Positions 1 to 64,000 of a stretch of DNA of 64,000 nt are shown piece by piece. Numbering within the stretch: the stretch's first letter is position 1; the number at the start of each line of letters is the position of its first letter. The notes beneath the pieces are model-generated. The model did no database searches. It was given only the letters and a program-made list of their open reading frames with translations, and was not told the origin of the DNA. The stretch is from NCBI GenBank assembly GCA_021463465.1, contig JAJTYH010000003.1, positions 275,549 through 339,548 on the forward strand, read 5' to 3'. The translations under genes and the position numbers were made by a program. The DNA is from a bacterium (lineage in GTDB: Bacteria > Patescibacteriota > Dojkabacteria > SC72).

Positions 1-482
1 TCTATGAGGTTTTTCATGTCTTCAAGTGCGGCACTACTACCCCAATTGGCACCATGCATATTTGATGCTGCAAAAGCAAAACCTTGGGTAGTGAAAAACT
101 CACCGTAAGCTTGCATATCCTTCATGAAAGGGTCGCTGAAATCTTTGGTCACGGTAGTGTTTGAACCGTGAGAATAAAGAATTAAGCGTGGAGGAGCATC
201 CTTATCTATTGTTATTGGAAATGCTAAGTACGCTACTTGGCTCTTGATTGTAGGTCTTTTTTCAAAATATGAGGCCTCTGGTTTTGCTGGTTCTTCATCG
301 TACGTGAACAAACTTGTCACAGGCTCGGGTTCTGGTACCACTACGGCAGGAGGTTTAATGTTTGTAGTATTGTTAACTGGTTGATTTGCTGGTGGCTGAT
401 TTCGTTTGTAAACAGTATGGCTAAAAAGTGCAATTGAGATGAGAGATATAAGTATTAAGCATGTTAACAAGATTTCCTTCAT
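1..482 (-). CDS. Partial secreted protein, possibly an alpha/beta-hydrolase-like esterase; the 3' part lies outside the window
   Basis: Minus-strand ORF whose ATG is the reverse complement of 480-482. The N-terminus MKEILLTCLILISLISIALF is signal-peptide-like, and ...LILYSHGSNTTV... GFAFAASNMHGANWG resembles a hydrolase. It is not in the supplied ORF track because it is truncated at the window edge. Confidence 0.4.
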   Translation of the reverse strand, partial: MKEILLTCLILISLISIALFSHTVYKRNQPPANQPVNNTTNIKPPAVVVPEPEPVTSLFTYDEEPAKPEASYFEKRPTIKSQVAYLAFPITIDKDAPPRLILYSHGSNTTVTKDFSDPFMKDMQAYGEFFTTQGFAFAASNMHGANWGSSAALEDMKNLI

Positions 483-563
483 GAGTTCATTATACTGTTA
501 TTGACTTATACTATTCAATAATTTAAGCTGATACCACATTTAATAATTTTACATGATTCCATA

Positions 564-1418
564 ATGAAGGATAGAAAAAGTAAGGAGATGAGAGCTCAAT
601 CCCCCGTTCAGTCAACACTCTCAGCTAATAAGAGTGATTCTTTGGTGATTGATTTTGAGACAATGCTTGTACCAGGAGCTATATTGATTGCTGGATTGAT
701 GGTCTCGTTGGCAATTGTATTCTCATTCAGAGGTACAACTCTTCCAACTAATACGGGTACTAATACAGGAACAAACACTGGAACAAATACTGGCGCGGAG
801 ACCCCAACTACTGCGGATGATAATGACGGCAAGATTACTGAAGTGGGTTTGGACGATGATCCTTTCTTAGGAAATAAGAATAAGGCAAAAGTGGCTATTG
901 TTGAGTTCACGGATTTTGAGTGTCCATTCTGCAAGCGACACTTTGAAGAGGTATATCCTCAAATTAAAAAGAATTACATAGATACAGGTAAAATTGTATA
1001 TGTAACTCGTGATCTTCCACTCCCTATGCATGACCCAGGTGCAACTTACGATGCCTTAGCTGCACAGTGTATTTTTGATCAGAAGGGTAATGAGGCTTAT
1101 TACAAGTTCCATGACATAGTCTTTACTAAAACTGACGGTAACGGATCAACAATAACCAAAGCTAAGTTGAAAGAGTTTGCTAAAGAGGTCGGAGGGATCA
1201 ATTTGAGCAAGTTCAATAAGTGCTTGGATGATGAAACATTTAAGGATGAGATTGCAAAGGATACTCAGGCTGCCGCCCAGATCAAAATCACTGGTACACC
1301 AGGATTTGTGATTGGTAAGCTTTCTGATGATGGAAAGAGCGTCAAGGATGGTACCTTTTTAGGAGGTGCTTACCCTTATGAGAACTTTGTTGCAACCCTT
1401 GATTCATACTTGAAGTAA
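564..1418 (+). CDS. DsbA-like thiol:disulfide oxidoreductase with a thioredoxin fold and an N-terminal membrane anchor
   Basis: An N-terminal TM helix is followed by a (TNTG)x4 linker and a thioredoxin-like domain with the active-site motif FECPFCKRH (CPFC). Confidence 0.8.
   Translation: MKDRKSKEMRAQSPVQSTLSANKSDSLVIDFETMLVPGAILIAGLMVSLAIVFSFRGTTLPTNTGTNTGTNTGTNTGAETPTTADDNDGKITEVGLDDDPFLGNKNKAKVAIVEFTDFECPFCKRHFEEVYPQIKKNYIDTGKIVYVTRDLPLPMHDPGATYDALAAQCIFDQKGNEAYYKFHDIVFTKTDGNGSTITKAKLKEFAKEVGGINLSKFNKCLDDETFKDEIAKDTQAAAQIKITGTPGFVIGKLSDDGKSVKDGTFLGGAYPYENFVATLDSYLK
747..794. repeat. Imperfect 12-nt tandem repeat x4 encoding the (TNTG)4 linker of the DsbA-like protein
   Basis: actaatacgggt / actaatacagga / acaaacactgga / acaaatactggc, read directly from the sequence. 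Confidence 0.6.
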
Positions 1419-1859
1419 ATGAGTAAGAATTGGATTGAAAAAAGTATGCTCCTACTAACGCTAGTAGGAGCACTTCTCTCTTTTTATCTTTTCTATACAG
1501 ATGTTTTCAATGTTCCTACAATATGTCCCAATGAAGGGTGTGCGGTAGTTGCTGCCAGCGAGTACTCTCGGTTTATTGGCGTTCATGTATCACTTTGGGG
1601 ATTGTTATACTACATGGTTTTAGCTCTTTTATTTATTTTCAAAGATAATTTTGAATTGCTTGCTCGAAACTTCAACAAAGTTGTGGGATTATTTTTGGGA
1701 GTTGGAATTCTCTTTACCCTTTATCTACGACTAGTTGAGTTTTTTATAATTAAGGCTATTTGCATTTGGTGCTGGGGATCAGTTGTAATTGTGATATCAT
1801 TGACTGTCCTATACTTCTTATATATTCGGCCAAATGAACAAGCTCCAGCAGCAAACTAA
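1419..1859 (+). CDS. VKOR-family (vitamin K epoxide reductase-like) membrane protein, the likely DsbB-type partner of the upstream DsbA
   Basis: Polytopic small membrane protein with the loop Cys pair CPNEGC and the C-terminal membrane CXXC motif CIWC. Its start is adjacent to the DsbA stop. Confidence 0.7.
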   Translation: MSKNWIEKSMLLLTLVGALLSFYLFYTDVFNVPTICPNEGCAVVAASEYSRFIGVHVSLWGLLYYMVLALLFIFKDNFELLARNFNKVVGLFLGVGILFTLYLRLVEFFIIKAICIWCWGSVVIVISLTVLYFLYIRPNEQAPAAN

Positions 1860-3864
1860 TCTTCCTCTTTTTGAATTTATTTGGGTGTATTTGGGGTTAC
1901 TTACCCTTATTAGTGTTGGCTTGCTTACTGCTAAGATTTTCACCCCTCTTTTGTCTCTTATTATTACTACTTTACTAACCGCTCTTCTTTTTTGGAAGTT
2001 CCAGATTAAGGTTGAGCTTAAAGATTTGAGGTTTGACAAGTATATCCTGCTTATTTTGCTCTTCGCTGTGGTTGTAAGGTTTGGTCCATGGATTTATTTA
2101 GAAGGAGGGCAAGATCAGGGCGTGTATGTCATGATGTCGCAACAGTTTGAACGGTCTGGTAGTTTGCGTTTTGAAGATAATTTGATTGATGATTTGAGTT
2201 CCGATTTGAAGAGCCAGTATCTTTCTGAACGTGGGTGGTTCTCATTAGGTTTTAACCTTGATAAGGTTAGTGGAGAATTGCATACCAACTTCTATCCTGC
2301 ACATCCCGCTTTGATGTCGGTAGCTGGTTTCCTTTTCGGAGATGAAAATCGCGTGGTTACACTAACTTTGTTCGGATTATTGTCGATTATCGCTGGATAT
2401 CTATTAGCTTACGAAATAACGGGTAAAAGGCTTGCTGGGTATATTACAGCTTTGTTTTTAGCTACATCTCCTTTACACATCTATTTCTCGAAGTTCCCAA
2501 CAACTGAAATAATGGCTTTGGCCATAACATTATCTACATTGTATTTCATATACAAGGCATACAAGGATAAGACATACGTCTATCTATGGATTTCCTTGCT
2601 TCTGATTAATCTCTTCCTCTACACCCGTTTAACCTGGGTAATTGCCTTGCCATTCTATCTAGTTTTGATTTTATGTGTTCTGACTTTTGAAAAAGATAAG
2701 GAAAAGTACAAACAGTGGGGTGTTTGGGGGGTAGGTATTCTTTTGTCGTTTCTAGTATCGACTCTATTCTACTACTTCAATATCAAGTTCCTCTATACAC
2801 ACTTCTATTCGGATATTTTCAAATTTATACCCGATTGGCTATTTTATTCATTACTCTTTGCTTCGCCTTTGGTTCTTTATCTACTTTCAACCCGTTATCA
2901 AGCATTAACTTCTAAAGTACTCAAATGGGTGTTTGAAAAAAGAATGGTTTGGTTAGTTACGGTATTGATTTTGATTTTAGGTTTCAGTGCTAAGCACTTC
3001 TACGACATGGTATTTACTGATCGATTTTTGGGAACTCGATTCGACTATTTCTGGGGGATGGCCAGAGGGGGTTGGGTTACTCTAAAAGATATGGCTCTAT
3101 CAAGTGTAGTGATATATCTCACACCCTTCGGGATTTTAGCTTACTTGCTTAGTCTGAAAAGCACAAATAATCCTCATAAGCTACTGCTGACTTTGTTCAT
3201 GCTGCTTTATCTGGGCTTTAACATAGTGATTGTAAGGTATATCCCGTACCACTACTATTATGCGAGATATCAGCTATCCGAAATAATTCCGCTACTTTAC
3301 GTTTTAATCTCGATGTATCTAGTTACATTACTTCCACTCAAAAAGTGGCTTTTTTACCTTTTACTAATTCCAATGTTAGCTTACAACATAATATATATTC
3401 CATTCCTTACTCAAGGTCCTGTGGGTATTACTCCCAGAATTTTCAATGAAATAGAGGAGCGAGTGGGAGAGGACTCCATACTCATATATTACAATCCTAC
3501 AGAGTGGGCTGATAATTTCTTCTTTGCACCTTTGAAGTATTACTACGATTTCAAAAGTGTAAATGTAGAGAATCTGGAAAGCGCAATAAAATATGCTCAG
3601 TATTTTGAAAATCAGGGTAGGCAGGTATTTGTACTCTCGACAGTAGTATTGAATGATTCGAGATTCCTTTCAACTGAAACCCTTAATTTCCAGAAGGGTT
3701 TTTATGCTAATTCCTTGGAGAATAATCAGCCAATGCACTACATCATAAATGATTGGCAAATTCCTTATTGCAAGTATTTTATACCTGAGAAGTTCTGTTC
3801 TGGAGCTATACCAATTAAGTACCATAAGGCGAGTTTGGATATTTACCTGTATAATTACAAATAA
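1834..3864 (+). CDS. Polytopic GT-C-type membrane glycosyltransferase (ArnT/PMT-like)
   Basis: 676 aa with at least 12 predicted TM segments. The acidic first loop GQDQGVYVMMSQQFERSG resembles the DE..Y..RE loop of ArnT/PMT_2 enzymes. It also has a long C-terminal soluble domain. Confidence 0.5.
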   Translation: MNKLQQQTNLPLFEFIWVYLGLLTLISVGLLTAKIFTPLLSLIITTLLTALLFWKFQIKVELKDLRFDKYILLILLFAVVVRFGPWIYLEGGQDQGVYVMMSQQFERSGSLRFEDNLIDDLSSDLKSQYLSERGWFSLGFNLDKVSGELHTNFYPAHPALMSVAGFLFGDENRVVTLTLFGLLSIIAGYLLAYEITGKRLAGYITALFLATSPLHIYFSKFPTTEIMALAITLSTLYFIYKAYKDKTYVYLWISLLLINLFLYTRLTWVIALPFYLVLILCVLTFEKDKEKYKQWGVWGVGILLSFLVSTLFYYFNIKFLYTHFYSDIFKFIPDWLFYSLLFASPLVLYLLSTRYQALTSKVLKWVFEKRMVWLVTVLILILGFSAKHFYDMVFTDRFLGTRFDYFWGMARGGWVTLKDMALSSVVIYLTPFGILAYLLSLKSTNNPHKLLLTLFMLLYLGFNIVIVRYIPYHYYYARYQLSEIIPLLYVLISMYLVTLLPLKKWLFYLLLIPMLAYNIIYIPFLTQGPVGITPRIFNEIEERVGEDSILIYYNPTEWADNFFFAPLKYYYDFKSVNVENLESAIKYAQYFENQGRQVFVLSTVVLNDSRFLSTETLNFQKGFYANSLENNQPMHYIINDWQIPYCKYFIPEKFCSGAIPIKYHKASLDIYLYNYK

Positions 3865-3887
3865 ACTTAGTTAAAACAGTCATAATA

Positions 3888-4865
3888 ATGAAATTAATTG
3901 TTATCTCCTCCTGCCATAACGAAGAAAAAACTATAGGCGAGGTACTTGATAGAGTACCAAAAAAGATTCCTGGGATAACTAGTATTGATAAGGTAGTTGT
4001 TGATGATGGTAGTACTGATAATACAGTTGAAGTTGCTCGGAAACATGGAGCCACTGTCATTCAAAATGGACAACGTAAAAGGGTAGCATATTGTTTTCAG
4101 GTAGCCGTCGAATATGCCTTAGAACACGGTGCCGATATTGCCGTAAATATTGATGGGGATAATCAATTTGATGCTACCGAAATTCCTTTGCTTGTAGAAC
4201 CGATTCTAAAAGGGGAAGCTGATTTTGCGGCTGCAGATAGGTTCACTGATGCAAAAACCGGAAAATTTAGACGTTTGGAGAACATGCCTGTTTCCAAATA
4301 CATTGGCAATCTCTTAGGAGCTTGGATTGTTGGCAAAATGAGTGGACAGAAATTTGCAGATGTTACGTGTGGTTTTCGTGCTTATAATCGAAAGGCACTC
4401 CTTCATATCAATATAAATAACAAATTTACTTATACTCAAGAGACTTTTCAGGTAATGGCTGCAAAGAATCTTAATATCAAGAGTATTCCAGTCACTGTTA
4501 GATATTTCCAGGGCAGAAAGTCTCGAGTCGTTGAGAATATTCCTGTTTATGTTTTCAAATCCGCACTTAATATTATGAAAGCATTCAGAGATTACTCTCC
4601 TTTTAAATTTTTCGGATGGTTAGGTGCAGTACCTTTTGTTCCCGGTTTTTTCTGTTTACTGTTTGTAGGAATTCACTACATAAATACCCAAAGCTTCAGT
4701 CCTTACAAATTTGTTGGAGGTATAGGTGTGTATTTAGTGAGTTTAGGACTACTTTCATGGTTGATTGGTGCATTCGCCGATATATTAAACCGGGTCTTAC
4801 ATAATCAAGAGAAGATAATGTACTACGCTAAGTCAATTTACTTTGATAAAAAGCGAAAGGAGTAA
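3888..4865 (+). CDS. GT2-family glycosyltransferase (polyprenyl-phosphate sugar synthase-like, GtrB/DPM1-like) with C-terminal TM helices
   Basis: VISSCHNEEKTIGEVL...VVDDGSTDNT... shows a GT-A DXD signature. Two C-terminal TM helices are typical of Dpm1/GtrB-like enzymes. Confidence 0.8.
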   Translation: MKLIVISSCHNEEKTIGEVLDRVPKKIPGITSIDKVVVDDGSTDNTVEVARKHGATVIQNGQRKRVAYCFQVAVEYALEHGADIAVNIDGDNQFDATEIPLLVEPILKGEADFAAADRFTDAKTGKFRRLENMPVSKYIGNLLGAWIVGKMSGQKFADVTCGFRAYNRKALLHININNKFTYTQETFQVMAAKNLNIKSIPVTVRYFQGRKSRVVENIPVYVFKSALNIMKAFRDYSPFKFFGWLGAVPFVPGFFCLLFVGIHYINTQSFSPYKFVGGIGVYLVSLGLLSWLIGAFADILNRVLHNQEKIMYYAKSIYFDKKRKE

Positions 4866-4867
4866 GG

Positions 4868-5941
4868 ATGAGAGTTCTCTTCTTTATTGTTCATCCTGCT
4901 AAGTTCTGGTTATTTCGTTACGTCACCTTGGGTCTTCGCAAGCTTGGACATACTGTAGATTGGGCAATTGTAGATAAAGATGTCCTAGTGGAATTATTGG
5001 AACGTGAGGGTTGGGAGTACACCAATATATTTCCTGAAGGTAGAAGGTCTAAGAAACTTCCAAAAGTGGTTTCTCTTTTTGTATACACTTGGAAGACACT
5101 TGTACGTTGTTTCAAATTACTCAAAGGAAAGAAATATGATTTAGTGATTTCGGGAGATATCATTACCTTTGTTGCTTGGCTTAAAGGGATTAAATCAGTA
5201 GTTCCAATTGATGATGGTTTTGATATTGTGCCTGAATATTCGGTGAGCTGGGCTTTTGCGAATAAATTAGTGTCACCGCAAGGTACTGATTTAGGGCCTT
5301 TCAATTATAAACGTCTTGCATATACCTCAAATCATGAATGGGCATATCTTAATCCCAAATATTTTAAACCAAATTCCAAAATCGTAAAAAAGTTTAATCC
5401 AACTCTAGAGCGGTATTTCATTATAAGACTAGTCTCTCTGACAGCATCACATGATGGAGGGAAAAGAGGACTTAGTGACGAGCAAGTAGATTCTTTAATT
5501 GAGTTATTAAGTCAACACGGCAAGGTATTTATTAATGCAGAGAAGGGGCGAGACTTGCGTGATAGCCTTAAACAGTACTTGATTAATGTGAGTCCTTACG
5601 ATATGCACCATGCAATGTATTATAGTGATTTGTTTATCGGGGATAGCCAGACAATGGCATCCGAAGGCGGGCTGATGGGAGTTCCCACTTTTAGATGTAA
5701 TGATTTTGTAGGGAAAGTCCCTTACTTGCAAGAAGAGGAAGATTACGGTCTTATTTTCAACTATAAACCCGAAGAGTTCGAATCTATGTATCAAAAAATT
5801 AAGCAAGTATTGAAGATGAAAGATGCAAAGAAAGTATGGAAAGAAAGAGTTGAAGCATTTGCTAAATACCATATCGATACTACTCAGTTTTATATTGATT
5901 TGATACAAAAGTATGACAAAAAAGGTCAGTCTAAAAAGTAA
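4868..5941 (+). CDS. Hypothetical protein, possibly a GT-B-like or capsule-synthesis-like enzyme
   Basis: 357-aa soluble protein inside the glycosylation locus with no diagnostic motif that I recognise. Confidence 0.3.
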   Translation: MRVLFFIVHPAKFWLFRYVTLGLRKLGHTVDWAIVDKDVLVELLEREGWEYTNIFPEGRRSKKLPKVVSLFVYTWKTLVRCFKLLKGKKYDLVISGDIITFVAWLKGIKSVVPIDDGFDIVPEYSVSWAFANKLVSPQGTDLGPFNYKRLAYTSNHEWAYLNPKYFKPNSKIVKKFNPTLERYFIIRLVSLTASHDGGKRGLSDEQVDSLIELLSQHGKVFINAEKGRDLRDSLKQYLINVSPYDMHHAMYYSDLFIGDSQTMASEGGLMGVPTFRCNDFVGKVPYLQEEEDYGLIFNYKPEEFESMYQKIKQVLKMKDAKKVWKERVEAFAKYHIDTTQFYIDLIQKYDKKGQSKK

Positions 5942-7100
5942 AAACATCCTTTATGTTACTCACAGCTATAATAACTTCATTAAGTTTCAGGTTGAAATTC
6001 TGGCCAAACAGTTCAAGCATGTTTACGTGCTGGTTCGACATAAACCTATCACTGCTCTGTCGAAGGTTTTTAAAATACCGGAATTGAAGTTTCACTCGAA
6101 AGAATACAAGATTGATGTAAGAGATACTCCTACAAACATTACTGTTATACCTGTACCCTTGTGGTATCTTCCCTTTGATTGGTTTTACAGAAGGTTGGGC
6201 AAATGGCATTTAAAAGGCGTTTTAAAAATCATTCGAAAGTTAAATATCGAATTTGATTTAGTGCATGCTCATATGTTGTGGAGTGCAGGTTTTGTAGGTA
6301 TGCAGTTGGCAAAGCAATATAATGTACCTTTTATTGTTACTGGACACGGCAGCGATGTATATGTGAAGCCTTTTATTGATAAGTGGTGGAGGCGGAGCAT
6401 TACGGATGTTTTGAAAAGTGCTGATGAAATCATTACTGTAAGTCAAAATAACCTGAGAGTTATTAAGGAATTAGGAATTAAACAGAAAGTTCATGTCATA
6501 CCTAACGGTTTTGATACGCATAAATACAAGAATGTTGATAAATCTAAATTGAGAAAAACCCTGGGTTTGCCTGTTAAGAAGGAAGTCTTTCTAACCGTTG
6601 CTAACCTTGAAAAGGTTAAGGGCCATGAGGTTTTACTTGATTCGATTAGATTATTGGGAAATAGGTCTAAGAAGTTATTGTTTGTTTGGGTAGGTGGTGG
6701 GACGTTGTTTACCAAACTAAAACAACAAATCAAAAACAAACAACTCGAAGATTTAGTTGTAATGACTGATTTCAAACAGCATGAGGATGTCGTGAAATAT
6801 GAGCTAGCTGCTGATTACTTTGTGTTACCAAGTTATAACGAGGGTGTGCCCACTGTTATGTTTGAGGCTTTGGCTGCCGGAACTCCTTTCATTTCAACCA
6901 AGGTTGGAGGTATTCCTGAAATTGCTCGAGATTTTACGGGAATTTTGATTGAGCCAGGAAACTCGCTTGCGCTTAAAGAGGCGATTGTTAAGGCTTTAGA
7001 AATGAAATGGAGTAGAGCTAAAATTCAGTCATATTCAAAAGAATTTACATGGGAGAATATTTGCAAGAAAATTGCCAGTATTTACAAGAAATTATGCTAA
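5913..7100 (+). CDS. GT4-family (GT-B fold) glycosyltransferase
   Basis: The C-terminal signature EGVPTVMFEALAAGTPFISTKVGGIPEI is the E-X7-E motif region of GT4. Confidence 0.8.
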   Translation: MTKKVSLKSKNILYVTHSYNNFIKFQVEILAKQFKHVYVLVRHKPITALSKVFKIPELKFHSKEYKIDVRDTPTNITVIPVPLWYLPFDWFYRRLGKWHLKGVLKIIRKLNIEFDLVHAHMLWSAGFVGMQLAKQYNVPFIVTGHGSDVYVKPFIDKWWRRSITDVLKSADEIITVSQNNLRVIKELGIKQKVHVIPNGFDTHKYKNVDKSKLRKTLGLPVKKEVFLTVANLEKVKGHEVLLDSIRLLGNRSKKLLFVWVGGGTLFTKLKQQIKNKQLEDLVVMTDFKQHEDVVKYELAADYFVLPSYNEGVPTVMFEALAAGTPFISTKVGGIPEIARDFTGILIEPGNSLALKEAIVKALEMKWSRAKIQSYSKEFTWENICKKIASIYKKLC

Positions 7101-7112
7101 AATGACCAAGAT

Positions 7113-7925
7113 ATGAAGGTAACTGTAATCAAACCAAAAAGGTCGATATTCCACATTAATTGGCAAGAACTTTGGGAATATCGCGAATTGTTTGTAGTAC
7201 TTGCGCTAAAAGAATTCCAAATTCGATATAAACAAACAGTTATAGGTGTACTTTGGGCTTTGATTAGGCCTTTGCTTACTATGGTTGTCTTTACCTTTCT
7301 TTTCGGCCAGATAGCCAAACTACCATCTCAAGGTGTACCTTACCCAGTCTTTTCTTATGCTGGTATCCTACTATGGTCGTTTTTCTCAACTGCAATTACT
7401 CAAGCTTCCAGTAGTATGACTAACAATTCGAAGTTGATTACCAAGATTTATTTCCCAAGGATTATTATTCCAGCATCTACTACAATTGTGTCGTTGATCG
7501 ATTATCTGATAGCTTTTGGTATTATTTTCGGCTTGGCTAAATACTTTGATGTCCCGATTACAAGTAGCGTGATTTATATCATCCCTGCGCTGTTTGGAAC
7601 GTGGCTGCTTAGTTTAGGAGTTAGCTTCATATTTGCCGCATCGAATGTTAAATACCGCGATATACAGTATGCCTTGCCGTTCATAATTCAGATGCTTATG
7701 TACGCGACTCCGGTTATCTATCCTGTGACTTTTGCTGGTAAGTATGACTGGATTTTGAAGCTTAATCCCATGAGTGGTCTAATTGAGATGCACCGCGCTG
7801 CTATTTTGGGGCTTCCGATTGATTGGCCACTTTATGCGCTTTCAATGGGAGTAACTTTGGTTGTATTTCTTGGTGGATATTTCTACTTTAAGAGTGTTGA
7901 ACGCTATTTTGCTGACCTTATATAG
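7113..7925 (+). CDS. ABC-2 type polysaccharide export permease (Wzm/TagG-like)
   Basis: 270 aa with 6 TM segments. REFQIRYKQTVIGVLWALIRP matches the conserved N-terminus of ABC-2 permeases. Confidence 0.8.
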   Translation: MKVTVIKPKRSIFHINWQELWEYRELFVVLALKEFQIRYKQTVIGVLWALIRPLLTMVVFTFLFGQIAKLPSQGVPYPVFSYAGILLWSFFSTAITQASSSMTNNSKLITKIYFPRIIIPASTTIVSLIDYLIAFGIIFGLAKYFDVPITSSVIYIIPALFGTWLLSLGVSFIFAASNVKYRDIQYALPFIIQMLMYATPVIYPVTFAGKYDWILKLNPMSGLIEMHRAAILGLPIDWPLYALSMGVTLVVFLGGYFYFKSVERYFADLI

Positions 7926-7927
7926 AT

Positions 7928-9184
7928 ATGGAGACAATCGTAAAGATTGAAAATTTGGGTAAGGAGTACGTAATAGCTGAGAAAAGCCGTTACTTAGCGC
8001 TACGTGATACTTTTGTGAAAGTACTCAAACTACCTGTTAATTTGCTGAAAGGTAAGAAGTTTAGGAAGAAAGAGAAGTTTTGGGCTCTAAGAGATGTGAA
8101 CTTAGAAGTTAAAAAGGGCGAAGTTATTGGTATAATCGGACGCAATGGTGCTGGTAAGAGTACATTGCTTAAAATCCTTTCTCGTATAACTGATCCTACT
8201 GAAGGCAAGATTACCTATCAAGGAAGTGTTGCCTCTTTATTGGAAGTTGGCACAGGTTTCCACCCTGAACTAACCGGGAGGGAGAATGTTTTCCTAAACG
8301 GTTCAATACTAGGCATGTCTCAGAAAGAGATCTCTAAGAAATTCAATCAGATTTTGGAATTTGCGGGAGTAGAGGATTTTATTGATATGCCAGTAAAGCG
8401 ATACTCTTCTGGTATGCAAGTACGCCTAGCATTTTCGGTGGCAGCTCATTTGGAAGCAGACATCATGATTATTGATGAAGTGCTTGCTGTCGGAGATGCT
8501 GAGTTTCAACGTAAGTGTTTGGGTAAGATGGATGAAGTGACCCGAACCAGTGGACGTACGATTTTCTTTGTGAGTCATGACATGGGAGCCATTAGACGAA
8601 TCTGCACTAGAGCTGTAGTGCTTTCAAATGGTAAGGTAGTTAAAGATGGTAATGTTGAAGAAGCAATCTCTTACTATCTAGACGATGTAAGAAGTATTTC
8701 CCAAAAGAACCTTAAGAATCGTGAAGATAGAAGAGGCAAGGGGAATGTACGCTTTACGGGGTTGCATTTGGAAAATGATGAGTGTAAATCTATGGCGAAT
8801 GCGATTTCAGGTGAACCCGTGAATATAGTATTAGAATATGAATCTCAAAAGAATTACTCCCTGAAGAACTGCAGGGTCTCGATTGTTTTTTCGGACAAAA
8901 TTGGACAAGAACTCTTCAAGTGTTGCACTAGTGTGACTCATGATGGCAATCTTGAACTTCCATCCTCAGGAAAGGTTAAATGTCGAATTGACCGATTACC
9001 ATTTGGTAGGGGAGACTATCTTATGAAAATCTTCTTTGAAGTAAATGGCGTAGTTGAGGATGAAGTTGATGGAGGTGGATTGTTAGAGGTTCTATCTGGG
9101 AAGTTTTATGAGACTGGGAAAGGTTCTCCACAAGGTTGGGATGGTAAAGGGGTATTAGTCGATCACAGTTGGAAAACAAATTAA
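7928..9184 (+). CDS. ABC transporter ATP-binding protein (Wzt/TagH-like) with a C-terminal extension of about 170 aa
   Basis: Walker A GRNGAGKST, signature YSSGMQVRLAFS and Walker B IMIIDE are present. The extra C-terminal beta-rich domain is analogous to Wzt carbohydrate-binding domains. Confidence 0.85.
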   Translation: METIVKIENLGKEYVIAEKSRYLALRDTFVKVLKLPVNLLKGKKFRKKEKFWALRDVNLEVKKGEVIGIIGRNGAGKSTLLKILSRITDPTEGKITYQGSVASLLEVGTGFHPELTGRENVFLNGSILGMSQKEISKKFNQILEFAGVEDFIDMPVKRYSSGMQVRLAFSVAAHLEADIMIIDEVLAVGDAEFQRKCLGKMDEVTRTSGRTIFFVSHDMGAIRRICTRAVVLSNGKVVKDGNVEEAISYYLDDVRSISQKNLKNREDRRGKGNVRFTGLHLENDECKSMANAISGEPVNIVLEYESQKNYSLKNCRVSIVFSDKIGQELFKCCTSVTHDGNLELPSSGKVKCRIDRLPFGRGDYLMKIFFEVNGVVEDEVDGGGLLEVLSGKFYETGKGSPQGWDGKGVLVDHSWKTN

Positions 9185-10077
9185 ATCGAATCAGTATGTC
9201 TGTTAAAACCTCAAAGCATCCAAGAGTTTATGCCTTAATGTCAGTCAAAGATGCTAAACATGTAACTTTGGAATGTATTAAGGCTTTGAAGGGCCAAACC
9301 TATCCAAATATCCAAATTGTATTGGTTGATGATGGCTTAACTGATGGATTGGAAGAGGAATTGAAGGAGAAACACTCTGAAGTACAAATTATCAAGGGTA
9401 ATGGTAATCTTTGGTTTGGTGGTGCAATGCGATTAGGACTGTCGGAAATCCTTAAGGTAGCTAAGAAACAAGAATTTGTTCTCTTTTTGAATAATGACAC
9501 ACACTTTGACTTGAATTTCGTGACGACGCTTGTGTCCGAGTCGGAGCAATACGGGAGGATAACCATAGGTTCCACAGGTCGCTCCTTTAAGACCAAACAA
9601 GTACTATACAATACGCATCAATTTAAACTTGGAATGATGGTGCCAAGAAAGGTTGAAGTGAACGAAGGGGAAGTTAACTTCAATACGCAATGTCTTCAAA
9701 CACGAGGGACGTTGGTACCTATTGAAGTAGTTTGGAAGGTTGGTAATTTCTCAAAACTCTTCCCTCATTACAGTGCTGATTACGATTATTTTTTTAGAGT
9801 TGTTAAAGCTGGTTTCAAAGTAGGGGTGAGTACCAAGGCTTCAACTTATGTGTTGGATGATGATTTCAAATTTGTAGCCAAGACTCTTGCTAAACCGGCA
9901 ATTTCTCTCCGGGAGTATTTCAAACTTTTCTTTCACCGCCGATCGTATATGAATCTATACTCAAGGCCTCTAGCAGTGATTCTACATACTGTGCCGTTCT
10001 ATATGAAAGTCTTTGCCTTGATTAGAATCTACGTCTATACCATTTACATATTTTTTAAGAAAGTCAGGAGTATTTAA
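9169..10077 (+). CDS. GT2-family glycosyltransferase
   Basis: IVLVDDGLTDG shows a GT-A DXD-type motif, consistent with the context. Confidence 0.65.
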   Translation: MENKLNRISMSVKTSKHPRVYALMSVKDAKHVTLECIKALKGQTYPNIQIVLVDDGLTDGLEEELKEKHSEVQIIKGNGNLWFGGAMRLGLSEILKVAKKQEFVLFLNNDTHFDLNFVTTLVSESEQYGRITIGSTGRSFKTKQVLYNTHQFKLGMMVPRKVEVNEGEVNFNTQCLQTRGTLVPIEVVWKVGNFSKLFPHYSADYDYFFRVVKAGFKVGVSTKASTYVLDDDFKFVAKTLAKPAISLREYFKLFFHRRSYMNLYSRPLAVILHTVPFYMKVFALIRIYVYTIYIFFKKVRSI

Positions 10078-10108
10078 CTTTGAATTTTTAGGTGCTAACA
10101 TTAAAGAT

Positions 10109-10849
10109 ATGAATATTAAACCACTTGCCAGCTATATCTTTTGGAAATTGAAATACAGTCATAAATTACTGAAGTATCATGGAATCCACAAAGGAAAGTC
10201 TTGCTTTATCATTGGCAATGGACCTTCGCTCAACAAAATGGATCTATCGAAACTTCAAGCCCATTATACTTTTGGGCTTAACAAAATATATTTGATGGAG
10301 CAAAAGGTTAAGCTCAACCTTTCGTATTTGGTGAGTGTGAATGATTTGGTCATCGAGCAGAGTGTGAATGAGTTTGAGGGCATGAAAATTCCTACATTCT
10401 TATCGTATCGTCCTGCCTCTAAAATTAATTTCCGGAATCCCAATATTGAATATATATATACTGGGGCAAAGAAACCTTTTCAAAAAAACATAATGGGTAA
10501 AATTCGCGAAGGTGCGACGGTTACTTATGTTGCTATGCAAATTGCATACTGGATGGGCTTTGAGAAAGTCATTTTAATTGGTGTTGACCATAGCTTCAAG
10601 GCAGAGGGTAAACCTCATGAGAAGCAGGTTATGAAAGGAAATGACATTAACCATTTCGATCCTAACTATTTCAAAGGTCAGATGTGGGGATTGCCTGATT
10701 TGGAAACGTCCGAAATATATTACAATGTAGCTAAGCAGGTGTATGCTGAGAATGGTCGTGAAATCCTGGATGCCACCGTAGAAGGTAAGTTAGAAGTGTA
10801 TCCCAAAATTACTTTTGAAGATGCTCTTAAGCAAGCTTCATTAAAATAG
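10109..10849 (+). CDS. CstII-like (GT42) or DUF115/MptE-like family protein, a putative nonulosonic-acid or other sugar transferase
   Basis: CFIIGNGPSLNKMDLSKL and ...VAMQIAYWMGFEKVILIGVDHSF parallel the CstII/DUF115 GNGPSL and G(I/V)D motifs. Confidence 0.5.
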   Translation: MNIKPLASYIFWKLKYSHKLLKYHGIHKGKSCFIIGNGPSLNKMDLSKLQAHYTFGLNKIYLMEQKVKLNLSYLVSVNDLVIEQSVNEFEGMKIPTFLSYRPASKINFRNPNIEYIYTGAKKPFQKNIMGKIREGATVTYVAMQIAYWMGFEKVILIGVDHSFKAEGKPHEKQVMKGNDINHFDPNYFKGQMWGLPDLETSEIYYNVAKQVYAENGREILDATVEGKLEVYPKITFEDALKQASLK

Positions 10850-11779
10850 TTGAAAGCATTAATGAAGGACTTAGTCAGTGTGGTAATTCCGGTTTTCAAT
10901 GGTGAATCAAGTGTTTTGCGAGCGGTTAATTCCGTACTGAGTCAAACATACACTGAAATAGAGGTGATAGTGGTAGACGATCTATCTACTGATGGTACAT
11001 GGAAGCTTCTTGAAGAGATACAAGATTCAAGAGTTAAAGTTCTACGAGTGGATAAGAAAGTGAGCGCCTCTTATGTACGTAACCGTGGCATCAATAATGC
11101 CAAAGGAAAGTTTGTCGCTTTTCTGGACGACGACGACGAGTGGATGTCCGAAAAAGTTGAGAAACAGTTAAAGTTTCTTCAAACTAATTCAGACTATGGA
11201 ACCGTACTTTGTAATTTTGGTTATGTATATCCTGGAGGAACGGAACAGGTGTATTCAGTACAAAGTAAAGACTATGTAAAAGATATTCTTCTAATGGAAA
11301 AAAAGTTTGCGGCAGGATCATCTATGTTTGTTCGCAAAGATTTACTTATGCACCTTGGAATGTTTGATGACCGATTTCAAGGTCAACAAGACTTGGAAAT
11401 GCTTATTCGATTAGGTCAAGCTAGTAAGATTGGATTCATCCCCGAAAAGCTTCTTCGTATTAATGGAAGTTCAGGCCGGGTGATTGTAAATGTTGATCGA
11501 CTGATTAGTGTAAAAGAGATGTTTTTAAATAAATTTAAAGATGTAATTGAACAGTACCCTAAATCAGTCAGGAATAAGGTTTATGCGAGGCATTGGTTAC
11601 AAGTAGCTAGGATGTATGCAGTAAATGGCCAGAATCAAGAGTCAATGCAATATCTGAAAAGATCGCTGAGAGAAGCTTTCCTTTTTTCCAATTTATTGTT
11701 GATTACACCTTTTGAAAGTTATTTTGTAATACTTTTTTACTTACTGAAAAATGCAATTTTTAGAAAAAATAAAAAGTAA
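10850..11779 (+). CDS. GT2-family glycosyltransferase
   Basis: VSVVIPVFNGES...EVIVVDDLSTDGT and DDDDEW show a canonical GT2 N-terminus and DXD. Confidence 0.8.
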   Translation: MKALMKDLVSVVIPVFNGESSVLRAVNSVLSQTYTEIEVIVVDDLSTDGTWKLLEEIQDSRVKVLRVDKKVSASYVRNRGINNAKGKFVAFLDDDDEWMSEKVEKQLKFLQTNSDYGTVLCNFGYVYPGGTEQVYSVQSKDYVKDILLMEKKFAAGSSMFVRKDLLMHLGMFDDRFQGQQDLEMLIRLGQASKIGFIPEKLLRINGSSGRVIVNVDRLISVKEMFLNKFKDVIEQYPKSVRNKVYARHWLQVARMYAVNGQNQESMQYLKRSLREAFLFSNLLLITPFESYFVILFYLLKNAIFRKNKK

Positions 11780-13562
11780 TCCGACCATTCTATTTAAAGC
11801 GTTGTTGTTTTTGCTTTTGTTAGTTTATCTAGCCTTTATCTATTATAGATTTCCTGCTCGGGATGAAACATATTATTTACGTGAGACATTGATAATGTCC
11901 GACGTGATTAAAAATGGACGATGGTTTGGTGATTATGCTGTGGGATTGCACGGATTCCTGTTTAAGCTTCCATTAGCTTTAGTATTTATATTTACAGGAC
12001 CTTCAGTCTTAGCGGCGACACTTTATAATTATTTACTCGCAATTCTAACTTTGTGGTTTACTTATAGAACATCTAAATATTTTTTCAAAGAAGAGTTTTG
12101 GCGATGGGGATTAGTTGTTCTTTTGGCATGTTCTTTTGAATTTGTACGGTCAACACCAACCTATCTACGTGAAATTCCATCCTTGCTCTCGGTGATATTC
12201 TTTACTTATCTATATTTGAAGAACGGTTCCAAATGGTTACTTGGACTAGGGTTATTACTAGTGCTAGATGCTAAAGAGTATATGTTCTTTATTGTAGGAC
12301 TAGGTTATGTACTTAGTGAGGGAGTCCTTTTCTGGAGAAGAGGAATCTCAATACAAAACTTCAAAACTTTGGTATGGGATTTGGCTCGTGTATTCAGCTT
12401 TTCCTTTGCATATGTAGCATTGATGTTTACGACCTCACTCGTCCCTCTCAATACTTTCCTCGCTTCGATATTGGGTTTGATTGACCGAGGGTTTGCATGG
12501 AATGCCCAGCAGCTTTCAACTGGTACGGTAAATGTCGCAATAACAGGAGATTACAAAGAAATTTTTCAAATAGGGTTGCAAACCGATTATCCTATCATCA
12601 ATTCTTTGATTTCTTTGGTCAATCAAGTAATAGGGTACTTAGGAAAGTTCTTGTACCCTAGATCCTTCTCATACATATCCATACCTAGGATATTAATGGT
12701 GCCTGCTCTTATTGTTGGTTTTATTAAAACTAAAGAGTGGATTCAAAAGTCAGATAAACGTGTCTTGATATTATCCATTCTCATCGTATTTCTGGCAGTT
12801 TTCCTGCTTCGTAGTTCGCATGGACGGTATCTTTTCCCTATGTCACCTTTTATTTTCATTTTCCTGCTTTATTTCTTCAAAGACTATACTAATAATATAA
12901 AACTGAGTTTATGGATTCTTTTTGCCGCTTGGCTAGTAGAAAGCTTAGGATTGTATTTTGAAACCTCTATGGAGGAAGTTAAGATGTTGATTTCACTTTG
13001 TCTTCTTGGACTGTTTGTAACTGTAGTATATGTCCGAAAAAAACAACCTGAGTGGAACCTACTAGCCAGTGGGGTAGTGGTGACAAGTATAGCTGGGATT
13101 AGCCTTTTTTCGGCTTTATTATTTAGTTATACCCAAGGACAGATAGCACAAATGCTTGAATACGGAAGACATTTTGAAATCAGAAGTATAACTAAGGAAC
13201 TCAGTGGTTACGATAAGGTATATATCAATGACACAGATACTAATCATTTGATTCACTTTTATATGTCAGACCTTTCACTCAACCCGCAGTGGAAGTGGAA
13301 TATTAAATCCAATCTCCCTAAGAGCCAACTTGTAAAGATTTATGAAGAGCCTGAGATTATAAATATTGTACCTGGTAGTTCATTGGAAATGTCGCCTGAT
13401 GGAAGTGCTTTGGTTATAATCGAATCAAAGATAGGACGTGACCCTTTTGGAAGTCAGGAGCTACTACCAAATTTGCTATCATCAAGTCAGCTGAATCTAG
13501 TTAAAAAAGTGGAGCTTAAAAATAAGATAATGTATATCTTTGAGAATGCAGGTAGTAATTGA
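11751..13562 (+). CDS. ArnT/PMT-type (GT83/GT39-like) GT-C membrane glycosyltransferase
   Basis: The first loop RDETYYLRETLIMSDVIKNGRWFG matches the DE..Y..RE....G(D)W motif of the PMT_2/ArnT family. About 12 TM segments are followed by a C-terminal soluble domain. Confidence 0.65.
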   Translation: MQFLEKIKSNPTILFKALLFLLLLVYLAFIYYRFPARDETYYLRETLIMSDVIKNGRWFGDYAVGLHGFLFKLPLALVFIFTGPSVLAATLYNYLLAILTLWFTYRTSKYFFKEEFWRWGLVVLLACSFEFVRSTPTYLREIPSLLSVIFFTYLYLKNGSKWLLGLGLLLVLDAKEYMFFIVGLGYVLSEGVLFWRRGISIQNFKTLVWDLARVFSFSFAYVALMFTTSLVPLNTFLASILGLIDRGFAWNAQQLSTGTVNVAITGDYKEIFQIGLQTDYPIINSLISLVNQVIGYLGKFLYPRSFSYISIPRILMVPALIVGFIKTKEWIQKSDKRVLILSILIVFLAVFLLRSSHGRYLFPMSPFIFIFLLYFFKDYTNNIKLSLWILFAAWLVESLGLYFETSMEEVKMLISLCLLGLFVTVVYVRKKQPEWNLLASGVVVTSIAGISLFSALLFSYTQGQIAQMLEYGRHFEIRSITKELSGYDKVYINDTDTNHLIHFYMSDLSLNPQWKWNIKSNLPKSQLVKIYEEPEIINIVPGSSLEMSPDGSALVIIESKIGRDPFGSQELLPNLLSSSQLNLVKKVELKNKIMYIFENAGSN

Positions 13563-14775
13563 TGCTCGGACAACTCAAGACGAAGTCAAGTTTAATGGGA
13601 TAGGAAGATATTCTAGATTTATCATTGAATACCTAATCAAACTTAATCCAAATACTCATTTCATACTGCTCATGTATGATGGGCCTTCAACAATTGACGG
13701 GTTGTTAAATAGGAGTGTCCGAAATATTGAAGTCAAAAGAATGGGTAAACATTATAACGGAAGCGGGTTAGAATTGATTAGACATAATCTCGACCTTTTC
13801 TTTCATGTAGGGTTAAACAGAGTTTTAAGGAAAATCAAGAAAGATAACGCGGTTTTCTTTTCGCCTTATTTCTGGAGAGGCATACCTGTTTTCAAACTCC
13901 CAACAGTATTGCTCATTCACGATTTTGCCCTACCCAAATTTCATAGCTATTCAACAATTTCTCCAGTTCACAATATTCTCAGAGCAATTCATTATTGGTT
14001 TGAATTGTATAGAGTGCTTTGGGCAAAAAAAGTTATATGTAACTCTCAAAACACTTATAAGGATTTTCTGGAATACTTTTCCAAATTTGATAAGTCAAAA
14101 GTAGAGGAAGTGCTTCTGGGCGTAGAAGAAGATGATATAGGTAGTCAGGAAGTTGATAAATACTTACCCTCTGATTGGCAGAAGCGGGGTTATCTTTTAT
14201 ATATGGGAGGCGGTTTGACTAAAAATAAGAACTCAGAAGGTGTCGTAAGCGGTTTTGCACAATTTATAAAACGTTTAGAGGCAGAGGGTAAATCAAGAAA
14301 TGAATGCCCTTATCTGGTAATTGCAGGAAAGAATTTCAAGGATGAGGTGGTTGCAGATGCAGTAAAGTTTAGGTCATATGTGGAGTCTAAGGGTGTTGCG
14401 GATTTGGTTCATTACGCTGGTTTTTATGAAGATGTCCACCGTTGGCCTTTAATGAGAAAGGCTTTTGGCTTTATACATCTATCATTATTTGAAGGGTTTG
14501 GATTTGCCGTAGCGGAAGCTATGCGTGCTGGAGTACCTGTGATTGCACATAATGGAAGTACATATCCTCAAGTGGTTGGAGATGGTGGTCTGCTTGTAAA
14601 CGGAGAAGATTTTGAAGCAGTTGGTCAAGGCATATACAAAATATATTCAGATAAGGAGTTTGCCCGATCACTCGGGAAAAAAGGCTTAGCAAAGAGTTTA
14701 GAATATAATTGGATAAAAACCGCTAAGAAGACATACAATATTTTAGAAGAATCATTAGATGGAAATATTAAGTAG
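13540..14775 (+). CDS. GT4-family glycosyltransferase
   Basis: EGFGFAVAEAMRAGVPVIAHNGSTYPQVVG is the GT4 E-X7-E region. Confidence 0.8.
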   Translation: MRMQVVIDARTTQDEVKFNGIGRYSRFIIEYLIKLNPNTHFILLMYDGPSTIDGLLNRSVRNIEVKRMGKHYNGSGLELIRHNLDLFFHVGLNRVLRKIKKDNAVFFSPYFWRGIPVFKLPTVLLIHDFALPKFHSYSTISPVHNILRAIHYWFELYRVLWAKKVICNSQNTYKDFLEYFSKFDKSKVEEVLLGVEEDDIGSQEVDKYLPSDWQKRGYLLYMGGGLTKNKNSEGVVSGFAQFIKRLEAEGKSRNECPYLVIAGKNFKDEVVADAVKFRSYVESKGVADLVHYAGFYEDVHRWPLMRKAFGFIHLSLFEGFGFAVAEAMRAGVPVIAHNGSTYPQVVGDGGLLVNGEDFEAVGQGIYKIYSDKEFARSLGKKGLAKSLEYNWIKTAKKTYNILEESLDGNIK

Positions 14776-15247
14776 TATTGTGGAGTATGCATCATACTTC
14801 TTAGCCCTTATTGGTGTTCTTATAACACTCGTTGGATTACCTGGAATCTGGGTTATATTCACATCGGTTATGATGTGGGGTGTAAGTACGGGTTTTGAAC
14901 AGCTTACCGTTCAGTGGATTCTATTGTTTTTGGCCATAACCCTGGCTTCTACCTTTATAGATAATCTCACAATTATTTTGGGAGCCAAAAAATCAGGTGC
15001 TTCCAATTGGGGAATTGTAGGTGCAATCGTCGGTATGATGATTGGAACCTTAGTTGGCAATATACCAGGGATGATTATAGGAGCATTTGTAGGTGCAGTT
15101 ATGGTTGAAGTCTTTATAGCTAAGAAAGAAGGTTCAGAAGCGATAAAGGCAGGGATAGGAACAATGGTAGGTTTTTTCTTAGGAATCCTCCTCAAATTTG
15201 TTGTAGCAATACTGATGATATATTTGTGGGCAGTTTTAGCCAAATAG
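14759..15247 (+). CDS. Small polytopic membrane protein (DUF456-like)
   Basis: 162 aa, entirely hydrophobic and Gly-rich TM helices. It is the last gene of the locus. Confidence 0.45.
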   Translation: MEILSSIVEYASYFLALIGVLITLVGLPGIWVIFTSVMMWGVSTGFEQLTVQWILLFLAITLASTFIDNLTIILGAKKSGASNWGIVGAIVGMMIGTLVGNIPGMIIGAFVGAVMVEVFIAKKEGSEAIKAGIGTMVGFFLGILLKFVVAILMIYLWAVLAK

Positions 15248-15330
15248 CTATCTAATCTGACTGATCAAGTTGGCAATTGTCATGATTAGTTTTATGATGA
15301 TTAGTAATTTCATATAGTTAAAAGCTTAGT

Positions 15331-16218
15331 TTAAATATCAATTATATGTTTGGGGTCGATAACCAGATTTTGAGATTGGCCTGTTCTTATCTCAAAATGT
15401 AAGTGATATCCCAAGGGTTTACACTTTTGTGCTCCTGAATTTCCACTTACACCTATCTTTTGTCCTCTTCTAACTGAATCACCTTTTTCAAGATCTCCGA
15501 AGCTATCTAAATGGAAATAGCTGGAGTAGAAGCCGTTGCTATGTTTAATCCTTAAAATTCTTCCACCGTTATCGCATTTAGAAGAGAAGTTATCCCATCC
15601 TATGTAATCGATCCTACCATCTCCAATTGAATAGACATTCTGGTGTTTGATTAGAAAGTCTATACCAGTGTGATTGAAGCTGAAGTTTGTCTCGCCGAAT
15701 TCCTGGCTAATCTTCGGAGTACCCTTAAGTGGGGAGGTAAAATCCGTAGTGGGGTATTGGGCTTTTGGAACTGTCACGAAGATAGTTTTCTTCCATCCAG
15801 AAGTGCTTTCTGTAAAAGTGAAACTGAGTTTCCTAGAGTAAGGGTTTTCGTCGTCTTTGTACTCTCTTGGCAAGATCCACTCTGCAGAGGTGCTATCCCT
15901 GCTGACCTTTTCGATTTTGTCAAAACACTCTTTAAACAGAAAGAAGGTATAACGACAAGTTCTAACTCTGGTGATATCCGTGTAATAGAATGGCAAGTTC
16001 GCTTTTACTGTAACTACATAATTGCCATCAATCCATCGATTTTTTATTGATTTGATATCAATTTGAAACTCACAATCTCTTTTAGTTGTCATGGTAGTGG
16101 CATCCATGATTTCTTCGCAATAGTTTTCTGGATAGGATATGGGGTTGAAATATACTGCGTTTGCGGAACTTAAGGAAAAAATGAAAATAAGGACAGTGTA
16201 TATGAACACTTTTTGCAT
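15331..16218 (-). CDS. M23-family (LytM-type) metallopeptidase, secreted
   Basis: HxxxD (SYFHLDS) and HxH (YHLHFEI) M23 motifs are present. The supplied ORF extends to 16305, but the Met at 16218 begins a canonical signal peptide MQKVFIYTVLIFIFSLSSANA and leaves a 111-nt divergent promoter region before secA. Confidence 0.75.
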   Translation of the reverse strand: MQKVFIYTVLIFIFSLSSANAVYFNPISYPENYCEEIMDATTMTTKRDCEFQIDIKSIKNRWIDGNYVVTVKANLPFYYTDITRVRTCRYTFFLFKECFDKIEKVSRDSTSAEWILPREYKDDENPYSRKLSFTFTESTSGWKKTIFVTVPKAQYPTTDFTSPLKGTPKISQEFGETNFSFNHTGIDFLIKHQNVYSIGDGRIDYIGWDNFSSKCDNGGRILRIKHSNGFYSSYFHLDSFGDLEKGDSVRRGQKIGVSGNSGAQKCKPLGYHLHFEIRTGQSQNLVIDPKHIIDI

Positions 16219-16329
16219 AGGCAATGCATTTATGAATTTAGTATTTACATTGTAAAAACCGTGTGTGAAAACCAAGTGAAATGTTAAAAGTGGTACTAAA
16301 AGCAAGAGTTTGATGTATAATGCAATGCT

Positions 16330-19275
16330 ATGTGGAATCTCATCTCCAAATTTTTTGATAGTAATGAGCGACAGCTCAAGAAAATAGCTCCGTTAATCGC
16401 GCAAATCAATGCGCTTGAAGAAGACTTTGCCAAATTAAGTGACGATAAACTTAGGGATAAAACTAGTGAACTGCGCAAGAAACTGGGTGTTAATATAGAG
16501 TTTAGCAGGCAAGAATTTTACGATCTCAATGAAGTTGAGATGAATGCCAAACTAGCTGACGAAAAGAAACGTTTAAATGAAATTTTACCTCAAGCTTTCG
16601 CTACCATTCGTGAAGCCTCTAAGCGTGCTACCAACCATAGGCATTTTGATGTGCAGATGATTGCGGGATACTTCCTTTTTAACAATAAAGTTACAGAGCT
16701 CTTTACGGGTGAGGGCAAAACTTTAGCAGCTAATATGCCATTATATCTTTATGGATTGACCGGAAGAGGTGCGCATTTAGTTACTGTTAATGATTATCTT
16801 GCGAGACGTGATGCTCAATGGAATGGAAGAATTTTAGAAAGATTAGGACTTACTGTTGGAGTTATAAATAATGGAGCACAGTATAAATATATAACTGATG
16901 AAGAAGTCGTTAAACTTAAAGGTGCTAACGCTAAGAAGCTAATTAAAGAGAGAGATGCTAAGGCTAAGAGTGAAGGTAGGCTTAAGTATGATCATATGAA
17001 TGGAGTTAACCTAATTGCTTGCTCCAAAACTGAAGCTTATGCCTGCGATGTAGTGTATGGAACTAACAATGAATTTGGCTTTGACTATTTGAGAGATAAT
17101 ATGACCTATTCAATTAGTGAGATCGTGCAAGGTCCATTATACTTTGCCATTGTTGATGAGGCTGACTCTATTTTGATTGATGAAGCCAGAACGCCTCTTA
17201 TCATCTCGTCAAGTGCACAGGAATCAAATCAGCTGTATAAGCAGTTCGCTCAAATAGTTGAGAAATTGAGTAAGGAGCGTGACTATACTGTAGATGAAAA
17301 GTCGCATGCCGTTTCAATTAATGACGAGGGTATTGATAGAGTTGAAAAACTTTTGGGAGTTAAGAATATTTATGAGAATGCACAATTCGCATATCACCTT
17401 GAAAACTCATTGAAAGCCAAAGAGTTGTATCGAAGAGATCAAGAGTATCTCATCAGAGAGGGAGAAATCCTCATTGTTGATGAATTTACAGGAAGGGTCA
17501 TGGCAGGTAGAAGGTACAGCGAAGGATTGCATCAGGCAATTGAAGCGAAAGAAGGTGTTGAAGTGAAGCGAGAGTCTCAAACTGTAGCGACAATTACCCT
17601 TCAGAATTATTTCAGACTGTATAAATACTTGTCCGGAATGACAGGTACCGCCCTAACTGAAGCAGAAGAGTTTGCGAAAATCTATAATCTAGACACTGTA
17701 GTAATCCCCACAAATAGGGAGGTTGTACGAAAAGATATGCCAGATGTCGTATTTAGAACGCAAGAAGGCAAATTCCGAAACATTATCAAGGATATTATGG
17801 AGCACAATAAAAAAGGACAACCTGTGTTGGTTGGGACAACCTCAGTCGAGAAGTCCGAAGTGCTGTCCGAAATATTGTCGAAAGAGGGGGTAGAGCACAG
17901 AGTGCTTAACGCCAAACAGCATGAGATGGAAGCCCAAGTAGTTTCTATGGCTGGTCAAAGAGGAGCAGTTACAATTGCGACAAATATGGCGGGTCGAGGA
18001 ACCGATATCGCCTTGGGCGAAGGAGTTAGAGAACTAGGAGGTCTTTATGTTATTGGTTCTGAACGTCACGATGCACGAAGAATAGATAACCAGCTTAGAG
18101 GTAGATCGGGTCGACAAGGTGACCCAGGAGAGTCTAGATTCTATGTCTCGTTTGAAGATGAATTGATGAGGTTGTTTGGTGGAGAGAATATGAAGACAAT
18201 CATGGGCACAGTAGGGATGTCGGATGATATGCCTGTATCATTGGGAATCTTAGGTCGTTCTATTGAAACGGCACAAAAGCGTGTTGAAGCTCACAACTAC
18301 GATATTCGGAAAAACCTTGTTGAGTATGATGATGTGCTTAATCAACAGCGTGAAATTGTCTACAATTTACGTAGAAAGATTTTGGCATTGACTGATAGAT
18401 CAGATTTCAAATTCTCCAAAGCTAAATTCGATTCTAAGGAATTGGCTAAAATTGATATTGTTAATCTCCTTTATGATTTAGACTCTTTTTCTCTACTAGA
18501 TAAACAGACTTGGGATATAGCTCAACTCGAAAAGTTTCCTCACTTCAAACATCCTTTACTTCTGTGGATTTTAAAGAAAATTGTTGACGATGTGCGATTT
18601 ACTCTTAGTAGTCAGTTAGCGGATGATATGAAGATTGATGCTCTTGAAGAGCGTACAAGTATCATGCATATCAAATCGATAGTAACAGATGAACTGATTG
18701 ATTTAGTTGTTAAGGCGTTGGGATACAAAGATCAGGTGAGTTTCTTTAGAGAGCTGGATTCAATCAAGGATTTGGCACCTAAAGAAGATATGTTGCTTAA
18801 ACTTGTTGTAACATCTTTTGTCTTCCACGTTTATACCTTAAGTGCTCAGGGCTCATTTGAAGTATTCAAGGTTCTTGTGCTGGAAGGAATTCGGACATTT
18901 TGGATGCAACACCTAGACACAATGACAGATTTACGAGAAGGAATATCACTTCGCAACTTTGCACAGAAGAATCCTCTGGTGGAATATAAAAATGAAGGGT
19001 TCGCCTTGTTTGATAATATGATTGCTAGTATTGATACCAACTTGGTTAACAGAGTGTTTAAAGTAAGAGTTATACGGGAAGAGAGAGATATTCCAGTCGA
19101 AGCTATACATGAAGAGGCGCAATCACTTCTTGAAAAACAATTAGATAAGCGGCCTGGAGAGGTGGGTAAGCAAACAACAGTCAAAAAAGGCATACAAAAA
19201 GTTGGCAGAAACGATCCATGTCCTTGTGGAAGTGGAAAAAAATACAAGAAATGTCATTATCCACTCTACGGTTAA
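16330..19275 (+). CDS. secA: Preprotein translocase ATPase SecA
   Basis: DEAD-like motor motifs and the C-terminal zinc-binding tail [13 protein letters not shown] are present. Collinear with SecA throughout. Confidence 0.97.
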
Positions 19276-19351
19276 GAGAATAATATAGGTCAATTGACAC
19301 CACTATAACTCCCATATATGCTGATAATTAGTAACCTATTGCTTTGTATTT

Positions 19352-19849
19352 ATGACTGCCTCAAACACAAAGTTCAAAGACGACGAGAAAACGACTAAGA
19401 AAATAAACAGCATACATATCGTAGTTTTCGCATGTACTAACTGCGGAGAAGAGTTTGAAGAGCTTCGCCTTTGCAAAGAATGTAAATCTCCTATGAAAGT
19501 GGTTCAAGTTACTGAGAAGTTTGGTAATGAGGCAGATGAGTATTTGGCTAAGTTAAAACGTGAGGGCGTTTGGGATGACACATCCGTTCACCCTAAACAT
19601 GATGAAAACAGTGATGGTGGAATTGCAGGAAGTAGTGATGAACTTGATGATATTGATATAAAGATTGCTGGGCAAGAGAGTACTGAAGAAACAATAGAAG
19701 ATTTAGAGTTAGGAGACATCTATCCTGACGATGAGTCAGGTGAGCGAACTACCAAAAATGTTACTGATATGGATTGGTCTGAGGCGTTGGATAAGCTTGA
19801 TGAAGAAGAAGACACCTCCGATCTCAATGAAGAGTTGCCAGAGTTGTAG
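19352..19849 (+). CDS. Small zinc-ribbon protein with a highly acidic C-terminal tail, function unknown
   Basis: The CTNC...17 aa...CKEC C4 ribbon is followed by a D/E-rich tail (DEEEDTSDLNEELPEL). It lies immediately downstream of secA on the same strand. Confidence 0.5.
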   Translation: MTASNTKFKDDEKTTKKINSIHIVVFACTNCGEEFEELRLCKECKSPMKVVQVTEKFGNEADEYLAKLKREGVWDDTSVHPKHDENSDGGIAGSSDELDDIDIKIAGQESTEETIEDLELGDIYPDDESGERTTKNVTDMDWSEALDKLDEEEDTSDLNEELPEL

Positions 19850-19879
19850 ATTTTTCAGTGTAAATGCTAAACTCATTGC

Positions 19880-21001
19880 ATGAGTTTGAGACCTTTTTCA
19901 GAGCTAAGAGTTGCTTTCATTACCGATTCAATGACGGCATTTGGTGGAGCAGATCGTGAACTTATAGCCTTATTGAAACTTTTTCCAAATTCTGTCATTT
20001 TCACCTCTGTCTATAACAAAAAGGCTTACAATATTACTAATGAAGTAAGGATAAGTTTTTTACAGAAGATACCTATACTGAGGCGACACCTGAGTTTTCT
20101 GACGCCTTTAGCTTTTGAGCAGTTCGATTTGAAGGGTTATGATTTAGTGGTATCACTTAGTGCAGGTCCAGCAAAAGGTGTTGTAACAAGGGTTTATCAG
20201 CCACATATAGGAATTATACTTACTCCTCCGCGCCATCAGTGGGATAGAGAGATAAATGCTAGAGGGTCAATACTTTTCAGAATATATCAATTGGGTTCTT
20301 TTTTTATCTCTCACTACTTAAGACTTTGGGATAGTATAGCTATTAAGCGTGTTGATCATTTCATAACAATCTCAAAGTATATTCAGTCCAAAGTTAAACA
20401 TGTTTACAATCAGGATTCTGAAGTAATCTATCCTGGAGTCAGTGAATATTGGTTTGAAAAACCAACTTCGAAAGAACTATCTGCTGTTAAAGATAAATAC
20501 CGACTCCCTGATGATTTTATTTTGTCAGTCGGTCGGCTGTATGATCATAAGCGGGTTGATTGGGCTATAAAGGCATGTATGGAAAACAAACAACATCTCT
20601 GCATAATTGGAAGCGGTCCTGATGAAAAGTTTCTTAGAAAAATGAGTAAAGGAAGTGAGTATATCCATTTCTTGGGACATATACCTGATGACGAGATGCG
20701 AGCGACCCATGCTTTAAGTGAAGCATTTGTTTTCCCGGCGGTAGAAGACTTCGGATATGTTACGGTAGAGGCGCAAGCACAAGGCAAGCCAGCATTAGTT
20801 TGTGCTGAAGGAGGGTCAAAAGAGATTGTGGTTAACGGCAAAACAGGGGCCACATTTAGGACTATGGATGAGCTAAATGATTTGGTTTCGAAAAAGATTT
20901 GGAAAAGGTATAATTCGAAGGATATTGTTTTACAGGCAAGGAAGTTCTCTGAAACTAAATTTCTATCCTCAATAGAAAAATTTGTTAGAAAGATCCTATG
21001 A
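19880..21001 (+). CDS. GT4-family glycosyltransferase
   Basis: EDFGYVTVEAQAQGKPALVCAEGGSKEIV is the GT4 E-X7-E region. Confidence 0.8.
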   Translation: MSLRPFSELRVAFITDSMTAFGGADRELIALLKLFPNSVIFTSVYNKKAYNITNEVRISFLQKIPILRRHLSFLTPLAFEQFDLKGYDLVVSLSAGPAKGVVTRVYQPHIGIILTPPRHQWDREINARGSILFRIYQLGSFFISHYLRLWDSIAIKRVDHFITISKYIQSKVKHVYNQDSEVIYPGVSEYWFEKPTSKELSAVKDKYRLPDDFILSVGRLYDHKRVDWAIKACMENKQHLCIIGSGPDEKFLRKMSKGSEYIHFLGHIPDDEMRATHALSEAFVFPAVEDFGYVTVEAQAQGKPALVCAEGGSKEIVVNGKTGATFRTMDELNDLVSKKIWKRYNSKDIVLQARKFSETKFLSSIEKFVRKIL

Positions 21002-22158
21002 AATCTGATAAAAAACCTTTAAGAGTTGCGATTGTTTCTGACGCGATTGATGCTAGGGGTGGGGTTGAGAAGGTAATCTTAAGCCTGTTGAAAGCTTTCC
21101 CTAATGCAACAATTTATACCGTTCGATCTAATCGAAAGTATACCAAAGTAGAATTTCCTGGAGTTAAGATTCGAAATTCTTTTATTCAGTATATTCCTTT
21201 CGAGAAACTATTGCGCAGGGAGTTATATCTTTTATATCCATGGGCTTATCGAAGTTTTTCTTTTTTTGGATACGACGTTGTTATATCAGTATCTTCCTCA
21301 TTTGCAAAATTTATTAAACCTTGGAGGAAGCAAACGAAACATATTGGGTATATTCAGACTCCTCCGAGATTTTTTTGGATGCATGATATTCGAACTATTA
21401 AAGGTATGAGTCGATTCTCTTTCAAGTTTTATTCTTTCTTTGTCTCGACATTCTTAGAAAAGTTGTGGCAGAAATGGGATAGAAATGCTGCTAGAAAAAT
21501 AGACAAGGTGGTTGTTATCTCTAAAGAGGTACAGCGTAGGGTTAAGAAATTTTATGATTTAGACAGCGAGGTGATCTACTCCCCAGTTGAAGTCAAAGAA
21601 ATGAAATTTAACAAAGATATGGGTAAGCGTGAGAACTGGTTTTTGTACTTTGGAAGAGTGGAAACGTATAAGGGTGTTGAGTTGGCGATTCGCGCCGCAG
21701 TTCTAGCCCACAAACCGATAAAGATTGCAGGTACAGGACAGGATATGGATCGTATGCAAGAACTAGTGACGGAGTTAAACGCTAAAGGTACTGTTAAATT
21801 CCTAGGATATGTGAGTGATGAGTTGAAGCTTGAACTTTTTAGCAAATGCAAGGCCTTACTTTTTCCTGTGCAAGACGAGGATTTTGGAATTGTGCCAGTT
21901 GAGGCAAATGCTTCTGGAGGGCCGGTCATTGCATATCGTAGCGGCGGAGTTTTGGAGAGTATTTCTGAAGATAACCCTAAGACAGGTGTATTTTTCGATG
22001 AGTATACTCCCGAAGCCTTGGCTGAAATTCTAAAGACTTTCGATCCTCGGGAATTTAATCCTGCTAATTGCCGAAAACAGGCAAGCAACTTTGCCAGTGA
22101 AATTTTTGAGTACAAAATGAAAAATCTGGTGAAAGAGGTTGCTGATAATGGTAAATAG
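20998..22158 (+). CDS. GT4-family glycosyltransferase
   Basis: EDFGIVPVEANASGGPVIAYRSGGVLESI. Its start overlaps the upstream stop by 4 nt, implying translational coupling. Confidence 0.8.
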   Translation: MKSDKKPLRVAIVSDAIDARGGVEKVILSLLKAFPNATIYTVRSNRKYTKVEFPGVKIRNSFIQYIPFEKLLRRELYLLYPWAYRSFSFFGYDVVISVSSSFAKFIKPWRKQTKHIGYIQTPPRFFWMHDIRTIKGMSRFSFKFYSFFVSTFLEKLWQKWDRNAARKIDKVVVISKEVQRRVKKFYDLDSEVIYSPVEVKEMKFNKDMGKRENWFLYFGRVETYKGVELAIRAAVLAHKPIKIAGTGQDMDRMQELVTELNAKGTVKFLGYVSDELKLELFSKCKALLFPVQDEDFGIVPVEANASGGPVIAYRSGGVLESISEDNPKTGVFFDEYTPEALAEILKTFDPREFNPANCRKQASNFASEIFEYKMKNLVKEVADNGK

Positions 22159-22792
22159 AGTTATTGATGTCTGTGTTTCTCTGCTGGTTATAGTTCTGTT
22201 GTCTCCTTTTATGCTGTTTGTGGCTCTGATGATCAAGCTTTATGATGGCGGTCCAGTGTTTGCTGACAATCCTTATCGATTAGGTAAGAACCAAAGACCT
22301 TTTCTGATGTATAAATTTCGATCAATGGTGCCTAATGCTCATGAAAAGATAATGACAGATCCTAGATATTCAGCTGTGAAAAAGAAATGGATTTTGCAAG
22401 ATAAGTTGAGTATAGATGAAGATCCAAGGATAACCGGTATAGGGAAGTGGTTAAGAAGGTGTGACATTGATGAACTAGCGCAGTTTTTTAATGTATTAAA
22501 TGGCTCTATGACTTTAGTTGGACCGAGACCTTGGTTTGAACTAGAATTTAAAAAACGATTAAAAGAAAATCCGGAATGCAGTCAGTATGTTGATTCTATC
22601 TTTAGTGTCAAGCCAGGTATCACAGGTTTGTGGCAGGTTTCAGGACGAAATAGTAACACTGCCAGACAACGTTTTATGCTTGAATATCGATATGTAAAGC
22701 GTAGATCTTTCTTCTATGATTTGGGGATAATTTTGAAGACGCCTTGGGTAGTTTTACAGCATATTATTGAAGGGGAAAGATATGAGAAGTAA
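22139..22792 (+). CDS. Monotopic phosphoglycosyl transferase (PglC/WbaP C-terminal-domain-like bacterial sugar transferase)
   Basis: A single N-terminal re-entrant helix is followed by the PF02397-like core ...LVGPRPW...GITGLWQVSGR. At 217 aa it matches small PglC-type initiating enzymes. Confidence 0.85.
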   Translation: MLIMVNRVIDVCVSLLVIVLLSPFMLFVALMIKLYDGGPVFADNPYRLGKNQRPFLMYKFRSMVPNAHEKIMTDPRYSAVKKKWILQDKLSIDEDPRITGIGKWLRRCDIDELAQFFNVLNGSMTLVGPRPWFELEFKKRLKENPECSQYVDSIFSVKPGITGLWQVSGRNSNTARQRFMLEYRYVKRRSFFYDLGIILKTPWVVLQHIIEGERYEK

Positions 22793-23414
22793 GCGAGACA
22801 GGGTTTTTGTAATTAAGTCTATTAACTATTCTGAAGCAGATAAAGTGGTAACTGTTTTTGGGAGATATCGAGGGAAGTTTGCTATGCTGGCAAAGGGAAT
22901 AAGGAAACTGACTAGTAAGAATCGAGGCAATATCCAAACTTTTTCAATCTCAGACGTTGCATACTATCAGGCTTTGGGTTTACCTCTATTAATTGAGAGC
23001 GAGCAGAAAGCTTATGTGGATTTTGCGCAGTTGAAATCTGTTAATGCTCAACGGGTACTTTTGATGCTGAATAAATTGCTACCGGAGGAGGCATCTAACG
23101 AGAAACTTTTTGATAGTTTAGAAGTTATTGTTAACAAGGGGGTAACAATAGAATATGTAAATAAGTTTAGAATAATTTTCCTTATTGCCGAGGGATTGCT
23201 TTCTGATTTATCTTTATGTAGCAAGTGTGGTGATAAGACTCAGCCAATGCATATACATAAAGGTTCAATCGAATCCATCTGTAATAATTGTCTGGTAAAT
23301 GATAATTTAGAACAAGATAAATATCTGACAGCCAGTCCTCAACTTTATAGTGAAACTGATTTTACTCTGGCATTGGATAGGTATGTAAAAAAACTAATAG
23401 AAGAAACGACTTGA
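22767..23414 (+). CDS. recO: DNA repair protein RecO
   Basis: N-terminal OB-fold-like region and C-terminal Cys4 zinc motif (CSKCGDK...CNNC). The length and order are typical of RecO. Confidence 0.7.
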   Translation: MKGKDMRSKRDRVFVIKSINYSEADKVVTVFGRYRGKFAMLAKGIRKLTSKNRGNIQTFSISDVAYYQALGLPLLIESEQKAYVDFAQLKSVNAQRVLLMLNKLLPEEASNEKLFDSLEVIVNKGVTIEYVNKFRIIFLIAEGLLSDLSLCSKCGDKTQPMHIHKGSIESICNNCLVNDNLEQDKYLTASPQLYSETDFTLALDRYVKKLIEETT

Positions 23415-25228
23415 TGGTTCAAAAACTCCTCATAACAACATTACTGTTTCTGTGTGGAGTGTTACCCTTGTTCGCAGGTGAAACGGTTGTAGATATCTTC
23501 GATGTAGGTGTCGACGGTTTTATTGATGAAGATAACACTTCCGTCATCAGTTTAAACCCTACTGTAAATGAGGTGGGGATATTTTCTGACGTTTTAGTAA
23601 GAATTTTGGATAGAAATAATAACCCTATATCAGGTAGAAGCGTTGAACTTTTTGTGACAGGTAATCCTTCTGAGATAACTTTGGTTCAGCCTACTGCGGT
23701 TACAGACTCGGATGGGTATGTAGTGGGGAAAGTGAAGTCAATTGCTCAAGGTACCTTTGTTGTCCGAGCAAGGGATACAAGTTTTAGCCAGGATATTTTG
23801 ATCTCTGATTCAGATACTCTCACAGTCTTTCCTATTCCCACACCTTCAATTGCTGACGAGCCATATTATACAAAAGGTTTATCAAATAAGATTTTTTGGA
23901 GTAAACCTGATGGGCTTAGTTCCTATACTTATTATATTGAAATTTCCAAGTCTTCGAACTTCAGCACAGTGTTGAAAAACAGTAGGTGGATTTCAGAGCT
24001 CTCCTATACTTTTGAAAATTTGGATTCAGAGGAACTTTATTATTACCGTATTAAAGCCAAGAATGCGGGAGGAATTGAGAGTAATTGGTCGAGTACGGTT
24101 TTTAGTACTCAGGATGATATCCCTCCCGTCATTAATTATATTGAAATTGCTAGAATTACCTCTAGGAATATATTTTCGGGTATTTCAGTGAAGTTTGATG
24201 TCACTGATAATTTTGAAATCCTTACAGTCAAATTCTTCTGTAAGCTACAAAATGGCGATATGGAAGAGTGTGGGACGATGGAGCATAGTGGAGCACGCTA
24301 TTACTTAAACATATCCACCGATGAATTAGAAAGAGGCGGTTTCGGAGCATATCTTGATAAATATGATTTCTGTGTTGAAGGCTACGATAAAGCAGGAAAC
24401 CTGGCAAGTAACTGTAACTTTTCGATAGAAGTAGCGCAGTTTGTTGATTCTCCCGTACCTCTTTTTACTAATCTAATCAATTCAATAATCAAAGTAGTTA
24501 ATGACTATTTTAGAAATATCGGGGATACTCTCAATACTTTGTTCGCTAGTTCGCAGGAGGTTGTACTGCAGCTGTCGTCTATCCTCTTTTATCTAATAAT
24601 TATAGTCATATCGCTTTCAATTCTAGCTCAGAGTATATTTGTCGTTCCTACTTACCTACTTTTCCAGGCAATTGAGTTAATGAGAAGAATTGGAATTAAG
24701 AAACCGGGAACGAACTTAGGGTTAGTGTATGACGCCATTTCGGGTAAACCTGTTCGTTTTGCCCAGGTTAAAGTTTATGATGGTACCAACAACTTGGTAA
24801 CAGCTGATGTTACTGATAAAAATGGTAGGTTTAAAGGTAATTTAGAGGTAGGTAAGTATAGAGTTTGGGTTCAACGGGCTCACTACTTATTCCCTTCCGA
24901 ATTATATAAGGAGTATGAAGTTCCTAAATCATTAGGAAAACTATATCGTGGTGAGTTTTTTGTCTCTTCAAAGCGTAGTCACATATCACTTGCCATTCCT
25001 ATCGATCCTATCAACATATATTCCAAATTTGAAAGAGACTTCAAACTGGAGAGAAAGATGATAGGATTTCTTAAAGCTCTTGTTTTTCTTTTCCTCACTT
25101 TTGGTCTTGCAGTTTCAGCGTTTACCTTTGAGCGGTTCCCGAATATTCTTAATATGGTTTTACTTCTTATGTATATACCTGCGTTTGGAGTTTTCTTAAA
25201 GTCAGTTGTGAACTTAAAGTTTAGGTAG
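23411..25228 (+). CDS. Secreted or membrane protein with Ig/FN3-like repeats, a membrane segment and a C-terminal CarboxypepD_reg/Cna-B-like domain
   Basis: It has a signal peptide and beta-rich repeats, with a hydrophobic block near residue 390-410. The C-terminal VYDAISGKPVRFAQVKVYDGTNNLVTADVTDKNGRFKGNLEVGKYRVWVQRAHYLF is paralogous to domains in the 28924-30267 product. Confidence 0.5.
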   Translation: MMVQKLLITTLLFLCGVLPLFAGETVVDIFDVGVDGFIDEDNTSVISLNPTVNEVGIFSDVLVRILDRNNNPISGRSVELFVTGNPSEITLVQPTAVTDSDGYVVGKVKSIAQGTFVVRARDTSFSQDILISDSDTLTVFPIPTPSIADEPYYTKGLSNKIFWSKPDGLSSYTYYIEISKSSNFSTVLKNSRWISELSYTFENLDSEELYYYRIKAKNAGGIESNWSSTVFSTQDDIPPVINYIEIARITSRNIFSGISVKFDVTDNFEILTVKFFCKLQNGDMEECGTMEHSGARYYLNISTDELERGGFGAYLDKYDFCVEGYDKAGNLASNCNFSIEVAQFVDSPVPLFTNLINSIIKVVNDYFRNIGDTLNTLFASSQEVVLQLSSILFYLIIIVISLSILAQSIFVVPTYLLFQAIELMRRIGIKKPGTNLGLVYDAISGKPVRFAQVKVYDGTNNLVTADVTDKNGRFKGNLEVGKYRVWVQRAHYLFPSELYKEYEVPKSLGKLYRGEFFVSSKRSHISLAIPIDPINIYSKFERDFKLERKMIGFLKALVFLFLTFGLAVSAFTFERFPNILNMVLLLMYIPAFGVFLKSVVNLKFR

Positions 25229-25276
25229 TTTGAGATTGAAAAAAGAGTGTTATGTTGATATCATCGTGTTCGTTAT

Positions 25277-25349
25277 GGGTGTGTAGCTCAATCGGTAGAG
25301 CAAGCGGCTCTTAACCGTTAGGTTCAGGGTTCGATTCCCTGCACACCCA
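25277..25349 (+). tRNA. tRNA-Lys (anticodon CTT); no CCA encoded
   Basis: Cloverleaf folded by hand: acceptor GGGTGTG/CACACCC, D-arm GCTC/GAGC, anticodon stem AGCGG/CCGTT with loop CTCTTAA, T-arm CAGGG-TTCGATT-CCCTG. Confidence 0.85.
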
Positions 25350-25366
25350 TTTACATTGACATTTTT

Positions 25367-25852
25367 ATGGATCAATATAGGAAAGTTGCGAAATATATTT
25401 CTGATTGTCACAGAAAGTCTCTTAAAGTTGTATTACTTCATGGTGTTTTTGATTTACTGCATGTTGGCCACCTTAACGTTTTGACTGAAGCAAAAAAACT
25501 TGGTGACATACTAGTCGTTGGAGTTGATTCGGATGATCTAGTTAAATCGATAAAAGGCACGAGTCGACCAATTGTTCCATTAGAAAATCGAATGCAACTT
25601 GTTGAAGGTTTGAAACCCGTTGACATGGTTTTTGGAGTTGAATTGGATCTTAAAACAAGAGAGTTAAGAGAAGAGTACTTTCAAGAGCTATATGGATATC
25701 TAAATATTGATGTTGTAGCCTCAGGTAAGCCTGATTATTGGAGTCCAGTACAACTTAAAATATGCAATAATTTGGGTATACAGTATGTGGTTATTGGAGA
25801 TTTTGGAGGTAGCACGTCGGAAATAATTGCTCGTGTCGCTTCCAAAAGTTAA
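25367..25852 (+). CDS. Cytidylyltransferase-like nucleotidyltransferase (RfaE/HldE domain II or TagD family)
   Basis: VLLHGVFDLLHVGHLNVLTEAKKLGDILVVGVDSDD...RP carries the H-x-G-H signature and aligns well with the HldE adenylyltransferase domain. Confidence 0.75.
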   Translation: MDQYRKVAKYISDCHRKSLKVVLLHGVFDLLHVGHLNVLTEAKKLGDILVVGVDSDDLVKSIKGTSRPIVPLENRMQLVEGLKPVDMVFGVELDLKTRELREEYFQELYGYLNIDVVASGKPDYWSPVQLKICNNLGIQYVVIGDFGGSTSEIIARVASKS

Positions 25853-25892
25853 ATATGCTACAGTACAAGGATAAGTTGTAATACAAATTTTA

Positions 25893-26606
25893 ATGAAAGA
25901 GATGTTTCTATCAATTTCAATCCCAGTTTTAATTATTTCACTTGTTGTTGCTGCTGTGGTTGTGGGTATTAGAATGTTTAAAGATAAAGGAAAAAATCTT
26001 TTCACAATGAAGATGCTTTGGGTAGCTTATCTTTATATAATGTGTCTTATATCTCTTATGCTTTTCTTGTATGGAGGTATAAGATTTACAACAGCAATAT
26101 TTGCACACTATACGTCTGCACAATTTTCTTATCAAACCTATGAGTATGTAACACCAATTCCTGAACCTGGAACAGATAAACCGTTGATGGAGCCTGGCTA
26201 TGATATTTTAAAAGACCCTGATCAGAAATTGATTGAAGTCGATGGGAAGAAATATACTTACAATTACGGTGAGTACAAAGCAGATATGGTAGACGGTCTT
26301 GTTATGTTTTTTTCTCTACTAATTATTTATGCGATTCATAGATATCTTGTTTCAAAAGCAGATACGGATAAGGATTCATTTATGCGAAAAATTTATGACT
26401 TCATAGGGCTCGCTCAGTACGGTATTTTGAGTATCATTGCAATTCCAAGTGGGATTTATGCATTAGTTAAATACCTAATGGATGATATAAATCTAAGTAG
26501 CTATACTCGGCCAGTTCCTGGTACCGCAATTGCTCTATTACTATTTGTAGTGCCTGCTTGGATTATTTTCATGCTACGAATGATAAAGGAGAATAAAACG
26601 AAGTAG
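25893..26606 (+). CDS. Hypothetical polytopic membrane protein
   Basis: 237 aa with at least 5 hydrophobic helices and no recognised motif. Confidence 0.45.
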   Translation: MKEMFLSISIPVLIISLVVAAVVVGIRMFKDKGKNLFTMKMLWVAYLYIMCLISLMLFLYGGIRFTTAIFAHYTSAQFSYQTYEYVTPIPEPGTDKPLMEPGYDILKDPDQKLIEVDGKKYTYNYGEYKADMVDGLVMFFSLLIIYAIHRYLVSKADTDKDSFMRKIYDFIGLAQYGILSIIAIPSGIYALVKYLMDDINLSSYTRPVPGTAIALLLFVVPAWIIFMLRMIKENKTK

Positions 26607-26616
26607 CTTATTTCAA

Positions 26617-28038
26617 ATGAAAACTGTGCATAAAACACAAAAGTGTAGGTATTATGTTGAAGGGATGCACTGTTCTTCATGTGAAATATTGATTGAAAAG
26701 AAACTAAAAAAGCTTGAAAATATTCATGCAGTTAATGCTTCCTTGAGTAGGGGTGAGATTGATATTGAGTTTTCTGGGAAGTCTCCTGATCCTAAGTTAA
26801 TTGATCAGATGTTTCTTGATAATGGTTATACTTTTTCACTTAACCCCAAAAGTGCACCGCCTCTACCTTTTTTGTTCAAATTTGCTGAGGGTAGGCTTAT
26901 TTTCAGTAAAAGTGGACTTTTCAGTGCCTTTAAAGGAAGCTTTTTAATATTGTTGATTCTCATGGGCGTTCTACTTATTGATGGCTCAAAGCTTGGGGGA
27001 TATATTTCAATTTCGAACACGTCTTCACTACCGACTTTTTTTATTTTTGGTTTGATTGCGGGTATTTCTAGCTGTGCCGCATTGGTTGGAGGACTCTTGC
27101 TTTCTGTGTCCCGAAATTGGAGTGATATGTATATTGATCAAGATACATTTTGGAAACGGAGCATTCCTTTTATACTTTTTAATCTAGGAAGGCTAATCGC
27201 ATTTGCATTACTAGGTGGATTACTCGGATATTTGGGTTTAAATCTGGGATTTGGCTTTGTACTAAAGCCAGCTGTCACCGCTGTCGTTATCAGTTTGATT
27301 TCAATTTATATGTTGATTTTAGGAATGGGTCTTCTCGGTTTTGATTTTGTGAAGAAGCTTCGATTAAGCTTACCAAAGAGAATCACCTCAAAGATTGTCA
27401 GTATGGAAGATTTGAAAGGGAAATATGTCCCATTTGTAGTTGGCTTACTAACATTTTTCCTGCCTTGCGGGTTTACACTTAATGCCCAGGCAATTGCATT
27501 AACTTCTGGCTCCGTTTTGGATTCCATGTTAATGATGTTATTCTTTGCTTTAGGAACTTTACCAATACTACTTCTAATTAGTTTTAGCTCTGTAAAGATA
27601 GCCCAAAACCCTAAACTTAATGCAACATTTAATTTTGTTGCAGGTGTAGTCGTTGTTATTTTTGCAGTCTATAATTTTAATGCCCAACTAAATGTACTAG
27701 GCTTACCAAGCTTTTCAGACTTCAAAGTTAAAAGTGTCGGAAATAGTTATACATCTATAATTAATGATTCTACGCAGCTACTAAAAACCACAGCAACTTC
27801 AGAAGGATATTCACCTTCTGAAGTGATTGTAAAAGCTGATGTACCAATCGATTGGGAAATTACAGATACAGGTGCATCAGGTTGTACTAATGCGATTATT
27901 TCAACTCAGCTTCTTGGTGATAAAAGGGTAACGCTGGTGCCAGGGGTAAATAGTGTAAAGTTACCTGCATTGAAGGCGGGAGTTTACAAATACAGTTGTT
28001 GGATGGGAATGTATCAGGGTGTAATTAAAGCGATATAG
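26617..28038 (+). CDS. Heavy-metal-associated (HMA) domain fused to a polytopic membrane domain (TauE/DsbD-like) and a C-terminal Cys/Met-containing beta domain
   Basis: The N-terminal GMHCSSCEILIEKKL shows the HMA MxCxxC motif. About 8 TM helices follow, then a C-terminal domain of about 100 aa with SGCTNAI...YSCWMGMYQGV. Confidence 0.6.
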   Translation: MKTVHKTQKCRYYVEGMHCSSCEILIEKKLKKLENIHAVNASLSRGEIDIEFSGKSPDPKLIDQMFLDNGYTFSLNPKSAPPLPFLFKFAEGRLIFSKSGLFSAFKGSFLILLILMGVLLIDGSKLGGYISISNTSSLPTFFIFGLIAGISSCAALVGGLLLSVSRNWSDMYIDQDTFWKRSIPFILFNLGRLIAFALLGGLLGYLGLNLGFGFVLKPAVTAVVISLISIYMLILGMGLLGFDFVKKLRLSLPKRITSKIVSMEDLKGKYVPFVVGLLTFFLPCGFTLNAQAIALTSGSVLDSMLMMLFFALGTLPILLLISFSSVKIAQNPKLNATFNFVAGVVVVIFAVYNFNAQLNVLGLPSFSDFKVKSVGNSYTSIINDSTQLLKTTATSEGYSPSEVIVKADVPIDWEITDTGASGCTNAIISTQLLGDKRVTLVPGVNSVKLPALKAGVYKYSCWMGMYQGVIKAI

Positions 28039-28444
28039 GCAAAGCAAACTTTTTTAATATAGCTTCCCCCTTCTCTTTACTTGGTCTGCGATTTGGGTCT
28101 TGCTGTATGATACCGACTTGCGTTAAAGCTTTCTTCCAATCGTTATCCTCCCCATTGTGTGGGATTAAATGTGTGTGTGCATGAGGAACTAGTCGTCCGA
28201 AAGTCGCACTATCAACGAACTCGTATCCTAAACCTCTGTAATGGTTCGCAATCTTGCTTACGATTTCAAAGTATTTATTTTGACCTATATCCCATACAAA
28301 ACGAACATGTTTTTTGGGGATGATTAAAGTATGTCCCTCAGTAAATTGTGAAATATCTAGTATCGCAAGATAATCGTTGTCCTCATATATTTTGAAGGAG
28401 GGAATTGTTCCACTTACTATTTTACAAAAGATGCAACTATCCAT
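28025..28444 (-). CDS. HIT-family (histidine triad) hydrolase
   Basis: The HIT motif HAHTHLIPH is present near the C-terminus. Confidence 0.8.
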   Translation of the reverse strand: MDSCIFCKIVSGTIPSFKIYEDNDYLAILDISQFTEGHTLIIPKKHVRFVWDIGQNKYFEIVSKIANHYRGLGYEFVDSATFGRLVPHAHTHLIPHNGEDNDWKKALTQVGIIQQDPNRRPSKEKGEAILKKFALPISL

Positions 28445-28471
28445 AACTTAAATATATCAAATCGTGCAATA

Positions 28472-28903
28472 ATGTGTGATATGTATCATGTGGCAATAAT
28501 GAATAAGAAGGTAGGTACGATTGAAAGGATTCTTTCTGGGATTAAAAAGGTTGAAAGTCGATGGTATGTAACAAGGAGAGCGCCATACAAGAAAATTAAG
28601 AGAGGTGAAAAGATATATTTCAAATATTCAGGTAAAGAGGTCATAGCAAAGGCAGAAGTTGAAAAAGTTATCTTTACTGACGATTTGAACATCAATAAGA
28701 TTGGTGAAATTGTAAAAAAGTATAGTAAGGAGATTGATTTTATAAACCCAAATTATACAGAGTGGGGGATTGGAAAGAAGTACGTTGTTTTAATATGGCT
28801 GAAGAGTGCTCATAAGGTGATTCCTTTTTATGTAAACAAGTCAGGTTTTGGTCTAGGAACGGGATGGATGTGTCTTAAGGAAGATCCGATGAAGAAAGTT
28901 TGA
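28472..28903 (+). CDS. Hypothetical protein, possibly ASCH/PUA-like
   Basis: 143 aa with weak resemblance to ASCH-domain small beta-barrel proteins. Low confidence. Confidence 0.3.
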   Translation: MCDMYHVAIMNKKVGTIERILSGIKKVESRWYVTRRAPYKKIKRGEKIYFKYSGKEVIAKAEVEKVIFTDDLNINKIGEIVKKYSKEIDFINPNYTEWGIGKKYVVLIWLKSAHKVIPFYVNKSGFGLGTGWMCLKEDPMKKV

Positions 28904-28923
28904 GTTTTTGTTAAACTGTTAGT

Positions 28924-30267
28924 ATGACACCACGTTCTAAGAGATTACTTTTCCTAGCGTTCTCTTTTTTTCTGCTACTGTGGTACTTTTTACCTGAAAT
29001 CACATTAGTAACTAAAAGTATATTCATAAATAGGGCTAATACTTTAAGTGCTGAAATTAAGCCATTTGTGATGAGTCAAGGAGATAGGTATAAGATTGAA
29101 ATTGAAATTCCAGCTAATTTTAATCTTGACATTTCGCAATCTAAAATTGTACTCACAGGGTCGGAATATATTCTAAAAAGTGATATCGAAGATTACGTAT
29201 CTTTTCTGAGTCGTAATATTGTTCTAAACAGAGTGAGTATGGGACAAATGAATAGTCAGTTGGAAGAGGATAGGCTTAAGCTAGCCTTTGAGGATCAAAA
29301 CACTATTCCAAAAGGGTACTCACTGATTGCAGAGGTATACTTAGTTTCTAAGGATGGAAGGGTTGAATATTACCCCCAAGTTGTCAGCTTTGATCCTGAT
29401 TTTATTGAATACTTTGTATCACGGTTTTCGTATTTAATTCAGTACTACATATGGTTTATAGCCATCTTTGGCTTCACGTTAAGTAATAGCGTTTGGTCGA
29501 CAGTGTACGACTCTAAAAGCAAGAAGCCGCTTTCAGGGGCAATTGTCCGAGTTAGTTCAAAGGGCTCATTGTTACATACTGTAGTTACTGGTGTTTCTGG
29601 GGTAATAAACATGAAATTGAAAAAGGGTAAATACAAAATTCATGTAACAAAGGCTGGATATACTTTCCCAAGTAATCTTAAACCCCTTGCAAATGACGGC
29701 TACTACCAGAATCTCTACTACGGGAGTGACTTCCAAATGGGGTCAACTTCAAATATGAAACTAAACATTCCTCTTGATCAATTAGGTGTTCTGCGAGAAG
29801 TAAAGCTGGGAGATAAAGTAAGCTCTTTTGCTGTGTCAGTGGTTAGTGGATTGAGTCCTTTATTGCTTGTTTTTATCACCATCTCGCAAATTATTGTATG
29901 GCCAAATTATATTGATTCTTGGATTTTCGCTTCTGTAAGTGCGTTACTTTTATCATTAAGGTACATTCTAAATGCAGAAGGGAAAGTTTATCCAGGTAAG
30001 GTGGTAGATTTAAATGGTAAACCAGTCTCAAATGTCCAGATTGTAATTTATAATCGTGAATGGAATAAGGTGGTAGATAGGGTGATTAGTAATAGCGAAG
30101 GTGAGTATGAAGCCCTACTACTAAAAGATAAGTACTACGTTAAAATTGCTAATCCTGATTTAGAATTAGTCGGAGTGGGACCTGAGGGCAAACTTAAGGT
30201 GAAAGGCTTGCTTAAAGGTCAGATTCAATATATTAATGACAGACTGGTAGTCAGACCTAAAAGCTAA
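28924..30267 (+). CDS. Membrane protein with two CarboxypepD_reg/Cna-B-like domains flanking TM segments
   Basis: VYDSKSKKPLSGAIVRVSSKGSLLHTVVTGVSGVINMKLKKGKYKIHVTKAGYTF and VVDLNGKPVSNVQIVIYNR...GEYEALLLKDKYYVKIAN are paralogous to the C-terminus of the 23411-25228 product. Confidence 0.5.
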   Translation: MTPRSKRLLFLAFSFFLLLWYFLPEITLVTKSIFINRANTLSAEIKPFVMSQGDRYKIEIEIPANFNLDISQSKIVLTGSEYILKSDIEDYVSFLSRNIVLNRVSMGQMNSQLEEDRLKLAFEDQNTIPKGYSLIAEVYLVSKDGRVEYYPQVVSFDPDFIEYFVSRFSYLIQYYIWFIAIFGFTLSNSVWSTVYDSKSKKPLSGAIVRVSSKGSLLHTVVTGVSGVINMKLKKGKYKIHVTKAGYTFPSNLKPLANDGYYQNLYYGSDFQMGSTSNMKLNIPLDQLGVLREVKLGDKVSSFAVSVVSGLSPLLLVFITISQIIVWPNYIDSWIFASVSALLLSLRYILNAEGKVYPGKVVDLNGKPVSNVQIVIYNREWNKVVDRVISNSEGEYEALLLKDKYYVKIANPDLELVGVGPEGKLKVKGLLKGQIQYINDRLVVRPKS

Positions 30268-30428
30268 TTTTGACAAGACATTTTTAAGAGAATATAATCC
30301 TCTAATCATGAATATTATTTTGATTCATAGATTCGTTCCAAAGATGACTTACGTCCTTGATATATGGACAAGTGTCGGGGAGGAATCAGATTCAATGTAG
30401 TTTCAAAAAGAATACAAAGTAAATGATA

Positions 30429-30458
30429 CCTCCCAGAAAATGGGAGGTTTTTTGTTTT
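30429..30458 (+). terminator. Rho-independent terminator
   Basis: Hairpin CCTCCCA-gaaaa-TGGGAGG followed by TTTTTTGTTTT, downstream of the 28924-30267 gene. Confidence 0.6.
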
Positions 30459-30519
30459 AGCTACTCAAATTTATGAAAACTAATGTATGCGTATCACAAA
30501 GGGAAGGAGGTATATTGTA

Positions 30520-30600
30520 ATGAATGATGAAGAAGGTACAGTGGTTGTGACTCCAGGTCCAATTGACCCTGGTGACACATCCAACCCCGACCAATTCTAG
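30520..30600 (+). CDS. Candidate 26-codon small ORF (MNDEEGTVVVTPGPIDPGDTSNPDQF)
   Basis: A near-perfect Shine-Dalgarno GGAAGGAGGT lies 9 nt upstream of the ATG. The ORF sits in an otherwise non-coding 400-nt gap after the terminator and is below the 60-aa cutoff of the ORF track. Confidence 0.3.
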   Translation: MNDEEGTVVVTPGPIDPGDTSNPDQF

Positions 30601-30671
30601 ATAACGGGGTAATATAGCACTGTGCTAAAATCATCTAAGCGCTTAGATAAATAAATTTATGAAATATTTTA

Positions 30672-32003
30672 ATGGATGTGGAAAAGTATAAGTCATTGCT
30701 TAATGAGTATGTTAGCTTTCAGAGCATATCGACAGATCCGGATAAAAAGTCAGGCATAACTGATACAGTTAGTTGGCTGAAAAGTCTTTTTGAAATGAGT
30801 GGCTTTGAAGTGACCATACTCCAAAAAATGGGAATTAATCCTGTGGTTTTTGCAGAATACAAAAATAAAGATGCAATGGAAAGTGTTCTAGTGTATGGAC
30901 ACTACGATGTTCAACCAGCTTCTAAGGAAGACGGATGGGACTTTGAACCTTTTAAATTGATAGAAAAGAATGATCGACTATATGCTAGAGGAGTTGTAGA
31001 TAATAAGGGTCAAAATTTGATTCATATATTTACAGTTATAGAGCTCATTAAGCAAGGAAAACTCAAATATACTGTTAAGTTTCTTTTGGAGGGGGATGAA
31101 GAGACTGGTGGTGTCGAACAGATGCGTGAAATTATGATTGAAAATAAAGCAATTTTAGAGTCAGATTATGTAATTGTATCTGACGGTGAAATGGTTGCTG
31201 GAAAACCAGCAATTGAAGGCTCATATCGAGGTGGCTTTAATCTAACGGTAAAGTATCAAACTGCAAACAACAACGTTCATTCTGGTCTTTACGGAGGAGC
31301 TGTTCCGAACGCATTATTTGAACTTTCTAAGCTACTAGGTAAGTTATACGGTGAAGATAATCGAGTAGCTGTTGAAGGTTTTTACAACGGTGTTGACGAA
31401 ATTAATAAGACTGTATTAGAGAATAATAGGAAGCTTTCTGAAATGGGTCAGGAGCAAGCATTAGCTCATCCGGGCTTTAAACAGCTTCATGCTGAAGAAG
31501 GATTTGATTTTTATACCCAAACTGGGCTTAGACCTACTCTACAAATCACAGGTGTTAAAGGTGGGTATGTTGGCAATGGCTATTCAAATATTATCCCGGC
31601 GATGGTAGAAGCCAGGATTAACTTTCGATTAGTTGCTTCGCAAAGTCCAAATGAAGTTCTTAAGTTATTTAAAAAGTTTGTATCGGAGAACACTCCTGAA
31701 TATGTGAGTTATACAATTGAAGTGTCTGGCATGCATGACCCAGTTAAACTTCATACTAACAGTCCAATTTTCAAAAAAGTTAAAGACATTCTTAGGAGCT
31801 CATATGATAATGAAGTTTTTAATTATTATGTCGGAGGTGCTATCCCTTTTATTGCTAATGTGAAAGAGATTTTTGGAGTAGATACAATTTCAATTGGTCT
31901 CGCAAATGAGGATTGTAATATGCACGGTGCCAATGAGAACTTTGATATAAAACTAATTGAAAAGGGGTTGAAATTTTCAAAGAAGTTTTTTAGTCTAGAT
32001 TGA
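30672..32003 (+). CDS. M20-family metallopeptidase (dipeptidase / DapE-ArgE-like)
   Basis: VLVYGHYDVQPA...DGW..EPF, GVVDNKGQ and LLEGDEETGG match the M20 metal-ligand regions. Confidence 0.8.
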   Translation: MDVEKYKSLLNEYVSFQSISTDPDKKSGITDTVSWLKSLFEMSGFEVTILQKMGINPVVFAEYKNKDAMESVLVYGHYDVQPASKEDGWDFEPFKLIEKNDRLYARGVVDNKGQNLIHIFTVIELIKQGKLKYTVKFLLEGDEETGGVEQMREIMIENKAILESDYVIVSDGEMVAGKPAIEGSYRGGFNLTVKYQTANNNVHSGLYGGAVPNALFELSKLLGKLYGEDNRVAVEGFYNGVDEINKTVLENNRKLSEMGQEQALAHPGFKQLHAEEGFDFYTQTGLRPTLQITGVKGGYVGNGYSNIIPAMVEARINFRLVASQSPNEVLKLFKKFVSENTPEYVSYTIEVSGMHDPVKLHTNSPIFKKVKDILRSSYDNEVFNYYVGGAIPFIANVKEIFGVDTISIGLANEDCNMHGANENFDIKLIEKGLKFSKKFFSLD

Positions 32004-32061
32004 AGTAACAAAAGTAAGTTTTTTAAGATATAATGTACTAATTAGCTATTAAGATAGCATT

Positions 32062-33615
32062 ATGGACAAGGCAAAAGCTGAAAATATCAATTCAGAAATC
32101 GCTCAAAACGAGAGCCCTTTAGATGTACAATCAATTATTACAGAGGAAGTTGTACGCGCTTACCCTGAGTCAAACGATATTGCTGATTTGACACAATTCT
32201 ACTCAAAAGTAGGTGAGCTTTTGGAAACAGGGGAAACGATTTTTTCAAAGGATCAAGGTAGAGAGTGGAAGCTTATGAGAGCCATTGTTCATAGCGGTAG
32301 AGAAGCGTTAAGAAACGAATCAACTCACTTTCATGTTGAAAATATGCTAAGAGGGGTTTTTACACCTGAAGAAGTAAATAAGTATTTGGACAATGAAATT
32401 AATCAGCTCGTAACGCCACTAGGAATAATTGTGTTTTCTGAAGATGGCCGTATGGAGTTAAAACCTGGTAATTTCAGAGAATCAGTCGCTTCTAATGATG
32501 GAGTGATATTTAGCATTTTACCTGTTGAAGAAGATTTAGCTCCTAATGTGCAACCAGTATCAATGCGGTCACATGTCGGAGGTCAACCCCCTGTGCGGAG
32601 TGTAGGTAAACAAAGAAGGGACATTAGGTCTTCGCCTGCGGCGGTTCTAAGTTCGTTTGCTTTGATGCTGGGTAGTATCACCAGCTTAAATCAAGCTGTG
32701 AATGCAATCCCAGTTCATCAATCAAGGGGTGAAGCTATTAAAAATGTAATAACAGTCAGTCCATTAGAACAAAAGCCAAGTGATACTGTTAAAATTGTTA
32801 GAAGGTACGAGGGTGGTATAAGAAAAGATTCCAAAGAGGAGATAGATTTAGGTGGTATCAATTTTATGAGTCCAGAACCTTTAACGATAAAGGAAAAGCG
32901 TAATTTAGTACAGCTTCAAGCAGATCTAGAGTGCCCAAGGAATGTAGTACCACTTCCCGCAGGTGTAATTGAGGTACCAAATATGCCTCAAGGAACGTCT
33001 GCCTGTGTTTTCCTTAATCCTATTATTGATGAAGAGGGAGTGATTATTGGGCACGAACCTAATAGTGGCCGGCTCATTGTACATATAGACGATGGTAGCT
33101 CCTTAGATGTTTTCAACGTATGCAAGTCGAGAGTCTTAAACGATGAAGATTTAACAGGCCGTTGTGTTAGACAGTTTGAACTTGGTACAAAGGATAAACT
33201 TATTGCAATGCAATACGCTTCTGGTCCAACGAAAATAGTTTTGAAATTTGAAAATCGAATACTGAAACTGAAAGAAGGTGGATTTTTCGGCGAAGATAAA
33301 GGGGTTGATATTGAGGAGCTTGTCGAAGGGATAAGGACAGTTGGTTCATTAACTGATGAGCAACGAAATCAAATTTTATCTACACCAACACCTATCTTAA
33401 CCCCTAAGCCTACAAAAACACCAAAAGTTTTTGCAACTGAAGTAGATGAATTAGACGATCCATCTCTTTCGGCTGAAGAGAGGGCTGAGATAATTAGGAT
33501 TAGGCAAGAAAAAAAAGATAAAGCCAACAGCTTTTGGCTTGGCACTGCAATTACTATCTTTGCACTTCTTGGGGTAGGTACAGCTGTCTATAACTCTCGT
33601 CACCAAGTAGGGTAA
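32062..33615 (+). CDS. Hypothetical protein with a single C-terminal TM anchor (tail-anchored)
   Basis: 517 aa, soluble and charged, ending in FWLGTAITIFALLGVGTAVY. First gene of the surface-protein locus. Confidence 0.5.
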   Translation: MDKAKAENINSEIAQNESPLDVQSIITEEVVRAYPESNDIADLTQFYSKVGELLETGETIFSKDQGREWKLMRAIVHSGREALRNESTHFHVENMLRGVFTPEEVNKYLDNEINQLVTPLGIIVFSEDGRMELKPGNFRESVASNDGVIFSILPVEEDLAPNVQPVSMRSHVGGQPPVRSVGKQRRDIRSSPAAVLSSFALMLGSITSLNQAVNAIPVHQSRGEAIKNVITVSPLEQKPSDTVKIVRRYEGGIRKDSKEEIDLGGINFMSPEPLTIKEKRNLVQLQADLECPRNVVPLPAGVIEVPNMPQGTSACVFLNPIIDEEGVIIGHEPNSGRLIVHIDDGSSLDVFNVCKSRVLNDEDLTGRCVRQFELGTKDKLIAMQYASGPTKIVLKFENRILKLKEGGFFGEDKGVDIEELVEGIRTVGSLTDEQRNQILSTPTPILTPKPTKTPKVFATEVDELDDPSLSAEERAEIIRIRQEKKDKANSFWLGTAITIFALLGVGTAVYNSRHQVG

Positions 33616-33674
33616 AGGACAAGTCACTGCCACTACGAAAATCTTCTTTTTTTTGGTATTGTAATTGTGAAATT

Positions 33675-36600
33675 ATGATGTCGTGGAGAACAAAAAGAAG
33701 GTTAATGCGTCTATGGGTCGCACTGCAATCTACCTTATCAATGAATGGGTATAATCAACGCCGCAAATTTCCCCAGAATCGCTTAGGTATCCAGTCAAAT
33801 ATACGAGTTGTTGGTAAAACTTTAAAGTTTGGTACAGCTATAGTGCTTGCTATCTTGATTAGCACTTTTCTGTTTAGAATTGTTAGCGCCGAAATCCTTT
33901 TAACTAACGAACGTAATCGACTTGAGTTTAAATCAAAAAGTAACAGTTTCCTTTTTGATCAAATTCCTATTGTGGAAATAAAGGATACAAGATACGTATT
34001 AGGAAGTATTAAGAATGTACTAGGTGCAACTACTCAAAACATAAATGAAGGAACAAGCGTAAAACTTATTGATCCAATTGGAAATCAAGTAAGCGGTGCT
34101 ACTATCTTTAATGTTTTGGGAAATAAATATCAGGTCAAAGTACCTGAAAACGTAGATTTTGTCCCAGGTAAATATCGTCTTTTGATTGACTCTCAAGGTA
34201 GGCATGTTGAGAAGGACTTTACCTGGGGAGTTTTAGCCGTCAATACAAATAAAAGTGTTTTCACACTCGGAGAAAATGTGTTTTTGCAATTGGCCTCATT
34301 AGACGAAAAGGGTCATACACTTTGTAACTCCAATCTAAAATTAAAGATAACCTCTCCAAATGGTGGAGTTGAATACACTGAAGTTCGTAAGAGCGGCGAT
34401 TGTTTTGATGATAACGTTACACTTAAGGCAGATTATTATAGTAACTTCGAACCAACCCAGATAGGATCCTATGTTATTCAATTAACAAATTCAGACTTAG
34501 GCTATACTATTTCAGATTCATTTAGAGTGGAAAAGTCTGTACCATTTATTATTGAGCGGTTTGGTCCAACTCGTATCTTTCCTAAGTCAGATTACAAGAT
34601 GAAGATATTCGTAACAGCGAATACTGATTACGTTGGAAAGGTAGAGGAGCTGGTCCCGAGTTCTTTTAAGGTTAATCAAAAAACAATGGAAGGTCTAAAT
34701 GGTAAGTTGTTAACTTGGGATGTTAACCTTAAAAAAGGTGAATCTAAAAGCGTAGAGTATATTTTTGACGCTCCAGATATCTCACCCGAACTTTATGTAA
34801 TCGGTCCGTTGAGAATAGGGGAATTTTCTGAATATAGAACATGGAAAGTTGCTTCGGATATTGTCGCAACATTGACTGATACTTATTTGCAAACAGGTAC
34901 TTGGGTTGCACCAGATGGTGTGACAAGTGCAAGTGTTGAGGTTTGGGGAGGTGGCGGAGCTGGTGGTGGTGCAACAGGGAACCCAGCTGCGGGGGGAGGA
35001 GGTGCTGGTGGTACATACGCTAAAAAAGCTAACTTTTCGGTTACTGCTGGAAATTCGTATACAACAACAGTAGGAGCAGCTAAAACTGCAACAACGACTA
35101 GCAGCGCTTCTACAAATACTGGAAATGTATCTTGGTTTAGTTCGAATGATACTAATGGAGTAGTAGGTGAAGGTGGTCCTGGAGGCGCTCCAGTTTCAGC
35201 TAATAGTTCAAACGGAAACGGTGGTACTGGTAGTACAGCAAATAGCTTTGGTGATGGAGGGTCAGTTTTTGCAGGTGGAAATGCATCAAATGGTAACTTT
35301 ACATCGGGCACACCGGGAGGTGCTGGTGGAGGAGGAGCAGGGAGTAGTGGAGTTGGTGGTAATGCATCCGCAGGAACTGGAGGAACTGGTTCAAGCACTG
35401 GTGGTGGAAATGGAGCCAATGGTGTAGCTAATAGTACTGCCGGCGCGGCAGGTACAACTTACGGTGGAGGTGGGTCTGGTGGAAAGGCTAATAGTACGAC
35501 TGATAGGGCAGGTGGTACAGGTGCAGCGGGAGCAGTTGCTGTTACATATTCAGCAGATTTCCCAAAAGTGGAAGCTACATCTACTGGCCGTGACTCCACT
35601 GATGCGACAAGCCATACGATTACAATGCCATCTGGAATAAATGTTGGGGAACTACTTATTATCGTATTTTCAGTTGATGGCAATCCTACTGTAACAATTG
35701 GCTCTGGTAACTGGACTAAATTGGGTCAGGCAAGCAATGGTACTACAGTTACTCAAGCCATATTTTATAAAGTAGCTGAGGGTAGCGATACGGCAACTGT
35801 GTCTACATCCTCAACCCAAGAAGCCTCTCATATTGTGTATAGGATTAGTGGTGCTGGTGATACAATTAGCGGTACATCTGCAAATGGTAGTAGTACAAAC
35901 TCAAATCCTCCAAACCACAATCCTGGTACCACCAATAATTACTTATGGATTGCTACTCGAGGTGGTGATGCTCAGGTTGTAGCTTCAGTTCCACCAACGA
36001 ATTTCGCCAATTATAAAAGTATTGGAGCACAAAATTCGACAGGTGCATCATCAAATACCTCAACTAGAGTACATCAGGCATCGAGTTTAGACCCAGGTAC
36101 GTGGACAAGTACGACTGAACAGTGGGTAAGTTATACGATATCCGTTCCGCCTCCAGTAACCTTAAGCGGAGCAGTTTACACAGATGAAATAGGGACAAAT
36201 ATTGGAGCAAATAAAACCGTCGATATACGGATTAATGGTACAGGATCGTATACCGATGAAACAGACAATAGCGGAGCCTGGACTATAAATGTGCCATCAA
36301 TAGCATCAGGGGCTGTAATTACTGCATATCTTGATGACGAAACAGAAGAAGGTACCATCGTTATGGTCTCTGATGGTACATCAAAAAGTGATATCCATAT
36401 AGTACAAAATAGGGTTTTTGTTAGGCATGATACTGGATCTTCCATTACACCTGACAATCTATTTAGTGGAGATGATGGAGATGATGATGTTAAGTACTCT
36501 GTTTCAGCTTCTTCGAATGGCAATTTAACAGTCGACTCTGGATTTGAGTTACATGTTTGGCCTGGTGATACTTTTGATGCAAGTGGTGGTAGCATTACTC

Positions 36601-39600
36601 TTCAGGGTGGAGCAAATCTGCATGTTGACGATACTGCTTCGGTTTACTTAGACACGAGTACAAACACTATTGCTGGTGATGCACTGATTGATGGAAGTGC
36701 TACATTGCGAATCAATGCAAATACGGATATCAATGGAGGTGACATAACAACTAGTGGTACTAATGCTAATGTTACAACCACGTCAGGTTCGCCCACTGTT
36801 ACGATTTCAGGAACAGGGAGTATTGGTGGTGGAACGACTCCGTCTTTTACATTTCATAACTTGAATACATCCGGCACAGGTACGACAACCCTCTCAAATG
36901 CTGTTACGGCAAATAACGATGTTACAGTTGGGAGTGGTACAACGCTTAGAATTAATTCAAATTTGAATGTTAATGGTGGAGATTTAGTAAATACAACTAC
37001 CGGAATTATTGATTACACTTCTGGAACGCCAACAGTCACTCTAACTGGCGCAGGAACTCTTGGTGGTGGGTCTGGTGGAATATCTATTTACAATTTAACT
37101 ACGAATGGGAGTAGTAACAGTACAACGCTTGCAACAAATAATATTGTAATCTCAAATGCTTTAAACGTTGGTACTTCTCATACTTTTGCTATGAGCACAA
37201 ATTCTCTAACAATAGGTTCTACTTCGATAAGTGATTCTGGAGATATTACAATGGCGACTGGGAGTTCTACCTCTCAATCAGCTTCAGGTACAGTAACAAT
37301 TTTAGGGTCTAGTAATGCCGCTGATTGGGCTGGTCCTGGGATATTCACCGCATACAACCTTACAATTGGTAACGGTAGTAATACATTATCTGTGGACAAT
37401 GAAACTGCTGATTTATCAATTGATGTTAATAATGATTTTAATATAACGGCAAATGCCACATTTAGTGCATCATCAAGTTCTTCTTTTACAGTTGGAAATA
37501 GTTATAGTAACTCAGGTACATTTACCGCAAATAGTGGTTTAGTAACGATGGACGCAGGAGATAGTGGGAACACACTCTCAGGATCTATGACCGGCAGTAG
37601 TACTTTCTATAATCTCAGGTTTAATAATAGTGCTGGATCCTGGACGTTTTCAAACAATGCAGATGTAGGTAATGACTTTACAATTACCGATGCAACGGCA
37701 GTAAATGCCCCTTCATCTTTAAGTGTTGCCAGAAATTTTACTGGTAGTAGTGCATTCACCCCGGGCAGTGGAACGGTAACACTTAGTGGCGCAGGTGGTA
37801 CCACACAAACATTGTCGGGCAATACGACTTTTTATAATCTAACTGCTAACGCCAGTTCCTCAAGAATAATTCAATTTACAGCAAGCTCAACAAACACGAT
37901 TAACAATAACTTAACACTAACAGGAACAAATTGTGATGCACTTATGCTTTTAAGGTCTACATCTAAGGGTACTGTTTGGAACATTGATGATAACACTGGT
38001 GGGACAACAACTGTAAGTAATGTTGATGTTCAAGACTCAACTGCAACAGACCAAGCAGTGACTGCGACATCGTCAAATAATTCTGGAAATAATGGCAATT
38101 GGACAATTGCGGCTTCGGCTTGTGAAGGGGGGAGCACCTCAATCACTCCTGTTTCGTATGGATTTCAGAGGAAAACTTTCTTTGATGATACAAATGATGT
38201 TTATTGGATGCTTTACCATGATGGTGATGAGATTGAGGTCAGATACTCAAGTGATACAGGAACAACATGGAATCTTCCTTCAACTTCAAGTAGTGCACAT
38301 CTTGCATATGATACAAGTGACTTTTCAGTATGGAATAAAACAATTAGCTCTACAGAGTATATATTTTTAGCACTAAAAGACGGCTTTGATATAAAAGTAT
38401 TGGTAGGTACTCTTTCCGCCTCAAATGTCACGTGGGATAATGATATCGATACCGTATTTGACGGTACTAGTAGTGGTGATACATTTTCATATCCGTACGT
38501 ATCGTTAGACTCTTCAAACTATGTTTGGGTGGGCGCAAGGTATTATGATGGGACCAATTACGTTTATCGTACATCTGATAGCAACGCTATCGGTAGTACC
38601 GACTTGTCATCGGTAGGTTGGAATCCATTCAAGCAGGTTATCAATAATCAAACAAATTCTAATGTCTATGGGAATATTGTTCCGCTTGCTTCTCAAGCTA
38701 TGTATTTAACAGTTGCAGTTGGAACCGCACTTCGTGGGTGTATTTGGGATGACAGTGCAAATGATTGGGTCGATTCAAATGATGTTAGTTGTACTACAGA
38801 ATCTGAGGAGTACTACTCAACACTAAATAATGGACTTATTTCATATTGGAGGATGGATGAGACCAGCTGGAATGGGACTAGTAATGAAGTTGTTGATTCA
38901 TCTGGTAATGGATTACATGGAGTTAGAGTAGGTGATGCTACGACAGAAAATAGTGGATTTTTAAGGTCAGGAACATTTGATGGATCTGGTGACTATATTG
39001 ACGCAGGCTCGCCAGCATCTCTTGATGATTTACCTAACAGTGATTTTACAGTCTCATTTTGGCATAAGTATAGTGAGACAGGTTCAGCAAATTTCCCAGT
39101 TTTTGTCGGTAAACGTAATTACTTGGGAAGTTATGGGTGGAATATAAGCACAGAAAAAACAAATAAGTATGTTAAATTAAACGTTTTGTATCCGGGTGGT
39201 ACTGATGCTCAATTTACAACCGATGACGATGCTTTTGCCGATGGTGTATGGTCACAGGTTACAGTCACATGGGATGCTTCAACGAAAACAGGTGAAATCT
39301 TTATCAATGGAATACAACCAAGTATGTATAACGAGGTTTCAGGCAGCGGGACCTACACCTCAGATGCATCTGAAATACTAAGGGTAGGACATGATAATGT
39401 GGGATCCCCATATAAAGGGAATTTAGATGAATTCAGAATATATGATAGGGTTTTGAGTACAAGCGAAATTTCGCAACTATATCAATATTATCCAGGCCCA
39501 ATTAATATTGATAATTCTTCTGACTTTGGTTCAATGCCCGGAGCGGGGAGGCAGATAATCAGGGCTGGTGATGGTGATATATACGCTTTTGTAAATGATG

Positions 39601-42600
39601 GTGGGAATTGTGAGATGTGGAAATCCACTAATAGTTTTACATGGACGCAGCAACAGCCAGGAACAACAATTACATGCAGTAACAGTAATGCAATCTCTAC
39701 TTCAATTGACGGAAATGCAGATATACATGTAGCCTATTTTGATGGTACTTCTTCATTAAAGTATCGACTTTATGATACTGCGACAGATAACTGGGACGGT
39801 GGTGTTGGGGAAGAGAATATCGTTACGGGTGACACTTATAGTTCTGTAGTAGTGTCAATTGACAGTAATAATATCCCTCATATTGCAGTTAGAACTACAA
39901 CAGGGGCCATAATCGGATACAACAATAGAATCGGTGGTACATGGAATGGTTCTTTAACTACGGTTGAGTCTACTTCAGTCACAGATTATTTAGATTTAAC
40001 TATAAATGAAAATAACTATCCTGCAATCTCATATATTACGAGCACATCGCTTGTTGCAAAAGAAGGGAATGCAAACGATGCTTCGTCATTTAACAGCTCA
40101 GGGACTATCGATTCAACTGTGAATACAACAGCTGGTCAAGCTGGCATTTCAATTGCGGTAGACAGTGCAAATGGCGATGAATGGGTAGCGTATATTGACT
40201 CGGGTGGGTCAGTAGCTCTCGCAAAACATAGCGGAGGAACATGGGGATCGGGATGGAGCACAGTTACAACTAAATCAGATATAGGCTCAGAACCGAGCAT
40301 AGCTCTTGCGTGGTCAAACGGGGTATATGTGTTCTATCAGGATGACAGCACTGATCAGAAAATTGTGTACGATTTCTACAATAGTAGTGGGAGTAGTCCT
40401 GCCTGGGTGGGGGAAAAAGTCCTTCTAACCCCAAGTAGTGGAGTTGATTATAAAGATGTAAAGGTGAGGTGGTCTTATTTAAATAACCCTTCTTATTCAA
40501 ACTATTCTTTTGAGTATTTAATTAGTGATAATACGGACTTATATTTCGGACAACTTTCTCTCCCAGATTGGTTAACTAACTGGAGTAAAAGGGTCCCGAT
40601 TGTTATCTCCAACTCAAACATTGATGCTGATTTGACTGCTTTTCCATTAAACTTGACCGTAACTTCAACTTCAGGGACCGCTGACGATGATATGACCCTA
40701 CTTTTTGATTCGCTTGGTGCAAATAGCAAAAAGATTGCAATTACAAAATCTGATGGTACTACAGAGTTATACGCTGAAGTACAACGCTGGGACACTACTA
40801 ATGAAATTGGACAACTGTGGGTTTCAAAAGAAGATTTCGTGCTTTCTGGCTCAACGGATACCACCTTGTACTTATATTATGATAGTAATCACGCTGATAA
40901 TACAAACTATGTTGGGGATACAGGTTCCACAATCGCCGGTAAGGTGTGGGAACCTGGATATAAAGTTGTGGCGCATTTGGATGAAGCAGATGATACATCG
41001 AGGGTCGATGCATCAGGAAATGGGAATACAATGTCAGAAAGTGCTTCTGATACTGTAACCCAATATACCTCTGGGACACGAATTGGTGCGGATTTTGAGA
41101 GGGGTGATACAGAGTTCCTTGAAGTATCTGATAACTCAAGTCTTGAAATGAGTAATTTTACCTTTACTGCCTGGCTTAATGTTGAAAGCACTCAGAGCTC
41201 AGGAGGTGCGTATCAGGCTATTTTCACAAGGGGTGATGGAGGTAATTGGGCATACGGTTGGGCGACTGAATCGGATTCTATCGGAACGTTAATAGATGCT
41301 GATGGGTTTGCGGGGGGAGGAGCTTTGCCAGTGAGCGCTTCTTCTACATTTAATACAGGTGAATGGAATCTATTTCATGTCACTTATGATGGTTCGAATA
41401 TACGGCTGTATAAAAACGGTGTAGAGCTAACTTCTGGAGATTATCCATACGCTACAACTATTTCTATAAATCAAAATAGTACATCAAGTCTAAGATTAGG
41501 AAATTGGCAATCGCAATCTGGTTACTTTGATGGGATTATGGATGAAGTTATGCTTAATAGTGGAGCTAAATCTTCCGCATGGCTAAAGACAGATTATCAC
41601 TCAATGACTGACAATCTTGCGAACTGGGGGACTTCTGAAAGTGTTGCTTTTAGCACCTCCTCCCAAGATACAATTGATACTATCCCAGCTAATATAGATG
41701 ATAATTTTTCAGCAACAGTCGATTCTAGTAATAATGTCCACATTGCATATGTAGACGATGAAAGTACCGATCAAATTTCACATCGAAAGTGGACTAACTC
41801 TACTCAGACATGGGGTAGTGCAACACTTGTTCCAAGTGGAGCAAGTAATACTCATACGAATATAAGTATTGCAATAAACACATCGGCGGCAGATCTGAAT
41901 GATTTGTATGTTTCCTGGATTGATTCTTCAAATAACCACATATATTACCGACAGTATGATAGTTCGGCCACAAGTTGGTTAACTGTTCAGGATTGGAAAA
42001 CAACCGGTACTAATGTCTATCCGACTCTAAACTTCAGTGGTAGTGGAAGAGTATTTGCCCTTTGGAATCAAGGTACTTCTTCTCCTACTACTATTGATTG
42101 GGGTTCAATTTTAGCCCCGTCAGGAGGGAGTGCACCAACAGTTACAAGTGTAAGCTTAAATGGAGGGTCAACGATAACATTAACTGAAGGAACAACAACA
42201 AATATTTCAGTTGTCGGGACAGTTACTGACTTAGATGGTCATGCAAATATATCTACTGCAACAGCAAAGATTTATAGATCAGGTGTATCAGGTGCTCAAT
42301 CATGTTCAAATAGTGATAATAATTGTTACACAGTTGCTAGCTGTTCACTTAGCTCATGTGCTGGAAATACTTGTACAGCAACATGCACTGCACCATTAGC
42401 ATTTCATGCTGATGCAACTGATACTGGGAGTACATATGCATCAGAGTACTGGAGAGGTTGGATTGAAGCTACAGATGATGATTCAAATACAGGTTCTGGG
42501 TTTAGTAGCGTAGGGTCACCTGACCTTGCAAGTACTGCTGCTATGGATATAAGCTCTTCACTTGCTTTTGGCACGCTTTTAGCTGGTGATGACACCGGTG

Positions 42601-42932
42601 CATCTCCTCAGAATACTACTGTCACAAATACTGGAAATACAACACTTGATTTTGAAGTTTCAGGAGATGATTTATGTACTAACTATCCGACCTGTAGTGG
42701 GTCGCAAATAGGTGTTGGGTATCAGGAGTATAAGATTACAACTTTTACATACGGTGCAGGGACTGGATTAACTACTTCCCCAGTGACAGTTGATTTGAAT
42801 CTGAACAAATCTACTGCCGTCCCGTCTAATTCAACATCCTCCTTTTACTGGGGCATAGGAATTCCATCTCCAAAAGAGACTGGGGCGTATACAGGTGCTA
42901 ATACAGTAACGGCGTTAAATGGTGGTTCTTAG
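33675..42932 (+). CDS. Giant (3085 aa) multi-domain cell-surface protein with an N-terminal anchor, a Gly-rich module, beta-helix-like repeats, a BNR motif, 2 LamG-like domains, a DUF2341-like segment and a Cys-patterned C-terminal module
   Basis: A single uninterrupted ORF with an N-terminal TM or signal anchor. The Gly-rich block VEVWGGGGAGGG...GGGGAGGTY is at about 34900-35560. Degenerate repeats of about 65 aa (…TVT(I/L)(S/T)G.G.(I/L)GGG…FYNLT…) run from about 36780 to 38000. An Asp-box SSDTGTTW is near 38250. LamG-like jelly rolls lie at about 38835-39495 and 40960-41600. The DUF2341-like segment WLTNWSKRVPIVISNS...LYLYYDS is at 40560-40910. Confidence 0.8.
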   Translation: MMSWRTKRRLMRLWVALQSTLSMNGYNQRRKFPQNRLGIQSNIRVVGKTLKFGTAIVLAILISTFLFRIVSAEILLTNERNRLEFKSKSNSFLFDQIPIVEIKDTRYVLGSIKNVLGATTQNINEGTSVKLIDPIGNQVSGATIFNVLGNKYQVKVPENVDFVPGKYRLLIDSQGRHVEKDFTWGVLAVNTNKSVFTLGENVFLQLASLDEKGHTLCNSNLKLKITSPNGGVEYTEVRKSGDCFDDNVTLKADYYSNFEPTQIGSYVIQLTNSDLGYTISDSFRVEKSVPFIIERFGPTRIFPKSDYKMKIFVTANTDYVGKVEELVPSSFKVNQKTMEGLNGKLLTWDVNLKKGESKSVEYIFDAPDISPELYVIGPLRIGEFSEYRTWKVASDIVATLTDTYLQTGTWVAPDGVTSASVEVWGGGGAGGGATGNPAAGGGGAGGTYAKKANFSVTAGNSYTTTVGAAKTATTTSSASTNTGNVSWFSSNDTNGVVGEGGPGGAPVSANSSNGNGGTGSTANSFGDGGSVFAGGNASNGNFTSGTPGGAGGGGAGSSGVGGNASAGTGGTGSSTGGGNGANGVANSTAGAAGTTYGGGGSGGKANSTTDRAGGTGAAGAVAVTYSADFPKVEATSTGRDSTDATSHTITMPSGINVGELLIIVFSVDGNPTVTIGSGNWTKLGQASNGTTVTQAIFYKVAEGSDTATVSTSSTQEASHIVYRISGAGDTISGTSANGSSTNSNPPNHNPGTTNNYLWIATRGGDAQVVASVPPTNFANYKSIGAQNSTGASSNTSTRVHQASSLDPGTWTSTTEQWVSYTISVPPPVTLSGAVYTDEIGTNIGANKTVDIRINGTGSYTDETDNSGAWTINVPSIASGAVITAYLDDETEEGTIVMVSDGTSKSDIHIVQNRVFVRHDTGSSITPDNLFSGDDGDDDVKYSVSASSNGNLTVDSGFELHVWPGDTFDASGGSITLQGGANLHVDDTASVYLDTSTNTIAGDALIDGSATLRINANTDINGGDITTSGTNANVTTTSGSPTVTISGTGSIGGGTTPSFTFHNLNTSGTGTTTLSNAVTANNDVTVGSGTTLRINSNLNVNGGDLVNTTTGIIDYTSGTPTVTLTGAGTLGGGSGGISIYNLTTNGSSNSTTLATNNIVISNALNVGTSHTFAMSTNSLTIGSTSISDSGDITMATGSSTSQSASGTVTILGSSNAADWAGPGIFTAYNLTIGNGSNTLSVDNETADLSIDVNNDFNITANATFSASSSSSFTVGNSYSNSGTFTANSGLVTMDAGDSGNTLSGSMTGSSTFYNLRFNNSAGSWTFSNNADVGNDFTITDATAVNAPSSLSVARNFTGSSAFTPGSGTVTLSGAGGTTQTLSGNTTFYNLTANASSSRIIQFTASSTNTINNNLTLTGTNCDALMLLRSTSKGTVWNIDDNTGGTTTVSNVDVQDSTATDQAVTATSSNNSGNNGNWTIAASACEGGSTSITPVSYGFQRKTFFDDTNDVYWMLYHDGDEIEVRYSSDTGTTWNLPSTSSSAHLAYDTSDFSVWNKTISSTEYIFLALKDGFDIKVLVGTLSASNVTWDNDIDTVFDGTSSGDTFSYPYVSLDSSNYVWVGARYYDGTNYVYRTSDSNAIGSTDLSSVGWNPFKQVINNQTNSNVYGNIVPLASQAMYLTVAVGTALRGCIWDDSANDWVDSNDVSCTTESEEYYSTLNNGLISYWRMDETSWNGTSNEVVDSSGNGLHGVRVGDATTENSGFLRSGTFDGSGDYIDAGSPASLDDLPNSDFTVSFWHKYSETGSANFPVFVGKRNYLGSYGWNISTEKTNKYVKLNVLYPGGTDAQFTTDDDAFADGVWSQVTVTWDASTKTGEIFINGIQPSMYNEVSGSGTYTSDASEILRVGHDNVGSPYKGNLDEFRIYDRVLSTSEISQLYQYYPGPINIDNSSDFGSMPGAGRQIIRAGDGDIYAFVNDGGNCEMWKSTNSFTWTQQQPGTTITCSNSNAISTSIDGNADIHVAYFDGTSSLKYRLYDTATDNWDGGVGEENIVTGDTYSSVVVSIDSNNIPHIAVRTTTGAIIGYNNRIGGTWNGSLTTVESTSVTDYLDLTINENNYPAISYITSTSLVAKEGNANDASSFNSSGTIDSTVNTTAGQAGISIAVDSANGDEWVAYIDSGGSVALAKHSGGTWGSGWSTVTTKSDIGSEPSIALAWSNGVYVFYQDDSTDQKIVYDFYNSSGSSPAWVGEKVLLTPSSGVDYKDVKVRWSYLNNPSYSNYSFEYLISDNTDLYFGQLSLPDWLTNWSKRVPIVISNSNIDADLTAFPLNLTVTSTSGTADDDMTLLFDSLGANSKKIAITKSDGTTELYAEVQRWDTTNEIGQLWVSKEDFVLSGSTDTTLYLYYDSNHADNTNYVGDTGSTIAGKVWEPGYKVVAHLDEADDTSRVDASGNGNTMSESASDTVTQYTSGTRIGADFERGDTEFLEVSDNSSLEMSNFTFTAWLNVESTQSSGGAYQAIFTRGDGGNWAYGWATESDSIGTLIDADGFAGGGALPVSASSTFNTGEWNLFHVTYDGSNIRLYKNGVELTSGDYPYATTISINQNSTSSLRLGNWQSQSGYFDGIMDEVMLNSGAKSSAWLKTDYHSMTDNLANWGTSESVAFSTSSQDTIDTIPANIDDNFSATVDSSNNVHIAYVDDESTDQISHRKWTNSTQTWGSATLVPSGASNTHTNISIAINTSAADLNDLYVSWIDSSNNHIYYRQYDSSATSWLTVQDWKTTGTNVYPTLNFSGSGRVFALWNQGTSSPTTIDWGSILAPSGGSAPTVTSVSLNGGSTITLTEGTTTNISVVGTVTDLDGHANISTATAKIYRSGVSGAQSCSNSDNNCYTVASCSLSSCAGNTCTATCTAPLAFHADATDTGSTYASEYWRGWIEATDDDSNTGSGFSSVGSPDLASTAAMDISSSLAFGTLLAGDDTGASPQNTTVTNTGNTTLDFEVSGDDLCTNYPTCSGSQIGVGYQEYKITTFTYGAGTGLTTSPVTVDLNLNKSTAVPSNSTSSFYWGIGIPSPKETGAYTGANTVTALNGGS

Positions 42933-42986
42933 TTGACTTTGTGAGAATTTAATTAGTATATTGTAGGGATTAAATAGGAATAATTA

Positions 42987-44678
42987 ATGAAGCAGTTTCG
43001 TGTGGCAACAACCAAGTTTCTCCTTGTTATTGGGCTAACTGCTTTACTTATTCCAAACCTCTTCATTATATGGAATGTTATTGCAGATAGTGTTACGACA
43101 TCAGTTACTGTTGGGAATACGTCTCCTAGTTTTACGGTAGGACCAGCTGAAAATCCCGAGAGTTCGAATACCACCCCTACAAACGTTGGTGCTAATACGA
43201 CTTTCCAGGCTACTGCGACTGATAGCAATTCGGAAAATTATTACTTGATTTTATGCTCTACAAACTCAGTTTCTGCAACCAATGGCGGTGCTCCGACTTG
43301 TGGTGCGACTCAGTTTTGTGTTAGTTCCTCAACCGCAAGCGGAAGCCAGGCTTCATGCAATCGTTCTGCACAGGCTGGCGATGCTGAAAATGTTGCCTGG
43401 TACGCATTTGTTTGTGACGGAAATGCTTCAGCAGCAGCGTGTTCAAGCTCCAGTCAAGGGAGTGGTGCTACAGGATCACCCTTTGCTGTTAACCATGTTC
43501 CAGGCTTCTCTTCGGTAAGTAACGATGGGCCTAAAAATCCTGGCCAAACCGTTACATGGTCAACTACAGCTTCAGACACTGACTCAGCAGGTTCTGCTGA
43601 TACAGTTAAGCTAATTGTTTGTAAGACAACTGGACTTTCGGGAGATGCCTGCGATGGAGGTGGAAGTGATACATGGTGCTCAAGTTCTTTTGTTTCGTCA
43701 GATCCAACATGTGGATATGCCGTTCCCACGCCAACTGCTGATGGGGCAAATAATGCATATGTTTATGTAGTTGATAATCATAATTTTGGAGCTTCCTCAG
43801 GTAACCAAGGTAGTAATAGCTCCTTTACTGTAAACAATATTGCTCCAGTTGTATCTGGGGTAACATTTAATGGTGGTAGTGCCATAACTTTAACTGAAGG
43901 TACTACTACAAATATAACCATTGGCGCCACAATTACTGATAATAATAGCTGTACTGGTGGTGAAATTGCTACAACATATGGTTATGCATATAGGTCTGGG
44001 GTTGGATTTTCTGGGTGTGACACTTCTGGAGAATCTAATAATAACCATTGTTATGCGGAGGTCACATGTACTGTAACTGGTGGTACCTGTTCTGGCGCTT
44101 CGGATGCATCAGCTGATTATACCTGCACAGTAGCAATGCAGCACTATGCTGACCCAACGGATGTTGCGACCATATACCCTACGGAGAATTGGTTGGCATC
44201 GTTTAGGGCAATTGATGATGATAGTGCTGCTCATACAGTTGAAGTCTCGTCAGGCGTTGAAATGAACTCACTTACTGCTCTGAATGTCACTGGTTCAGTT
44301 AACTACGGAACATTAGATGTAAACCAAAGCAATGACCCACTTGATAAGATTACGACAGTTACACCTACAGGAAATGTTGGACTCGATGAAGAACTCTCGG
44401 GCGCAAATATGTGTACGGACTATCCAACATGTTCAGGTGGAATAATTGCTGTAGGTCAACAAAAGTATGCACTAGCAACATCAACTGCCTATGCAAGCGG
44501 TACAGCCTTGACAACTTCACCCGTAGAGCAAGAGTTAAATGTTCCGAAAGCTACATCCGGTTCCCCCACAACAAAAAATACATGGTGGGGTATATTAATC
44601 CCGCTTGGAACTACTCCGGGATCATATAGTGGAAGCAATACAGTTACTGCAGTCAAAGGTGAAACGGGAGGTTGGTGA
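42987..44678 (+). CDS. Secreted Cys-rich protein whose C-terminal roughly 280 aa are paralogous to the C-terminal module of the giant protein
   Basis: Signal peptide MKQFRVATTKFLLVIGLTALLIP. Residues from about 285 (nt 43838-44675) align at roughly 40-45% identity by eye with giant-protein residues at nt 42110-42929. Both include LNGGS.ITLTEGTTTNI and C(T/M)(N/D)YPTCSG. Confidence 0.7.
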   Translation: MKQFRVATTKFLLVIGLTALLIPNLFIIWNVIADSVTTSVTVGNTSPSFTVGPAENPESSNTTPTNVGANTTFQATATDSNSENYYLILCSTNSVSATNGGAPTCGATQFCVSSSTASGSQASCNRSAQAGDAENVAWYAFVCDGNASAAACSSSSQGSGATGSPFAVNHVPGFSSVSNDGPKNPGQTVTWSTTASDTDSAGSADTVKLIVCKTTGLSGDACDGGGSDTWCSSSFVSSDPTCGYAVPTPTADGANNAYVYVVDNHNFGASSGNQGSNSSFTVNNIAPVVSGVTFNGGSAITLTEGTTTNITIGATITDNNSCTGGEIATTYGYAYRSGVGFSGCDTSGESNNNHCYAEVTCTVTGGTCSGASDASADYTCTVAMQHYADPTDVATIYPTENWLASFRAIDDDSAAHTVEVSSGVEMNSLTALNVTGSVNYGTLDVNQSNDPLDKITTVTPTGNVGLDEELSGANMCTDYPTCSGGIIAVGQQKYALATSTAYASGTALTTSPVEQELNVPKATSGSPTTKNTWWGILIPLGTTPGSYSGSNTVTAVKGETGGW

Positions 44679-44698
44679 AGTTTATTTAAAGAAATTGT

Positions 44699-46105
44699 AT
44701 GATGTTTAGTATATTTATAGAAAGAATGAAAACTTTAGGAAAAACGATTACGACAATTGCATGCTTCTTATTAATGATGTCCCCGTCATTAGCGGGTTTT
44801 GGTGTCTCACCTACTAATATTTATAATGAATACTTAAAGCCCGGAGCACATTTTGAGAAGGTGGTGACACTTTCAAGATCTGATCCGTTTGAAGATTTAG
44901 ATATTGTTATCGAACCCAGTTTAGGAGAGATTAACTCTTGGTTTAGATTTGATCCAGGTCTTACCTTTGTTTTCCCTAAAGGCGAGAGTAGGAAAACTTT
45001 TAAAATAATCGTTGATGTACCACAAAGTGCTTCATATCGGGGATATGAAGGAGTTATTCGTGTAAAAGCTCTAGCTCGTGGTCAAGCTGTACAGGGGGTT
45101 TCAATTGTCAAGGGTGCAAGGTTAGATGTAGATTTGGTAACTACAGAGGTTTCAATCAGTGAATTGCAGATTAAATCACTAAAAATGCTTGATGCCAATG
45201 AGGGAGACCCTTTGAAGTTGGAAATTCTTGCAGAAAATCTTGGAAACGTTGCGGTATCACCTGATGCGAAGGTTGCAATAAAAAATCTACAGATGGAAGA
45301 TTTGGAGGAGCATGTTGACAATGATCTTGAATTTGTGCAACCAAACGAGAGTAAAACTTTATATGCTGAATTTAAATCATCACTTCCTCAAGGCGAGTAC
45401 TTTGTGGATGCATTTGTTCTAGTAGATGGTTCAGTGGTAAGGAAAGAAAGATTAGTTTTTAGAATTAATGCACCAGGAGAGAAAAGTGCAGATACTAGTG
45501 GTGGGTTAAGTACTGCTTTTGCAAACGGGATTTCTTTGTTGAGAGACAATGCTTCAATGATTGGGGTTTGCCTGCTATTTGCTATTGTTGCGTACTTCTT
45601 GATGAGCAAGCTGTGGAAGCAGGAGAGTATGGAAGATAAAAAGAATGAGTTATGGGCACCACTACTTGGCGTCAGAGCTAGTTCAAGAATTATTGTTTCC
45701 ATCCTAATTGGAATTTTATCAGCCGGAATATTCTGGTGGTTTAGTTCACACCCAATTCAGTTTGAAAAAGAGAGTAAAAAGAGCGACATTTCAGTACAGC
45801 CTAGTGGTGGAATCCCTTTGGAAGTTGTTGTATCAGAAGGTACAGATGTTAAAGGTGTGAAAGAGAAGATTGATAAATCTGATCCACTTGTGGTAAGTGA
45901 TAGGGATAAGGACGGAAAGGCGAAATATCCGATTTACGAAAGCCCAGATCTTAACTCAAATATTGTCTACTATGCTCTAGAAGATGAAAAGTTGGATGTA
46001 GTGGAGGAAAATGCTGATTGGTATAAGGTTGAAGTCGGGGATGGCGATATGGGGTGGCTTGAGAAATCAAAAGTAAAATCTAGTGTATCTCAAGAGATTC
46101 AATAG
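44699..46105 (+). CDS. Secreted or membrane protein with an N-terminal beta domain, two TM helices and a C-terminal SH3b-like domain
   Basis: The signal peptide is followed by TM helices near residues 280 and 330. The C-terminal DWYKVEVGDGDMGWLEKSKV is a bacterial SH3-like motif. Confidence 0.45.
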   Translation: MMFSIFIERMKTLGKTITTIACFLLMMSPSLAGFGVSPTNIYNEYLKPGAHFEKVVTLSRSDPFEDLDIVIEPSLGEINSWFRFDPGLTFVFPKGESRKTFKIIVDVPQSASYRGYEGVIRVKALARGQAVQGVSIVKGARLDVDLVTTEVSISELQIKSLKMLDANEGDPLKLEILAENLGNVAVSPDAKVAIKNLQMEDLEEHVDNDLEFVQPNESKTLYAEFKSSLPQGEYFVDAFVLVDGSVVRKERLVFRINAPGEKSADTSGGLSTAFANGISLLRDNASMIGVCLLFAIVAYFLMSKLWKQESMEDKKNELWAPLLGVRASSRIIVSILIGILSAGIFWWFSSHPIQFEKESKKSDISVQPSGGIPLEVVVSEGTDVKGVKEKIDKSDPLVVSDRDKDGKAKYPIYESPDLNSNIVYYALEDEKLDVVEENADWYKVEVGDGDMGWLEKSKVKSSVSQEIQ

Positions 46106-46108
46106 TAA

Positions 46109-46555
46109 TTAAGGATTTTTTATACCTTCCCAAATATTCTTTAAATCTGATATCGCTTTGGATTGTGGAATCATCCAGAAGTATAACCAGCCAGAAAGAC
46201 TTTTAGCTGTTGACTGAATATCCCATGTCAATCCTTTTGATTTGATATATTCAATTGCGGAGGAAATGGCCAAGATCTCTTCTTTATAACGAAACTCACG
46301 ATTGATTAAATACTTTAGCCCCCATTTAAATAATCCTATTGTTTGCTGGCGATCGATGTGTGTTTGCTCGTGTAGAATTCTAGATTGATGATAAAGGTTA
46401 GGTGTTTTAGATATGAGATTTTGGTAGACAGCTGGTGGAATATATATATTTGGATAAATAGCTGTTGCAGTGCTAAATCCAATCCATGGAATTAAATTCC
46501 AGTACCAATCTTTGACTTTAACGTTTTTAGATAGGTTATAAACGGTACTAGACAT
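46109..46555 (-). CDS. Hypothetical protein
   Basis: 148-aa ORF convergent with the surface locus, with no recognised motif. Confidence 0.4.
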   Translation of the reverse strand: MSSTVYNLSKNVKVKDWYWNLIPWIGFSTATAIYPNIYIPPAVYQNLISKTPNLYHQSRILHEQTHIDRQQTIGLFKWGLKYLINREFRYKEEILAISSAIEYIKSKGLTWDIQSTAKSLSGWLYFWMIPQSKAISDLKNIWEGIKNP

Positions 46556-46631
46556 AAGTACTTTGGAATACTTGAATCAAACTAACTCAGGGTTCATCTA
46601 GACCTTATTTCTAATCCGTTCGCAAGTATGG

Positions 46632-47042
46632 TTACTGTATACAAGTGACCCCGTTTAGTTTTTCGAATGTTTTAATTGCGCCCTTACGGAGACAATCAGA
46701 TTGTATATATTCAATCTTTCCTTTGCATCCACCTTTGCCACATTCAGAACAGCTATAAGTCCCTTTTTTCTTATCAAATTTGCTCTCTGATTTATTCGAT
46801 AAAGCAATACCTGCACGCTTACTCCACTTACATGAGTATTTATAGGTTGGTTGCGACCAACAGGTATACACTTTGCATGCAGCACTTGCTGAGCCAGCAG
46901 CTTCTGAGTCTGTTTCGGACACATTTTTATTAATCAAAAGCTGATTAAGGGATAGCATTGTACCGAAAAAAATTATGATACCTGCTATTAAGAGGATGAA
47001 TGTAGGGGAGGATAGTTTGCTTGCTACTTTTCTTCTGGGCAT
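46632..47042 (-). CDS. Small Cys-rich secreted or membrane-anchored protein
   Basis: N-terminal TM/signal FILLIAGIIIFFGTMLSL, then 12 Cys within about 90 aa (…CSECGKGGCKGK…). Confidence 0.45.
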   Translation of the reverse strand: MPRRKVASKLSSPTFILLIAGIIIFFGTMLSLNQLLINKNVSETDSEAAGSASAACKVYTCWSQPTYKYSCKWSKRAGIALSNKSESKFDKKKGTYSCSECGKGGCKGKIEYIQSDCLRKGAIKTFEKLNGVTCIQ

Positions 47043-47143
47043 ATTAATATGACTTATGTTATATTACCAATATAATTGATTACGAAATTGAAAGTCAAGT
47101 CCCAGTTCAGCTATGCGTATTTTGATTTAATGAGGCCACTTTT

Positions 47144-48238
47144 ATGACTTTAGATAAAGAGATTTCAAACTTCATAACGGAAGCTGATGATTATAAAAAA
47201 ACTTTTTTAGGATTCCCTATCAATTTATCATACGAGTGGAATGGTGTTATCAAGTCAGGCTCAGTGTATTTGAATAATTGTGGAGATCCATTTTACCCAC
47301 CATCCTGGCATAATCACTCAAAACGATTCGAAATAGAAGTTATCAAATATTTTTTAAAATGGTTTAAATCGGATTTTAAAAAAGGTTGGGGATATGTTAC
47401 CTCAGGTGGGACTGAAGGTAATATGGAGGGCTTATTCATAGCTCGCGAGAAGTTCCCTGATGGGGTTCTATATTTTTCTAAAGATACTCATTACTCAATG
47501 GAAAAGATTGCAAATATTTTGAAAATTAAGTATGAGATCATAGATTCTTCGGAAAATGGTGAGATAGACTATGTGATGCTTGAGGATAGGATTAAATCTA
47601 ATCTCAAGTATCCTGTGATACTTTCATTAAATTGTGGAACCACATTTAAAGGAGCTTATGACGATATAAATAAGGTGAAAGCAATTTTGGATAAACTTAA
47701 AGTGAGGGAGAGATATATTCATGTTGACGGTGCGCTTTCAGGCATGCTCCTTCCTCTTATTGATCAAAACCAACCTTTTACCTTTGAAAACGGAATGGAC
47801 AGTATTGCTGTTTCAGCTCATAAGTTTCTTGGGTGCCCAATTATCTCAGGTATCATTTTGACCAGGAGGGAGTATGTGAATATGATTAAAAGCAAAGTCG
47901 AGTATATTAATTCCCATGACACGACAATAATTGGCTCTAGAAACGGTCAGGCACCGCTATACATTTATTATGCAATTAAAAAGTATGGTTTTAATAGGTT
48001 TCGGTCTGATGCACTCGACTCGATTAAGAATGCAAAATACTTAAAAGAGAAACTGGCTGAAATTGATTACGAACCGATTCTGCATCCAAATTCAGTAACG
48101 GTGTATTTTAAAAGGCCAGATGATTCTATTATGGAAAAATGGCAGTTATCAGGGCAAGGTAAGCAAGCGCATGCTGTAGTAATGCCCCATGTGACGAAAG
48201 AAATGATTGATAATCTGATTGAAGATCTAAAAAAGTAG
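47144..48238 (+). CDS. hdc: Pyridoxal-phosphate-dependent decarboxylase of the bacterial histidine decarboxylase (HDC) type
   Basis: GWGYVTSGGTEGNM, FPDGVLYFSKDTHYS, ALSGMLLPLIDQNQPFTF and the PLP-lysine motif SAHKF.GCPI are collinear with Gram-negative PLP-type histidine decarboxylases. Substrate specificity is not proven. Confidence 0.7.
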   Translation: MTLDKEISNFITEADDYKKTFLGFPINLSYEWNGVIKSGSVYLNNCGDPFYPPSWHNHSKRFEIEVIKYFLKWFKSDFKKGWGYVTSGGTEGNMEGLFIAREKFPDGVLYFSKDTHYSMEKIANILKIKYEIIDSSENGEIDYVMLEDRIKSNLKYPVILSLNCGTTFKGAYDDINKVKAILDKLKVRERYIHVDGALSGMLLPLIDQNQPFTFENGMDSIAVSAHKFLGCPIISGIILTRREYVNMIKSKVEYINSHDTTIIGSRNGQAPLYIYYAIKKYGFNRFRSDALDSIKNAKYLKEKLAEIDYEPILHPNSVTVYFKRPDDSIMEKWQLSGQGKQAHAVVMPHVTKEMIDNLIEDLKK

Positions 48239-48401
48239 GTCTTCTTGATTTGCTTTTGCCTAAAGTCTTGAAGTTATATTAGAGTATTCCTTATAAATCC
48301 GATGCAAAAATTCTGAACGATTTGTGAGACTAATGTTGTAATCCTTGGGTACTTATCCTTTTGTAACTTACTTTTTTGGCTATAGCGGAGTATAATACCC
48401 T

Positions 48402-49442
48402 ATGGGATACTTTGCGGATGAATTGAAAATAAGGGAAGCTGATGTTGAAAGAGCCAATATTAGTTGGCCAATTATAGATGCAACCAATCCATTTTTACAT
48501 GGTCTCGAAGATAGTTTTGACACTGTTTTAGGTTCCCTTGAAAACTTGGTTATAAAGAGGAGCAATCTAGGTGCAGCAGGTATATATTTGCCCAAAATTG
48601 ACTCAGATATGTTGGAAGCATTGAAGTGTCAAGCAATAAAGCAGGAAGCACTACCTGTAATTGATAGTCATATGGGTGTTAATTTCATTGAAAACGGGTC
48701 TCAAGTTTGGCGGAGACTCCTCTTCCTAACATTCAAAGGGACTAAGTTGTGGAGTGAAGTTATTGAGCCTCATTTCAACCATATATTACTAGGTCCCATC
48801 CTTAGGGGAAGAAAAACAGAAGATGTATTTGTCTATGATATAGATGTTGAAGATCAGCTTTTTTTTGGAGTCCCGAGTAGTACGAAAAAAATAGCAGGAT
48901 GGATTGACTCACTGATGAGTAGGGTAGATCTTAATTCAAAATTCAGTACAAATCTATGGTCACTACACGCACATATTTCAGATGAAATTCGGAAATCTCA
49001 TGGTATATCTCGTCCTGACGAAAACTTAGAGGAGTGGGAGAGGTTGTATGAATACTATTGGAGATTAAACGAATCTCGGCTAGTAACGAATGAAATGAGA
49101 GAGTTTATGATTGGTCGAACCTTAGTGACTATTTCGGTTGACCTACCTTCAGTATACTCTGGGCAACAAATGGCTGAGTATTTTCTTAGCCCAAAAATCA
49201 AAAGGTACTTTGTTAGTCAATTAAAATCAGGCAAGTTAATAAACTCTGAATACTTTACAGATCCATTACTTAAGCATTATGCAAATAATATGTATAGCTA
49301 CCTAATGTCGATGAGTGATGTAGGTGGAAGGCAGCTTACAGTAGAAAGTATTGGAGAGTATATCCAGAGCTATTTAAATGGTATAACCTCAAAATACACC
49401 TTTATTGCAGCGGTACGAAATGAATATTTAGAGAGGGTATAG
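48402..49442 (+). CDS. Hypothetical protein
   Basis: 346-aa soluble ORF immediately downstream of the HDC-like gene, with no recognised motif. Confidence 0.5.
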   Translation: MGYFADELKIREADVERANISWPIIDATNPFLHGLEDSFDTVLGSLENLVIKRSNLGAAGIYLPKIDSDMLEALKCQAIKQEALPVIDSHMGVNFIENGSQVWRRLLFLTFKGTKLWSEVIEPHFNHILLGPILRGRKTEDVFVYDIDVEDQLFFGVPSSTKKIAGWIDSLMSRVDLNSKFSTNLWSLHAHISDEIRKSHGISRPDENLEEWERLYEYYWRLNESRLVTNEMREFMIGRTLVTISVDLPSVYSGQQMAEYFLSPKIKRYFVSQLKSGKLINSEYFTDPLLKHYANNMYSYLMSMSDVGGRQLTVESIGEYIQSYLNGITSKYTFIAAVRNEYLERV

Positions 49443-49506
49443 AGACTTTCTAACCTGTTACTCGCATTTGTAGTACAATGTTCATCCTTAGGTTATTAGT
49501 AGAATT

Positions 49507-50130
49507 ATGAAAAAGCATATTGTTTTTGATTTTGACGATACAATCGCTCCGACGTATAAAACAAATCAGCAACTTTTTTACGAAACCCTTAGACCTTATG
49601 GAGAGAATATTGACGAGGCATATGTAAAAACTCTGCATAAATCTCAAAGAGGAGCCTCAATTAAAGATCTATTCGAGACCGTAGTTAATGAATTTGGATT
49701 GAATGTTAAGGTTGACGCATTGTTATCAAAAAATGAAGAAATGCAAAAAGATAATGCATTAGATATGGCTGCTTTTACGGGAGTGAGACCGTTCCTTTCT
49801 TATTTAAAAAGTAAAAATAAGATTGTTTCTATTTGCACAAATAGAAGTAGGGGGTCGTTGGATATAATTCTTAATAAAAATAACCTATTCGATTATTTTG
49901 ATAATATTATTTCGTGTTTTGATTTAGGTTTTGAAAAGCCAAACCCTAAATGTTTGATTGATTTAATGTCCATGTATCCCGACATTAAAAAAGAGGAGTA
50001 TATTTATATTGGTGATTCAGAGACTGATACCCATTTTGCTGCAAATGCAGGAATTGATTTTATTATAGTTGATCAGTATTTCAATAATGGAGCTTTTTTT
50101 GATTTGATATTGCAGCTGTTTGTTGAGTAG
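49507..50130 (+). CDS. HAD-superfamily hydrolase
   Basis: Motif I VFDFDDTIAPT (DxDxT). A later GDSETD matches motif IV. Confidence 0.75.
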   Translation: MKKHIVFDFDDTIAPTYKTNQQLFYETLRPYGENIDEAYVKTLHKSQRGASIKDLFETVVNEFGLNVKVDALLSKNEEMQKDNALDMAAFTGVRPFLSYLKSKNKIVSICTNRSRGSLDIILNKNNLFDYFDNIISCFDLGFEKPNPKCLIDLMSMYPDIKKEEYIYIGDSETDTHFAANAGIDFIIVDQYFNNGAFFDLILQLFVE

Positions 50131-50251
50131 ATTGGACGTAGTGATGAAATATTCGCCAATATTGTTTCGTAGGGCACGAGCTTTTAACCATTTTGATTTT
50201 AAATCAACGCTTTACGCCTTCTTAAAATATAGGTATGGAGGAGAGTATTGA

Positions 50252-50809
50252 ATGAAGTTAGAAAGGATTTCGTATATAATGCCTTATATGGCAAAAGGAT
50301 TTCAAATTAGGGTAATTGGCTCAGAACCATTACAAAGTGTTGATAATAATACTGTTATTGATGAAAAAGCCCTTGCAAATATTCACAAAGAAAAGGCTAT
50401 GGATGGAGACGCTCCTTTTCCCATCAGAGAATGGTTATCAATTGATGGAGGGCAGGAAAAGGCAAGAATTGATTCACTAAAAGATGAGATTGTCCAAAAT
50501 GCCGGCGAATATTTCTATCATCAAAATGATGCTCAAATTTGTTTTAGTCACAGCGTAGTTCATGCCTTAGGAGTTGTTGCTTTGATGGAAGGTAAAGTGG
50601 ATTCTTTGGATTTACCGCACCCCATTGATTTACATAAGTCTATTCCAATTGAGTATAAAGATTCAATTACAGGTATGGTAACTGGAGTTGCTGAAAAAGG
50701 GAATGCCATTGGCTATATGATTAAACTAATTAACTTTTTAGGTAAAAAAGAAAATAACTTAGAATTCACACTAGAAAGTGGATTTAACAGTAGAGAACAA
50801 ATATTATAG
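50252..50809 (+). CDS. Hypothetical protein
   Basis: 185-aa ORF with no recognised motif. Confidence 0.4.
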   Translation: MKLERISYIMPYMAKGFQIRVIGSEPLQSVDNNTVIDEKALANIHKEKAMDGDAPFPIREWLSIDGGQEKARIDSLKDEIVQNAGEYFYHQNDAQICFSHSVVHALGVVALMEGKVDSLDLPHPIDLHKSIPIEYKDSITGMVTGVAEKGNAIGYMIKLINFLGKKENNLEFTLESGFNSREQIL

Positions 50810-50851
50810 GAAGTTAAAAGAGGGAATATTGCAATTTTAGTTTTACCAGGA

Positions 50852-51064
50852 ATGAAGCACGCTGTTCTTGCCGTTAAGGCTACCGACGATGGTATGTTTG
50901 TATGCATTGATTCGTTAAGTGAAAATAACGTAGGAAACTATTCAGCCAAAGATATATCAACTGAAACAGCGATTATTATTTCTCCTTCAAAAAGTATTTC
51001 AAGGAAACTCATTAAACCAGCTGATACTGGCTGGTTAAAAGTTATATCCAGCACAAAGCTTTAG
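50852..51064 (+). CDS. Hypothetical small protein
   Basis: 70-aa ORF following the 50252-50809 gene on the same strand. Weak support. Confidence 0.25.
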   Translation: MKHAVLAVKATDDGMFVCIDSLSENNVGNYSAKDISTETAIIISPSKSISRKLIKPADTGWLKVISSTKL

Positions 51065-51233
51065 TTTAGGGTAATCAACGGAGTTAACTGAGAAAACGGA
51101 GATAAATATTGCGGAGGGTGTGAAAGTGTACGCGAATAATTCAGAGCTCTGACATTTTAGATTATTCTTTGAGAAAGTTAATAACCAACTCAATCAATGC
51201 TAAAATTATTCAATAAGTTATTAAAAAGTATGA

Positions 51234-51578
51234 ATGAAACTTTCTCAAAACGATGATCATATGATTTTGGTATATGTTACATGTGATAGTGTTAAGCAGG
51301 CTGAAGAGATTGGAAAAGGTGTAATGAATAAGAAATTATGTGCTTGTGTAAATATATTTGAAAACATGCGACCAATGTTTTTTTGGCCTCCAAAATCCGG
51401 GAAGATCGATAAAAGTAAGGAGGTGGTGCTTATACTAAAAAGTGTAAAGTCAAAGTATGATGAAATTGAGAATGAAGTTAAAGCTCTACACACTTATGAT
51501 GTTCCATGCATCTTTGCTATACCAGTTATATCAGTTGTTGATTCGTATTGGGATTGGCTGAACGGGGAGATGGAATAG
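51234..51578 (+). CDS. cutA: Divalent-cation tolerance protein CutA
   Basis: A CutA1-like protein of about 110 aa: ...CACVNIF...MFFWPPKSGKI...EVVLILKS... Confidence 0.75.
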   Translation: MKLSQNDDHMILVYVTCDSVKQAEEIGKGVMNKKLCACVNIFENMRPMFFWPPKSGKIDKSKEVVLILKSVKSKYDEIENEVKALHTYDVPCIFAIPVISVVDSYWDWLNGEME

Positions 51579-51601
51579 TAAATAATTTACAAACTACACA
51601 T

Positions 51602-52102
51602 ATGAAAATAATGGTTTTTACAGAAGGAACGATTCTTATGCATAGAGCTGGAGTAAATGTATCTAGGGAGGAAAGAGTTAAGCAAGTTGTCGAGGGAGAG
51701 GAGTCAGTACATGACTATAATAGCTATGTACCAAACGGTAATGCTAAGCAGAAAATCAACGAATGGGTTTCTAATGGGGCGGAGATATATTACCTAACAT
51801 CTCGCAGAGGAAAACAGGTTAAGGAAATAAAAGAAATTCTGGAAAAGTATGGATTTCCAGCTATTGGCAATCTTTGTTATAGAAAATTGCTTGATAACTA
51901 TGCTGATGTTGCAGTGCGTGTAATGCCAGATATTCTTATTGAAGATGATTGTGAAAGTATTGGAGGTGAAATAGAAATGACGTATCCGCATATACCCGAA
52001 AAGTATAGAAGCAAAGTTAAATCAGTAATTGTAAAAGAATTTGATGGGATTGATAGTTTACCTGATAGTTTAAACGAGTTATCCACGAAGTTCACGAAAT
52101 AG
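51602..52102 (+). CDS. Hypothetical protein
   Basis: The supplied ORF starts at 51548 and overlaps cutA. The Met at 51602 (MKIMVFTEGT...) avoids the overlap. Function unknown. Confidence 0.4.
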   Translation: MKIMVFTEGTILMHRAGVNVSREERVKQVVEGEESVHDYNSYVPNGNAKQKINEWVSNGAEIYYLTSRRGKQVKEIKEILEKYGFPAIGNLCYRKLLDNYADVAVRVMPDILIEDDCESIGGEIEMTYPHIPEKYRSKVKSVIVKEFDGIDSLPDSLNELSTKFTK

Positions 52103-52267
52103 AAACGGGACTCTCACCGAGCAGTGAATTTTCAATAAGGCGAAATAAACAAGCCATTAAGGGATTCTACCTTCGAACCTAGGGTTATCCAAATTCATCA
52201 AAATTTAGCCTCTTTTCATCCACTAGGCTATTTATTTGAAATAACTGAATTTCAAATCAAAATAGCT

Positions 52268-52351
52268 CAATCCCTACAAAGGTTTTGAAGCATAACAAAC
52301 GAGTCTTGTGGGAACATATGAAGTATGGCGGGACATACGAGTCTGGAACCC
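52268..52351. repeat. Direct repeat copy A, carrying a degenerate copy of the tRNA-Asp 3' end plus downstream flank. Similarity extends upstream to about 52213.
   Basis: caatccctacaaaggttttgaagcataacaaacgagtcttgtgggaacatatgaagtatggcgg is near-identical to 56589-56652. The next 20 nt are a decayed match to the tRNA T-arm. Confidence 0.65.
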
Positions 52352-52434
52352 AAAATGAGAATGAGACAAATGAGACACATAAAAAAGAATGATTGAAAAA
52401 TCTCAATTGATCAAAATAGGAATAGTTGTTTACT

Positions 52435-53289
52435 CTATAATTTTGACAATTCAAACCCTGTTAACCCATTTATGACACTAATTTTCTCATTAATATTATT
52501 TTTAAACGGTATTTCTTGAGCTGAAAGTGTCTCATACGTTGAGGTATATTCATCAAACATAGCCCAGTCACGATGACCTCTTACGGCTTCATTATTAAGA
52601 TATGCAATTACCAATTGAGAATTAAACTCATTATATTCTTTTAGATCCTTAACTAATAAAGACAAATTATTAGCTAGACTTTCGTCACTAATGCTTGCAA
52701 TAGCCTTGTACAAGTTCTCAATTTCATTTTGACAATCTAAACAATCCTTAGGTTCCACATATATTTTGTCATCATCAAATAATCCTTCGCGATGATAATC
52801 CAGTTTAGTATTATATTCGTAGATTTCATCACGAACTTTGTTGCAGAACATATCAAAATTAATCTTACTCAAGCAGTTGTTCTCTTCAAGCTCTTTTACT
52901 TTCGCCGCTCTTTCCTTTGTGAGAATTCCTCTTGGATTCTTAGGATCGCTACCAGGGTTACCAAATCCCCAATCCTGATATCCTAATGATATTGAATAAT
53001 AATTTGAGTCAATAATAAAACTTTCAAAGCTAGTTTTAAAAGCTAATTTTGAGTGGTAGTCTGAATCAATAAGTTCATAATACTTCCTTGTAACCGTAGA
53101 CTTAAGATCATCAAACTTATCTCTATAAATATATCCCACTATCACTATTAATAGAACAAGTAGGGAAAGAACAAAAAATAAGGATAAGCCTTTCTTACTA
53201 GTTCTATACTTGTTCTTGTACCCACACTTTGGACAAATTTTAATATTCTTTTTTAAATCACTTCCGCATTGTGAACAATATTTGGTCAT
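52435..53289 (-). CDS. Zinc-ribbon membrane protein: N-terminal C4 ribbon, single TM and an extracytoplasmic domain
   Basis: MTKYCSQCGSDLKKNIKICPKCGYKN, then a TM helix LSLFFVLSLLVLLIVIVGYIY, then a domain of about 230 aa with the Cys pairs C..C. Confidence 0.6.
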   Translation of the reverse strand: MTKYCSQCGSDLKKNIKICPKCGYKNKYRTSKKGLSLFFVLSLLVLLIVIVGYIYRDKFDDLKSTVTRKYYELIDSDYHSKLAFKTSFESFIIDSNYYSISLGYQDWGFGNPGSDPKNPRGILTKERAAKVKELEENNCLSKINFDMFCNKVRDEIYEYNTKLDYHREGLFDDDKIYVEPKDCLDCQNEIENLYKAIASISDESLANNLSLLVKDLKEYNEFNSQLVIAYLNNEAVRGHRDWAMFDEYTSTYETLSAQEIPFKNNINEKISVINGLTGFELSKL

Positions 53290-54407
53290 CTAATAATAGA
53301 TAAATTTAAACCATATTTACCATTAATAATATTTGCATATGTTCTGATTTGATCATTTAAAATCGATTCCTTATCAGTAAGCTTAGACAAATTATTGATA
53401 ACTTGTTTTTTTTGATCACGAATTCTTTGTATATTTCCGTTTAAATCGTTAATTACACATGTCTTGCTAAATGATGGGCAATTTGATTTCAGCATATCTA
53501 TGTTAAATGAACCAAATTCCTCTTTTTTGTAGTAGGATAATAATTTTGTTACAGAACCATCCTTAACGATCCTAAGTTCGTTTTCATTCCCTCCAATTGC
53601 ATTATCCCATTCAAGTATCTCTTTGTGTTTTTCAATAATCTTTGAGCTGGTTTCATTATAATCCTTTAAAATCATAGTGTATTCAAGCAATACTTGCGAT
53701 AGATCCGGATCTTTAATTTCGGAAGAAAGTTTTATTAATTCTTCAATCTTCTCGTCACAATTTCGACATGTTGTATAGATATTATGGTTGATTGCCCAAT
53801 TTTGTGAGTTTTCGCATGTACTTATAAAATGTGGAAAGTTTGTACTTCCACAAAATCGGGATTCCGTAGATTTCGTATCAATCTTAATGTAGATTTTTCT
53901 GTCCAAATCAATAATTTCATTTCTCAGTTGATCACAATAATTGTCGACATTGAGTAAGCTGTAACAATTTCCCTCATCAATTTTTTTCAATACAGATAGC
54001 CGGTTATTTATTAGTTCCGTAGAGGTTAGAGGTGTATCACCGTCTAATTTATAATTTACAGTATCAAAATCTTTAGCATTTTCTACATTTATATCGTAAC
54101 CGAAAGAAGATTCGAACCAATACAAATTCATTAGGTATTTCTCATGCGAAATTTTGTAATTTCTCTTTGCATCAAAATCCACATCGTTTATTTGAGCAAT
54201 TATGTCTTTATAATTTGTAAAAAAATAGATAATTTTGTCTTTTAAAATGAATCCTCCGCTAAGGAGTAAGACAATAATTATTAAAGAAATGTAAAGGCCA
54301 ATGTTATTCTTAATGGTTTTTATTTTACTGTTTTTATGTCCGCATTTAGGACAAATGCTAATATTTCTTTTTAGTGGAGTTGCACATTGTGAGCAATATC
54401 TGTTCAT
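53286..54407 (-). CDS. Zinc-ribbon membrane protein, a paralog of the 52435-53289 product
   Basis: MNRYCSQCATPLKRNISICPKCGHKN, then a TM helix, then an ectodomain with CRNCDEKIEELIK, analogous to CLDCQNEIENLYK in the paralog. Confidence 0.6.
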   Translation of the reverse strand: MNRYCSQCATPLKRNISICPKCGHKNSKIKTIKNNIGLYISLIIIVLLLSGGFILKDKIIYFFTNYKDIIAQINDVDFDAKRNYKISHEKYLMNLYWFESSFGYDINVENAKDFDTVNYKLDGDTPLTSTELINNRLSVLKKIDEGNCYSLLNVDNYCDQLRNEIIDLDRKIYIKIDTKSTESRFCGSTNFPHFISTCENSQNWAINHNIYTTCRNCDEKIEELIKLSSEIKDPDLSQVLLEYTMILKDYNETSSKIIEKHKEILEWDNAIGGNENELRIVKDGSVTKLLSYYKKEEFGSFNIDMLKSNCPSFSKTCVINDLNGNIQRIRDQKKQVINNLSKLTDKESILNDQIRTYANIINGKYGLNLSIIR

Positions 54408-55255
54408 AGTTGTTTTCCACAGAATTCACAAAATTTAGATCCCGATTCACTTAATTCTCCACATTCTTTACACGGTCGGATATTGTATTTGAAATCAAAT
54501 TTATTTATTTCCCAGATTCTTTTGAGAATATAAGGATGGCTTCCGAGAGTTTCTCCAAGCTTTCCCATTATTTTTGACTCGACTCCTTGAAGTTGTTCTG
54601 ACAATTCATCAATATCTATGTCTTTCGCACAATTTGGGCCAGCAGATATTTTAAGAAGTGTTCTAATTAATGTGCTTTTGTCCTTTGTGCAAATGTAGGC
54701 ACATCTGTCAGATGTATATTCTGTTCTTCTGCCCCAAAATCCAAAAAGAAGCTCTGCAAATGTAAAGTAATTTCCGAGAGGAGAGATTATAGAAAGAAAT
54801 ACAGTATGACGATATTTAATATGACCCAATTCATGTGCTATTACTACCCGTATTTCTTCTGTTTCCAGATTTTCAATTATTGCAGAGTTTATGACAATTG
54901 CGTAACTTCTACCAAATCCCATTGTATAAGCATTCAAGTTAGGATTTTGAGTTATATATACATTTGGCACTCTCTTAATTTCCAAAATCTCGCAACATTC
55001 TTTTACTAATTTGTAAATATGTGGTAGCTGTGTATTCGATATTTGCAAGCTATTTCCTAGCTGTTGCATTTGAAGAAGTCTTATATAGAAAAGCCCAAAT
55101 AACAGTGAAAAGATTAATATTAGTAGATTAACTTTCAAAAGTAAGAATACGAGTAGTAAAGATATTATTAATACAACTAAGAAGGATAACGTTTCTCCCT
55201 TATATCTCAAAATTGATTTTGTCCGATTAGAAAAACGGGACATATTTATTTCCAT
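54404..55255 (-). CDS. M48-family (HtpX-like) zinc metalloprotease with a C-terminal zinc ribbon
   Basis: HEXXH in IAHELGHIKYRH, two N-terminal TM helices and the C-terminal CKECGELSESGSKFCEFCGKQL. Confidence 0.8.
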   Translation of the reverse strand: MEINMSRFSNRTKSILRYKGETLSFLVVLIISLLLVFLLLKVNLLILIFSLLFGLFYIRLLQMQQLGNSLQISNTQLPHIYKLVKECCEILEIKRVPNVYITQNPNLNAYTMGFGRSYAIVINSAIIENLETEEIRVVIAHELGHIKYRHTVFLSIISPLGNYFTFAELLFGFWGRRTEYTSDRCAYICTKDKSTLIRTLLKISAGPNCAKDIDIDELSEQLQGVESKIMGKLGETLGSHPYILKRIWEINKFDFKYNIRPCKECGELSESGSKFCEFCGKQL

Positions 55256-55379
55256 TTAGATAATAATCAATGATACGATATAAAGGTTTATTCATCAAAT
55301 TATTTTCATTTTGGGATAATAGAAAAACTATGAAAAAGATAAGGTTTCAGAAAATAAAGGATTGTGATAGATTGTAATT

Positions 55380-56318
55380 ATGAAGACAACAAAATTCTTT
55401 AGTAAGGAAATCAAACTAGGCAGAGTATTTAAAGGATTAGGTGTCTCATTAGCTTGCTTCATAATGTTAGGATTTATCTCATTCTTTGGTATAGATTCAA
55501 CTTTAAATCTGTTCGACAGATATTCCGCTACGACACTTACTCAAAAATCAGAAGTTCTTGGCGTAAATGACGAGGCTAAGTTAGTCGGAACTTATGGAGA
55601 TGTATATCCAAACGATCCTAAAACAGAATTTGTTTGGGATTGGGAGAGATCTCGAGAAGATTATTATCTATTAGAAAAGTTTATAGAAAATCCTGAATAC
55701 TTTTTACCAAGATGGAAGGGAATTGTTTCTCAAACTTGGTTGTTAAAGAATCAAAAAGAACTTAAATTAGTTTGCCCTGATCTTACAAAGGAATTAGTGA
55801 TTGCTGGAAATTATTATAACTGCACTCTTTCGTATAATGGAAAGGTTTTAAAGAAGGATGTAAGGATGACTGGAAGCTGTAAAGATTTCGATAAGCAGAA
55901 TGATTGTAGTGCTGAAGTAGCTTTCACAGTTTATTCTAATCGATGGGGAGATCATAATTCAGATGAATACATTGTAGCTAATACTTGGGCTTCTGGCTCT
56001 AAGGATTGGGCAACAGTATTCAAACTTAATAACGGAAAGTCCACGAAGCTAATGTTTACAAATGGCTATAAATCTACGGACAAACTCTACATATCGTCGT
56101 ATTCGTTTGATTTGTATGGGAAATCTTCAACTTGGGAGAATGAACAGAACTTTAATGATGAAATTGTATTTATGACAATGTTCCATGAGCCAAGTATGGG
56201 AAGTGATAATAATGTAGAAAATATTTTTGAATATTGGATGATTAAAGGAAATAATCTCGAATTTCAAAAGAAAGTAGTTGATTTATATCGGGAAGGTGAA
56301 GAACCGCATTGGTTGTAG
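55380..56318 (+). CDS. Hypothetical secreted or membrane-anchored protein
   Basis: N-terminal signal anchor GVSLACFIMLGFISFFGI and multiple Cys. No recognised motif. Confidence 0.45.
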   Translation: MKTTKFFSKEIKLGRVFKGLGVSLACFIMLGFISFFGIDSTLNLFDRYSATTLTQKSEVLGVNDEAKLVGTYGDVYPNDPKTEFVWDWERSREDYYLLEKFIENPEYFLPRWKGIVSQTWLLKNQKELKLVCPDLTKELVIAGNYYNCTLSYNGKVLKKDVRMTGSCKDFDKQNDCSAEVAFTVYSNRWGDHNSDEYIVANTWASGSKDWATVFKLNNGKSTKLMFTNGYKSTDKLYISSYSFDLYGKSSTWENEQNFNDEIVFMTMFHEPSMGSDNNVENIFEYWMIKGNNLEFQKKVVDLYREGEEPHWL

Positions 56319-56588
56319 TATCACATATAACTCTCTGGAGAAGTCGTTGTATTGAGAAGAGATTTCCGTGTCTTAGATACGTGTATAAACTTGGTCAAAT
56401 TTCTCTAATATTGCTGAACTATAAAACTTTCTGGGCTCTCAGCTTATAATTTTACATAGGTCGAATTAATCAAGCCACAAAAGGCTTTATACATCGAACC
56501 AAGAGGTGTCGAAATCTAGGCTGAAAACGACTAATTTCATCCACCAGGCTATAATTTCTGAAACTTCGATATTTGCTCAAAACTAACA

Positions 56589-56672
56589 CAATCCCCATAA
56601 AGGTTTTGAAGCATAGCAAACGAGTCTTGTGGGAACATATGAAGTATGGCGGAATGGACGGGGCTCGAACCC
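56589..56672. repeat. Direct repeat copy B, overlapping the authentic 3' end of tRNA-Asp and its downstream flank. Similarity extends upstream to about 56535.
   Basis: Matches 52268-52351. It includes the encoded CCA and acceptor/T-arm 3' half of tRNA-Asp. Confidence 0.65.
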
Positions 56673-56723
56673 GCAACCTTCGCAGTGACAGTGCGATGCT
56701 CTAACCAGTTGAGCTACCACTCC
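56647..56723 (-). tRNA. tRNA-Asp (anticodon GTC), CCA encoded
   Basis: The reverse complement GGAGTGGTAGCTCAACTGGTTAGAGCATCGCACTGTCACTGCGAAGGTTGCGGGTTCGAGCCCCGTCCATTCCGCCA folds as a canonical cloverleaf with anticodon loop CTGTCAC. Confidence 0.9.
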
Positions 56724-56797
56724 AAAAATGCTTTGAAAGTATATCAAAGTGAGTGTGTATTTACAATAAAACGTTGAGTGAGGTATTCTAATAATGC

Positions 56798-57538
56798 ATG
56801 AAAATCTACACACTAATCTTCGATAAGAAATTCGAACTCCAAACAGAATCAGGATTCTTAAATGAGAATCTCATCCAAAAAATTGCTGATAAGCTTGAAG
56901 AAGGAAAATTAGAAGGCAAACTACGTTATAAAGGTGACCACCTTTACTGGCATGTGGTTAAACACAAAAGTAATTATGTGGTTTCTGTTGTTGATGTTAC
57001 GGAGTTTATACAATACAAGAGAGAGGCAATGCTTGACCAACTCACAGGGCTATACACACGACATGCGTATTGGAGGTTGTTGGGCAATGAGGTTGATGAA
57101 GCAGTGCGTCTTAAGCACCTCTTAGGGGTTGTGTTCATCGATATTGACAACCTAAAATCAATTAACGCTGAAAGAGGATATCTTGGTGGTGACTTTGTAA
57201 TCCAGGGAATTGCACACCTTGTATTAAAAGTTATACGAAAATACGACAATGCTGTTAGACTTGGTGGCGATGAATTTTTGGTTTTGATTAATTTGAAAGA
57301 CGAGCATCGAACTTTGTTTGAAAAAACTGTCATTCGTATTTACAAAAAGATTCACGAAAAAGCAAAAGAGTTCTCTTCGGCCACTGTGGTTGGAACTGTC
57401 CTTGAACCCAGCGTACTAGAGAAACTTCATAAGGCCAGAAATCTCAAAGAGGAATGGGAGAAAGTTATTGAAAGTTTAGATAATCAGGTTATAAGTGCTA
57501 AACGAAGTGGAAAAGATAATTATCGAATAATTCCCTAG
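56798..57538 (+). CDS. GGDEF-domain diguanylate cyclase with a short N-terminal domain of unknown function
   Basis: An intact GGDEF active site RLGGDEFLVLI and an upstream DxDxLK-like VFIDIDNLKSINAERGY. Confidence 0.8.
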   Translation: MKIYTLIFDKKFELQTESGFLNENLIQKIADKLEEGKLEGKLRYKGDHLYWHVVKHKSNYVVSVVDVTEFIQYKREAMLDQLTGLYTRHAYWRLLGNEVDEAVRLKHLLGVVFIDIDNLKSINAERGYLGGDFVIQGIAHLVLKVIRKYDNAVRLGGDEFLVLINLKDEHRTLFEKTVIRIYKKIHEKAKEFSSATVVGTVLEPSVLEKLHKARNLKEEWEKVIESLDNQVISAKRSGKDNYRIIP

Positions 57539-57858
57539 CCTAAATACTTATTTATTGTTTCAATGTAGTTTTGCTTAGGTTGTAAACCAATCATTTGGTC
57601 CACTAATTTCCCATCCTTAAAAAACATAATCGTAGGAATACTCATGACTTGATACTGCATTGATGTATTAGGGTTTTGATCTACATTAAGTTTGTAAACC
57701 TTAATTTTCCCTTCTAATTCTTGAGCTATTTCATCAATCAACGGACTTAGCACAACGCATGGAGTACACCATGCTGCCCAGAAATCAACAAGCACAAGTC
57801 CTTTGCTCTCAAGGATTTCTTTTTTAAAATCGTTATCTGTTACTGCTAAATCTGACAT
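57535..57858 (-). CDS. trxA: Thioredoxin
   Basis: 107-aa thioredoxin fold with the active site WAAWCTPCV (CTPC rather than the canonical CGPC). Confidence 0.85.
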   Translation of the reverse strand: MSDLAVTDNDFKKEILESKGLVLVDFWAAWCTPCVVLSPLIDEIAQELEGKIKVYKLNVDQNPNTSMQYQVMSIPTIMFFKDGKLVDQMIGLQPKQNYIETINKYLG

Positions 57859-57925
57859 AATATGTGGTAAAATCTTACACTTATACTATATTTTAAACGT
57901 TAAACATCCTTTTACGCAAGTGTGT

Positions 57926-59026
57926 ATGGAAATTTGCAAGTTAAATGCTGACAATTTAGATGAAATAGTCGCTAAAGCTGTAAATGTACTAAAAAACGGT
58001 GGTTTTATTATCTATCCTACTGAAACTTGCTACGGTATAGGTGCTGATGCTACTAATCAAGAGGCGGTCAATAAACTCTACGATTATAAAGGTTTTAGAG
58101 GTCAGAAACCTTTTTCAATGGCCGTAAAAGATAGAAAAATGGCTGAAAAGTATGTTGAGATTAATGACATTGCTGATAATCTCTATAAAAATTATCTACC
58201 TGGGCCAGTGACTGTAGTTTCAAACAGTAAAGGTGGAGTTGCAGTGGGAGTGGAAACTCCTTGGAAAACTATCGGAATTAGAATTCCTGACCATGTTATA
58301 CCTATTGCAATTGTAACAGCATACGGTAAGCCAATTACAGCAACCTCTGCCAACGTCTCATACAAACCGATTGCATATTCAATTGAGAGTTTGTTAGCCC
58401 ATACTCCTAAAAAATCTCAGAAATATCTTAATTTAATAATTGATGCGGGAGATTTGCCTAAAAATGTGCCCTCTACCGTCTTGGACACCACTTTAAACAG
58501 TCTGACTGTTCTCAGACAGGGAAAGGATGAGTTTAAAAACGCAATCAAAAAGTCCAACCTAGTTGTAACCAAAGTTACCAATTCTACTGATGAAACAATA
58601 CAGATGGGCAAAGAGGTAGCCAATAAGTTTGTGCCAATACACGATAACGGTCCCCTTGTGTTTGCATTAAGCGGTGAGCTTGGGGCAGGGAAGACTCAGT
58701 TTACAAAAGGGATAGGGGAGTATTTAATGGTTGAAGATATAGTAAATTCGCCCACGTATACGATTATAAATGAATACAAGGGAAGTACTGTAGAGTTAGC
58801 CTTTATCCATATGGATACATGGAGGATAGCAAATCACGGTGAGTTTATGCGGTCAGGTTTGCAACAGTACCTAGCCACAAGTGAGATTGTTGTTGTGGAG
58901 TGGGCAGATAAGTATTACAAAGAGCTAGAGGAGTTGGTAAGCGAATTTGGAGGGAAAATTGTGAAGGTAGACTTCAAATACTTAGATCAAAACACAAGGG
59001 AGATTTCAGTCTATGAAAACAGGTGA
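57926..59026 (+). CDS. Fusion of L-threonylcarbamoyladenylate synthase (TsaC/YrdC domain) and TsaE (P-loop ATPase of the t6A pathway)
   Basis: The N-terminal YrdC fold IIYPTETCYGIGADATNQEAV...STVLDTTLNSLTVLRQG is followed by C-terminal TsaE with LVFALSGELGAGKTQFTKGI and SPTYTIINEY. The supplied ORF begins at 57803, but the Met at 57926 avoids overlapping trxA. Confidence 0.7.
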   Translation: MEICKLNADNLDEIVAKAVNVLKNGGFIIYPTETCYGIGADATNQEAVNKLYDYKGFRGQKPFSMAVKDRKMAEKYVEINDIADNLYKNYLPGPVTVVSNSKGGVAVGVETPWKTIGIRIPDHVIPIAIVTAYGKPITATSANVSYKPIAYSIESLLAHTPKKSQKYLNLIIDAGDLPKNVPSTVLDTTLNSLTVLRQGKDEFKNAIKKSNLVVTKVTNSTDETIQMGKEVANKFVPIHDNGPLVFALSGELGAGKTQFTKGIGEYLMVEDIVNSPTYTIINEYKGSTVELAFIHMDTWRIANHGEFMRSGLQQYLATSEIVVVEWADKYYKELEELVSEFGGKIVKVDFKYLDQNTREISVYENR

Positions 59027-60083
59027 AGTTAAAATTTTAGCCTTTGATACTAGTTGCGATGAGACTTCGGTAGCTGTGGTTCAGGGTCGTAAAGTTCTAT
59101 CAAAAGTCAGGTTTTCTCAAGTAAATTTACATGCACAGTGGGGCGGAGTTGTACCTGCTATTGCACGTAGAGCTCATCAAGAAACTATTGGTACTGTTTA
59201 TGAAGAAGCCTTGAGAAAAGCTAAATGTCAGATTGATGAGGTGGATTACATTGCGGTTACCTATGGACCGGGCTTGGCAATTGATTTGGAAGTAGGGGTA
59301 GAATTTGCCAAAAATTTAGCATTACGATATTCCAAGCCATTAATTCCAGTAAATCATATGGAAGGTCACCTGCTCTCTTCCCTTGCACTTAATTCCAAAG
59401 GTAACGGTTTTATAAGTGAAGCCAAGCTAAAAACAATTTTTCCTGCTTTAGGTTTATTAGTCTCTGGTAAACATACCGAGCTTATTTATGTAAAAGGTTT
59501 TGGGGAATACAAGAAATTAGGTCAGACGTTGGATGATGCCGCCGGAGAAGCCTTTGATAAGGTAGGAAGGATGCTTAACTTCGGTTATCCTGGTGGTCCA
59601 GTAGTCTCAGAATTTGCTAAGAGAGGTACACTTGGAGTGATTGACCTTCCCATTCCAATGGAAAAATCTAAGGACTTAAACTTTAGCTATTCAGGACTTA
59701 AAACAGCGTGTTTGTATAAGATAAAGGTTCTAAGAGAATCTAGGCTATCAGAAAAAGACTGGGTTTATGATTTCTGTCGGAGTTTTGTAGAGAGTGTCAC
59801 TCAATCTTTGCTCATTAAGCTTGAGATGGCACTTGAAATGCACCCAGAAATTAAGACAGTATTGGTAGGAGGGGGTGTAATTGCTAATGAGCATATTTTA
59901 CGAGCCTTAGGTAAGGTTACTAAATTGAGAAATAAAGATTATTTCTATCCTTTAGCTGAGGACAGAGGAGATAATGCTGCTATGATTGGAGTTGCTGCCT
60001 ATTACAATTTTAAACAAAATATCATTTTAAAGTCTGATAGTGATATTAATTCTCTAGAGAGGAATCCTAGATTAAGCCTATGA
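59013..60083 (+). CDS. tsaD: tRNA N6-adenosine threonylcarbamoyltransferase TsaD (Kae1/Gcp family)
   Basis: ILAFDTSCDETSVAVV N-terminus, the metal-binding HMEGHLL motif and an ASKHA fold length of about 350 aa. Overlaps the upstream gene by 14 nt. Confidence 0.85.
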   Translation: MKTGEVKILAFDTSCDETSVAVVQGRKVLSKVRFSQVNLHAQWGGVVPAIARRAHQETIGTVYEEALRKAKCQIDEVDYIAVTYGPGLAIDLEVGVEFAKNLALRYSKPLIPVNHMEGHLLSSLALNSKGNGFISEAKLKTIFPALGLLVSGKHTELIYVKGFGEYKKLGQTLDDAAGEAFDKVGRMLNFGYPGGPVVSEFAKRGTLGVIDLPIPMEKSKDLNFSYSGLKTACLYKIKVLRESRLSEKDWVYDFCRSFVESVTQSLLIKLEMALEMHPEIKTVLVGGGVIANEHILRALGKVTKLRNKDYFYPLAEDRGDNAAMIGVAAYYNFKQNIILKSDSDINSLERNPRLSL

Positions 60084-60584
60084 CTTTTTTCTTGTCAAAG
60101 TTTGGATTGTAGCTTTTGTCCCTCCTGTTAAAGGCTTTTTATAGATTAAAACGTTTGAACTAAAATTTGGATCTACGGCTATACCTATCTCCATATCGCT
60201 ATGTGTATCAGCGATAACTATCCCAAAGTGACTTGCTTTAACACTATTCTCAACTTGAGGCGCTAGATTCTTGTCCATCATCCCCATTCGTACATGTGAC
60301 TTTGATTGTTCGTCAAAAACTTCTAAAGTTAGGGTTTTAGGGTCATAAGTATATCTGATATGAGGCATAGATAATGAATAACCATCCTCTGCCTCATTTG
60401 CACCAACTGTTTTTAGATATTTATGGACATCTAGCATTGTGCGTGTAACATTCTCAATATGCCTGCTATCATCTGGTCCAATTTTCTCTCTTACTTTGGG
60501 ATGTAATACTGCCTGCGTGAGAACCCCTGTGGCTACGTTTGCCTTTTCGTATTGATTAAGTAGTGTGTCAGCTAAAAGTGCCAT
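60078..60584 (-). CDS. Hypothetical protein
   Basis: 168-aa ORF immediately downstream of eno on the minus strand, with no recognised motif. Confidence 0.45.
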   Translation of the reverse strand: MALLADTLLNQYEKANVATGVLTQAVLHPKVREKIGPDDSRHIENVTRTMLDVHKYLKTVGANEAEDGYSLSMPHIRYTYDPKTLTLEVFDEQSKSHVRMGMMDKNLAPQVENSVKASHFGIVIADTHSDMEIGIAVDPNFSSNVLIYKKPLTGGTKATIQTLTRKKS

Positions 60585-61856
60585 TTACGATATTTCATCT
60601 TCAATTTCAAGTAGTCTATTGTACTTAGCAAGTCTTTCACCTCTGTCGGGTCCACCAAACTTAGTTATTGGGGCGTTTGTGCCAACCGCTAAATCCGCAA
60701 TCATACTATCATTCGTTTCTCCACCTCGATGAGAAACTATTGGCAACCAACCTGTGTCGTTTGTTAGTTTAATTGCCTCTAGTGTCTCTGTTACGCTACC
60801 TATTTGATTAAGCTTGATAAGGACAGAATTGGTAGCGTTTGAAGCAATACCTTTCTTAATTCTTTCTACATTAGTCGTATAGAAGTCGTCACCAACAATT
60901 GTATATTTATCTCCGAACTCTTTAGTGAATTTCGACCAAGTCGCCCAATCTTCCTGATCGAAAGGATCTTCAATTGATTGTACTGGATACTGAGCATACA
61001 GCTCTTTTTGGAAGTCATACCACTCCTGTGAGGTTAGGGATAAACCTTCACGTTTTGGATTGTACTTTTCTGTCTTTTTATCATAGAACTCAGATGAGGC
61101 TACATCAAAAGCTAATTTGAAATCGTCGTCTGGTTTATATCCTGCTTTTTCGATTCCTTTAAGTATTATTTCAAATGCTTCCTTATTTGATTTGATTTCT
61201 GTTGGGGCAAATGCACCTTCGAATCCAACGGTTGCGCTATATCCCATGCCATGAAGTATGTCGTGAGTAGAATGAAAGATTTCAGCTCCTGCTCGCAACT
61301 GCTCTCGAAAGTTAGGAAATCTGTTTTTTTGTGGAACAATCATAAACTCTTGGAAATCGGTTGCCCAATCTCCATGTGCCCCTCCCTCCATTAAAAGAAT
61401 AAGTGGGGTGGGCATAACCATTTTAACTTGAGACGTTGCACCAAAGTATAATTGTTGGAAATATTCGTAAAGCTGTAAACCTTTTGATTTAGCTGTTGCT
61501 TGGCAAAAGGCCATGGACACAGATAGGATACTGTTTCCACCTAGTACTTTCTTAAGCTTAGTACCATCTAACTCTATAAGAAAACGATCAAGTTCTACTT
61601 GGGAGTTAAAGGTCTTTCCTATTAAATTTTTAGAAATTTCATCATTGACAACTTCTACTGCTTTGAGTACCCCTTTGCCAAAGTATCGCTTTGGATCACC
61701 ATCTCTGAGTTCAAGTACTTCTGTGTCACCTGTGGAGGCTCCTGACGGTATTTCTGCTTTGCCAATTGACCCATCACTAAGCCATAATGTAGTTGAAACA
61801 GTAGGTATCCCTCTGGAGTCAAGAATTTCATGAGCTTTTATCTTCGTGATAGTCAT
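60585..61856 (-). CDS. eno: Enolase (phosphopyruvate hydratase)
   Basis: N-terminal HEILDSRGIPTV..., the enolase signature VSHRGGETND and the metal-binding residues are collinear with enolase. Confidence 0.95.
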   Translation of the reverse strand: MTITKIKAHEILDSRGIPTVSTTLWLSDGSIGKAEIPSGASTGDTEVLELRDGDPKRYFGKGVLKAVEVVNDEISKNLIGKTFNSQVELDRFLIELDGTKLKKVLGGNSILSVSMAFCQATAKSKGLQLYEYFQQLYFGATSQVKMVMPTPLILLMEGGAHGDWATDFQEFMIVPQKNRFPNFREQLRAGAEIFHSTHDILHGMGYSATVGFEGAFAPTEIKSNKEAFEIILKGIEKAGYKPDDDFKLAFDVASSEFYDKKTEKYNPKREGLSLTSQEWYDFQKELYAQYPVQSIEDPFDQEDWATWSKFTKEFGDKYTIVGDDFYTTNVERIKKGIASNATNSVLIKLNQIGSVTETLEAIKLTNDTGWLPIVSHRGGETNDSMIADLAVGTNAPITKFGGPDRGERLAKYNRLLEIEDEIS

Positions 61857-61873
61857 ATGGGCAGATACAAGTT

Positions 61874-62719
61874 CTATTTTTTAAGATCAATCAAAAAGGA
61901 AGCGTTATTGTCAGTCATCGTGGTAGGTAGTATGCCATTCCACTTTTCAATCCAAAGCTTTTTAATTAGTGCGTTACTTAGAGTTTGTTGTTGTAATCTT
62001 TGTGCGGCTGCATCACCCTCTGCTTTTGTGATGGTAGCTTTCTTTCTAAACTCTTCCTGTTGTGCTATATACTGCTCAGTGATGACTTTCTCTTTCTCAA
62101 TCTGCTTCTGTTCTACTGCATCAACGTAATCCGATTGGAAATTGATTGATCGAATTCCGAATTCGTCCAAAATGAGTCCGTTCTGTTCGAATCGTGGCTT
62201 TAGAGCTTCGGCTATTTTGATTGAGGCCTCTTCGATGTTGCCTGAGTAGAGATCAATAGCTTCAAAATCTCTAGGGATATTTCGCGTCCAGATTCTTGCA
62301 TCAGTTTTTACAATTTTTTCAACCAATTCCTCCTCAGTGCCTAAGTTTTCAGCTACCTCTCTCACCTTCGTTGGATTTACTGAAAAACGGACAGAGAATC
62401 TGACTGATACCTGCTGTCCATCTTTAGTCGTTGTATCAACTGGGAAATCTTGATAATCAGCATTTGAGGCTCCTTCGTTTGGGTTAGCAAGGGTTTCGTA
62501 AATGATTTTTTGAGTCCGATAAACAATTACGGTATCAACAAAGGGGATTTTAACATGCAAGCCAGGCACTACTGGTTCCCCAACGATTTGTCCGAATCTT
62601 GTAACTACACCAATTGTGCCGTACTTAACGGTATATAGGGTGTCCGTGACGATACCTAAGACAAAAAGTCCTAGCACAATGTATCCGAACACTTTGATTC
62701 CTGATGTGAACTTATCCAT
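61874..62719 (-). CDS. SPFH/band-7 (prohibitin/stomatin/HflC-like) membrane protein
   Basis: An N-terminal TM helix, then the SPFH core YTVKYGTIGVVTRFGQIVG... and a coiled-coil C-terminus. Confidence 0.8.
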   Translation of the reverse strand: MDKFTSGIKVFGYIVLGLFVLGIVTDTLYTVKYGTIGVVTRFGQIVGEPVVPGLHVKIPFVDTVIVYRTQKIIYETLANPNEGASNADYQDFPVDTTTKDGQQVSVRFSVRFSVNPTKVREVAENLGTEEELVEKIVKTDARIWTRNIPRDFEAIDLYSGNIEEASIKIAEALKPRFEQNGLILDEFGIRSINFQSDYVDAVEQKQIEKEKVITEQYIAQQEEFRKKATITKAEGDAAAQRLQQQTLSNALIKKLWIEKWNGILPTTMTDNNASFLIDLKK

Positions 62720-62772
62720 TAATTAATTTTTGAATTTAATTACTTATATTTAACCACTAAATAAGCAAAATC

Positions 62773-63480
62773 TCAATTTCCAATGAGGCTTAGAAGTTCT
62801 AAAATATTATGAATTGTGTGCTGAGGATATACTTCTTTGAGCATCTCTCGGTTATCGTCTCGGTCTGTTTTCAGCCATACGGAAGGAATTTTTGCGGCAT
62901 TAGCACCTTCTACATCAGTAGCAAGAGAATCTCCGACCATAAATACTTCATGAGGTGAAAGTTCCATTTTATTTAATGCCATTAGAAATATTGCAGGATG
63001 TGGTTTTTCTACACCAGCTTCTTGGCTTGTAACAAGGTAGTCAACTTCAGTCGTTATACCGAGTTTTACAATTTTACGAAGTTGGACAAAAGAAGTTAGA
63101 TTACTTACGATACACACTTTTAATCCTCTTTTTTTTAACTCGATTAAAACCTCTTTTGTGTTTGGTAAAAGCTCTAGGTGATTAATGAGAGTATCCCAAT
63201 AAGCTAAGTAATGTCTGATTATCAGTTCAGGAATAACCGTGTTGTGGGTCTTCTCAATCATTCTTTGTATATAAAAAAGTCGCTCATGTGAGGCTGCCAT
63301 GCCCTTATGCTCCCTTTTTATTTCAGATCTTGCCTCTTTGAATAACAGGTCGAATGAATCCTTTTCGATTGGAAATTCTTTTGAGTATGACTCGTACATG
63401 GCTTGAAGTCCAAAATCGTGTGCTTTACCTTCAGAGTCACACAGTGTTGAGTCCAAATCAAAAATAACACCCTTTGTCAT
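62773..63480 (-). CDS. HAD-superfamily hydrolase
   Basis: Motif I GVIFDLDSTLCDS and motif IV MVGDSLATDVEGA. Confidence 0.75.
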   Translation of the reverse strand: MTKGVIFDLDSTLCDSEGKAHDFGLQAMYESYSKEFPIEKDSFDLLFKEARSEIKREHKGMAASHERLFYIQRMIEKTHNTVIPELIIRHYLAYWDTLINHLELLPNTKEVLIELKKRGLKVCIVSNLTSFVQLRKIVKLGITTEVDYLVTSQEAGVEKPHPAIFLMALNKMELSPHEVFMVGDSLATDVEGANAAKIPSVWLKTDRDDNREMLKEVYPQHTIHNILELLSLIGN

Positions 63481-63577
63481 TTTGTTATGTCTTAAAAGTA
63501 ATCATTTTGATTTAATCACGATTATGCCTCGCTTTCAATATTTATTTGATTTTGATATCATCAGAGAATTACTTTTT

Positions 63578-63661
63578 GCCGAGGTGGCGAAATTGGCAGA
63601 CGCACTACCTTGAGGTGGTAGCGGGAGCAATCCTTTGCAGGTTCAAGTCCTGTCCTCGGCA
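63578..63661 (+). tRNA. tRNA-Leu (anticodon GAG), type II with a long variable arm; no CCA encoded
   Basis: Acceptor GCCGAGG/CCTCGGC, anticodon stem CTACC/GGTAG with loop TTGAGGT, a long variable arm and T-arm GCAGG-TTCAAGT-CCTGT. Confidence 0.85.
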
Positions 63662-63767
63662 GTTTCTTCAAGGACATTAATCACCTTTAATTATCAGATT
63701 TAGTTAAAATTCTGCATATTATTTTGAATGATTCGGTCGTAAATACATTCAATATTTATACAGTAAC

Positions 63768-64000
63768 ATGTATAGTGTAAGCGTGAATAGAAGGGACTTT
63801 TTAAAATTAGGTGGGGCAAGTATTGGTGCAGCTGCAGGTTTATGGTATGAAGCGAAACAGAAACTTTCTCCGACAGGTGTAGTTGAAAGTGTCATTAACT
63901 CAGTACCAGAGCCAAAAGAGAATTCAGCGAATACAGATATAATTTTGATTGAAGATTTAGAAAAGGAAGTTGAATTTAAACTTCGAGATTGCCCATATTC
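63768..64000 (+). CDS. Partial CDS for a protein with a twin-arginine (Tat) signal peptide; the 3' end lies outside the window
   Basis: MYSVSVNRRDFLKLGGASIGAAAGLWYEAK contains the RRxFLK Tat motif followed by an A-rich hydrophobic region. Confidence 0.45.
   Translation, partial: MYSVSVNRRDFLKLGGASIGAAAGLWYEAKQKLSPTGVVESVINSVPEPKENSANTDIILIEDLEKEVEFKLRDCPY

Follow-up and report, generated by a model that had tools for sequence, protein, structure and literature searches.

A three-gene cassette widespread in Patescibacteria resembles WxL clusters in build and may display a giant LamG-bearing surface protein

How Patescibacteria (CPR) recognise and hold their hosts is a central open question. 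Type IV pili and 'large surface proteins' of unspecified kind are the known candidates for host attachment (PMC10633639, PMC13059738). Among the described systems the WxL clusters come close in architecture to the locus which we analyse here. A WxL cluster consists of a large WxL protein, a small WxL protein and a protein of the type DUF916-DUF3324-TM, and the WxL domain is always C-terminal (PMC9772566, PMC10599100).

The window, that is the whole stretch of 64,000 nucleotides under study, stems from a member of the Dojkabacteria and contains a block of four co-oriented genes. We call the last three of them L, M and I.

32062–33615, plus strand: reading frame of 517 aa which adjoins the cassette and lies outside the conserved unit
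33675–42932, plus strand: L, the giant reading frame of 3085 aa
42987–44678, plus strand: M, reading frame of 563 aa
44699–46105, plus strand: I, reading frame of 468 aa

The preliminary description had noted four plus-strand reading frames with short spacing and convergent genes at the end of the block. Both observations are confirmed: the genes are separated by 59, 54 and 20 nt in turn, and minus-strand reading frames follow at 46109–46555 and 46632–47042. It had further regarded all four genes as an operon-like unit and had called for a synteny comparison. We surveyed about 80 (81) related loci, nearly all of them from Patescibacteria MAGs. In this survey L is a large mosaic protein with a module of ~270 aa at its C-terminal end, M is a Cys-rich protein of ~560 aa which carries the same module and is 53–75% identical between classes, and I has a signal peptide, a tandem pair of Ig-like domains and an anchor in the membrane. 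I directly follows M in 49 of the 73 cases with room downstream, and in another six a second M lies in between. The orders L-M-I, M-I-L, M-I-M, L-M-M-I and L-S-I are found in about 60 loci, always co-oriented, in MAGs of Dojkabacteria/WS6, Doudna-, Shapiro-, WWE3, Paceibacterota, Nomura-, Sung- and Peregrinibacteria. Tandem copies of M (M-M-I, M-M-M-I) also occur, and several genomes possess more than one cassette and more than one M paralogue. Only 14 of 72 M genes have a large module-bearing protein encoded immediately upstream; elsewhere such a protein is found downstream, several kb away or outside the captured stretch. In the distant loci L082–L084 the cassette is minimal and encodes a large module-bearing protein, a module-only protein of ~300 aa (signal peptide, N-terminal strand and module) and a tandem-Ig protein of 288–310 aa with a single C-terminal TM helix, the module-only gene lying between the other two. 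L, M and I thus form a three-gene cassette which is widespread in Patescibacteria. The public annotation of all three families reads only 'hypothetical' or 'SH3 domain-containing'. Since a scan of viral contigs returned no relatives of M, the cassette is cellular.

The flanking genes differ between the genomes while order and orientation of the cassette are conserved. Because the gene order is kept in dozens of genomes, the clustering of the three genes is far beyond chance. That unrelated surface proteins came to lie side by side by accident is extremely improbable and effectively refuted by the conserved order and orientation in divergent genomes with differing flanks; no observation speaks for such an accident.

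The operon-like unit therefore stands for L, M and I, whose co-oriented order is kept across Patescibacteria, but not for the 517-aa gene, for which tblastn retrieved no relatives in the 81 related loci. As described before, the only membrane anchor of this protein is C-terminal (TM helix 490–511) and a signal peptide is lacking; a second hydrophobic stretch (191–209, KD 1.44) is weak and falls under the usual threshold. Pfam, NCBIfam and PDB (phmmer) searches gave no matches, and no relatives turned up in a metagenome scan. HMMER, run exhaustively on 1.84e9 representative proteins, recovered only the protein itself and one partial match with 37% identity. As there is just one partial relative among 1.84 billion representatives, the 517-aa gene is, judged by its sequence, an ORFan neighbour, and on the strength of these searches it was rejected as a cassette component. 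The earlier proposal that the locus encodes an apparatus for attachment at the surface, including an anchor and an accessory component, remains a reasonable reading in view of the signal peptides, the LamG_3 domains and the membrane anchor, once the 517-aa protein is taken out.

In the 54-nt gap 5' of the M gene lies a promoter-like site.

42933–42962, plus strand: TTGACT-18-TATATT, 10 of 12 positions matching

A scan of the region for promoters and terminators gave no more sites than expected from shuffled sequence. Since such sites are not commoner here than in shuffled sequence, this one is only a lead, a mere candidate.

In the giant protein L a mosaic passenger region lies between the signal peptide and the module at the C-terminal end.

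34890–35147, plus strand: Gly_rich_2 domain, residues 406–491 (Pfam E 4e-7, 30.7 bits at a cut-off of 24.3)
38979–39473, plus strand: first LamG_3 domain, residues 1769–1933 (PF13385, E 1.9e-22 in a piecewise search)
41196–41579, plus strand: second LamG_3 domain, about residues 2508–2635 (PF13385, E 6.2e-12 in the last piece)
42123–42932, plus strand: C-terminal module, residues about 2817–3085 (HMM A3, E 2e-122)

Its signal peptide has a long N-region, a hydrophobic core at about residues 52–72 and a VSA|E site. When L is aligned with its relatives, the N-terminal ~400 aa and the C-terminal ~400 aa are conserved, and the middle is either common in blocks or not shared at all. Searched as a whole, the protein matches PF13385 (Laminin_G_3, concanavalin A-like lectin/glucanase) above the gathering score with E 3.1e-34 in two stretches. 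An MG2-like Ig domain (residues 190–285, E 1.7e-4, under the cut-off) precedes the Gly-rich domain, and an Asp-box-like SSDTGTTW is found at residue 1525. There are also weak matches to 3-keto-disaccharide hydrolase and DUF2341; a phmmer search of the PDB yielded nothing useful for L. The C-terminal module consists of two beta-sandwich domains, belongs to the short-tail class with the end ...TVTALNGGS and is 44–67% identical to the C-termini of large proteins from L002, L003, L006, L008, L014 and other loci.

The same module is found in M, as in all large proteins adjoining M.

43086–43118, plus strand: conserved mature N-terminal strand DSVTTSVTVGN, residues 34–44 (family alignment)
43833–44678, plus strand: C-terminal module, residues 283–563, tail class ...KGExxNW-COOH

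Residues 286–558 of M and 2820–3083 of L are 43% identical (E 5e-38), which bears out the described paralogy of the two modules. M is Cys-rich as described, with 18 Cys, 14 of them invariant within the family. Repeats at the DNA level, which could have pointed to gene conversion or a DGR, were sought in the two copies of the module and are absent. The M family has at least 521 members with a full-length identity of 53–75%. A signal peptide (1–33) is followed by the conserved N-terminal strand, two Cys-rich beta-sandwiches (D1-D2), the module (D3-D4) and an invariant C-terminal Trp. The AF2 model (pLDDT 88.7) has four beta-sandwich domains, and a Foldseek search with the full-length model returned only generic multi-Ig matches. 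Pfam and NCBIfam searches gave no matches for the 563-aa protein; 18 of 41 M members match weakly the N-terminal domain of GH123. In the N-terminal strand T38, V40, T41 and V42 are conserved to at least 90%, and G43 and N44 are invariant. The strand motif also stands behind the signal peptide in the module-only proteins of ~300 aa; the large proteins lack it. AF2 leaves the strand unplaced (residues 29–42, pLDDT <50). From the alignment and the model, residues 34–44 are a candidate for an edge or donor strand.

Protein I begins with a signal peptide (SLA|GFGVSP). Behind it lie two Ig-like domains in tandem and a TM hairpin, and a disordered linker leads on to an SH3b domain.

44795–45478, plus strand: tandem Ig-like ectodomain, residues 33–260 (alignment, AF2, Foldseek)
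45545–45751, plus strand: two TM helices, about residues 283–308 and 319–351, with a basic loop in between (hydropathy, AF2)
45920–46075, plus strand: SH3b domain, residues 408–459 (Pfam SH3_4 and SH3_3)

The signal peptide, the two hydrophobic helices and the SH3b motif had all been seen before; the latter now passes the Pfam cut-offs (SH3_4: E 4e-8, 33.3 bits, cut-off 24.1; SH3_3: E 2e-6, 28.3 bits, cut-off 27). The architecture is alike in all 37 homologues of I, and all 31 scanned have an SH3 match in Pfam. The mature N-terminus GFGVSP is invariant, and AGFG(V/I)SP is kept even in the distant homologues of ~300 aa. Proteins with SH3b have an even number of TM helices, namely two (29 cases) or six (3 cases), whereas 20 of 21 proteins without it have one TM helix and a basic tail. 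Since the presence of SH3b tracks the even count, the domain is predicted to sit outside the cell.

The AF2 model of I (pLDDT 82.5) finds with Foldseek the WxLIP structures 9i25_C and 9i1y among its best matches (E 2e-11 to 3e-10), and one of the matched crystal structures is a complex with a long WxL protein. PapD-like chaperones including FimC and CfaA are matched at E ~1e-8. With TM-scores of 0.2–0.45 and high rmsd the fold match reflects a generic tandem-Ig arrangement. The earlier statement that no component matches a named system thus holds at the level of sequence but not for architecture and fold, where the WxL/Csc clusters with their WxLIP are a close analogue. Both systems pair a large multi-domain adhesin-like protein, in which the shared domain is always C-terminal, with a smaller one that carries this domain too, and both include a tandem-Ig protein with a TM anchor. 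In both, the hosts are monoderm, the genes are clustered in one orientation and the products are Sec-secreted; in its minimal CPR form the cassette has a small protein that is nothing but the module. The survey of about 80 loci and the minimal loci L082–L084 show clustered genes for a large, a small and a tandem-Ig protein, with the shared domain always C-terminal. The two systems also differ. The module of the cassette measures ~270 aa with two beta-sandwiches whereas a WxL domain has ~100–180 aa and two Trp-x-Leu motifs, and a domain with two such motifs is found neither in the giant nor in the 563-aa protein. The 563-aa 'small' partner has two extra Cys-rich domains, the 468-aa holder a second TM helix and SH3b. 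The cassette has no LPXTG partner gene, and its hosts are Patescibacteria and not Firmicutes. Pfam gave no WxL match (PF13731) for the giant and the 563-aa protein, and lenient scans at E<=5 of 41 M members and 31 homologues of I gave no WxL, DUF916, DUF3324 or PapD. Profile searches of the PDB (A1, A3; E<=10) likewise gave no WxL, DUF916 or DUF3324 but SH3 noise and GH chains (E>0.2); for the module profile two glycoside hydrolase chains were the only matches. In 72,556 plasmids, searched with a view to WxL clusters of Firmicutes, tblastn matched neither the Ig region nor the module. Judged by domain architecture and predicted fold, the cassette resembles the WxL clusters in build, without detectable sequence similarity.

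Our best reading is that the cassette is an analogue of the WxL clusters, new in sequence, which displays a LamG-bearing giant adhesin. That L and M dock on I at the surface of a monoderm cell and that the LamG adhesin is thereby exposed is in our estimate somewhat more probable than not. The giant, the 563-aa and the 468-aa protein all possess a Sec-type signal peptide, and L, M and I would be exported by Sec. I would be retained in the membrane with its Ig-like domains outward; as the chain re-crosses the membrane, the C-terminal SH3b could bind the cell wall. For L and M no anchor of their own was found when LPXTG, a TM helix past the signal peptide and SLH were sought. We infer that both are held non-covalently through the shared ~270-aa module on the Ig ectodomain of I, probably by beta-strand augmentation. 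Candidate contacts are the GFGVSP N-terminus of I together with a conserved hairpin, and the conserved strand before the module. M would be the conserved core of the complex and L an exchangeable mosaic adhesin. The adhesin features of L comprise the two LamG_3 domains, the Gly-rich and MG2-like domains and the mosaic middle; its lectin-type LamG domains may project outward and bind a host cell or glycan. The cassette probably attaches Patescibacteria to hosts or glycans. Against the display reading counts that 53–75% identity across classes is unusually high for a passive 'core' protein, which may point to self-assembly of M.

The N-terminal strand of M also suggests another arrangement. M could polymerise head-to-tail into a fibre by inserting its N-terminal strand into the next module, with L as tip adhesin and I as PapD-like chaperone or base anchor. 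We consider this rather unlikely. Few parts of M and of the small module-only proteins are as well conserved as the motif D[ST][AV][ST]T[SQ]V[TI]VGN at the mature N-terminus, no matter which domain comes next, and the motif has the look of an orphan strand, as it resembles the last strand and linker before D2 and D3 (…FAVNHVP…, …FTVNNIAP…). Its absence from L, its unplaced position in the model, the chaperone matches of I, the very high conservation of M and the tandem copies of M, as with major and minor pilins, also fit a fibre. However, D3 and D4 are predicted with seven strands each, so that no strand gap is apparent, self-complementation of the strand, common in AF2 models of pilins, is not seen, and the cassette comes without usher, sortase or other polymerisation machinery.

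Such a fibre recalls the chaperone-usher pili. As there, a tandem-Ig protein with fold matches to FimC and CfaA accompanies an adhesin which joins lectin-type domains to a C-terminal module common to the smaller subunit (FimH-type), and the conserved N-terminal strand is present on the smaller subunit only. Unlike there, usher and outer membrane are missing, the tandem-Ig protein is membrane-anchored and the acceptor domain has no evident incomplete Ig fold. Pfam matches to usher or PapD (PF00345/PF02753) were found neither in the cassette nor in its neighbours. A sortase was not found among the scanned neighbours, a regex search of the four proteins gave no LPXTG-like motif (M ends with Trp and L with GGS), and their first 80 residues contain no class III signal peptide of the G|FTLIE type. 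It is unlikely that the cassette represents a new class of monoderm fibres in which M subunits are joined by donor strands, L forms the tip and a PapD/WxLIP-like I assembles and anchors the fibre with neither usher nor sortase. If it did, the donor-strand fibre of M would be a main host-attachment organelle of Patescibacteria.

Ultra-small CPR cells are reported to bear S-layers. M could be the abundant subunit of an S-layer-type lattice, with I as membrane/wall stalk and L sometimes replacing M by means of the module. The four beta-sandwich domains of M and the promoter-like site before its gene, the union of beta-sandwich domains, TM anchor and wall-binding domain in I, and the chain of the Deinococcus HPI S-layer at rank 49 of the fold matches of M agree with a lattice. 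The identity of M across classes does not, as S-layer proteins are usually poorly conserved, several cassettes and M paralogues per genome rather fit a repertoire than a single lattice, and SLH or other known S-layer domains are absent (Pfam, NCBIfam). We therefore regard a lattice as quite unlikely. In SlaA/SlaB of the Sulfolobales a membrane-anchored beta-sandwich stalk is likewise encoded beside a larger secreted partner, but sequence matches and specific fold matches are both lacking, conservation is far higher in M than in S-layer proteins, and the cassettes are multi-copy.

The display of L and M on I could also serve nutrition instead of host attachment, by capture or degradation of polysaccharides. 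For the Csc (Csc/WxL) clusters of Lactobacillus plantarum a role in carbohydrate utilisation was reportedly proposed by Siezen et al. in 2006. LamG_3, the Asp-box-like motif and the weak hydrolase and DUF2341 matches of L would suit such a role, as would the GH123 matches in M. On the other hand, catalytic glycoside hydrolase domains all stay under threshold and the genes next to the cassette are housekeeping genes unrelated to it, with no sugar transporters or kinases among them, and we hold a nutritional role to be very unlikely.

With attachment by display as the preferred reading, the cassette offers giant surface proteins a testable display route which consists of a docking module, a partner protein and a membrane/wall anchor, and the module becomes a sequence handle with which the adhesins encoded in any given CPR genome can be catalogued. 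If the parallel to the WxL clusters reflects homology too old for sequence methods, the WxL system would span monoderm phyla; if it reflects convergence, the design of a large protein, a small protein and a tandem-Ig anchor would be a recurrent solution.

The cohesin-dockerin system of the cellulosome and the cassette have in common that the cargo varies but ends in a conserved docking module, and that the anchor has a wall-binding domain (SLH in the anchoring scaffoldin). The cassette module differs in being a double beta-sandwich and not an EF-hand dockerin, and the cassette of the window has neither cohesin nor dockerin. In L082–L084, dockerin-like and weakly cohesin-like genes do adjoin the cassette.

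A role of the invariant Trp at the C-terminal end of M as a peptide ligand of SH3b was also considered. The Trp does not track the presence of SH3b in I but is found with both types of I, and this role is therefore rejected. Near the C-terminus of M we further note a single [WY]WG[IL] motif.

Four consecutive plus-strand genes, closed by convergent genes, had been proposed in the preliminary description to form one operon-like surface-protein unit. The positions of all four reading frames, the short gaps between them (59, 54 and 20 nt, in order) and the two minus-strand reading frames that follow are confirmed.

32062-33615, plus strand: 517-aa reading frame
33675-42932, plus strand: L, the 3085-aa giant protein
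42900-42932: C-terminal tail of the module that ends the giant
42987-44678, plus strand: M, the 563-aa Cys-rich secreted protein
44650-44678: C-terminal tail of the module that ends M
44699-46105, plus strand: I, the 468-aa membrane-anchored holder
46109-46555, minus strand: convergent reading frame closing the block
46632-47042, minus strand: convergent reading frame closing the block, 136 aa, Cys-rich and with a hydrophobic segment at the N-terminus

The 136-aa protein is without Pfam or NCBIfam match. Between the 517-aa gene and L (33616-33674) there is a T run followed by TATTGTAAT, and the gap before the 563-aa gene contains TTGACT-18-TATATT (42933-42962). These gap sequences hint that the giant and M could each have a transcription start of their own. 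In the scan as a whole the number of promoter- or terminator-type sites does not exceed the shuffled expectation.

All homologues found for the 468-aa protein come from metagenomes, and the sole organism-labelled source record is a Patescibacteria MAG. On the contigs of three of them we found the same order, a large protein of 1015-2433 aa, a protein of about 550 aa and an SH3b protein of about 450 aa, flanked by unrelated genes which differ from contig to contig. Scanning species-representative genomes with the alignment of the 563-aa family yielded 75 loci, nearly all from Patescibacteria, with Dojkabacteria/WS6 as the commonest source and Doudna-, Shapiro-, WWE3, Paceibacterota, Nomura-, Sung-, Staskawicz-, Yanofsky- and Peregrinibacteria as further ones; a small number of third-party labels, 'Gammaproteobacteria' among them, seem unreliable. 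Gene order in the related loci was surveyed with tblastn and HMM-based classification of reading frames. I lies directly 3′ of M in 49 of the 73 M-type genes with downstream room, and a further M followed by I in 6. A module-ending L is found directly upstream of M in 14 cases and elsewhere immediately after I or at a distance of a few kb. The orders L-M-I, M-I-L, M-I-M, L-M-M-I and M-M-M-I recur, always co-oriented. This synteny excludes a chance adjacency of the genes, to which we give practically no credence, and we are highly confident that L, M and I form a co-functional extracytoplasmic unit.

The proposed unit thus stands for three of its genes and fails for the fourth. The 517-aa protein has no match in any of 81 related loci, a metagenome scan gave no relative, and among 1.84 billion representative proteins only the protein itself and one partial match (37%) were retrieved. 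We therefore reject it as a member of the cassette, beside which it lies as a lineage-specific ORFan. Searches of Pfam, NCBIfam and PDB sequences gave no match for either the 517-aa or the 563-aa protein. No further HMM match to I, M or the C-terminal module was detected when the window was translated in all six frames.

The paralogous module noted earlier in L and M is confirmed, as residues 286-558 of M align with residues 2820-3083 of the giant (43% identity, E 5e-38). The two copies share no repeat at the DNA level, and hence the paralogy is an old one between proteins. The M family has at least 521 members which are 53-75% identical along their full length, a degree of conservation unusual among exported proteins. 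In the AF2 model of M (pLDDT 88.7) the signal peptide is followed by a homologous pair of Cys-rich sandwiches, D1 and D2, and by the module, itself made of the sandwiches D3 and D4. In the family the C-terminal Trp and 14 Cys are invariant. The mature N-terminus DSVTTSVTVGN is among the best-conserved segments and is unplaced in the model (pLDDT <50). Other giant reading frames, of up to 4082 aa, contain the D1-D2 pair and lack the C-terminal module (loci L068, L070-L075 and L077-L079, e.g. L075 2-12247), from Staskawicz- and Yanofskybacteria among others. The module ends in one of two ways: M types and some large proteins carry a ...KGExxNW tail with an invariant terminal Trp, and the window's giant and the small types end immediately behind the last strand. 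In the related loci the Trp tail does not correlate with the presence of SH3b in the holder.

With a profile of the large-protein modules we retrieved many proteins of about 300 aa, termed S, which consist of a signal peptide, an N-terminal strand and the module alone. The strand is the same as in M (A|D[ST][AV][ST]T[SQ]V[TI]VGN.xP). On three long contigs S lies between an upstream large module-bearing protein (885 to about 2480 aa) and a downstream tandem-Ig protein of 288-310 aa, which has a signal peptide, AGFG(V/I)SP, two Ig domains and, at its C-terminus, one TM helix with a basic tail. The core design thus comprises a large and a small module protein plus a tandem-Ig TM protein; D1-D2 and the extra TM helix with SH3b are lineage additions in the window.

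Since the conserved N-terminal strand of M and S looks like an orphan and is missing from L, and since M is strongly conserved and found in tandem copies, a donor-strand fibre has to be considered. We regard it as unlikely, because D3 and D4 appear complete in the model, with seven strands each, and assembly machinery is lacking. The strong conservation of M, together with the multiple copies of the cassettes, speaks against an S-layer-type lattice, which we hold to be quite unlikely.

For I, the signal peptide, the two hydrophobic helices and the C-terminal SH3b domain described before were recovered, the latter scoring over the Pfam cut-offs. In its AF2 model (pLDDT 82.5) the cleavage site precedes an invariant GFGVSP, and two Ig-like beta-sandwiches (residues 35-126 and 138-257) are followed by a pair of TM helices connected by a basic loop, then by a disordered linker and SH3b. 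Family members with SH3b have two TM helices (29 cases) or six (3 cases: L009 4176-6071, L011 2508-4388 and L017 1560-3440, 627-632 aa, helices predicted before SH3b), and 20 of the 21 without SH3b have a single TM helix plus a basic tail. From this parity, SH3b is placed on the outside of the cell, adjacent to the wall.

The giant starts with a signal peptide with a long N-region, continues with a mosaic passenger region and ends in the module; Pfam assigns it two LamG_3 domains, a Gly_rich_2 domain and a weak MG2-like domain. Its relatives keep the first and last 400 or so residues, and their middle matches that of the giant block-wise or not at all. In L005 (4925-8265) the large gene is split into 1060 and 53 aa, probably by a frameshift or assembly error, as the near-identical L006 (1848-5189) has an intact gene of 1113 aa.

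L, M and S have no anchor of their own, that is, no LPXTG, class III signal peptide or SLH domain. I, the sole membrane-anchored protein, is always encoded beside the secreted proteins, which have the C-terminal module in common. We favour, with some reserve, the most economical reading, in which I displays L and M or S at the cell surface by holding this module. The constant core would then be M or S, with L as an exchangeable adhesin whose lectin-type LamG domains project outward. The cassette might also serve polysaccharide capture instead of host adhesion, which we judge very unlikely. Contact between I and the module could be made through beta-strand augmentation, candidates being the invariant N-terminus and a conserved hairpin of I and the strand ahead of the module.

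The cassette has the same design as the firmicute WxL/Csc clusters, which encode a large WxL protein (domain always C-terminal), a small one (domain only) and WxLIP, a DUF916-DUF3324-TM protein (PMC9772566, PMC10599100). In a Foldseek search with the model of I, WxLIP crystal structures rank second to fourth (E 2e-11 to 3e-10), one of them in complex with a long WxL protein, and PapD-like chaperones come next (about 1e-8); the TM-scores are low and the match reflects a generic tandem-Ig arrangement. WxL, DUF916 and DUF3324 gave no match in the cassette families at lenient thresholds, PDB profile searches returned nothing relevant and tblastn against plasmids yielded no match. As the sequences do not bear out membership, we describe the cassette as WxL-like in working and do not class it as WxL. 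Chaperone-usher pili, cohesin-dockerin display and SlaA/SlaB were weighed as other analogies. Very large surface proteins with adhesion domains have been mentioned in general terms for Patescibacteria (PMC13059738, PMC10633639). In the literature searched we found no published description of the cassette, the module or the holder, and public records label the proteins 'hypothetical'.

Beside the minimal cassettes there are proteins of about 300 aa with C-terminal dockerin-like repeats (...DFNKDGRTNLIDFSILLYWWGK...), adjoined by genes for multi-TM proteins of 678-696 aa with weak Cohesin matches (L082 9825-10838 and 15430-16290; L083 9916-10770 and 11684-13720; L084 9881-10786 and 11694-13784). 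They look like a second docking system that shares the surface-protein island with the cassettes.

In the window, a 473-aa protein that fuses HMA, DsbD_2 (a membrane region for thiol-disulfide transfer) and cupredoxin-like domains (26617-28038, plus strand) is encoded roughly 5 kb upstream of M, the Cys-rich 563-aa gene; a role in handling the many conserved cysteines of the cassette is conceivable. A 447-aa membrane protein with CarboxypepD_reg and a SpaA-like prealbumin fold (28924-30267, plus strand) is a further surface-type protein near the cassette. Between 52000 and 56000 GC falls to 0.31, against about 0.37-0.40 elsewhere, and the minus-strand genes there encode, among others, a zinc-ribbon protein, a 373-aa protein lacking annotation and a peptidase of M48/M56 type.

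What the first reader, a model, noticed from the sequence alone, without database searches (positions are those of the whole stretch)
33675..42932. 3085-aa giant surface protein with an unusual domain mix: Gly-rich module, beta-helix repeats, BNR, DUF2341-like and LamG x2
Seen in sequence: one uninterrupted 9.2-kb ORF with an N-terminal membrane anchor. The Gly-rich block VEVWGGGGAGGG…GGGGAGGTY is at about 34900-35560; its antisense strand gives spurious Pro-rich ORFs. Degenerate tandem repeats of about 65 aa with a FYNLT core run from about 36780 to 38000. An Asp-box SSDTGTTW is present. There are two concanavalin/LamG-like jelly-roll segments and one DUF2341-like segment. Established knowledge: DUF2341 plus LamG is a recurring pairing in large secreted proteins, sometimes linked to MotA/TolQ/ExbB-type systems. 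Gly-rich VxVWGxGGGG modules occur in phage tail-fibre-like proteins. Inference: this may be a giant adhesin or glycan-binding fibre, perhaps mediating attachment to a host cell or substrate in a reduced-genome organism. The domain combination is not one I can assign to a described family.
Basis: partly seen in the sequence, partly recalled or inferred. Interest (0 to 1): 0.7.

Follow-up and report, generated by a model that had tools for sequence, protein, structure and literature searches.

The report
Giant modular surface protein, candidate-phyla bacterium
This is a real 3085-residue cell-surface protein of a tiny, host-dependent (Patescibacteria, probably Dojkabacteria) bacterium, built from a rigid beta-helix stalk and several sugar-binding-type modules, and it is the large member of a conserved three-gene surface cassette that has not been described and resembles the WxL adhesion clusters of lactic acid bacteria.

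Summary

The organism is a Patescibacterium, most likely Dojkabacteria/WS6. Giant membrane-anchored surface proteins with lectin-like domains are already a recognised feature of such bacteria, so the protein class itself is not new.

Three things are new:
- The last ~270 aa form a tandem Ig-like 'C-module' that always sits at the extreme C-terminus.
- The next gene (563 aa) carries the same module, at 43% identity.
- The third gene (468 aa) encodes a signal peptide, two predicted Ig-like domains, transmembrane segments and an SH3b domain.

A C-module gene directly followed by this membrane-protein gene recurs in 15 loci. Eight of them have a long (>1000-aa) C-module protein upstream. This matches the logic of Firmicute WxL clusters, but without detectable sequence similarity.

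Best reading: a host- or glycan-binding adhesin displayed by this cassette. Function is inferred, not shown.

The parts
33675..42932 (+). Giant gene, 3085 aa (class A member of the cassette)
   Evidence: identical copies found
33675..33890 (+). Basic cytoplasmic N-tail (aa 1-51; 12 K/R, no D/E) plus one hydrophobic anchor or signal segment (aa 52-72, ends VSA|E)
   Evidence: In P0003-P0005 the tail is about 200 aa and K/R-rich, which favours a true membrane anchor.
33972..34874 (+). N-module, aa ~100-400. Predicted Ig-like, with a sub-threshold MG2 match at aa 190-285. Shared by 68 of 119 giant homologues at variable positions.
34893..35549 (+). Gly_rich_2 domain (PF21722), aa 407-625
   Evidence: 45.5 bits; PHROG hits
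35592..36164 (+). Domain C, aa ~640-830. No Pfam family. A widespread module with 4040 cluster representatives.
   Evidence: The AlphaFold2 model is only weak here, pLDDT 52-81.
36156..38144 (+). Small beta-sandwich followed by a right-handed parallel beta-helix, aa ~828-1490. It carries five degenerate 75-88-aa units with an F/Y-x-N-L core.
38157..38849 (+). Beta-propeller 1, aa ~1495-1725, with the single Asp-box SSDTGTTW at aa 1525 and a conserved FQRK motif
38979..39473 (+). Laminin_G_3 domain 1, aa 1769-1933
   Evidence: 84.5 bits
39492..40574 (+). Propeller-like region 2, aa ~1940-2300, about seven blade-like repeats. Inferred from sequence only and not modelled.
40728..40991 (+). DUF2341-like segment, aa 2352-2439 (borderline)
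41112..41579 (+). Laminin_G_3 domain 2, aa 2480-2635
   Evidence: 65.5 bits
41652..42119 (+). 'prop3' segment, aa ~2660-2815, three blade-like repeats. It lies just upstream of the C-module in five of the eight other long cassette proteins compared, and was not detected in P0003-P0005.
42117..42929 (+). C-module, aa 2815-3085. Two tandem Ig-like beta-sandwiches, Cys-rich, always at the extreme C-terminus.
   Evidence: (pLDDT 92.3)
42987..44678 (+). Class B partner, 563 aa. Signal peptide, conserved mature N-terminus DSVTTSVTVGN, a Cys-rich N-terminal half, and the same C-module (43% identical to the giant's).
44699..46105 (+). Class C partner, 468 aa. Signal peptide ending A|GFGVSP, two predicted Ig-like domains, two transmembrane segments (aa 286-305 and 328-348), and a C-terminal SH3b domain.

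Best explanation
The gene encodes a giant, Sec-exported protein of a Patescibacterium, most likely Dojkabacteria/WS6.

**Proposed layout**
- A positively charged N-tail and one transmembrane segment hold it in the membrane.
- An acidic, Ser/Thr/Gly/Asn-rich ectodomain of about 3000 aa projects outward.
- A beta-helix of about 650 aa acts as a rigid spacer.
- Strung along it are ligand-binding-type modules: an MG2-like Ig module, Gly_rich_2, 'domain C', two or three beta-propeller-like segments, two LamG jelly rolls and a DUF2341-like segment.
- These most plausibly bind glycans or surface structures of a host cell or substrate.

**Cassette**
The protein ends in a conserved tandem-Ig 'C-module'. 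It is the large member of a three-gene cassette:
- class A: anchor, variable insert, C-module;
- class B: signal peptide, conserved N-terminal strand, C-module;
- class C: two predicted Ig-like domains, transmembrane segment(s) and, in this lineage, a peptidoglycan-binding-type SH3b domain.

I infer that the two C-modules dock on the class C protein at the cell wall, as WxL domains do on WxLIP in Firmicutes. That would form a surface platform presenting the variable giant region.

**Shown:** gene integrity, domain and fold assignments, cassette conservation.
**Inferred:** topology, glycan or host binding, physical interaction of the three proteins.
For: **Gene and organism**
- The gene is intact and conserved.
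- Named homologues are all Patescibacteria.
- The nearest class B relatives are candidate division WS6 / Dojkabacteria genomes at up to 68% identity.

**Topology**
- The N-tail carries 12 K/R and no D/E, there is one transmembrane segment, and the ectodomain has 299 D+E against 132 K+R.
- Conserved Cys residues lie in the C-module.

**Domains and folds**
- Gly_rich_2, Laminin_G_3 twice, and borderline DUF2341.
- Propeller: Foldseek hits to GH43/GH32/GH93, sialidases and lectin propellers. BNR_4 matches one homologue at E 1e-4.
- Domain C is fused elsewhere to a type IV pilin-like N-terminus, to a T9SS sorting domain, and to M23 plus Gly_rich_2.

**Cassette**
- The giant's C-module is 43% identical to the C-terminal half of the next gene's product.
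- A long C-module gene, then a ~550-aa class B gene, then a ~455-aa SH3b class C gene occurs in L002, L008, L009 and L010. L013 has the same order, with a class C protein of at most 487 aa.
- Smaller versions occur in L005-L007.
- A C-module gene is directly followed by a class C gene in 15 loci.
- Among long cassette proteins the N-module and C-module stay constant while the middle is shuffled.

**Literature**
- Giant membrane proteins and LamG/concanavalin proteins are already proposed to be host-attachment factors in these bacteria (PMC8080830; PMC11310336).
- WxL cluster architecture is described in PMC10599100.
Against: - There is no experimental or expression evidence, and no ligand is known.
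- Structural neighbours of the beta-helix and propeller include as many enzymes as adhesins, so a catalytic role is not excluded.
- Pfam WxL, DUF916 and DUF3324 models do not match any cassette protein even at E<=10.
- If the giant is anchored by its N-terminus, docking of its C-terminus at the wall would tether both ends. That is unusual.
- Propeller region 2, prop3 and the N-module were not modelled, and domain C was modelled only at low confidence.
Confidence: 0.55

Rival explanations
1. It is a giant polysaccharide-degrading enzyme, or combined enzyme and binder. On this reading the beta-helix and/or propellers are catalytic (depolymerase, lyase, epimerase, glycosidase or sialidase-like) and attack host cell-wall or capsule polymers to obtain nutrients. 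The LamG domains would act as carbohydrate-binding modules.
For: - Foldseek hits to the propeller are mostly GH43/GH32/GH93/GH145, PL42 and sialidases.
- An FQRK motif is conserved across all propeller-1 homologues about 25 residues before the Asp-box. This recalls the position of the sialidase FRIP motif (the comparison is from my own knowledge).
- Laminin_G_3 belongs to the 'concanavalin A-like lectin/glucanase' superfamily.
Against: - Identities are only 9-18%.
- No catalytic Pfam or NCBIfam family matches.
- There is only one Asp-box.
- Non-enzymatic adhesin beta-helices score as high or higher (Vag8, UpaB, SRRP).
- Catalytic residues were not mapped.
Confidence: 0.2
2. The cassette builds a fibre by donor-strand complementation, that is, a pilus not of type IV. 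Class B subunits would polymerise through their conserved orphan N-terminal strand (D-[TS]-x-[ST]-T-[ST]-V-T-V-G-N). The giant class A protein has the C-module but no such strand, so it would be the adhesin subunit. The class C protein, with two Ig-like domains, would act as a chaperone-like or base-anchoring factor.
For: - Class B proteins have a cleavable signal peptide followed by a strongly conserved mature N-terminal beta-strand motif, seen in more than 15 sequences.
- The same string recurs in the 563-aa protein as what looks like the last strand of the domain preceding its C-module. In minimal class B proteins it is therefore an orphan strand.
- Class A forms lack it.
- A two-Ig-domain partner is reminiscent of PapD-type chaperones (my own knowledge).
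Against: - The C-module folds as two complete beta-sandwiches at pLDDT 92 without a partner strand.
- There is no similarity to known pilins, TasA or chaperones.
- Class A proteins seem to remain N-terminally membrane-anchored, unlike tip adhesins.
- No multimer modelling was possible.
Confidence: 0.15
3. It is a structural envelope or S-layer-like coat protein, with no specific ligand. It would simply form the fibrous, acidic and possibly glycosylated outer coat of the cell.
For: - The ectodomain is large, acidic and rich in Ser/Thr/Asn.
- A glycosyltransferase cluster lies nearby at 13.5-22.8 kb.
- The fibrous surface of Vampirococcus has been attributed to giant proteins (PMC8080830).
Against: - No SLH or other S-layer domains were detected.
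- The middle region shuffles rapidly between relatives, which fits diversifying recognition functions better than a lattice-forming protein.
- Lectin-type modules dominate.
Confidence: 0.08
4. It is a prophage-derived tail-fibre-like protein, or a pseudogene or assembly artefact.
For: PHROG matches of the Gly-rich module include a 'tail' category family.
Against: - No tblastn match in 50,697 phage genomes for the Gly-rich module or domain C.
- Neighbouring genes are housekeeping: SecA, RecO, M20 peptidase, glycosyltransferases.
- The ORF is intact, recovered identically in two assemblies, and has full-length homologues.
Confidence: 0.02

Closest known systems
WxL surface-protein clusters of Lactobacillales/Bacillales: small WxL protein, large WxL protein and WxLIP (DUF916-DUF3324-TM). 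Source: PMC10599100.
   Same: The cassette logic is the same.
- A small secreted protein that is little more than the shared C-terminal domain.
- A large protein with that domain at its C-terminus and binding domains N-terminal to it.
- A conserved protein with two tandem Ig-like domains (predicted here, not modelled) and a transmembrane helix.
   Different: - No detectable sequence similarity: Pfam WxL, DUF916 and DUF3324 do not match at E<=10.
- The C-module is about 270 aa of tandem Ig-like folds, not a 160-190-aa WxL domain.
- Only one conserved W-G-[I/L] motif is present.
- The large member is up to 3700 aa and has an N-terminal transmembrane anchor.
- The class C protein carries SH3b in this lineage.
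- The host phylum is Patescibacteria.
Giant membrane or surface proteins of candidate-phyla-radiation bacteria, e.g. Vampirococcus lugosii (PMC8080830), and LamG/concanavalin proteins proposed for attachment (PMC11310336)
   Same: Very large (1.4-4 k aa and above), membrane-localised, multi-domain proteins with adhesion-type domains in reduced-genome episymbionts. More than 100 giant homologues share modules with this protein.
   Different: I found no description of the C-module, the class B and class C partners, or this particular architecture in the literature I could search.
Beta-helical adhesins: autotransporter passengers Vag8, UpaB and pertactin; TpsA proteins HMW1 and EtpA; Lactobacillus reuteri SRRP
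   Different: - There is no beta-barrel translocator, TPS domain or LPXTG motif.
- Identity is 10-14%.
- The helix is one module among many, and the same module recurs, often in several copies, in about 50 giant Patescibacteria proteins.
MshQ-type proteins and Bacteroidota T9SS 'glycine-rich domain-containing' proteins
   Same: They share the Gly_rich_2 + LamG (+/- DUF2341) combination (P0085, P0087, P0092 and others).
   Different: - Matches cover only the Gly-rich and LamG parts (3-9% of the query).
- No T9SS sorting domain is present.
- No pilus genes were found among the neighbouring genes scanned.
SPEARE giant proteins of Nanohaloarchaeota (DPANN), as described in PMC9563170
   Same: Giant multi-domain surface proteins of an ultra-small episymbiont, thought to mediate host interaction.
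   Different: They are archaeal, with a different domain content (protease and nuclease domains according to my own knowledge). No homology was tested or seen.

Membership tests
Laminin_G_3 (PF13385, concanavalin A-like lectin/glucanase) | HMM score above the Pfam gathering threshold (27.6 bits) | tested here: met
   Two domains: aa 1769-1933 at 84.5 bits and aa 2480-2635 at 65.5 bits.
Gly_rich_2 (PF21722) | HMM score above the gathering threshold (24.3 bits), full-length match | tested here: met
   45.5 bits, profile positions 5-225 of 226, aa 407-625.
DUF2341 (PF10102) | HMM score above the gathering threshold (23.4 bits) | tested here: inconclusive
   24.0 bits for the isolated 126-aa segment, 20.6 bits in a 326-aa context, and not reported for the whole protein. 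The closest homologue P0002 carries precomputed DUF2341 hits.
BNR / sialidase-type beta-propeller | Several Asp-boxes (S-x-D-x-G-x-T-W) and a match to BNR-family HMMs | tested here: not met
   There is one Asp-box only and no Pfam hit for the window segments. Among 10 related segments, BNR_4 matched once (E 1e-4) and BNR twice (E 0.29).
BNR / sialidase-type beta-propeller | Beta-propeller fold | tested here: inconclusive
   The AlphaFold2 segment aa ~1499-1699 has pLDDT 81-91. Foldseek hits to 5- to 7-bladed GH, sialidase and lectin propellers have E 5e-5 to 1e-2 and TM (target-normalised) 0.2-0.43.
Right-handed parallel beta-helix (pectate-lyase-like / autotransporter-passenger fold) | Beta-solenoid fold with strong structural similarity to known members | tested here: met
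Alpha-2-macroglobulin MG2 domain (PF01835) | HMM score above the gathering threshold (32.8 bits) | tested here: not met
   19.0-24.2 bits at aa 190-285. Several homologues have precomputed MG2 hits, so an MG2-like Ig fold is likely but membership is unproven.
WxL cluster (WxL + WxLIP) | WxL domain: 160-190 aa, two W-x-L motifs, Pfam WxL match | tested here: not met
   No WxL hit at E<=10. The C-module is about 270 aa. W2926 is invariant but is not part of a W-x-L motif. W3059 forms W-G-[I 30 / L 7].
WxL cluster (WxL + WxLIP) | Cluster of a small and a large protein sharing the C-terminal domain, plus a protein with two Ig-like domains and a transmembrane helix | tested here: met
   Seen in the window and in L002, L005-L015, L017 and L018. 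The two Ig-like domains of class C are predicted from sequence, not modelled. The architecture is as described in PMC10599100.
WxL cluster (WxL + WxLIP) | Peptidoglycan binding of the shared domain, and its interaction with the membrane protein | not testable with these tools
   This needs multimer modelling or biochemistry. Only the SH3b domain of the class C protein hints at wall binding.
   None was found in Pfam or NCBIfam for the whole protein or for 10 segments.
Donor-strand-complemented pili (chaperone-usher, TasA, archaeal threads) | Subunit with an N-terminal donor strand that completes the fold of the next subunit | not testable with these tools
   A conserved orphan N-terminal strand is present in class B proteins. 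Monomer AlphaFold2 of the C-module is complete on its own. No multimer prediction was available.
MshQ / pilus- or MotA/TolQ/ExbB-associated DUF2341-LamG proteins | Genomic linkage to pilus biogenesis or MotA/TolQ/ExbB genes | tested here: not met
   No such genes were found among the 30 neighbouring genes scanned, spanning 13.5-59 kb of the window. The regions 1-13.5 kb and 59-64 kb were not scanned.

The most novel reading that the evidence does not exclude
The giant protein is the cargo-bearing subunit of a previously undescribed three-component surface system found in several Patescibacteria lineages. The components are an anchor-type C-module protein, a secreted C-module protein with a conserved N-terminal strand, and a membrane protein with two Ig-like domains. 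The three would physically assemble by strand insertion or complementation. The result would be either a WxL/WxLIP-like wall platform or a donor-strand fibre that is not a type IV pilus. The lineage could then swap enormous host-recognition regions on a constant docking module.
Probability: 0.35. Interest if true: 0.72.

Novelty: new variant of a known kind. Interest (0 to 1): 0.55.

Why it matters
Patescibacteria make up a large share of bacterial diversity and live attached to other cells. Apart from type IV pili, the molecules that mediate attachment are mostly unknown.

This locus offers a concrete, testable candidate. A constant docking module, with two conserved partner genes, carries a highly variable giant region full of glycan-binding-type folds.

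If the three proteins do assemble, this would be a surface-display system parallel to the WxL clusters of Firmicutes. The C-module would then become a simple sequence handle for finding host-recognition proteins across Patescibacteria genomes.

If they do not, the protein is just one more giant modular surface protein of these bacteria.

Tried and rejected
- **PDB sequence search** of the whole protein gave nothing relevant.
- **NCBIfam** gave nothing for the giant or for the 517-aa and 563-aa neighbours; the 468-aa protein had only sub-threshold matches.
- **Phage origin.** tblastn of the Gly-rich module and of domain C against 50,697 phage genomes found no match. PHROGs gave nothing for domain C, the N-module, the C-module or the partner proteins.
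- **WxL, DUF916, DUF3324, TasA or PapD homology** of the cassette proteins: no Pfam hit even at E<=10.
- **Self-BLAST** for internal repeats returned nothing, and Tandem Repeats Finder found no DNA-level repeats. The repeats are protein-level and degenerate.
The single 563-aa protein was used instead.
- **The N-module as an N-terminal signature of the family** was rejected, because it occurs at positions 50-2500 and sometimes twice.
- **The upstream 517-aa gene as a cassette member** was rejected, because it is not conserved in L002, L004 or L009.
- **Literature searches** for DUF2341+LamG, Gly_rich_2, Patescibacteria+WxL and Dojkabacteria surface proteins found nothing specific.
Full report
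**1. Observation**

The window carries one uninterrupted ORF at 33675-42932 (+), 3085 aa. At about 40% GC a stop-free run of this length cannot arise by chance.

The identical protein is found on a second public contig (L001). It is also in NCBI nr as 'LamG domain-containing protein [bacterium]', with a start 22 codons downstream (P0001).

The N-terminus has 51 residues with 12 K/R and no acidic residue, followed by a single hydrophobic segment at aa 52-72. The remaining ~3000 aa are acidic (299 D+E against 132 K+R), and 45% of the whole protein is Ser/Thr/Gly/Asn.

The antisense ORF 34883-35419 translates to a Pro-rich string.

**2. Domain anatomy**

- **Pfam matches.** Gly_rich_2 covers aa 407-625 (45.5 bits). 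Laminin_G_3 covers aa 1769-1933 (84.5 bits) and aa 2480-2635 (65.5 bits). DUF2341 is borderline at aa 2352-2439: 24.0 bits alone, 20.6 bits in context, cutoff 23.4. MG2 is sub-threshold at aa 190-285.
- **No matches.** NCBIfam and a PDB sequence search gave nothing.
- **FYNLT repeats.** These are five degenerate units. [F/I/A][H/Y]NL cores lie at aa 1060, 1138, 1226, 1311 and 1386, so the spacing is 75-88 aa, not 65.
- **Propeller 1.** The following segment, aa ~1499-1699 (pLDDT 81-91), matches 5- to 7-bladed propellers of GH43/GH32/GH93/GH145, sialidases and lectins, but only weakly (Foldseek E 5e-5 to 1e-2). It contains the only Asp-box, SSDTGTTW at aa 1525. BNR-family HMMs do not reach threshold.
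- **Other propeller-like regions.** Two further regions with blade-like repeats lie at aa ~1940-2300 and ~2660-2815. They are inferred from sequence only.
- **Domain C.** Aa ~640-830 has no Pfam family and was modelled only weakly. It is nevertheless a large family, with 4040 cluster representatives at E<=1e-3. Elsewhere it is fused to a type IV pilin-like N-terminus (P0202), to a T9SS sorting domain (P0197), and directly after M23 plus Gly_rich_2 (P0199). It also occurs as stand-alone 220-240-aa proteins that begin 'MxFPxV' and have no signal peptide.

**3. Relatives and organism**

The whole-protein search returned 120 proteins.
- Four are collinear over about half the length: P0002 at 50% identity and P0003-P0005 at 33-34%.
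- More than 100 further giant proteins (1.7-5.4 k aa) share single modules.
- Every source-named giant homologue that shares the N-module or helix module is a Patescibacterium (Paceibacterota, Parcubacteria, Falkowbacteria, Andersenbacteria, Peribacteria). The other named matches share only the LamG or Gly_rich_2 part (WWE3, Bacteroidota T9SS proteins, MshQ-like proteins).

Module sharing is uneven.
- The N-module (aa ~100-400) is in 68 of 119 homologues, at positions 50-2500 and sometimes twice.
- The sandwich-plus-helix module (aa 828-~1480) recurs in about 50 proteins, often in several copies.
- The Gly-rich module matches 24 of the 119 and domain C only two.

So the 'unusual domain mix' is one draw from a shuffled module pool typical of these bacteria.

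Relatives of the downstream 563-aa gene in species-representative genomes are candidate division WS6 / Dojkabacteria, at up to 68% identity. The window is therefore most likely from that lineage. Flanking genes are ordinary chromosomal genes: SecA, RecO, glycosyltransferases, M20 peptidase and a DsbD-like protein.

**4.

The last ~270 aa of the giant are 43% identical (BLASTP E 7e-41) to the C-terminal half of the next gene's product, 42987-44678, 563 aa. This C-module lies at the extreme C-terminus in P0002-P0005, P0007, P0010 and P0070.

A dedicated search found 44 mostly small proteins (250-475 aa). The complete ones are essentially a signal peptide plus the C-module; several others are fragments from short contigs.

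The third gene (44699-46105, 468 aa) encodes:
- a signal peptide ending A|GFGVSP;
- two predicted Ig-like domains;
- two transmembrane segments;
- an SH3b domain.

The cassette recurs widely.
- A long C-module gene, then a ~550-aa class B gene, then a ~455-aa class C gene occurs in L002, L008, L009 and L010. L013 has the same order, with a class C protein of at most 487 aa.
- L004 shows the first two genes before the contig ends.
- Reduced versions occur in L005-L007: two consecutive C-module proteins followed by a ~315-336-aa GFGVSP protein with one transmembrane segment and no SH3b.
- Across 15 loci a C-module gene is directly followed by the class C gene.
- In four loci the order is class B, class C, then a second class B gene.

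N-termini define two C-module classes.
- Class A, including the giant, has an uncleaved-looking hydrophobic anchor. In P0003-P0005 it is preceded by about 200 K/R-rich residues.
- Class B has a cleavable signal peptide followed by a strongly conserved mature N-terminus, D-[TS]-x-[ST]-T-[ST]-V-T-V-G-N-[SA]-[AT]-P.

Among long class A proteins the N-module and the C-module are constant while the middle is reshuffled. prop3 accompanies the C-module in five of the eight other proteins compared and was not detected in P0003-P0005.

**5. Mechanism**

The best-supported reading is a membrane-anchored, extended surface protein. Its beta-helix acts as a spacer, and its lectin-type modules (LamG twice, propellers, Gly_rich_2, domain C, DUF2341-like) bind host or substrate glycans.

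It would be presented as part of a three-protein surface complex in which the shared C-modules dock on the class C protein at the wall.

The closest described system in logic is the WxL cluster of Lactobacillales and Bacillales (PMC10599100). That cluster has:
[quoted passage not shown] - WxLIP, with two Ig-like domains plus a transmembrane helix. A WxLIP hairpin is predicted to complete the WxL sandwich.

Membership fails, however. No WxL, DUF916 or DUF3324 HMM matches, and only one conserved W-G-[I/L] motif is present. It works like a WxL cluster at the level of gene architecture. It is not a member by sequence.

**6. Rivals**

- **Enzyme.** An enzymatic role cannot be excluded from folds alone, because depolymerases, an epimerase, glycosidases and sialidases are among the structural neighbours.
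- **Donor-strand fibre.** The orphan N-terminal strand of class B suggests this, but it is untested, and the C-module models as a complete fold.
- **S-layer-like coat.** This fits the composition but not the rapid module shuffling.
- **Phage origin or pseudogene.** Both are effectively excluded.

**7. Novelty and verdict**

Giant membrane proteins and LamG/concanavalin proteins are already proposed attachment factors in these bacteria (PMC8080830; PMC11310336; see also PMC9793634). The protein as a kind is therefore known, and the record is already annotated, uninformatively.

The C-module, its class A and class B dichotomy and the conserved three-gene cassette were not found in any literature I could search. 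They constitute a new variant with a clear experimental path.

Interest is 0.55. All functional statements are inferences from folds and gene context.

Noticed in passing
window 42987-46105; loci L002, L005-L015, L017, L018: A conserved cassette: C-module protein(s) directly followed by a 'GFGVSP' membrane protein with two predicted Ig-like domains. In L011, L012, L014 and L015 the order is class B, class C, then a second class B gene.
   Followed up: yes
P0137, P0139, P0140, P0142, P0145, P0150-P0152, P0156; window 563-aa protein aa 34-47: Class B C-module proteins share a strikingly conserved mature N-terminus (A|D-T-S-S-T-T-V-T-V-G-N-S-A-P) right after the predicted signal-peptide cleavage site. 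In the minimal forms it looks like an orphan beta-strand.
   Followed up: partly
giant aa 640-830 (window 35592-36164); P0196-P0342: Domain C is a large unannotated family, with 4040 cluster representatives. Many members start with it at residue 4 ('MxFPxV...') and lack a signal peptide. One (P0202) has a type IV pilin-like 'KGFTLIEV' N-terminus, and P0205 continues into a 13-residue-repeat fibre.
   Followed up: partly
window 32062-33615: A 517-aa protein with no Pfam or NCBIfam match and a single C-terminal hydrophobic segment (aa 490-510), immediately upstream of the giant. It is not conserved next to the homologous giants.
   Followed up: partly
window 23411-25228 and 28924-30267: Two further predicted surface proteins: one of 605 aa with Big_1, fn3 and CarboxypepD_reg, and one of 447 aa with CarboxypepD_reg and SpaA-like domains. 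They lie upstream on the same strand.
   Followed up: no
window 13540-22792: A cluster of three GT4 glycosyltransferases and a Bac_transf sugar transferase, interrupted by SecA (16330-19275). It may be envelope or glycoprotein glycosylation machinery near a Ser/Thr/Asn-rich giant protein.
   Followed up: no
window 26617-28038: A fusion protein combining HMA, DsbD_2 and cupredoxin domains. It may be relevant to disulfide formation in the Cys-rich C-modules.
   Followed up: no
window 52000-56000: GC content drops to about 0.31 and GC skew changes sign. The region holds three minus-strand genes: a zinc-ribbon protein, a 373-aa protein with no match, and an M48 peptidase. It may be an island or an inversion.
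   Followed up: no
window 56798-57538 and 57803-59026: A GGDEF diguanylate cyclase, and a Sua5/YrdC-TsaE fusion protein, in a reduced genome.
   Followed up: no
L008 15474-21392 (minus strand): Near another cassette, two more giant genes lie on the opposite strand. One is 1949 aa with DUF2341 and three Laminin_G_3 domains. The other is 3985 aa with a Peptidase_S74 (tail-fibre chaperone-type) domain.
   Followed up: no

Follow-up and report, generated by a model that had tools for sequence, protein, structure and literature searches.

A C-terminal module shared by giant and small secreted proteins of Patescibacteria and its possible docking to a WxLIP-like membrane protein

WxL clusters and a comparable locus in Dojkabacteria

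In WxL clusters, large and small secreted proteins with a common C-terminal domain are encoded beside the WxLIP (DUF916+DUF3324+TM), a protein in which a signal peptide precedes two Ig-like domains and a transmembrane (TM) segment lies at the C-terminus. The WxL domain (PF13731) is 160–190 aa long, carries a dual Trp-x-Leu and binds peptidoglycan non-covalently; reports of it come almost exclusively from Lactobacillales and Bacillales (PMC10599100). The locus described here follows the same logic in the ultra-small Patescibacteria (CPR). It lies in a 64,000 nt stretch of a Dojkabacteria contig (JAJTYH010000003.1, positions 275,549 to 339,548), hereafter the window, whose numbering is used throughout; all features are on the forward strand.

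The giant gene (33675–42932, from the open reading frame list and its translation) encodes a secreted protein of 3085 aa. An N-terminal signal anchor leads into an MG2-like region, after which come a Gly-rich segment, a pair of LamG domains (Pfam Laminin_G_3, E 3e-34), propeller-like repeats and the module. The hydrophobic signal anchor or signal peptide, VGKTLKFGTAIVLAILISTFLFRIVSA, is read from the sequence at 33810–33890. A relative with 90% identity is named merely 'LamG domain-containing protein'. When giants are compared, their N-terminal regions and C-terminal modules are conserved and their middles are mosaic; the module is the best-conserved part, 56–57% identical between giants whose middles fail to align. 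The 517-aa ORF upstream of the giant (32062–33615) has no homolog in 52 related loci and was therefore left out of the system.

The next gene (42987–44678) encodes a 563-aa secreted protein whose signal peptide is followed by two Cys-containing repeats and the module, an architecture found in 42 relatives. Its signal peptide or TM segment (43017–43085, by sequence) is followed by a conserved mature N-terminus, TTSVTVGNTSP (43095–43127), which most small-type relatives share in the form T[ST]V[TI]VGNxxP and which looks like a beta-strand with an NxxP interdomain linker (compare SSFTVNNIAP at 43818–43847). Two homologous repeats of ~120 aa occupy 43128–43817 (R1 to ~43490, R2 from 43491; 98.2%, E 3e-14 by hhalign). 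A preliminary description of this locus had suggested a further diverged module copy in this half of the protein. By hhalign, module domain A has a weak counterpart in R1 (64%, E 6.5e-5) and hardly any in R2 (7.6%), and domain B resembles neither repeat; what stands of the claim is a pair of repeats, one of them weakly like domain A, and a whole third copy is rejected. The third gene (44699–46105) encodes the partner, a WxLIP-like membrane protein of 468 aa (p468).

The module and its family

The two C-terminal modules are collinear. BLASTP aligns giant residues ~2820–3083 (nt 42132–42923) with residues 286–558 of the 563-aa protein at 119/278 identities (43%), with 19 gap positions and E 4e-53 under composition-based statistics, which agrees with the 40–45% first estimated by eye. 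The start motif is SLNGGSTITLTEGTTTNI in the giant and TFNGGSAITLTEGTTTNI in the 563-aa protein, and the C-terminal motif is YWGIGIP...GAYTGANTVTAL and WWGILIP...GSYSGSNTVTAV, respectively, so that the quoted start and W-G-I...GxY motifs occur in both. The Cys motif, first given as C(T/M)(N/D)YPTCSG, is likewise present in both (CTNYPTCSG at 42675–42701, CTDYPTCSG at 44412–44438), but L/M in fact sits ahead of the first Cys, giving (L/M)-C-T-(N/D)-Y-P-T-C-S-G.

Copy 1, of the giant type (42117–42929), is defined by an HMM match (E 3e-98) and by its BLASTP match to copy 2. It comprises domains A (~42132–42515) and B (~42516–42929), the latter with the Cys loop. In copy 2, domain A (43818–44255) is a beta-sandwich in the AlphaFold2 (AF2) model and contains four core Cys, recognized by their conservation, and a YADPTD motif. 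Domain B (44256–44675), also a beta-sandwich by AF2 and weakly similar to the GH123_N_2 beta-sandwich, contains TPTGN, its Cys loop, WWGILIP and GSYSGSNTVTAV, and ends in the small-type tail KGETGGW (44655–44675). The giant ends in ...ALNGGS without a GExxxW tail, and neither protein has a hydrophobic stretch at its end. Modelled as a monomer by AF2 (pLDDT 95.6), the module forms two beta-sandwich domains; confidence is high along its whole length, and no strand is obviously missing.

A profile search for further proteins ending in the module returned 2204 cluster representatives at E<=1e-3, 928 of them passing E<=1e-30 (clustered at 50% identity), nearly all from Patescibacteria. The proteins range from ~200 to 4157 aa (207–4157 in the profile search), many of them of 1000–4000 aa. 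The module is at the extreme C-terminus in 85/89 copies of the fetched loci, being internal or N-terminal in the other 4, and is C-terminal in about 146 of the best 150 database matches. Among 85 non-identical copies the four domain A Cys are 92–95% conserved, and W-G-[ILMV]-x-[ILVA]-P is found in 75, [ST]GN in 83 and G-x-Y-x-G in 75. Similarity that retains Cys positions and motifs across this set is not mere low-complexity resemblance. Not every copy has the CT(N/D)YPTCSG loop: its two Cys occur in 62–69% of copies, and P0009, P0012, P0019 and P0037 lack it.

No Pfam or NCBIfam family covers the module in the window proteins, and neither these nor 52 family members give a Pfam match on it, PKD, Big and fn3 included; together with the strong C-terminal bias, this speaks against a plain Ig-like or PKD repeat. 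Sequence-profile searches of the PDB with the module and partner profiles gave nothing significant, and a viral fold library gave generic tandem-Ig matches alone. No description of the module or the cluster was found in the literature on Patescibacteria WxL/DUF916 or CPR giant surface proteins. The data support the module as a discrete, shared and almost strictly C-terminal unit of secreted proteins.

The preliminary description suggested that the module had been swapped between the tandem genes. The giant's module is closest to modules of giants in other genomes (66% and 61%), and that of the 563-aa protein to small-protein modules elsewhere (67–69%). Giant-versus-small identity averages 38.2% within a locus and 37.7% between loci. 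Since this identity is equal within and between loci and the nearest relatives are of the same protein type, giant-type and small-type modules are old paralogous subtypes, and recent cassette swapping is rejected. The tails follow the same division, GExxxW being present in 56/74 copies from proteins <1000 aa and missing in 15/17 giant copies.

The WxLIP-like partner and its gene order

The signal peptide of p468 extends to 44794 and is followed by an invariant mature N-terminus, GFGVSP (44795–44812). A conserved hairpin, GVIRVKA...GVSIVKGARLDV, spans 45050–45130 (aa 118–144). Two TM segments are read from the sequence (TM1 45557–45616, TM2 45689–45748), and an SH3b domain at ~45923–46075 is supported by SH3 Pfam matches. 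The AF2 model (pLDDT 87.7) contains two Ig-like beta-sandwiches, at mature residues 1–116 and 124–225. p468 shares the WxLIP layout of two Ig-like domains in tandem between a signal peptide and a C-terminal TM segment; its shorter homologs, like WxLIP, have a single TM.

In Foldseek searches p468 matched EfmWxLIP1 of Enterococcus faecium (9i25_C and 9i1y) over ~260 columns at E 1.4e-10 to 8e-10 and probability 1.0, at ranks 2–4 of the PDB; a comparison with an annotated DUF916+DUF3324 protein confirmed these chains as its homologs. It also matched the chaperones FimC, CfaA and DraB (E 1e-8 to 1e-7) with poorer scores than against WxLIP. With hhalign, the p468 family scored 97.6% (E 4e-12) against WxLIP at full length and 84.5% (E 7e-6) with the ectodomain only, collinear over both domains. 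No Pfam match to DUF916 (PF06030) or DUF3324 (PF11797) was obtained at E<=0.1 for p468 and 35 homologs. The WxLIP motif NQIDKxxxYFDLK was not found in the p468 family, which has a gap opposite ENQIDK in the alignment and an invariant GFG(V/I)SP...L-x-PG in its place. The most invariant stretch of the family (G86...R109, mature numbering) coincides with the lower-pLDDT hairpin and aligns by hhalign to the long polar loop of WxLIP; the WxLIP hairpin whose insertion into WxL has been predicted (PMC10599100) may correspond to this loop. We conclude that p468 is a remote homolog of the WxLIP of Lactobacillales and Bacillales.

Related loci were gathered with a 12-sequence module alignment. A module protein is directly followed by a p468 homolog in 40 of 50 loci, and at least two module proteins occur with at least one p468 partner in 33 of 50, which mirrors the definition of a WxL cluster (PMC10599100). 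As with the WxL domain, the module is C-terminal in both large and small secreted proteins of a cluster with a WxLIP-like partner, in the window as in these 33 loci. The genes of some giant module proteins have no partner gene nearby (locus L032). Synteny by itself is no proof that module and p468 bind.

Possible functions and comparison with known systems

The conserved genomic partner of the module is a WxLIP-like, membrane-anchored protein, and for this reason anchoring or docking is the best-supported function. This much of the earlier proposal of a shared surface cassette can be kept; swapping and a role as receptor tip are not supported. By analogy, the module may be a C-terminal docking unit, specific to this family of Patescibacteria surface proteins and made of two disulfide-stabilized beta-sandwich domains, that retains them on the cell surface by binding p468, a reading to which we assign a probability of roughly 0.5. 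Of the two old subtypes, one ends giant, variable multi-domain proteins and the other proteins of ~300–600 aa with a GExxxW-COOH terminus; both share a conserved operon with p468. After Sec export, by analogy with WxL clusters, giant and small modules would both bind the p468 ectodomain, where the conserved lower-confidence beta-hairpin (aa 118–144) may complete one of the module's sheets. The TM helices and the extracellular SH3b domain of p468 would keep the complex at the cell, with the variable LamG and propeller payload of the giant displayed outward. Physical interaction of the module with p468, strand complementation and a role in display or adhesion are thus proposed by comparison.

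Cultivated Patescibacteria are obligate episymbionts, and to our knowledge their means of host attachment beyond type IV pili are largely unknown. The module labels thousands of otherwise unannotated proteins and ties them to a conserved membrane partner resembling a structurally characterized Gram-positive protein; the docking reading offers a specific and testable account of how the cell retains giant CPR surface proteins. Somewhat more tentatively, the cluster may be a widespread CPR surface-display system, an evolutionary cousin of WxL/WxLIP, in which a p468-like protein captures the Cys-stabilized module instead of a WxL domain and tethers small scaffold and giant mosaic adhesin-like proteins, possibly for host attachment. 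If so, WxL-type cluster logic reaches well beyond Lactobacillales and Bacillales. Module and partner together provide a handle for candidate adhesin loci in CPR genomes, and both families could become new domain models.

Other readings draw on other known systems. Donor-strand-complemented chaperone-usher subunits (the CfaB-CfaB fusion 3f84, FimH, CsuA/B, CsuE and SafD) are the best PDB matches of the module, and the partner resembles their two-domain chaperones, as its matches to FimC, CfaA and DraB indicate. Small-type proteins, moreover, carry a conserved orphan strand and linker, TTSVTVGNxxP, at the mature N-terminus. The module could then be a pilin-like polymerizing unit: donor-strand complementation would link its Ig-like domains into a fibre in which the small protein forms the shaft and the giant the tip, and p468 would act as a membrane-tethered PapD-like chaperone or base. 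Chaperone-usher systems and the proposed module system would both rely on beta-strand complementation between Ig-like folds, yet a pilin is an unlikely identity for the module. Its matches to pilins are weak (E 6e-5 to 4e-3, TM 0.25–0.46) and typical of generic tandem Ig folds, with no sequence similarity; its monomer model lacks no obvious strand; there is no outer membrane and no usher-like gene among the window genes scanned; and p468 has a membrane anchor and matches WxLIP with better scores than PapD-like chaperones. Direct binding of the module to the cell wall or a surface glycopolymer as a carbohydrate-binding anchor, with p468 merely co-regulated, would agree with the peptidoglycan binding of WxL domains themselves (PMC10599100), with the glycosyltransferase genes in the same window and with the likeness of the last ~45 module residues (the W-G-I...G-x-Y-x-G strands) to the GH123 N-terminal beta-sandwich (PF22680; PDB 8k2h, 5l7v; Foldseek match over ~158 columns). 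That likeness is sub-threshold (11/52 members, best E 2e-4; at best 14.5 bits for a window copy against a cut-off of 27) and covers part of domain B only, and no glycosidase domain is attached to module proteins. With no match of the module to any known carbohydrate-binding family, and with an adjacency to p468 (40/50 loci) tighter than mere co-regulation predicts, we regard an exclusively carbohydrate-binding role as improbable; such binding is compatible with docking to p468.

The preliminary description also compared the module with the polymorphic tips of adhesins or toxins and with C-terminal sorting domains. A receptor-binding or toxin-like tip exchanged between genes to vary host specificity would suit a module that lies at the end of giant adhesin-like proteins and has variable Cys-stabilized loops (an optional Cys loop and alternative Cys pairs). 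Such a tip is very unlikely, given that the module is the most conserved segment of giants with mosaic middles, that its subtypes follow protein type and not locus, and that both proteins of a locus carry it. LPXTG/sortase signals, the T9SS CTD and PEP-CTERM are likewise C-terminal on secreted, often giant, surface proteins, and the all-beta, Ig-like fold class would also allow an ordinary tandem Ig-like spacer. Against a classical sorting signal, the module is a much larger, folded two-domain unit of 280 aa with no such motif and no hydrophobic or basic tail (it ends in KGETGGW or LNGGS), is occasionally internal or N-terminal (the 4 copies above), and is accompanied by no sortase or cognate processing enzyme among the window genes scanned; against a spacer, it forms a family apart, with invariant motifs, no Pfam match and a strong C-terminal preference. 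These are the least probable of the readings weighed.

The WxL cluster remains the closest system, and the module is not itself a recognizable WxL domain. At ~280 aa it is longer, consists of two Cys-rich beta-sandwiches and has one W-G-[ILMV] motif only, in place of the dual Trp-x-Leu. Under the hhalign conditions that detected the p468–WxLIP relationship, 85 modules scored a probability of only 0.4–0.5% (E 0.12–0.15) against 11 genuine WxL domains. No Pfam WxL match was found in either window protein or in 52 family members, and the WxL chain of 9i25 is not among the module's top 50 PDB fold matches; by phmmer, no PDB chain matched a small, genuine WxL sequence. Compared with WxL clusters, p468 in the window adds a second TM segment and the SH3b domain, and no small LPXTG protein was seen there. 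The order giant, small, partner is nevertheless that of long WxL, short WxL and WxLIP in Listeria, and the best reading of the cluster is as a probable CPR counterpart of the Firmicute WxL cluster, with a new module in the role of the docking domain.

A C-terminal module shared by neighbouring secreted proteins

Three co-directional ORFs encode a giant secreted protein of 3085 aa (33675–42932), a small secreted protein of 563 aa (42987–44678) and a membrane protein of 468 aa, p468 (44699–46105). The first two end in a common module of about 280 aa; residues ~2820–3083 of the giant and 286–558 of the small protein form a single collinear BLASTP alignment with 119/278 identities (43 %, E 4e-53 with composition-based statistics). 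The collinear similarity noted in the preliminary description is thus real and statistically overwhelming, and all of the motifs cited there are found in both proteins. Conservation was counted over 85 non-identical module copies from related loci. The four cysteines of the first half of the module (domain A) are 92–95 % conserved, W-G-[ILMV]-x-[ILVA]-P and G-x-Y-x-G each occur in 75 copies and [ST]GN in 83, which excludes low-complexity similarity as an explanation. The Cys pair of the CT(N/D)YPTCSG loop is present in 62–69 % of copies and the entire loop is missing from several close relatives; this loop is an optional embellishment of the module.

The N-terminal half of the small protein, where a further diverged copy had been suspected, consists of two homologous repeats of ~120 aa (hhalign 98 %, E 3e-14). 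Domain A is weakly matched by repeat 1 (64 %, E 6.5e-5) and barely by repeat 2 (7.6 %), and neither repeat resembles the second half of the module (domain B) by hhalign; the suspicion holds for a distant likeness of repeat 1 to domain A, not for a third whole module. Mature small module proteins start with a conserved TTSVTVGNxxP (43095–43127), as do homologs in the related loci L008–L051. This segment resembles a last strand plus NxxP interdomain linker (compare SSFTVNNIAP, 43818–43847) but has no preceding domain; it may serve another subunit as a donor strand, or may be no more than strand A.

No Pfam or NCBIfam family covers the module; the only signal, below threshold, links its last ~45 residues to the N-terminal beta-sandwich of GH123. 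An AlphaFold2 model built from a 52-sequence alignment is all-beta and very confident (pLDDT 95.6, pTM 0.87), with two beta-sandwich domains at about residues 1–140 and 145–281. Foldseek against the PDB returned only weak tandem-Ig matches, the best being the donor-strand-complemented chaperone-usher pilins CfaB-CfaB, FimH, CsuA/B and CsuE (E 6e-5 to 4e-3), and a viral fold library gave generic matches only. A profile search over 1.84 billion cluster representatives retrieved 2204 proteins at E≤1e-3, 928 of them at E≤1e-30. Among the best 150 matches, protein length spans 207 to 4157 aa, and in about 146 the match reaches the final residues. This strong C-terminal bias and the lack of a Pfam or NCBIfam family argue against a known domain of the plain Ig-like or PKD kind.

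The few source names available for module proteins are ‘hypothetical’ or ‘LamG domain-containing’, and for the p468 family ‘SH3 domain-containing’; all are from Patescibacteria (CPR). Likewise, 46 related loci from GTDB genomes derive almost entirely from CPR metagenome-assembled genomes (MAGs). Dojkabacteria/WS6 predominate, with Shapiro-, Doudna-, Nealson- and Uhrbacteria, WWE3 and Paceibacterota also represented, and the nearest relatives of the window locus are WS6 genomes, which makes a Dojkabacterium its most probable source. Several MAG records with the cluster are titled Pseudomonadales, Gammaproteobacteria or Caldisericales (L008, L017, L034, L035, L037, L039, L052); these are probably mislabelled bins or titles that differ from the GTDB placement.

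Gene neighbourhood and the membrane partner

Every ORF of 50 non-redundant loci was translated and searched with HMMs for the module, the N-terminal half of the small protein, the N-terminal region of the giant and p468. A p468 homolog is encoded in 41 loci, and in 40 it immediately follows a module-ending protein. At least two module proteins and at least one partner are found together in 33/50, and in about 20 a module-ending protein of 1000–3000 aa lies directly upstream of the small protein, as in the window. The module is located ≤15 residues from the C-terminus in 85 of 89 copies. In the four exceptions it is internal in two giants (L002, 4729–9936, followed by a propeller-like region; L004, 2–4432) and N-terminal in a 656-aa Kelch protein (L004, 4546–6480) and a 649-aa protein (L041, 7995–9941).

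All p468 homologs begin with a signal peptide, after which the mature N-terminus is invariant, A-GFG(V/I)SP; the C-terminal SH3b domain is the one part of the family known to Pfam. The ectodomain is modelled by AlphaFold2 as two beta-sandwich domains (pLDDT 87.7), with a lower-confidence hairpin at mature residues ~91–110, where the family is also at its most invariant (G86...R109). Ranks 2–4 of the Foldseek search against the PDB are 9i25_C (‘WxLIP from Enterococcus faecium locus A bound to long WxL’) and 9i1y (‘WxLIP from E. faecium’), at E 1.4e-10 to 8e-10 over ~260 columns; matches to PapD-like pilus chaperones are weaker (E 1e-8 to 1e-7). WxLIP is the membrane protein that interacts with the WxL docking domain in Gram-positive WxL gene clusters. 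Annotated clusters from Enterococcus, Listeria, Lactiplantibacillus, Bacillus and Lactococcus plasmids were taken for comparison, and the WxLIP PDB chains are homologous to an annotated DUF916+DUF3324 protein (E 3.5e-42). When 45 p468 homologs were compared with six WxLIPs as profiles, the full-length partner matched at 97.6 % probability (E 4e-12) and the ectodomain alone at 84.5 % (E 7e-6), collinearly across both domains. The WxLIP motif NQIDKxxxYFDLK is absent from the partner family. Because fold and profiles connect the two families while the Pfam model and the motif do not, p468 is classed as a remote relative of WxLIP.

Two transmembrane (TM) helices with a basic loop between them precede the SH3b domain of p468 (45557–46105). 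By the positive-inside rule, the second helix should bring the chain back outside and leave the terminal SH3b extracellular. Homologs in L002, L004 and L049 are ~300–340 aa long, with one TM helix and no SH3. In a variant cluster (L006, 8810–14882; = L007), two short module proteins accompany two WxLIP-like proteins, after which an S26 signal peptidase and an S8 peptidase are found nearby. Cohesin-domain proteins come after the partner gene in L004 and L005.

The window is otherwise ordinary chromosome (SecA, glycosyltransferases, RecO, TsaD, three tRNAs), and no sortase was found among the window genes scanned. The giant gene is directly preceded by an ORF of 517 aa (32062–33615) that matches no Pfam or NCBIfam family and for which a search of the 52 related loci yielded no homolog. 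Another ORF (26617–28038), lying a few genes before those for the Cys-rich secreted proteins, combines HMA, DsbD_2 (thiol-disulfide transmembrane region) and cupredoxin-like domains in one protein and might be linked to extracytoplasmic redox or Cys chemistry. Two further Ig-like/prealbumin-like proteins (23411–25228 and 28924–30267; Big_1, fn3, CarboxypepD_reg, SpaA) lack the module. Elsewhere, a 407-aa Sua5/YrdC–TsaE fusion (57803–59026) overlaps the start of TsaD (59013–60083) to give a compact t6A-synthesis gene pair, and a GGDEF (diguanylate cyclase) domain protein is encoded at 56798–57538 in this apparently reduced CPR genome.

Two module types and their possible roles

The giant module is nearest to modules of giants in other genomes (66 % identity in L010, 61 % in L008) and the small-protein module to those of other small proteins (67–69 %). 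Mean identity between giant and small modules is 38.2 % within a locus and 37.7 % between loci. A KGExxxW-COOH tail with terminal Trp (44655–44675) is found on 56 of 74 copies in proteins <1000 aa and is absent from 15 of 17 giant copies, which stop a few residues earlier. Since identity follows protein type, is equal within and between loci, and is accompanied by differing tails, the shared module is, as judged from sequence comparison, an old duplication kept in two roles. The equal identities and the grouping by subtype argue against a recent exchange between neighbours, and the cassette swap between tandem genes proposed in the preliminary description is not upheld.

Giants of different genomes share a conserved N-terminal region of ~300 aa and the module, with middles that vary in content and length, a pattern that fits constant ends around a variable payload. 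The earlier alternative of a polymorphic receptor-binding tip would place the variation in the module, which is instead a constant end, and is unsupported. A Gly-rich segment of the giant, TWVAPDGVTSASVEVWGGGGAGGG... (~34935–35600, aa ~421–640), has no Pfam match and recurs as TWQAPAGVTQVTVEVWGAGGGTG N-terminally in other module-bearing proteins (L026, 12168–14138; L028, 288–2258).

Among the functions previously suggested, anchoring is the best supported. After Sec export, the giant and small modules would dock onto the WxLIP-like ectodomain of p468, possibly through beta-strand complementation with its invariant hairpin. The complex would be held at the cell by the TM helices and extracellular SH3b domain of p468, and the LamG and propeller-like payload of the giant would be displayed outward, perhaps in adhesion. 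This docking model is given a probability of about one half. A competing reading is a pilus-like donor-strand polymer, supported by fold matches to pilins and chaperones as well as by the orphan N-terminal strand TTSVTVGNxxP. Alternatively, the module may bind cell wall or glycan directly, or may be a generic spacer or sorting signal.

Comparison with WxL gene clusters

A WxL cluster is defined by at least one WxLIP and at least two WxL proteins, and the system is almost confined to Lactobacillales and Bacillales (Hassan, Chaudhuri and Williamson, PMC10599100). Its WxLIP has two Ig-like domains and a TM helix, and in the AlphaFold2 prediction a strand from a DUF916 hairpin slots into a gap in the WxL sandwich (PMC10599100). 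The CPR locus follows the same cluster logic, and its gene order matches the large, small, WxLIP order of Listeria. Short p468 homologs share the single TM helix of WxLIP, whereas p468 of the window has two and an SH3b domain. The WxL domain is 160–190 aa long and carries a dual WxL motif; the CPR module is 280 aa, comprises two Cys-rich domains and lacks that motif. Additionally, when the 85 modules, taken whole or as domain A or B alone, were compared with 11 WxL domains, hhalign gave only 0.4–0.5 % probability. Together with size, cysteines and the missing motif, this leads to rejection of the module as a WxL domain at the sequence level. Set apart by sequence profiles, the module is filed as a new family that would stand in functionally for the WxL domain, and may be either an extremely diverged WxL domain or a replacement of one. 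No description of the CPR module or cluster was found in a literature search. The finding is a WxL-cluster-like surface system in Patescibacteria, centred on a large unannotated family of C-terminal modules.
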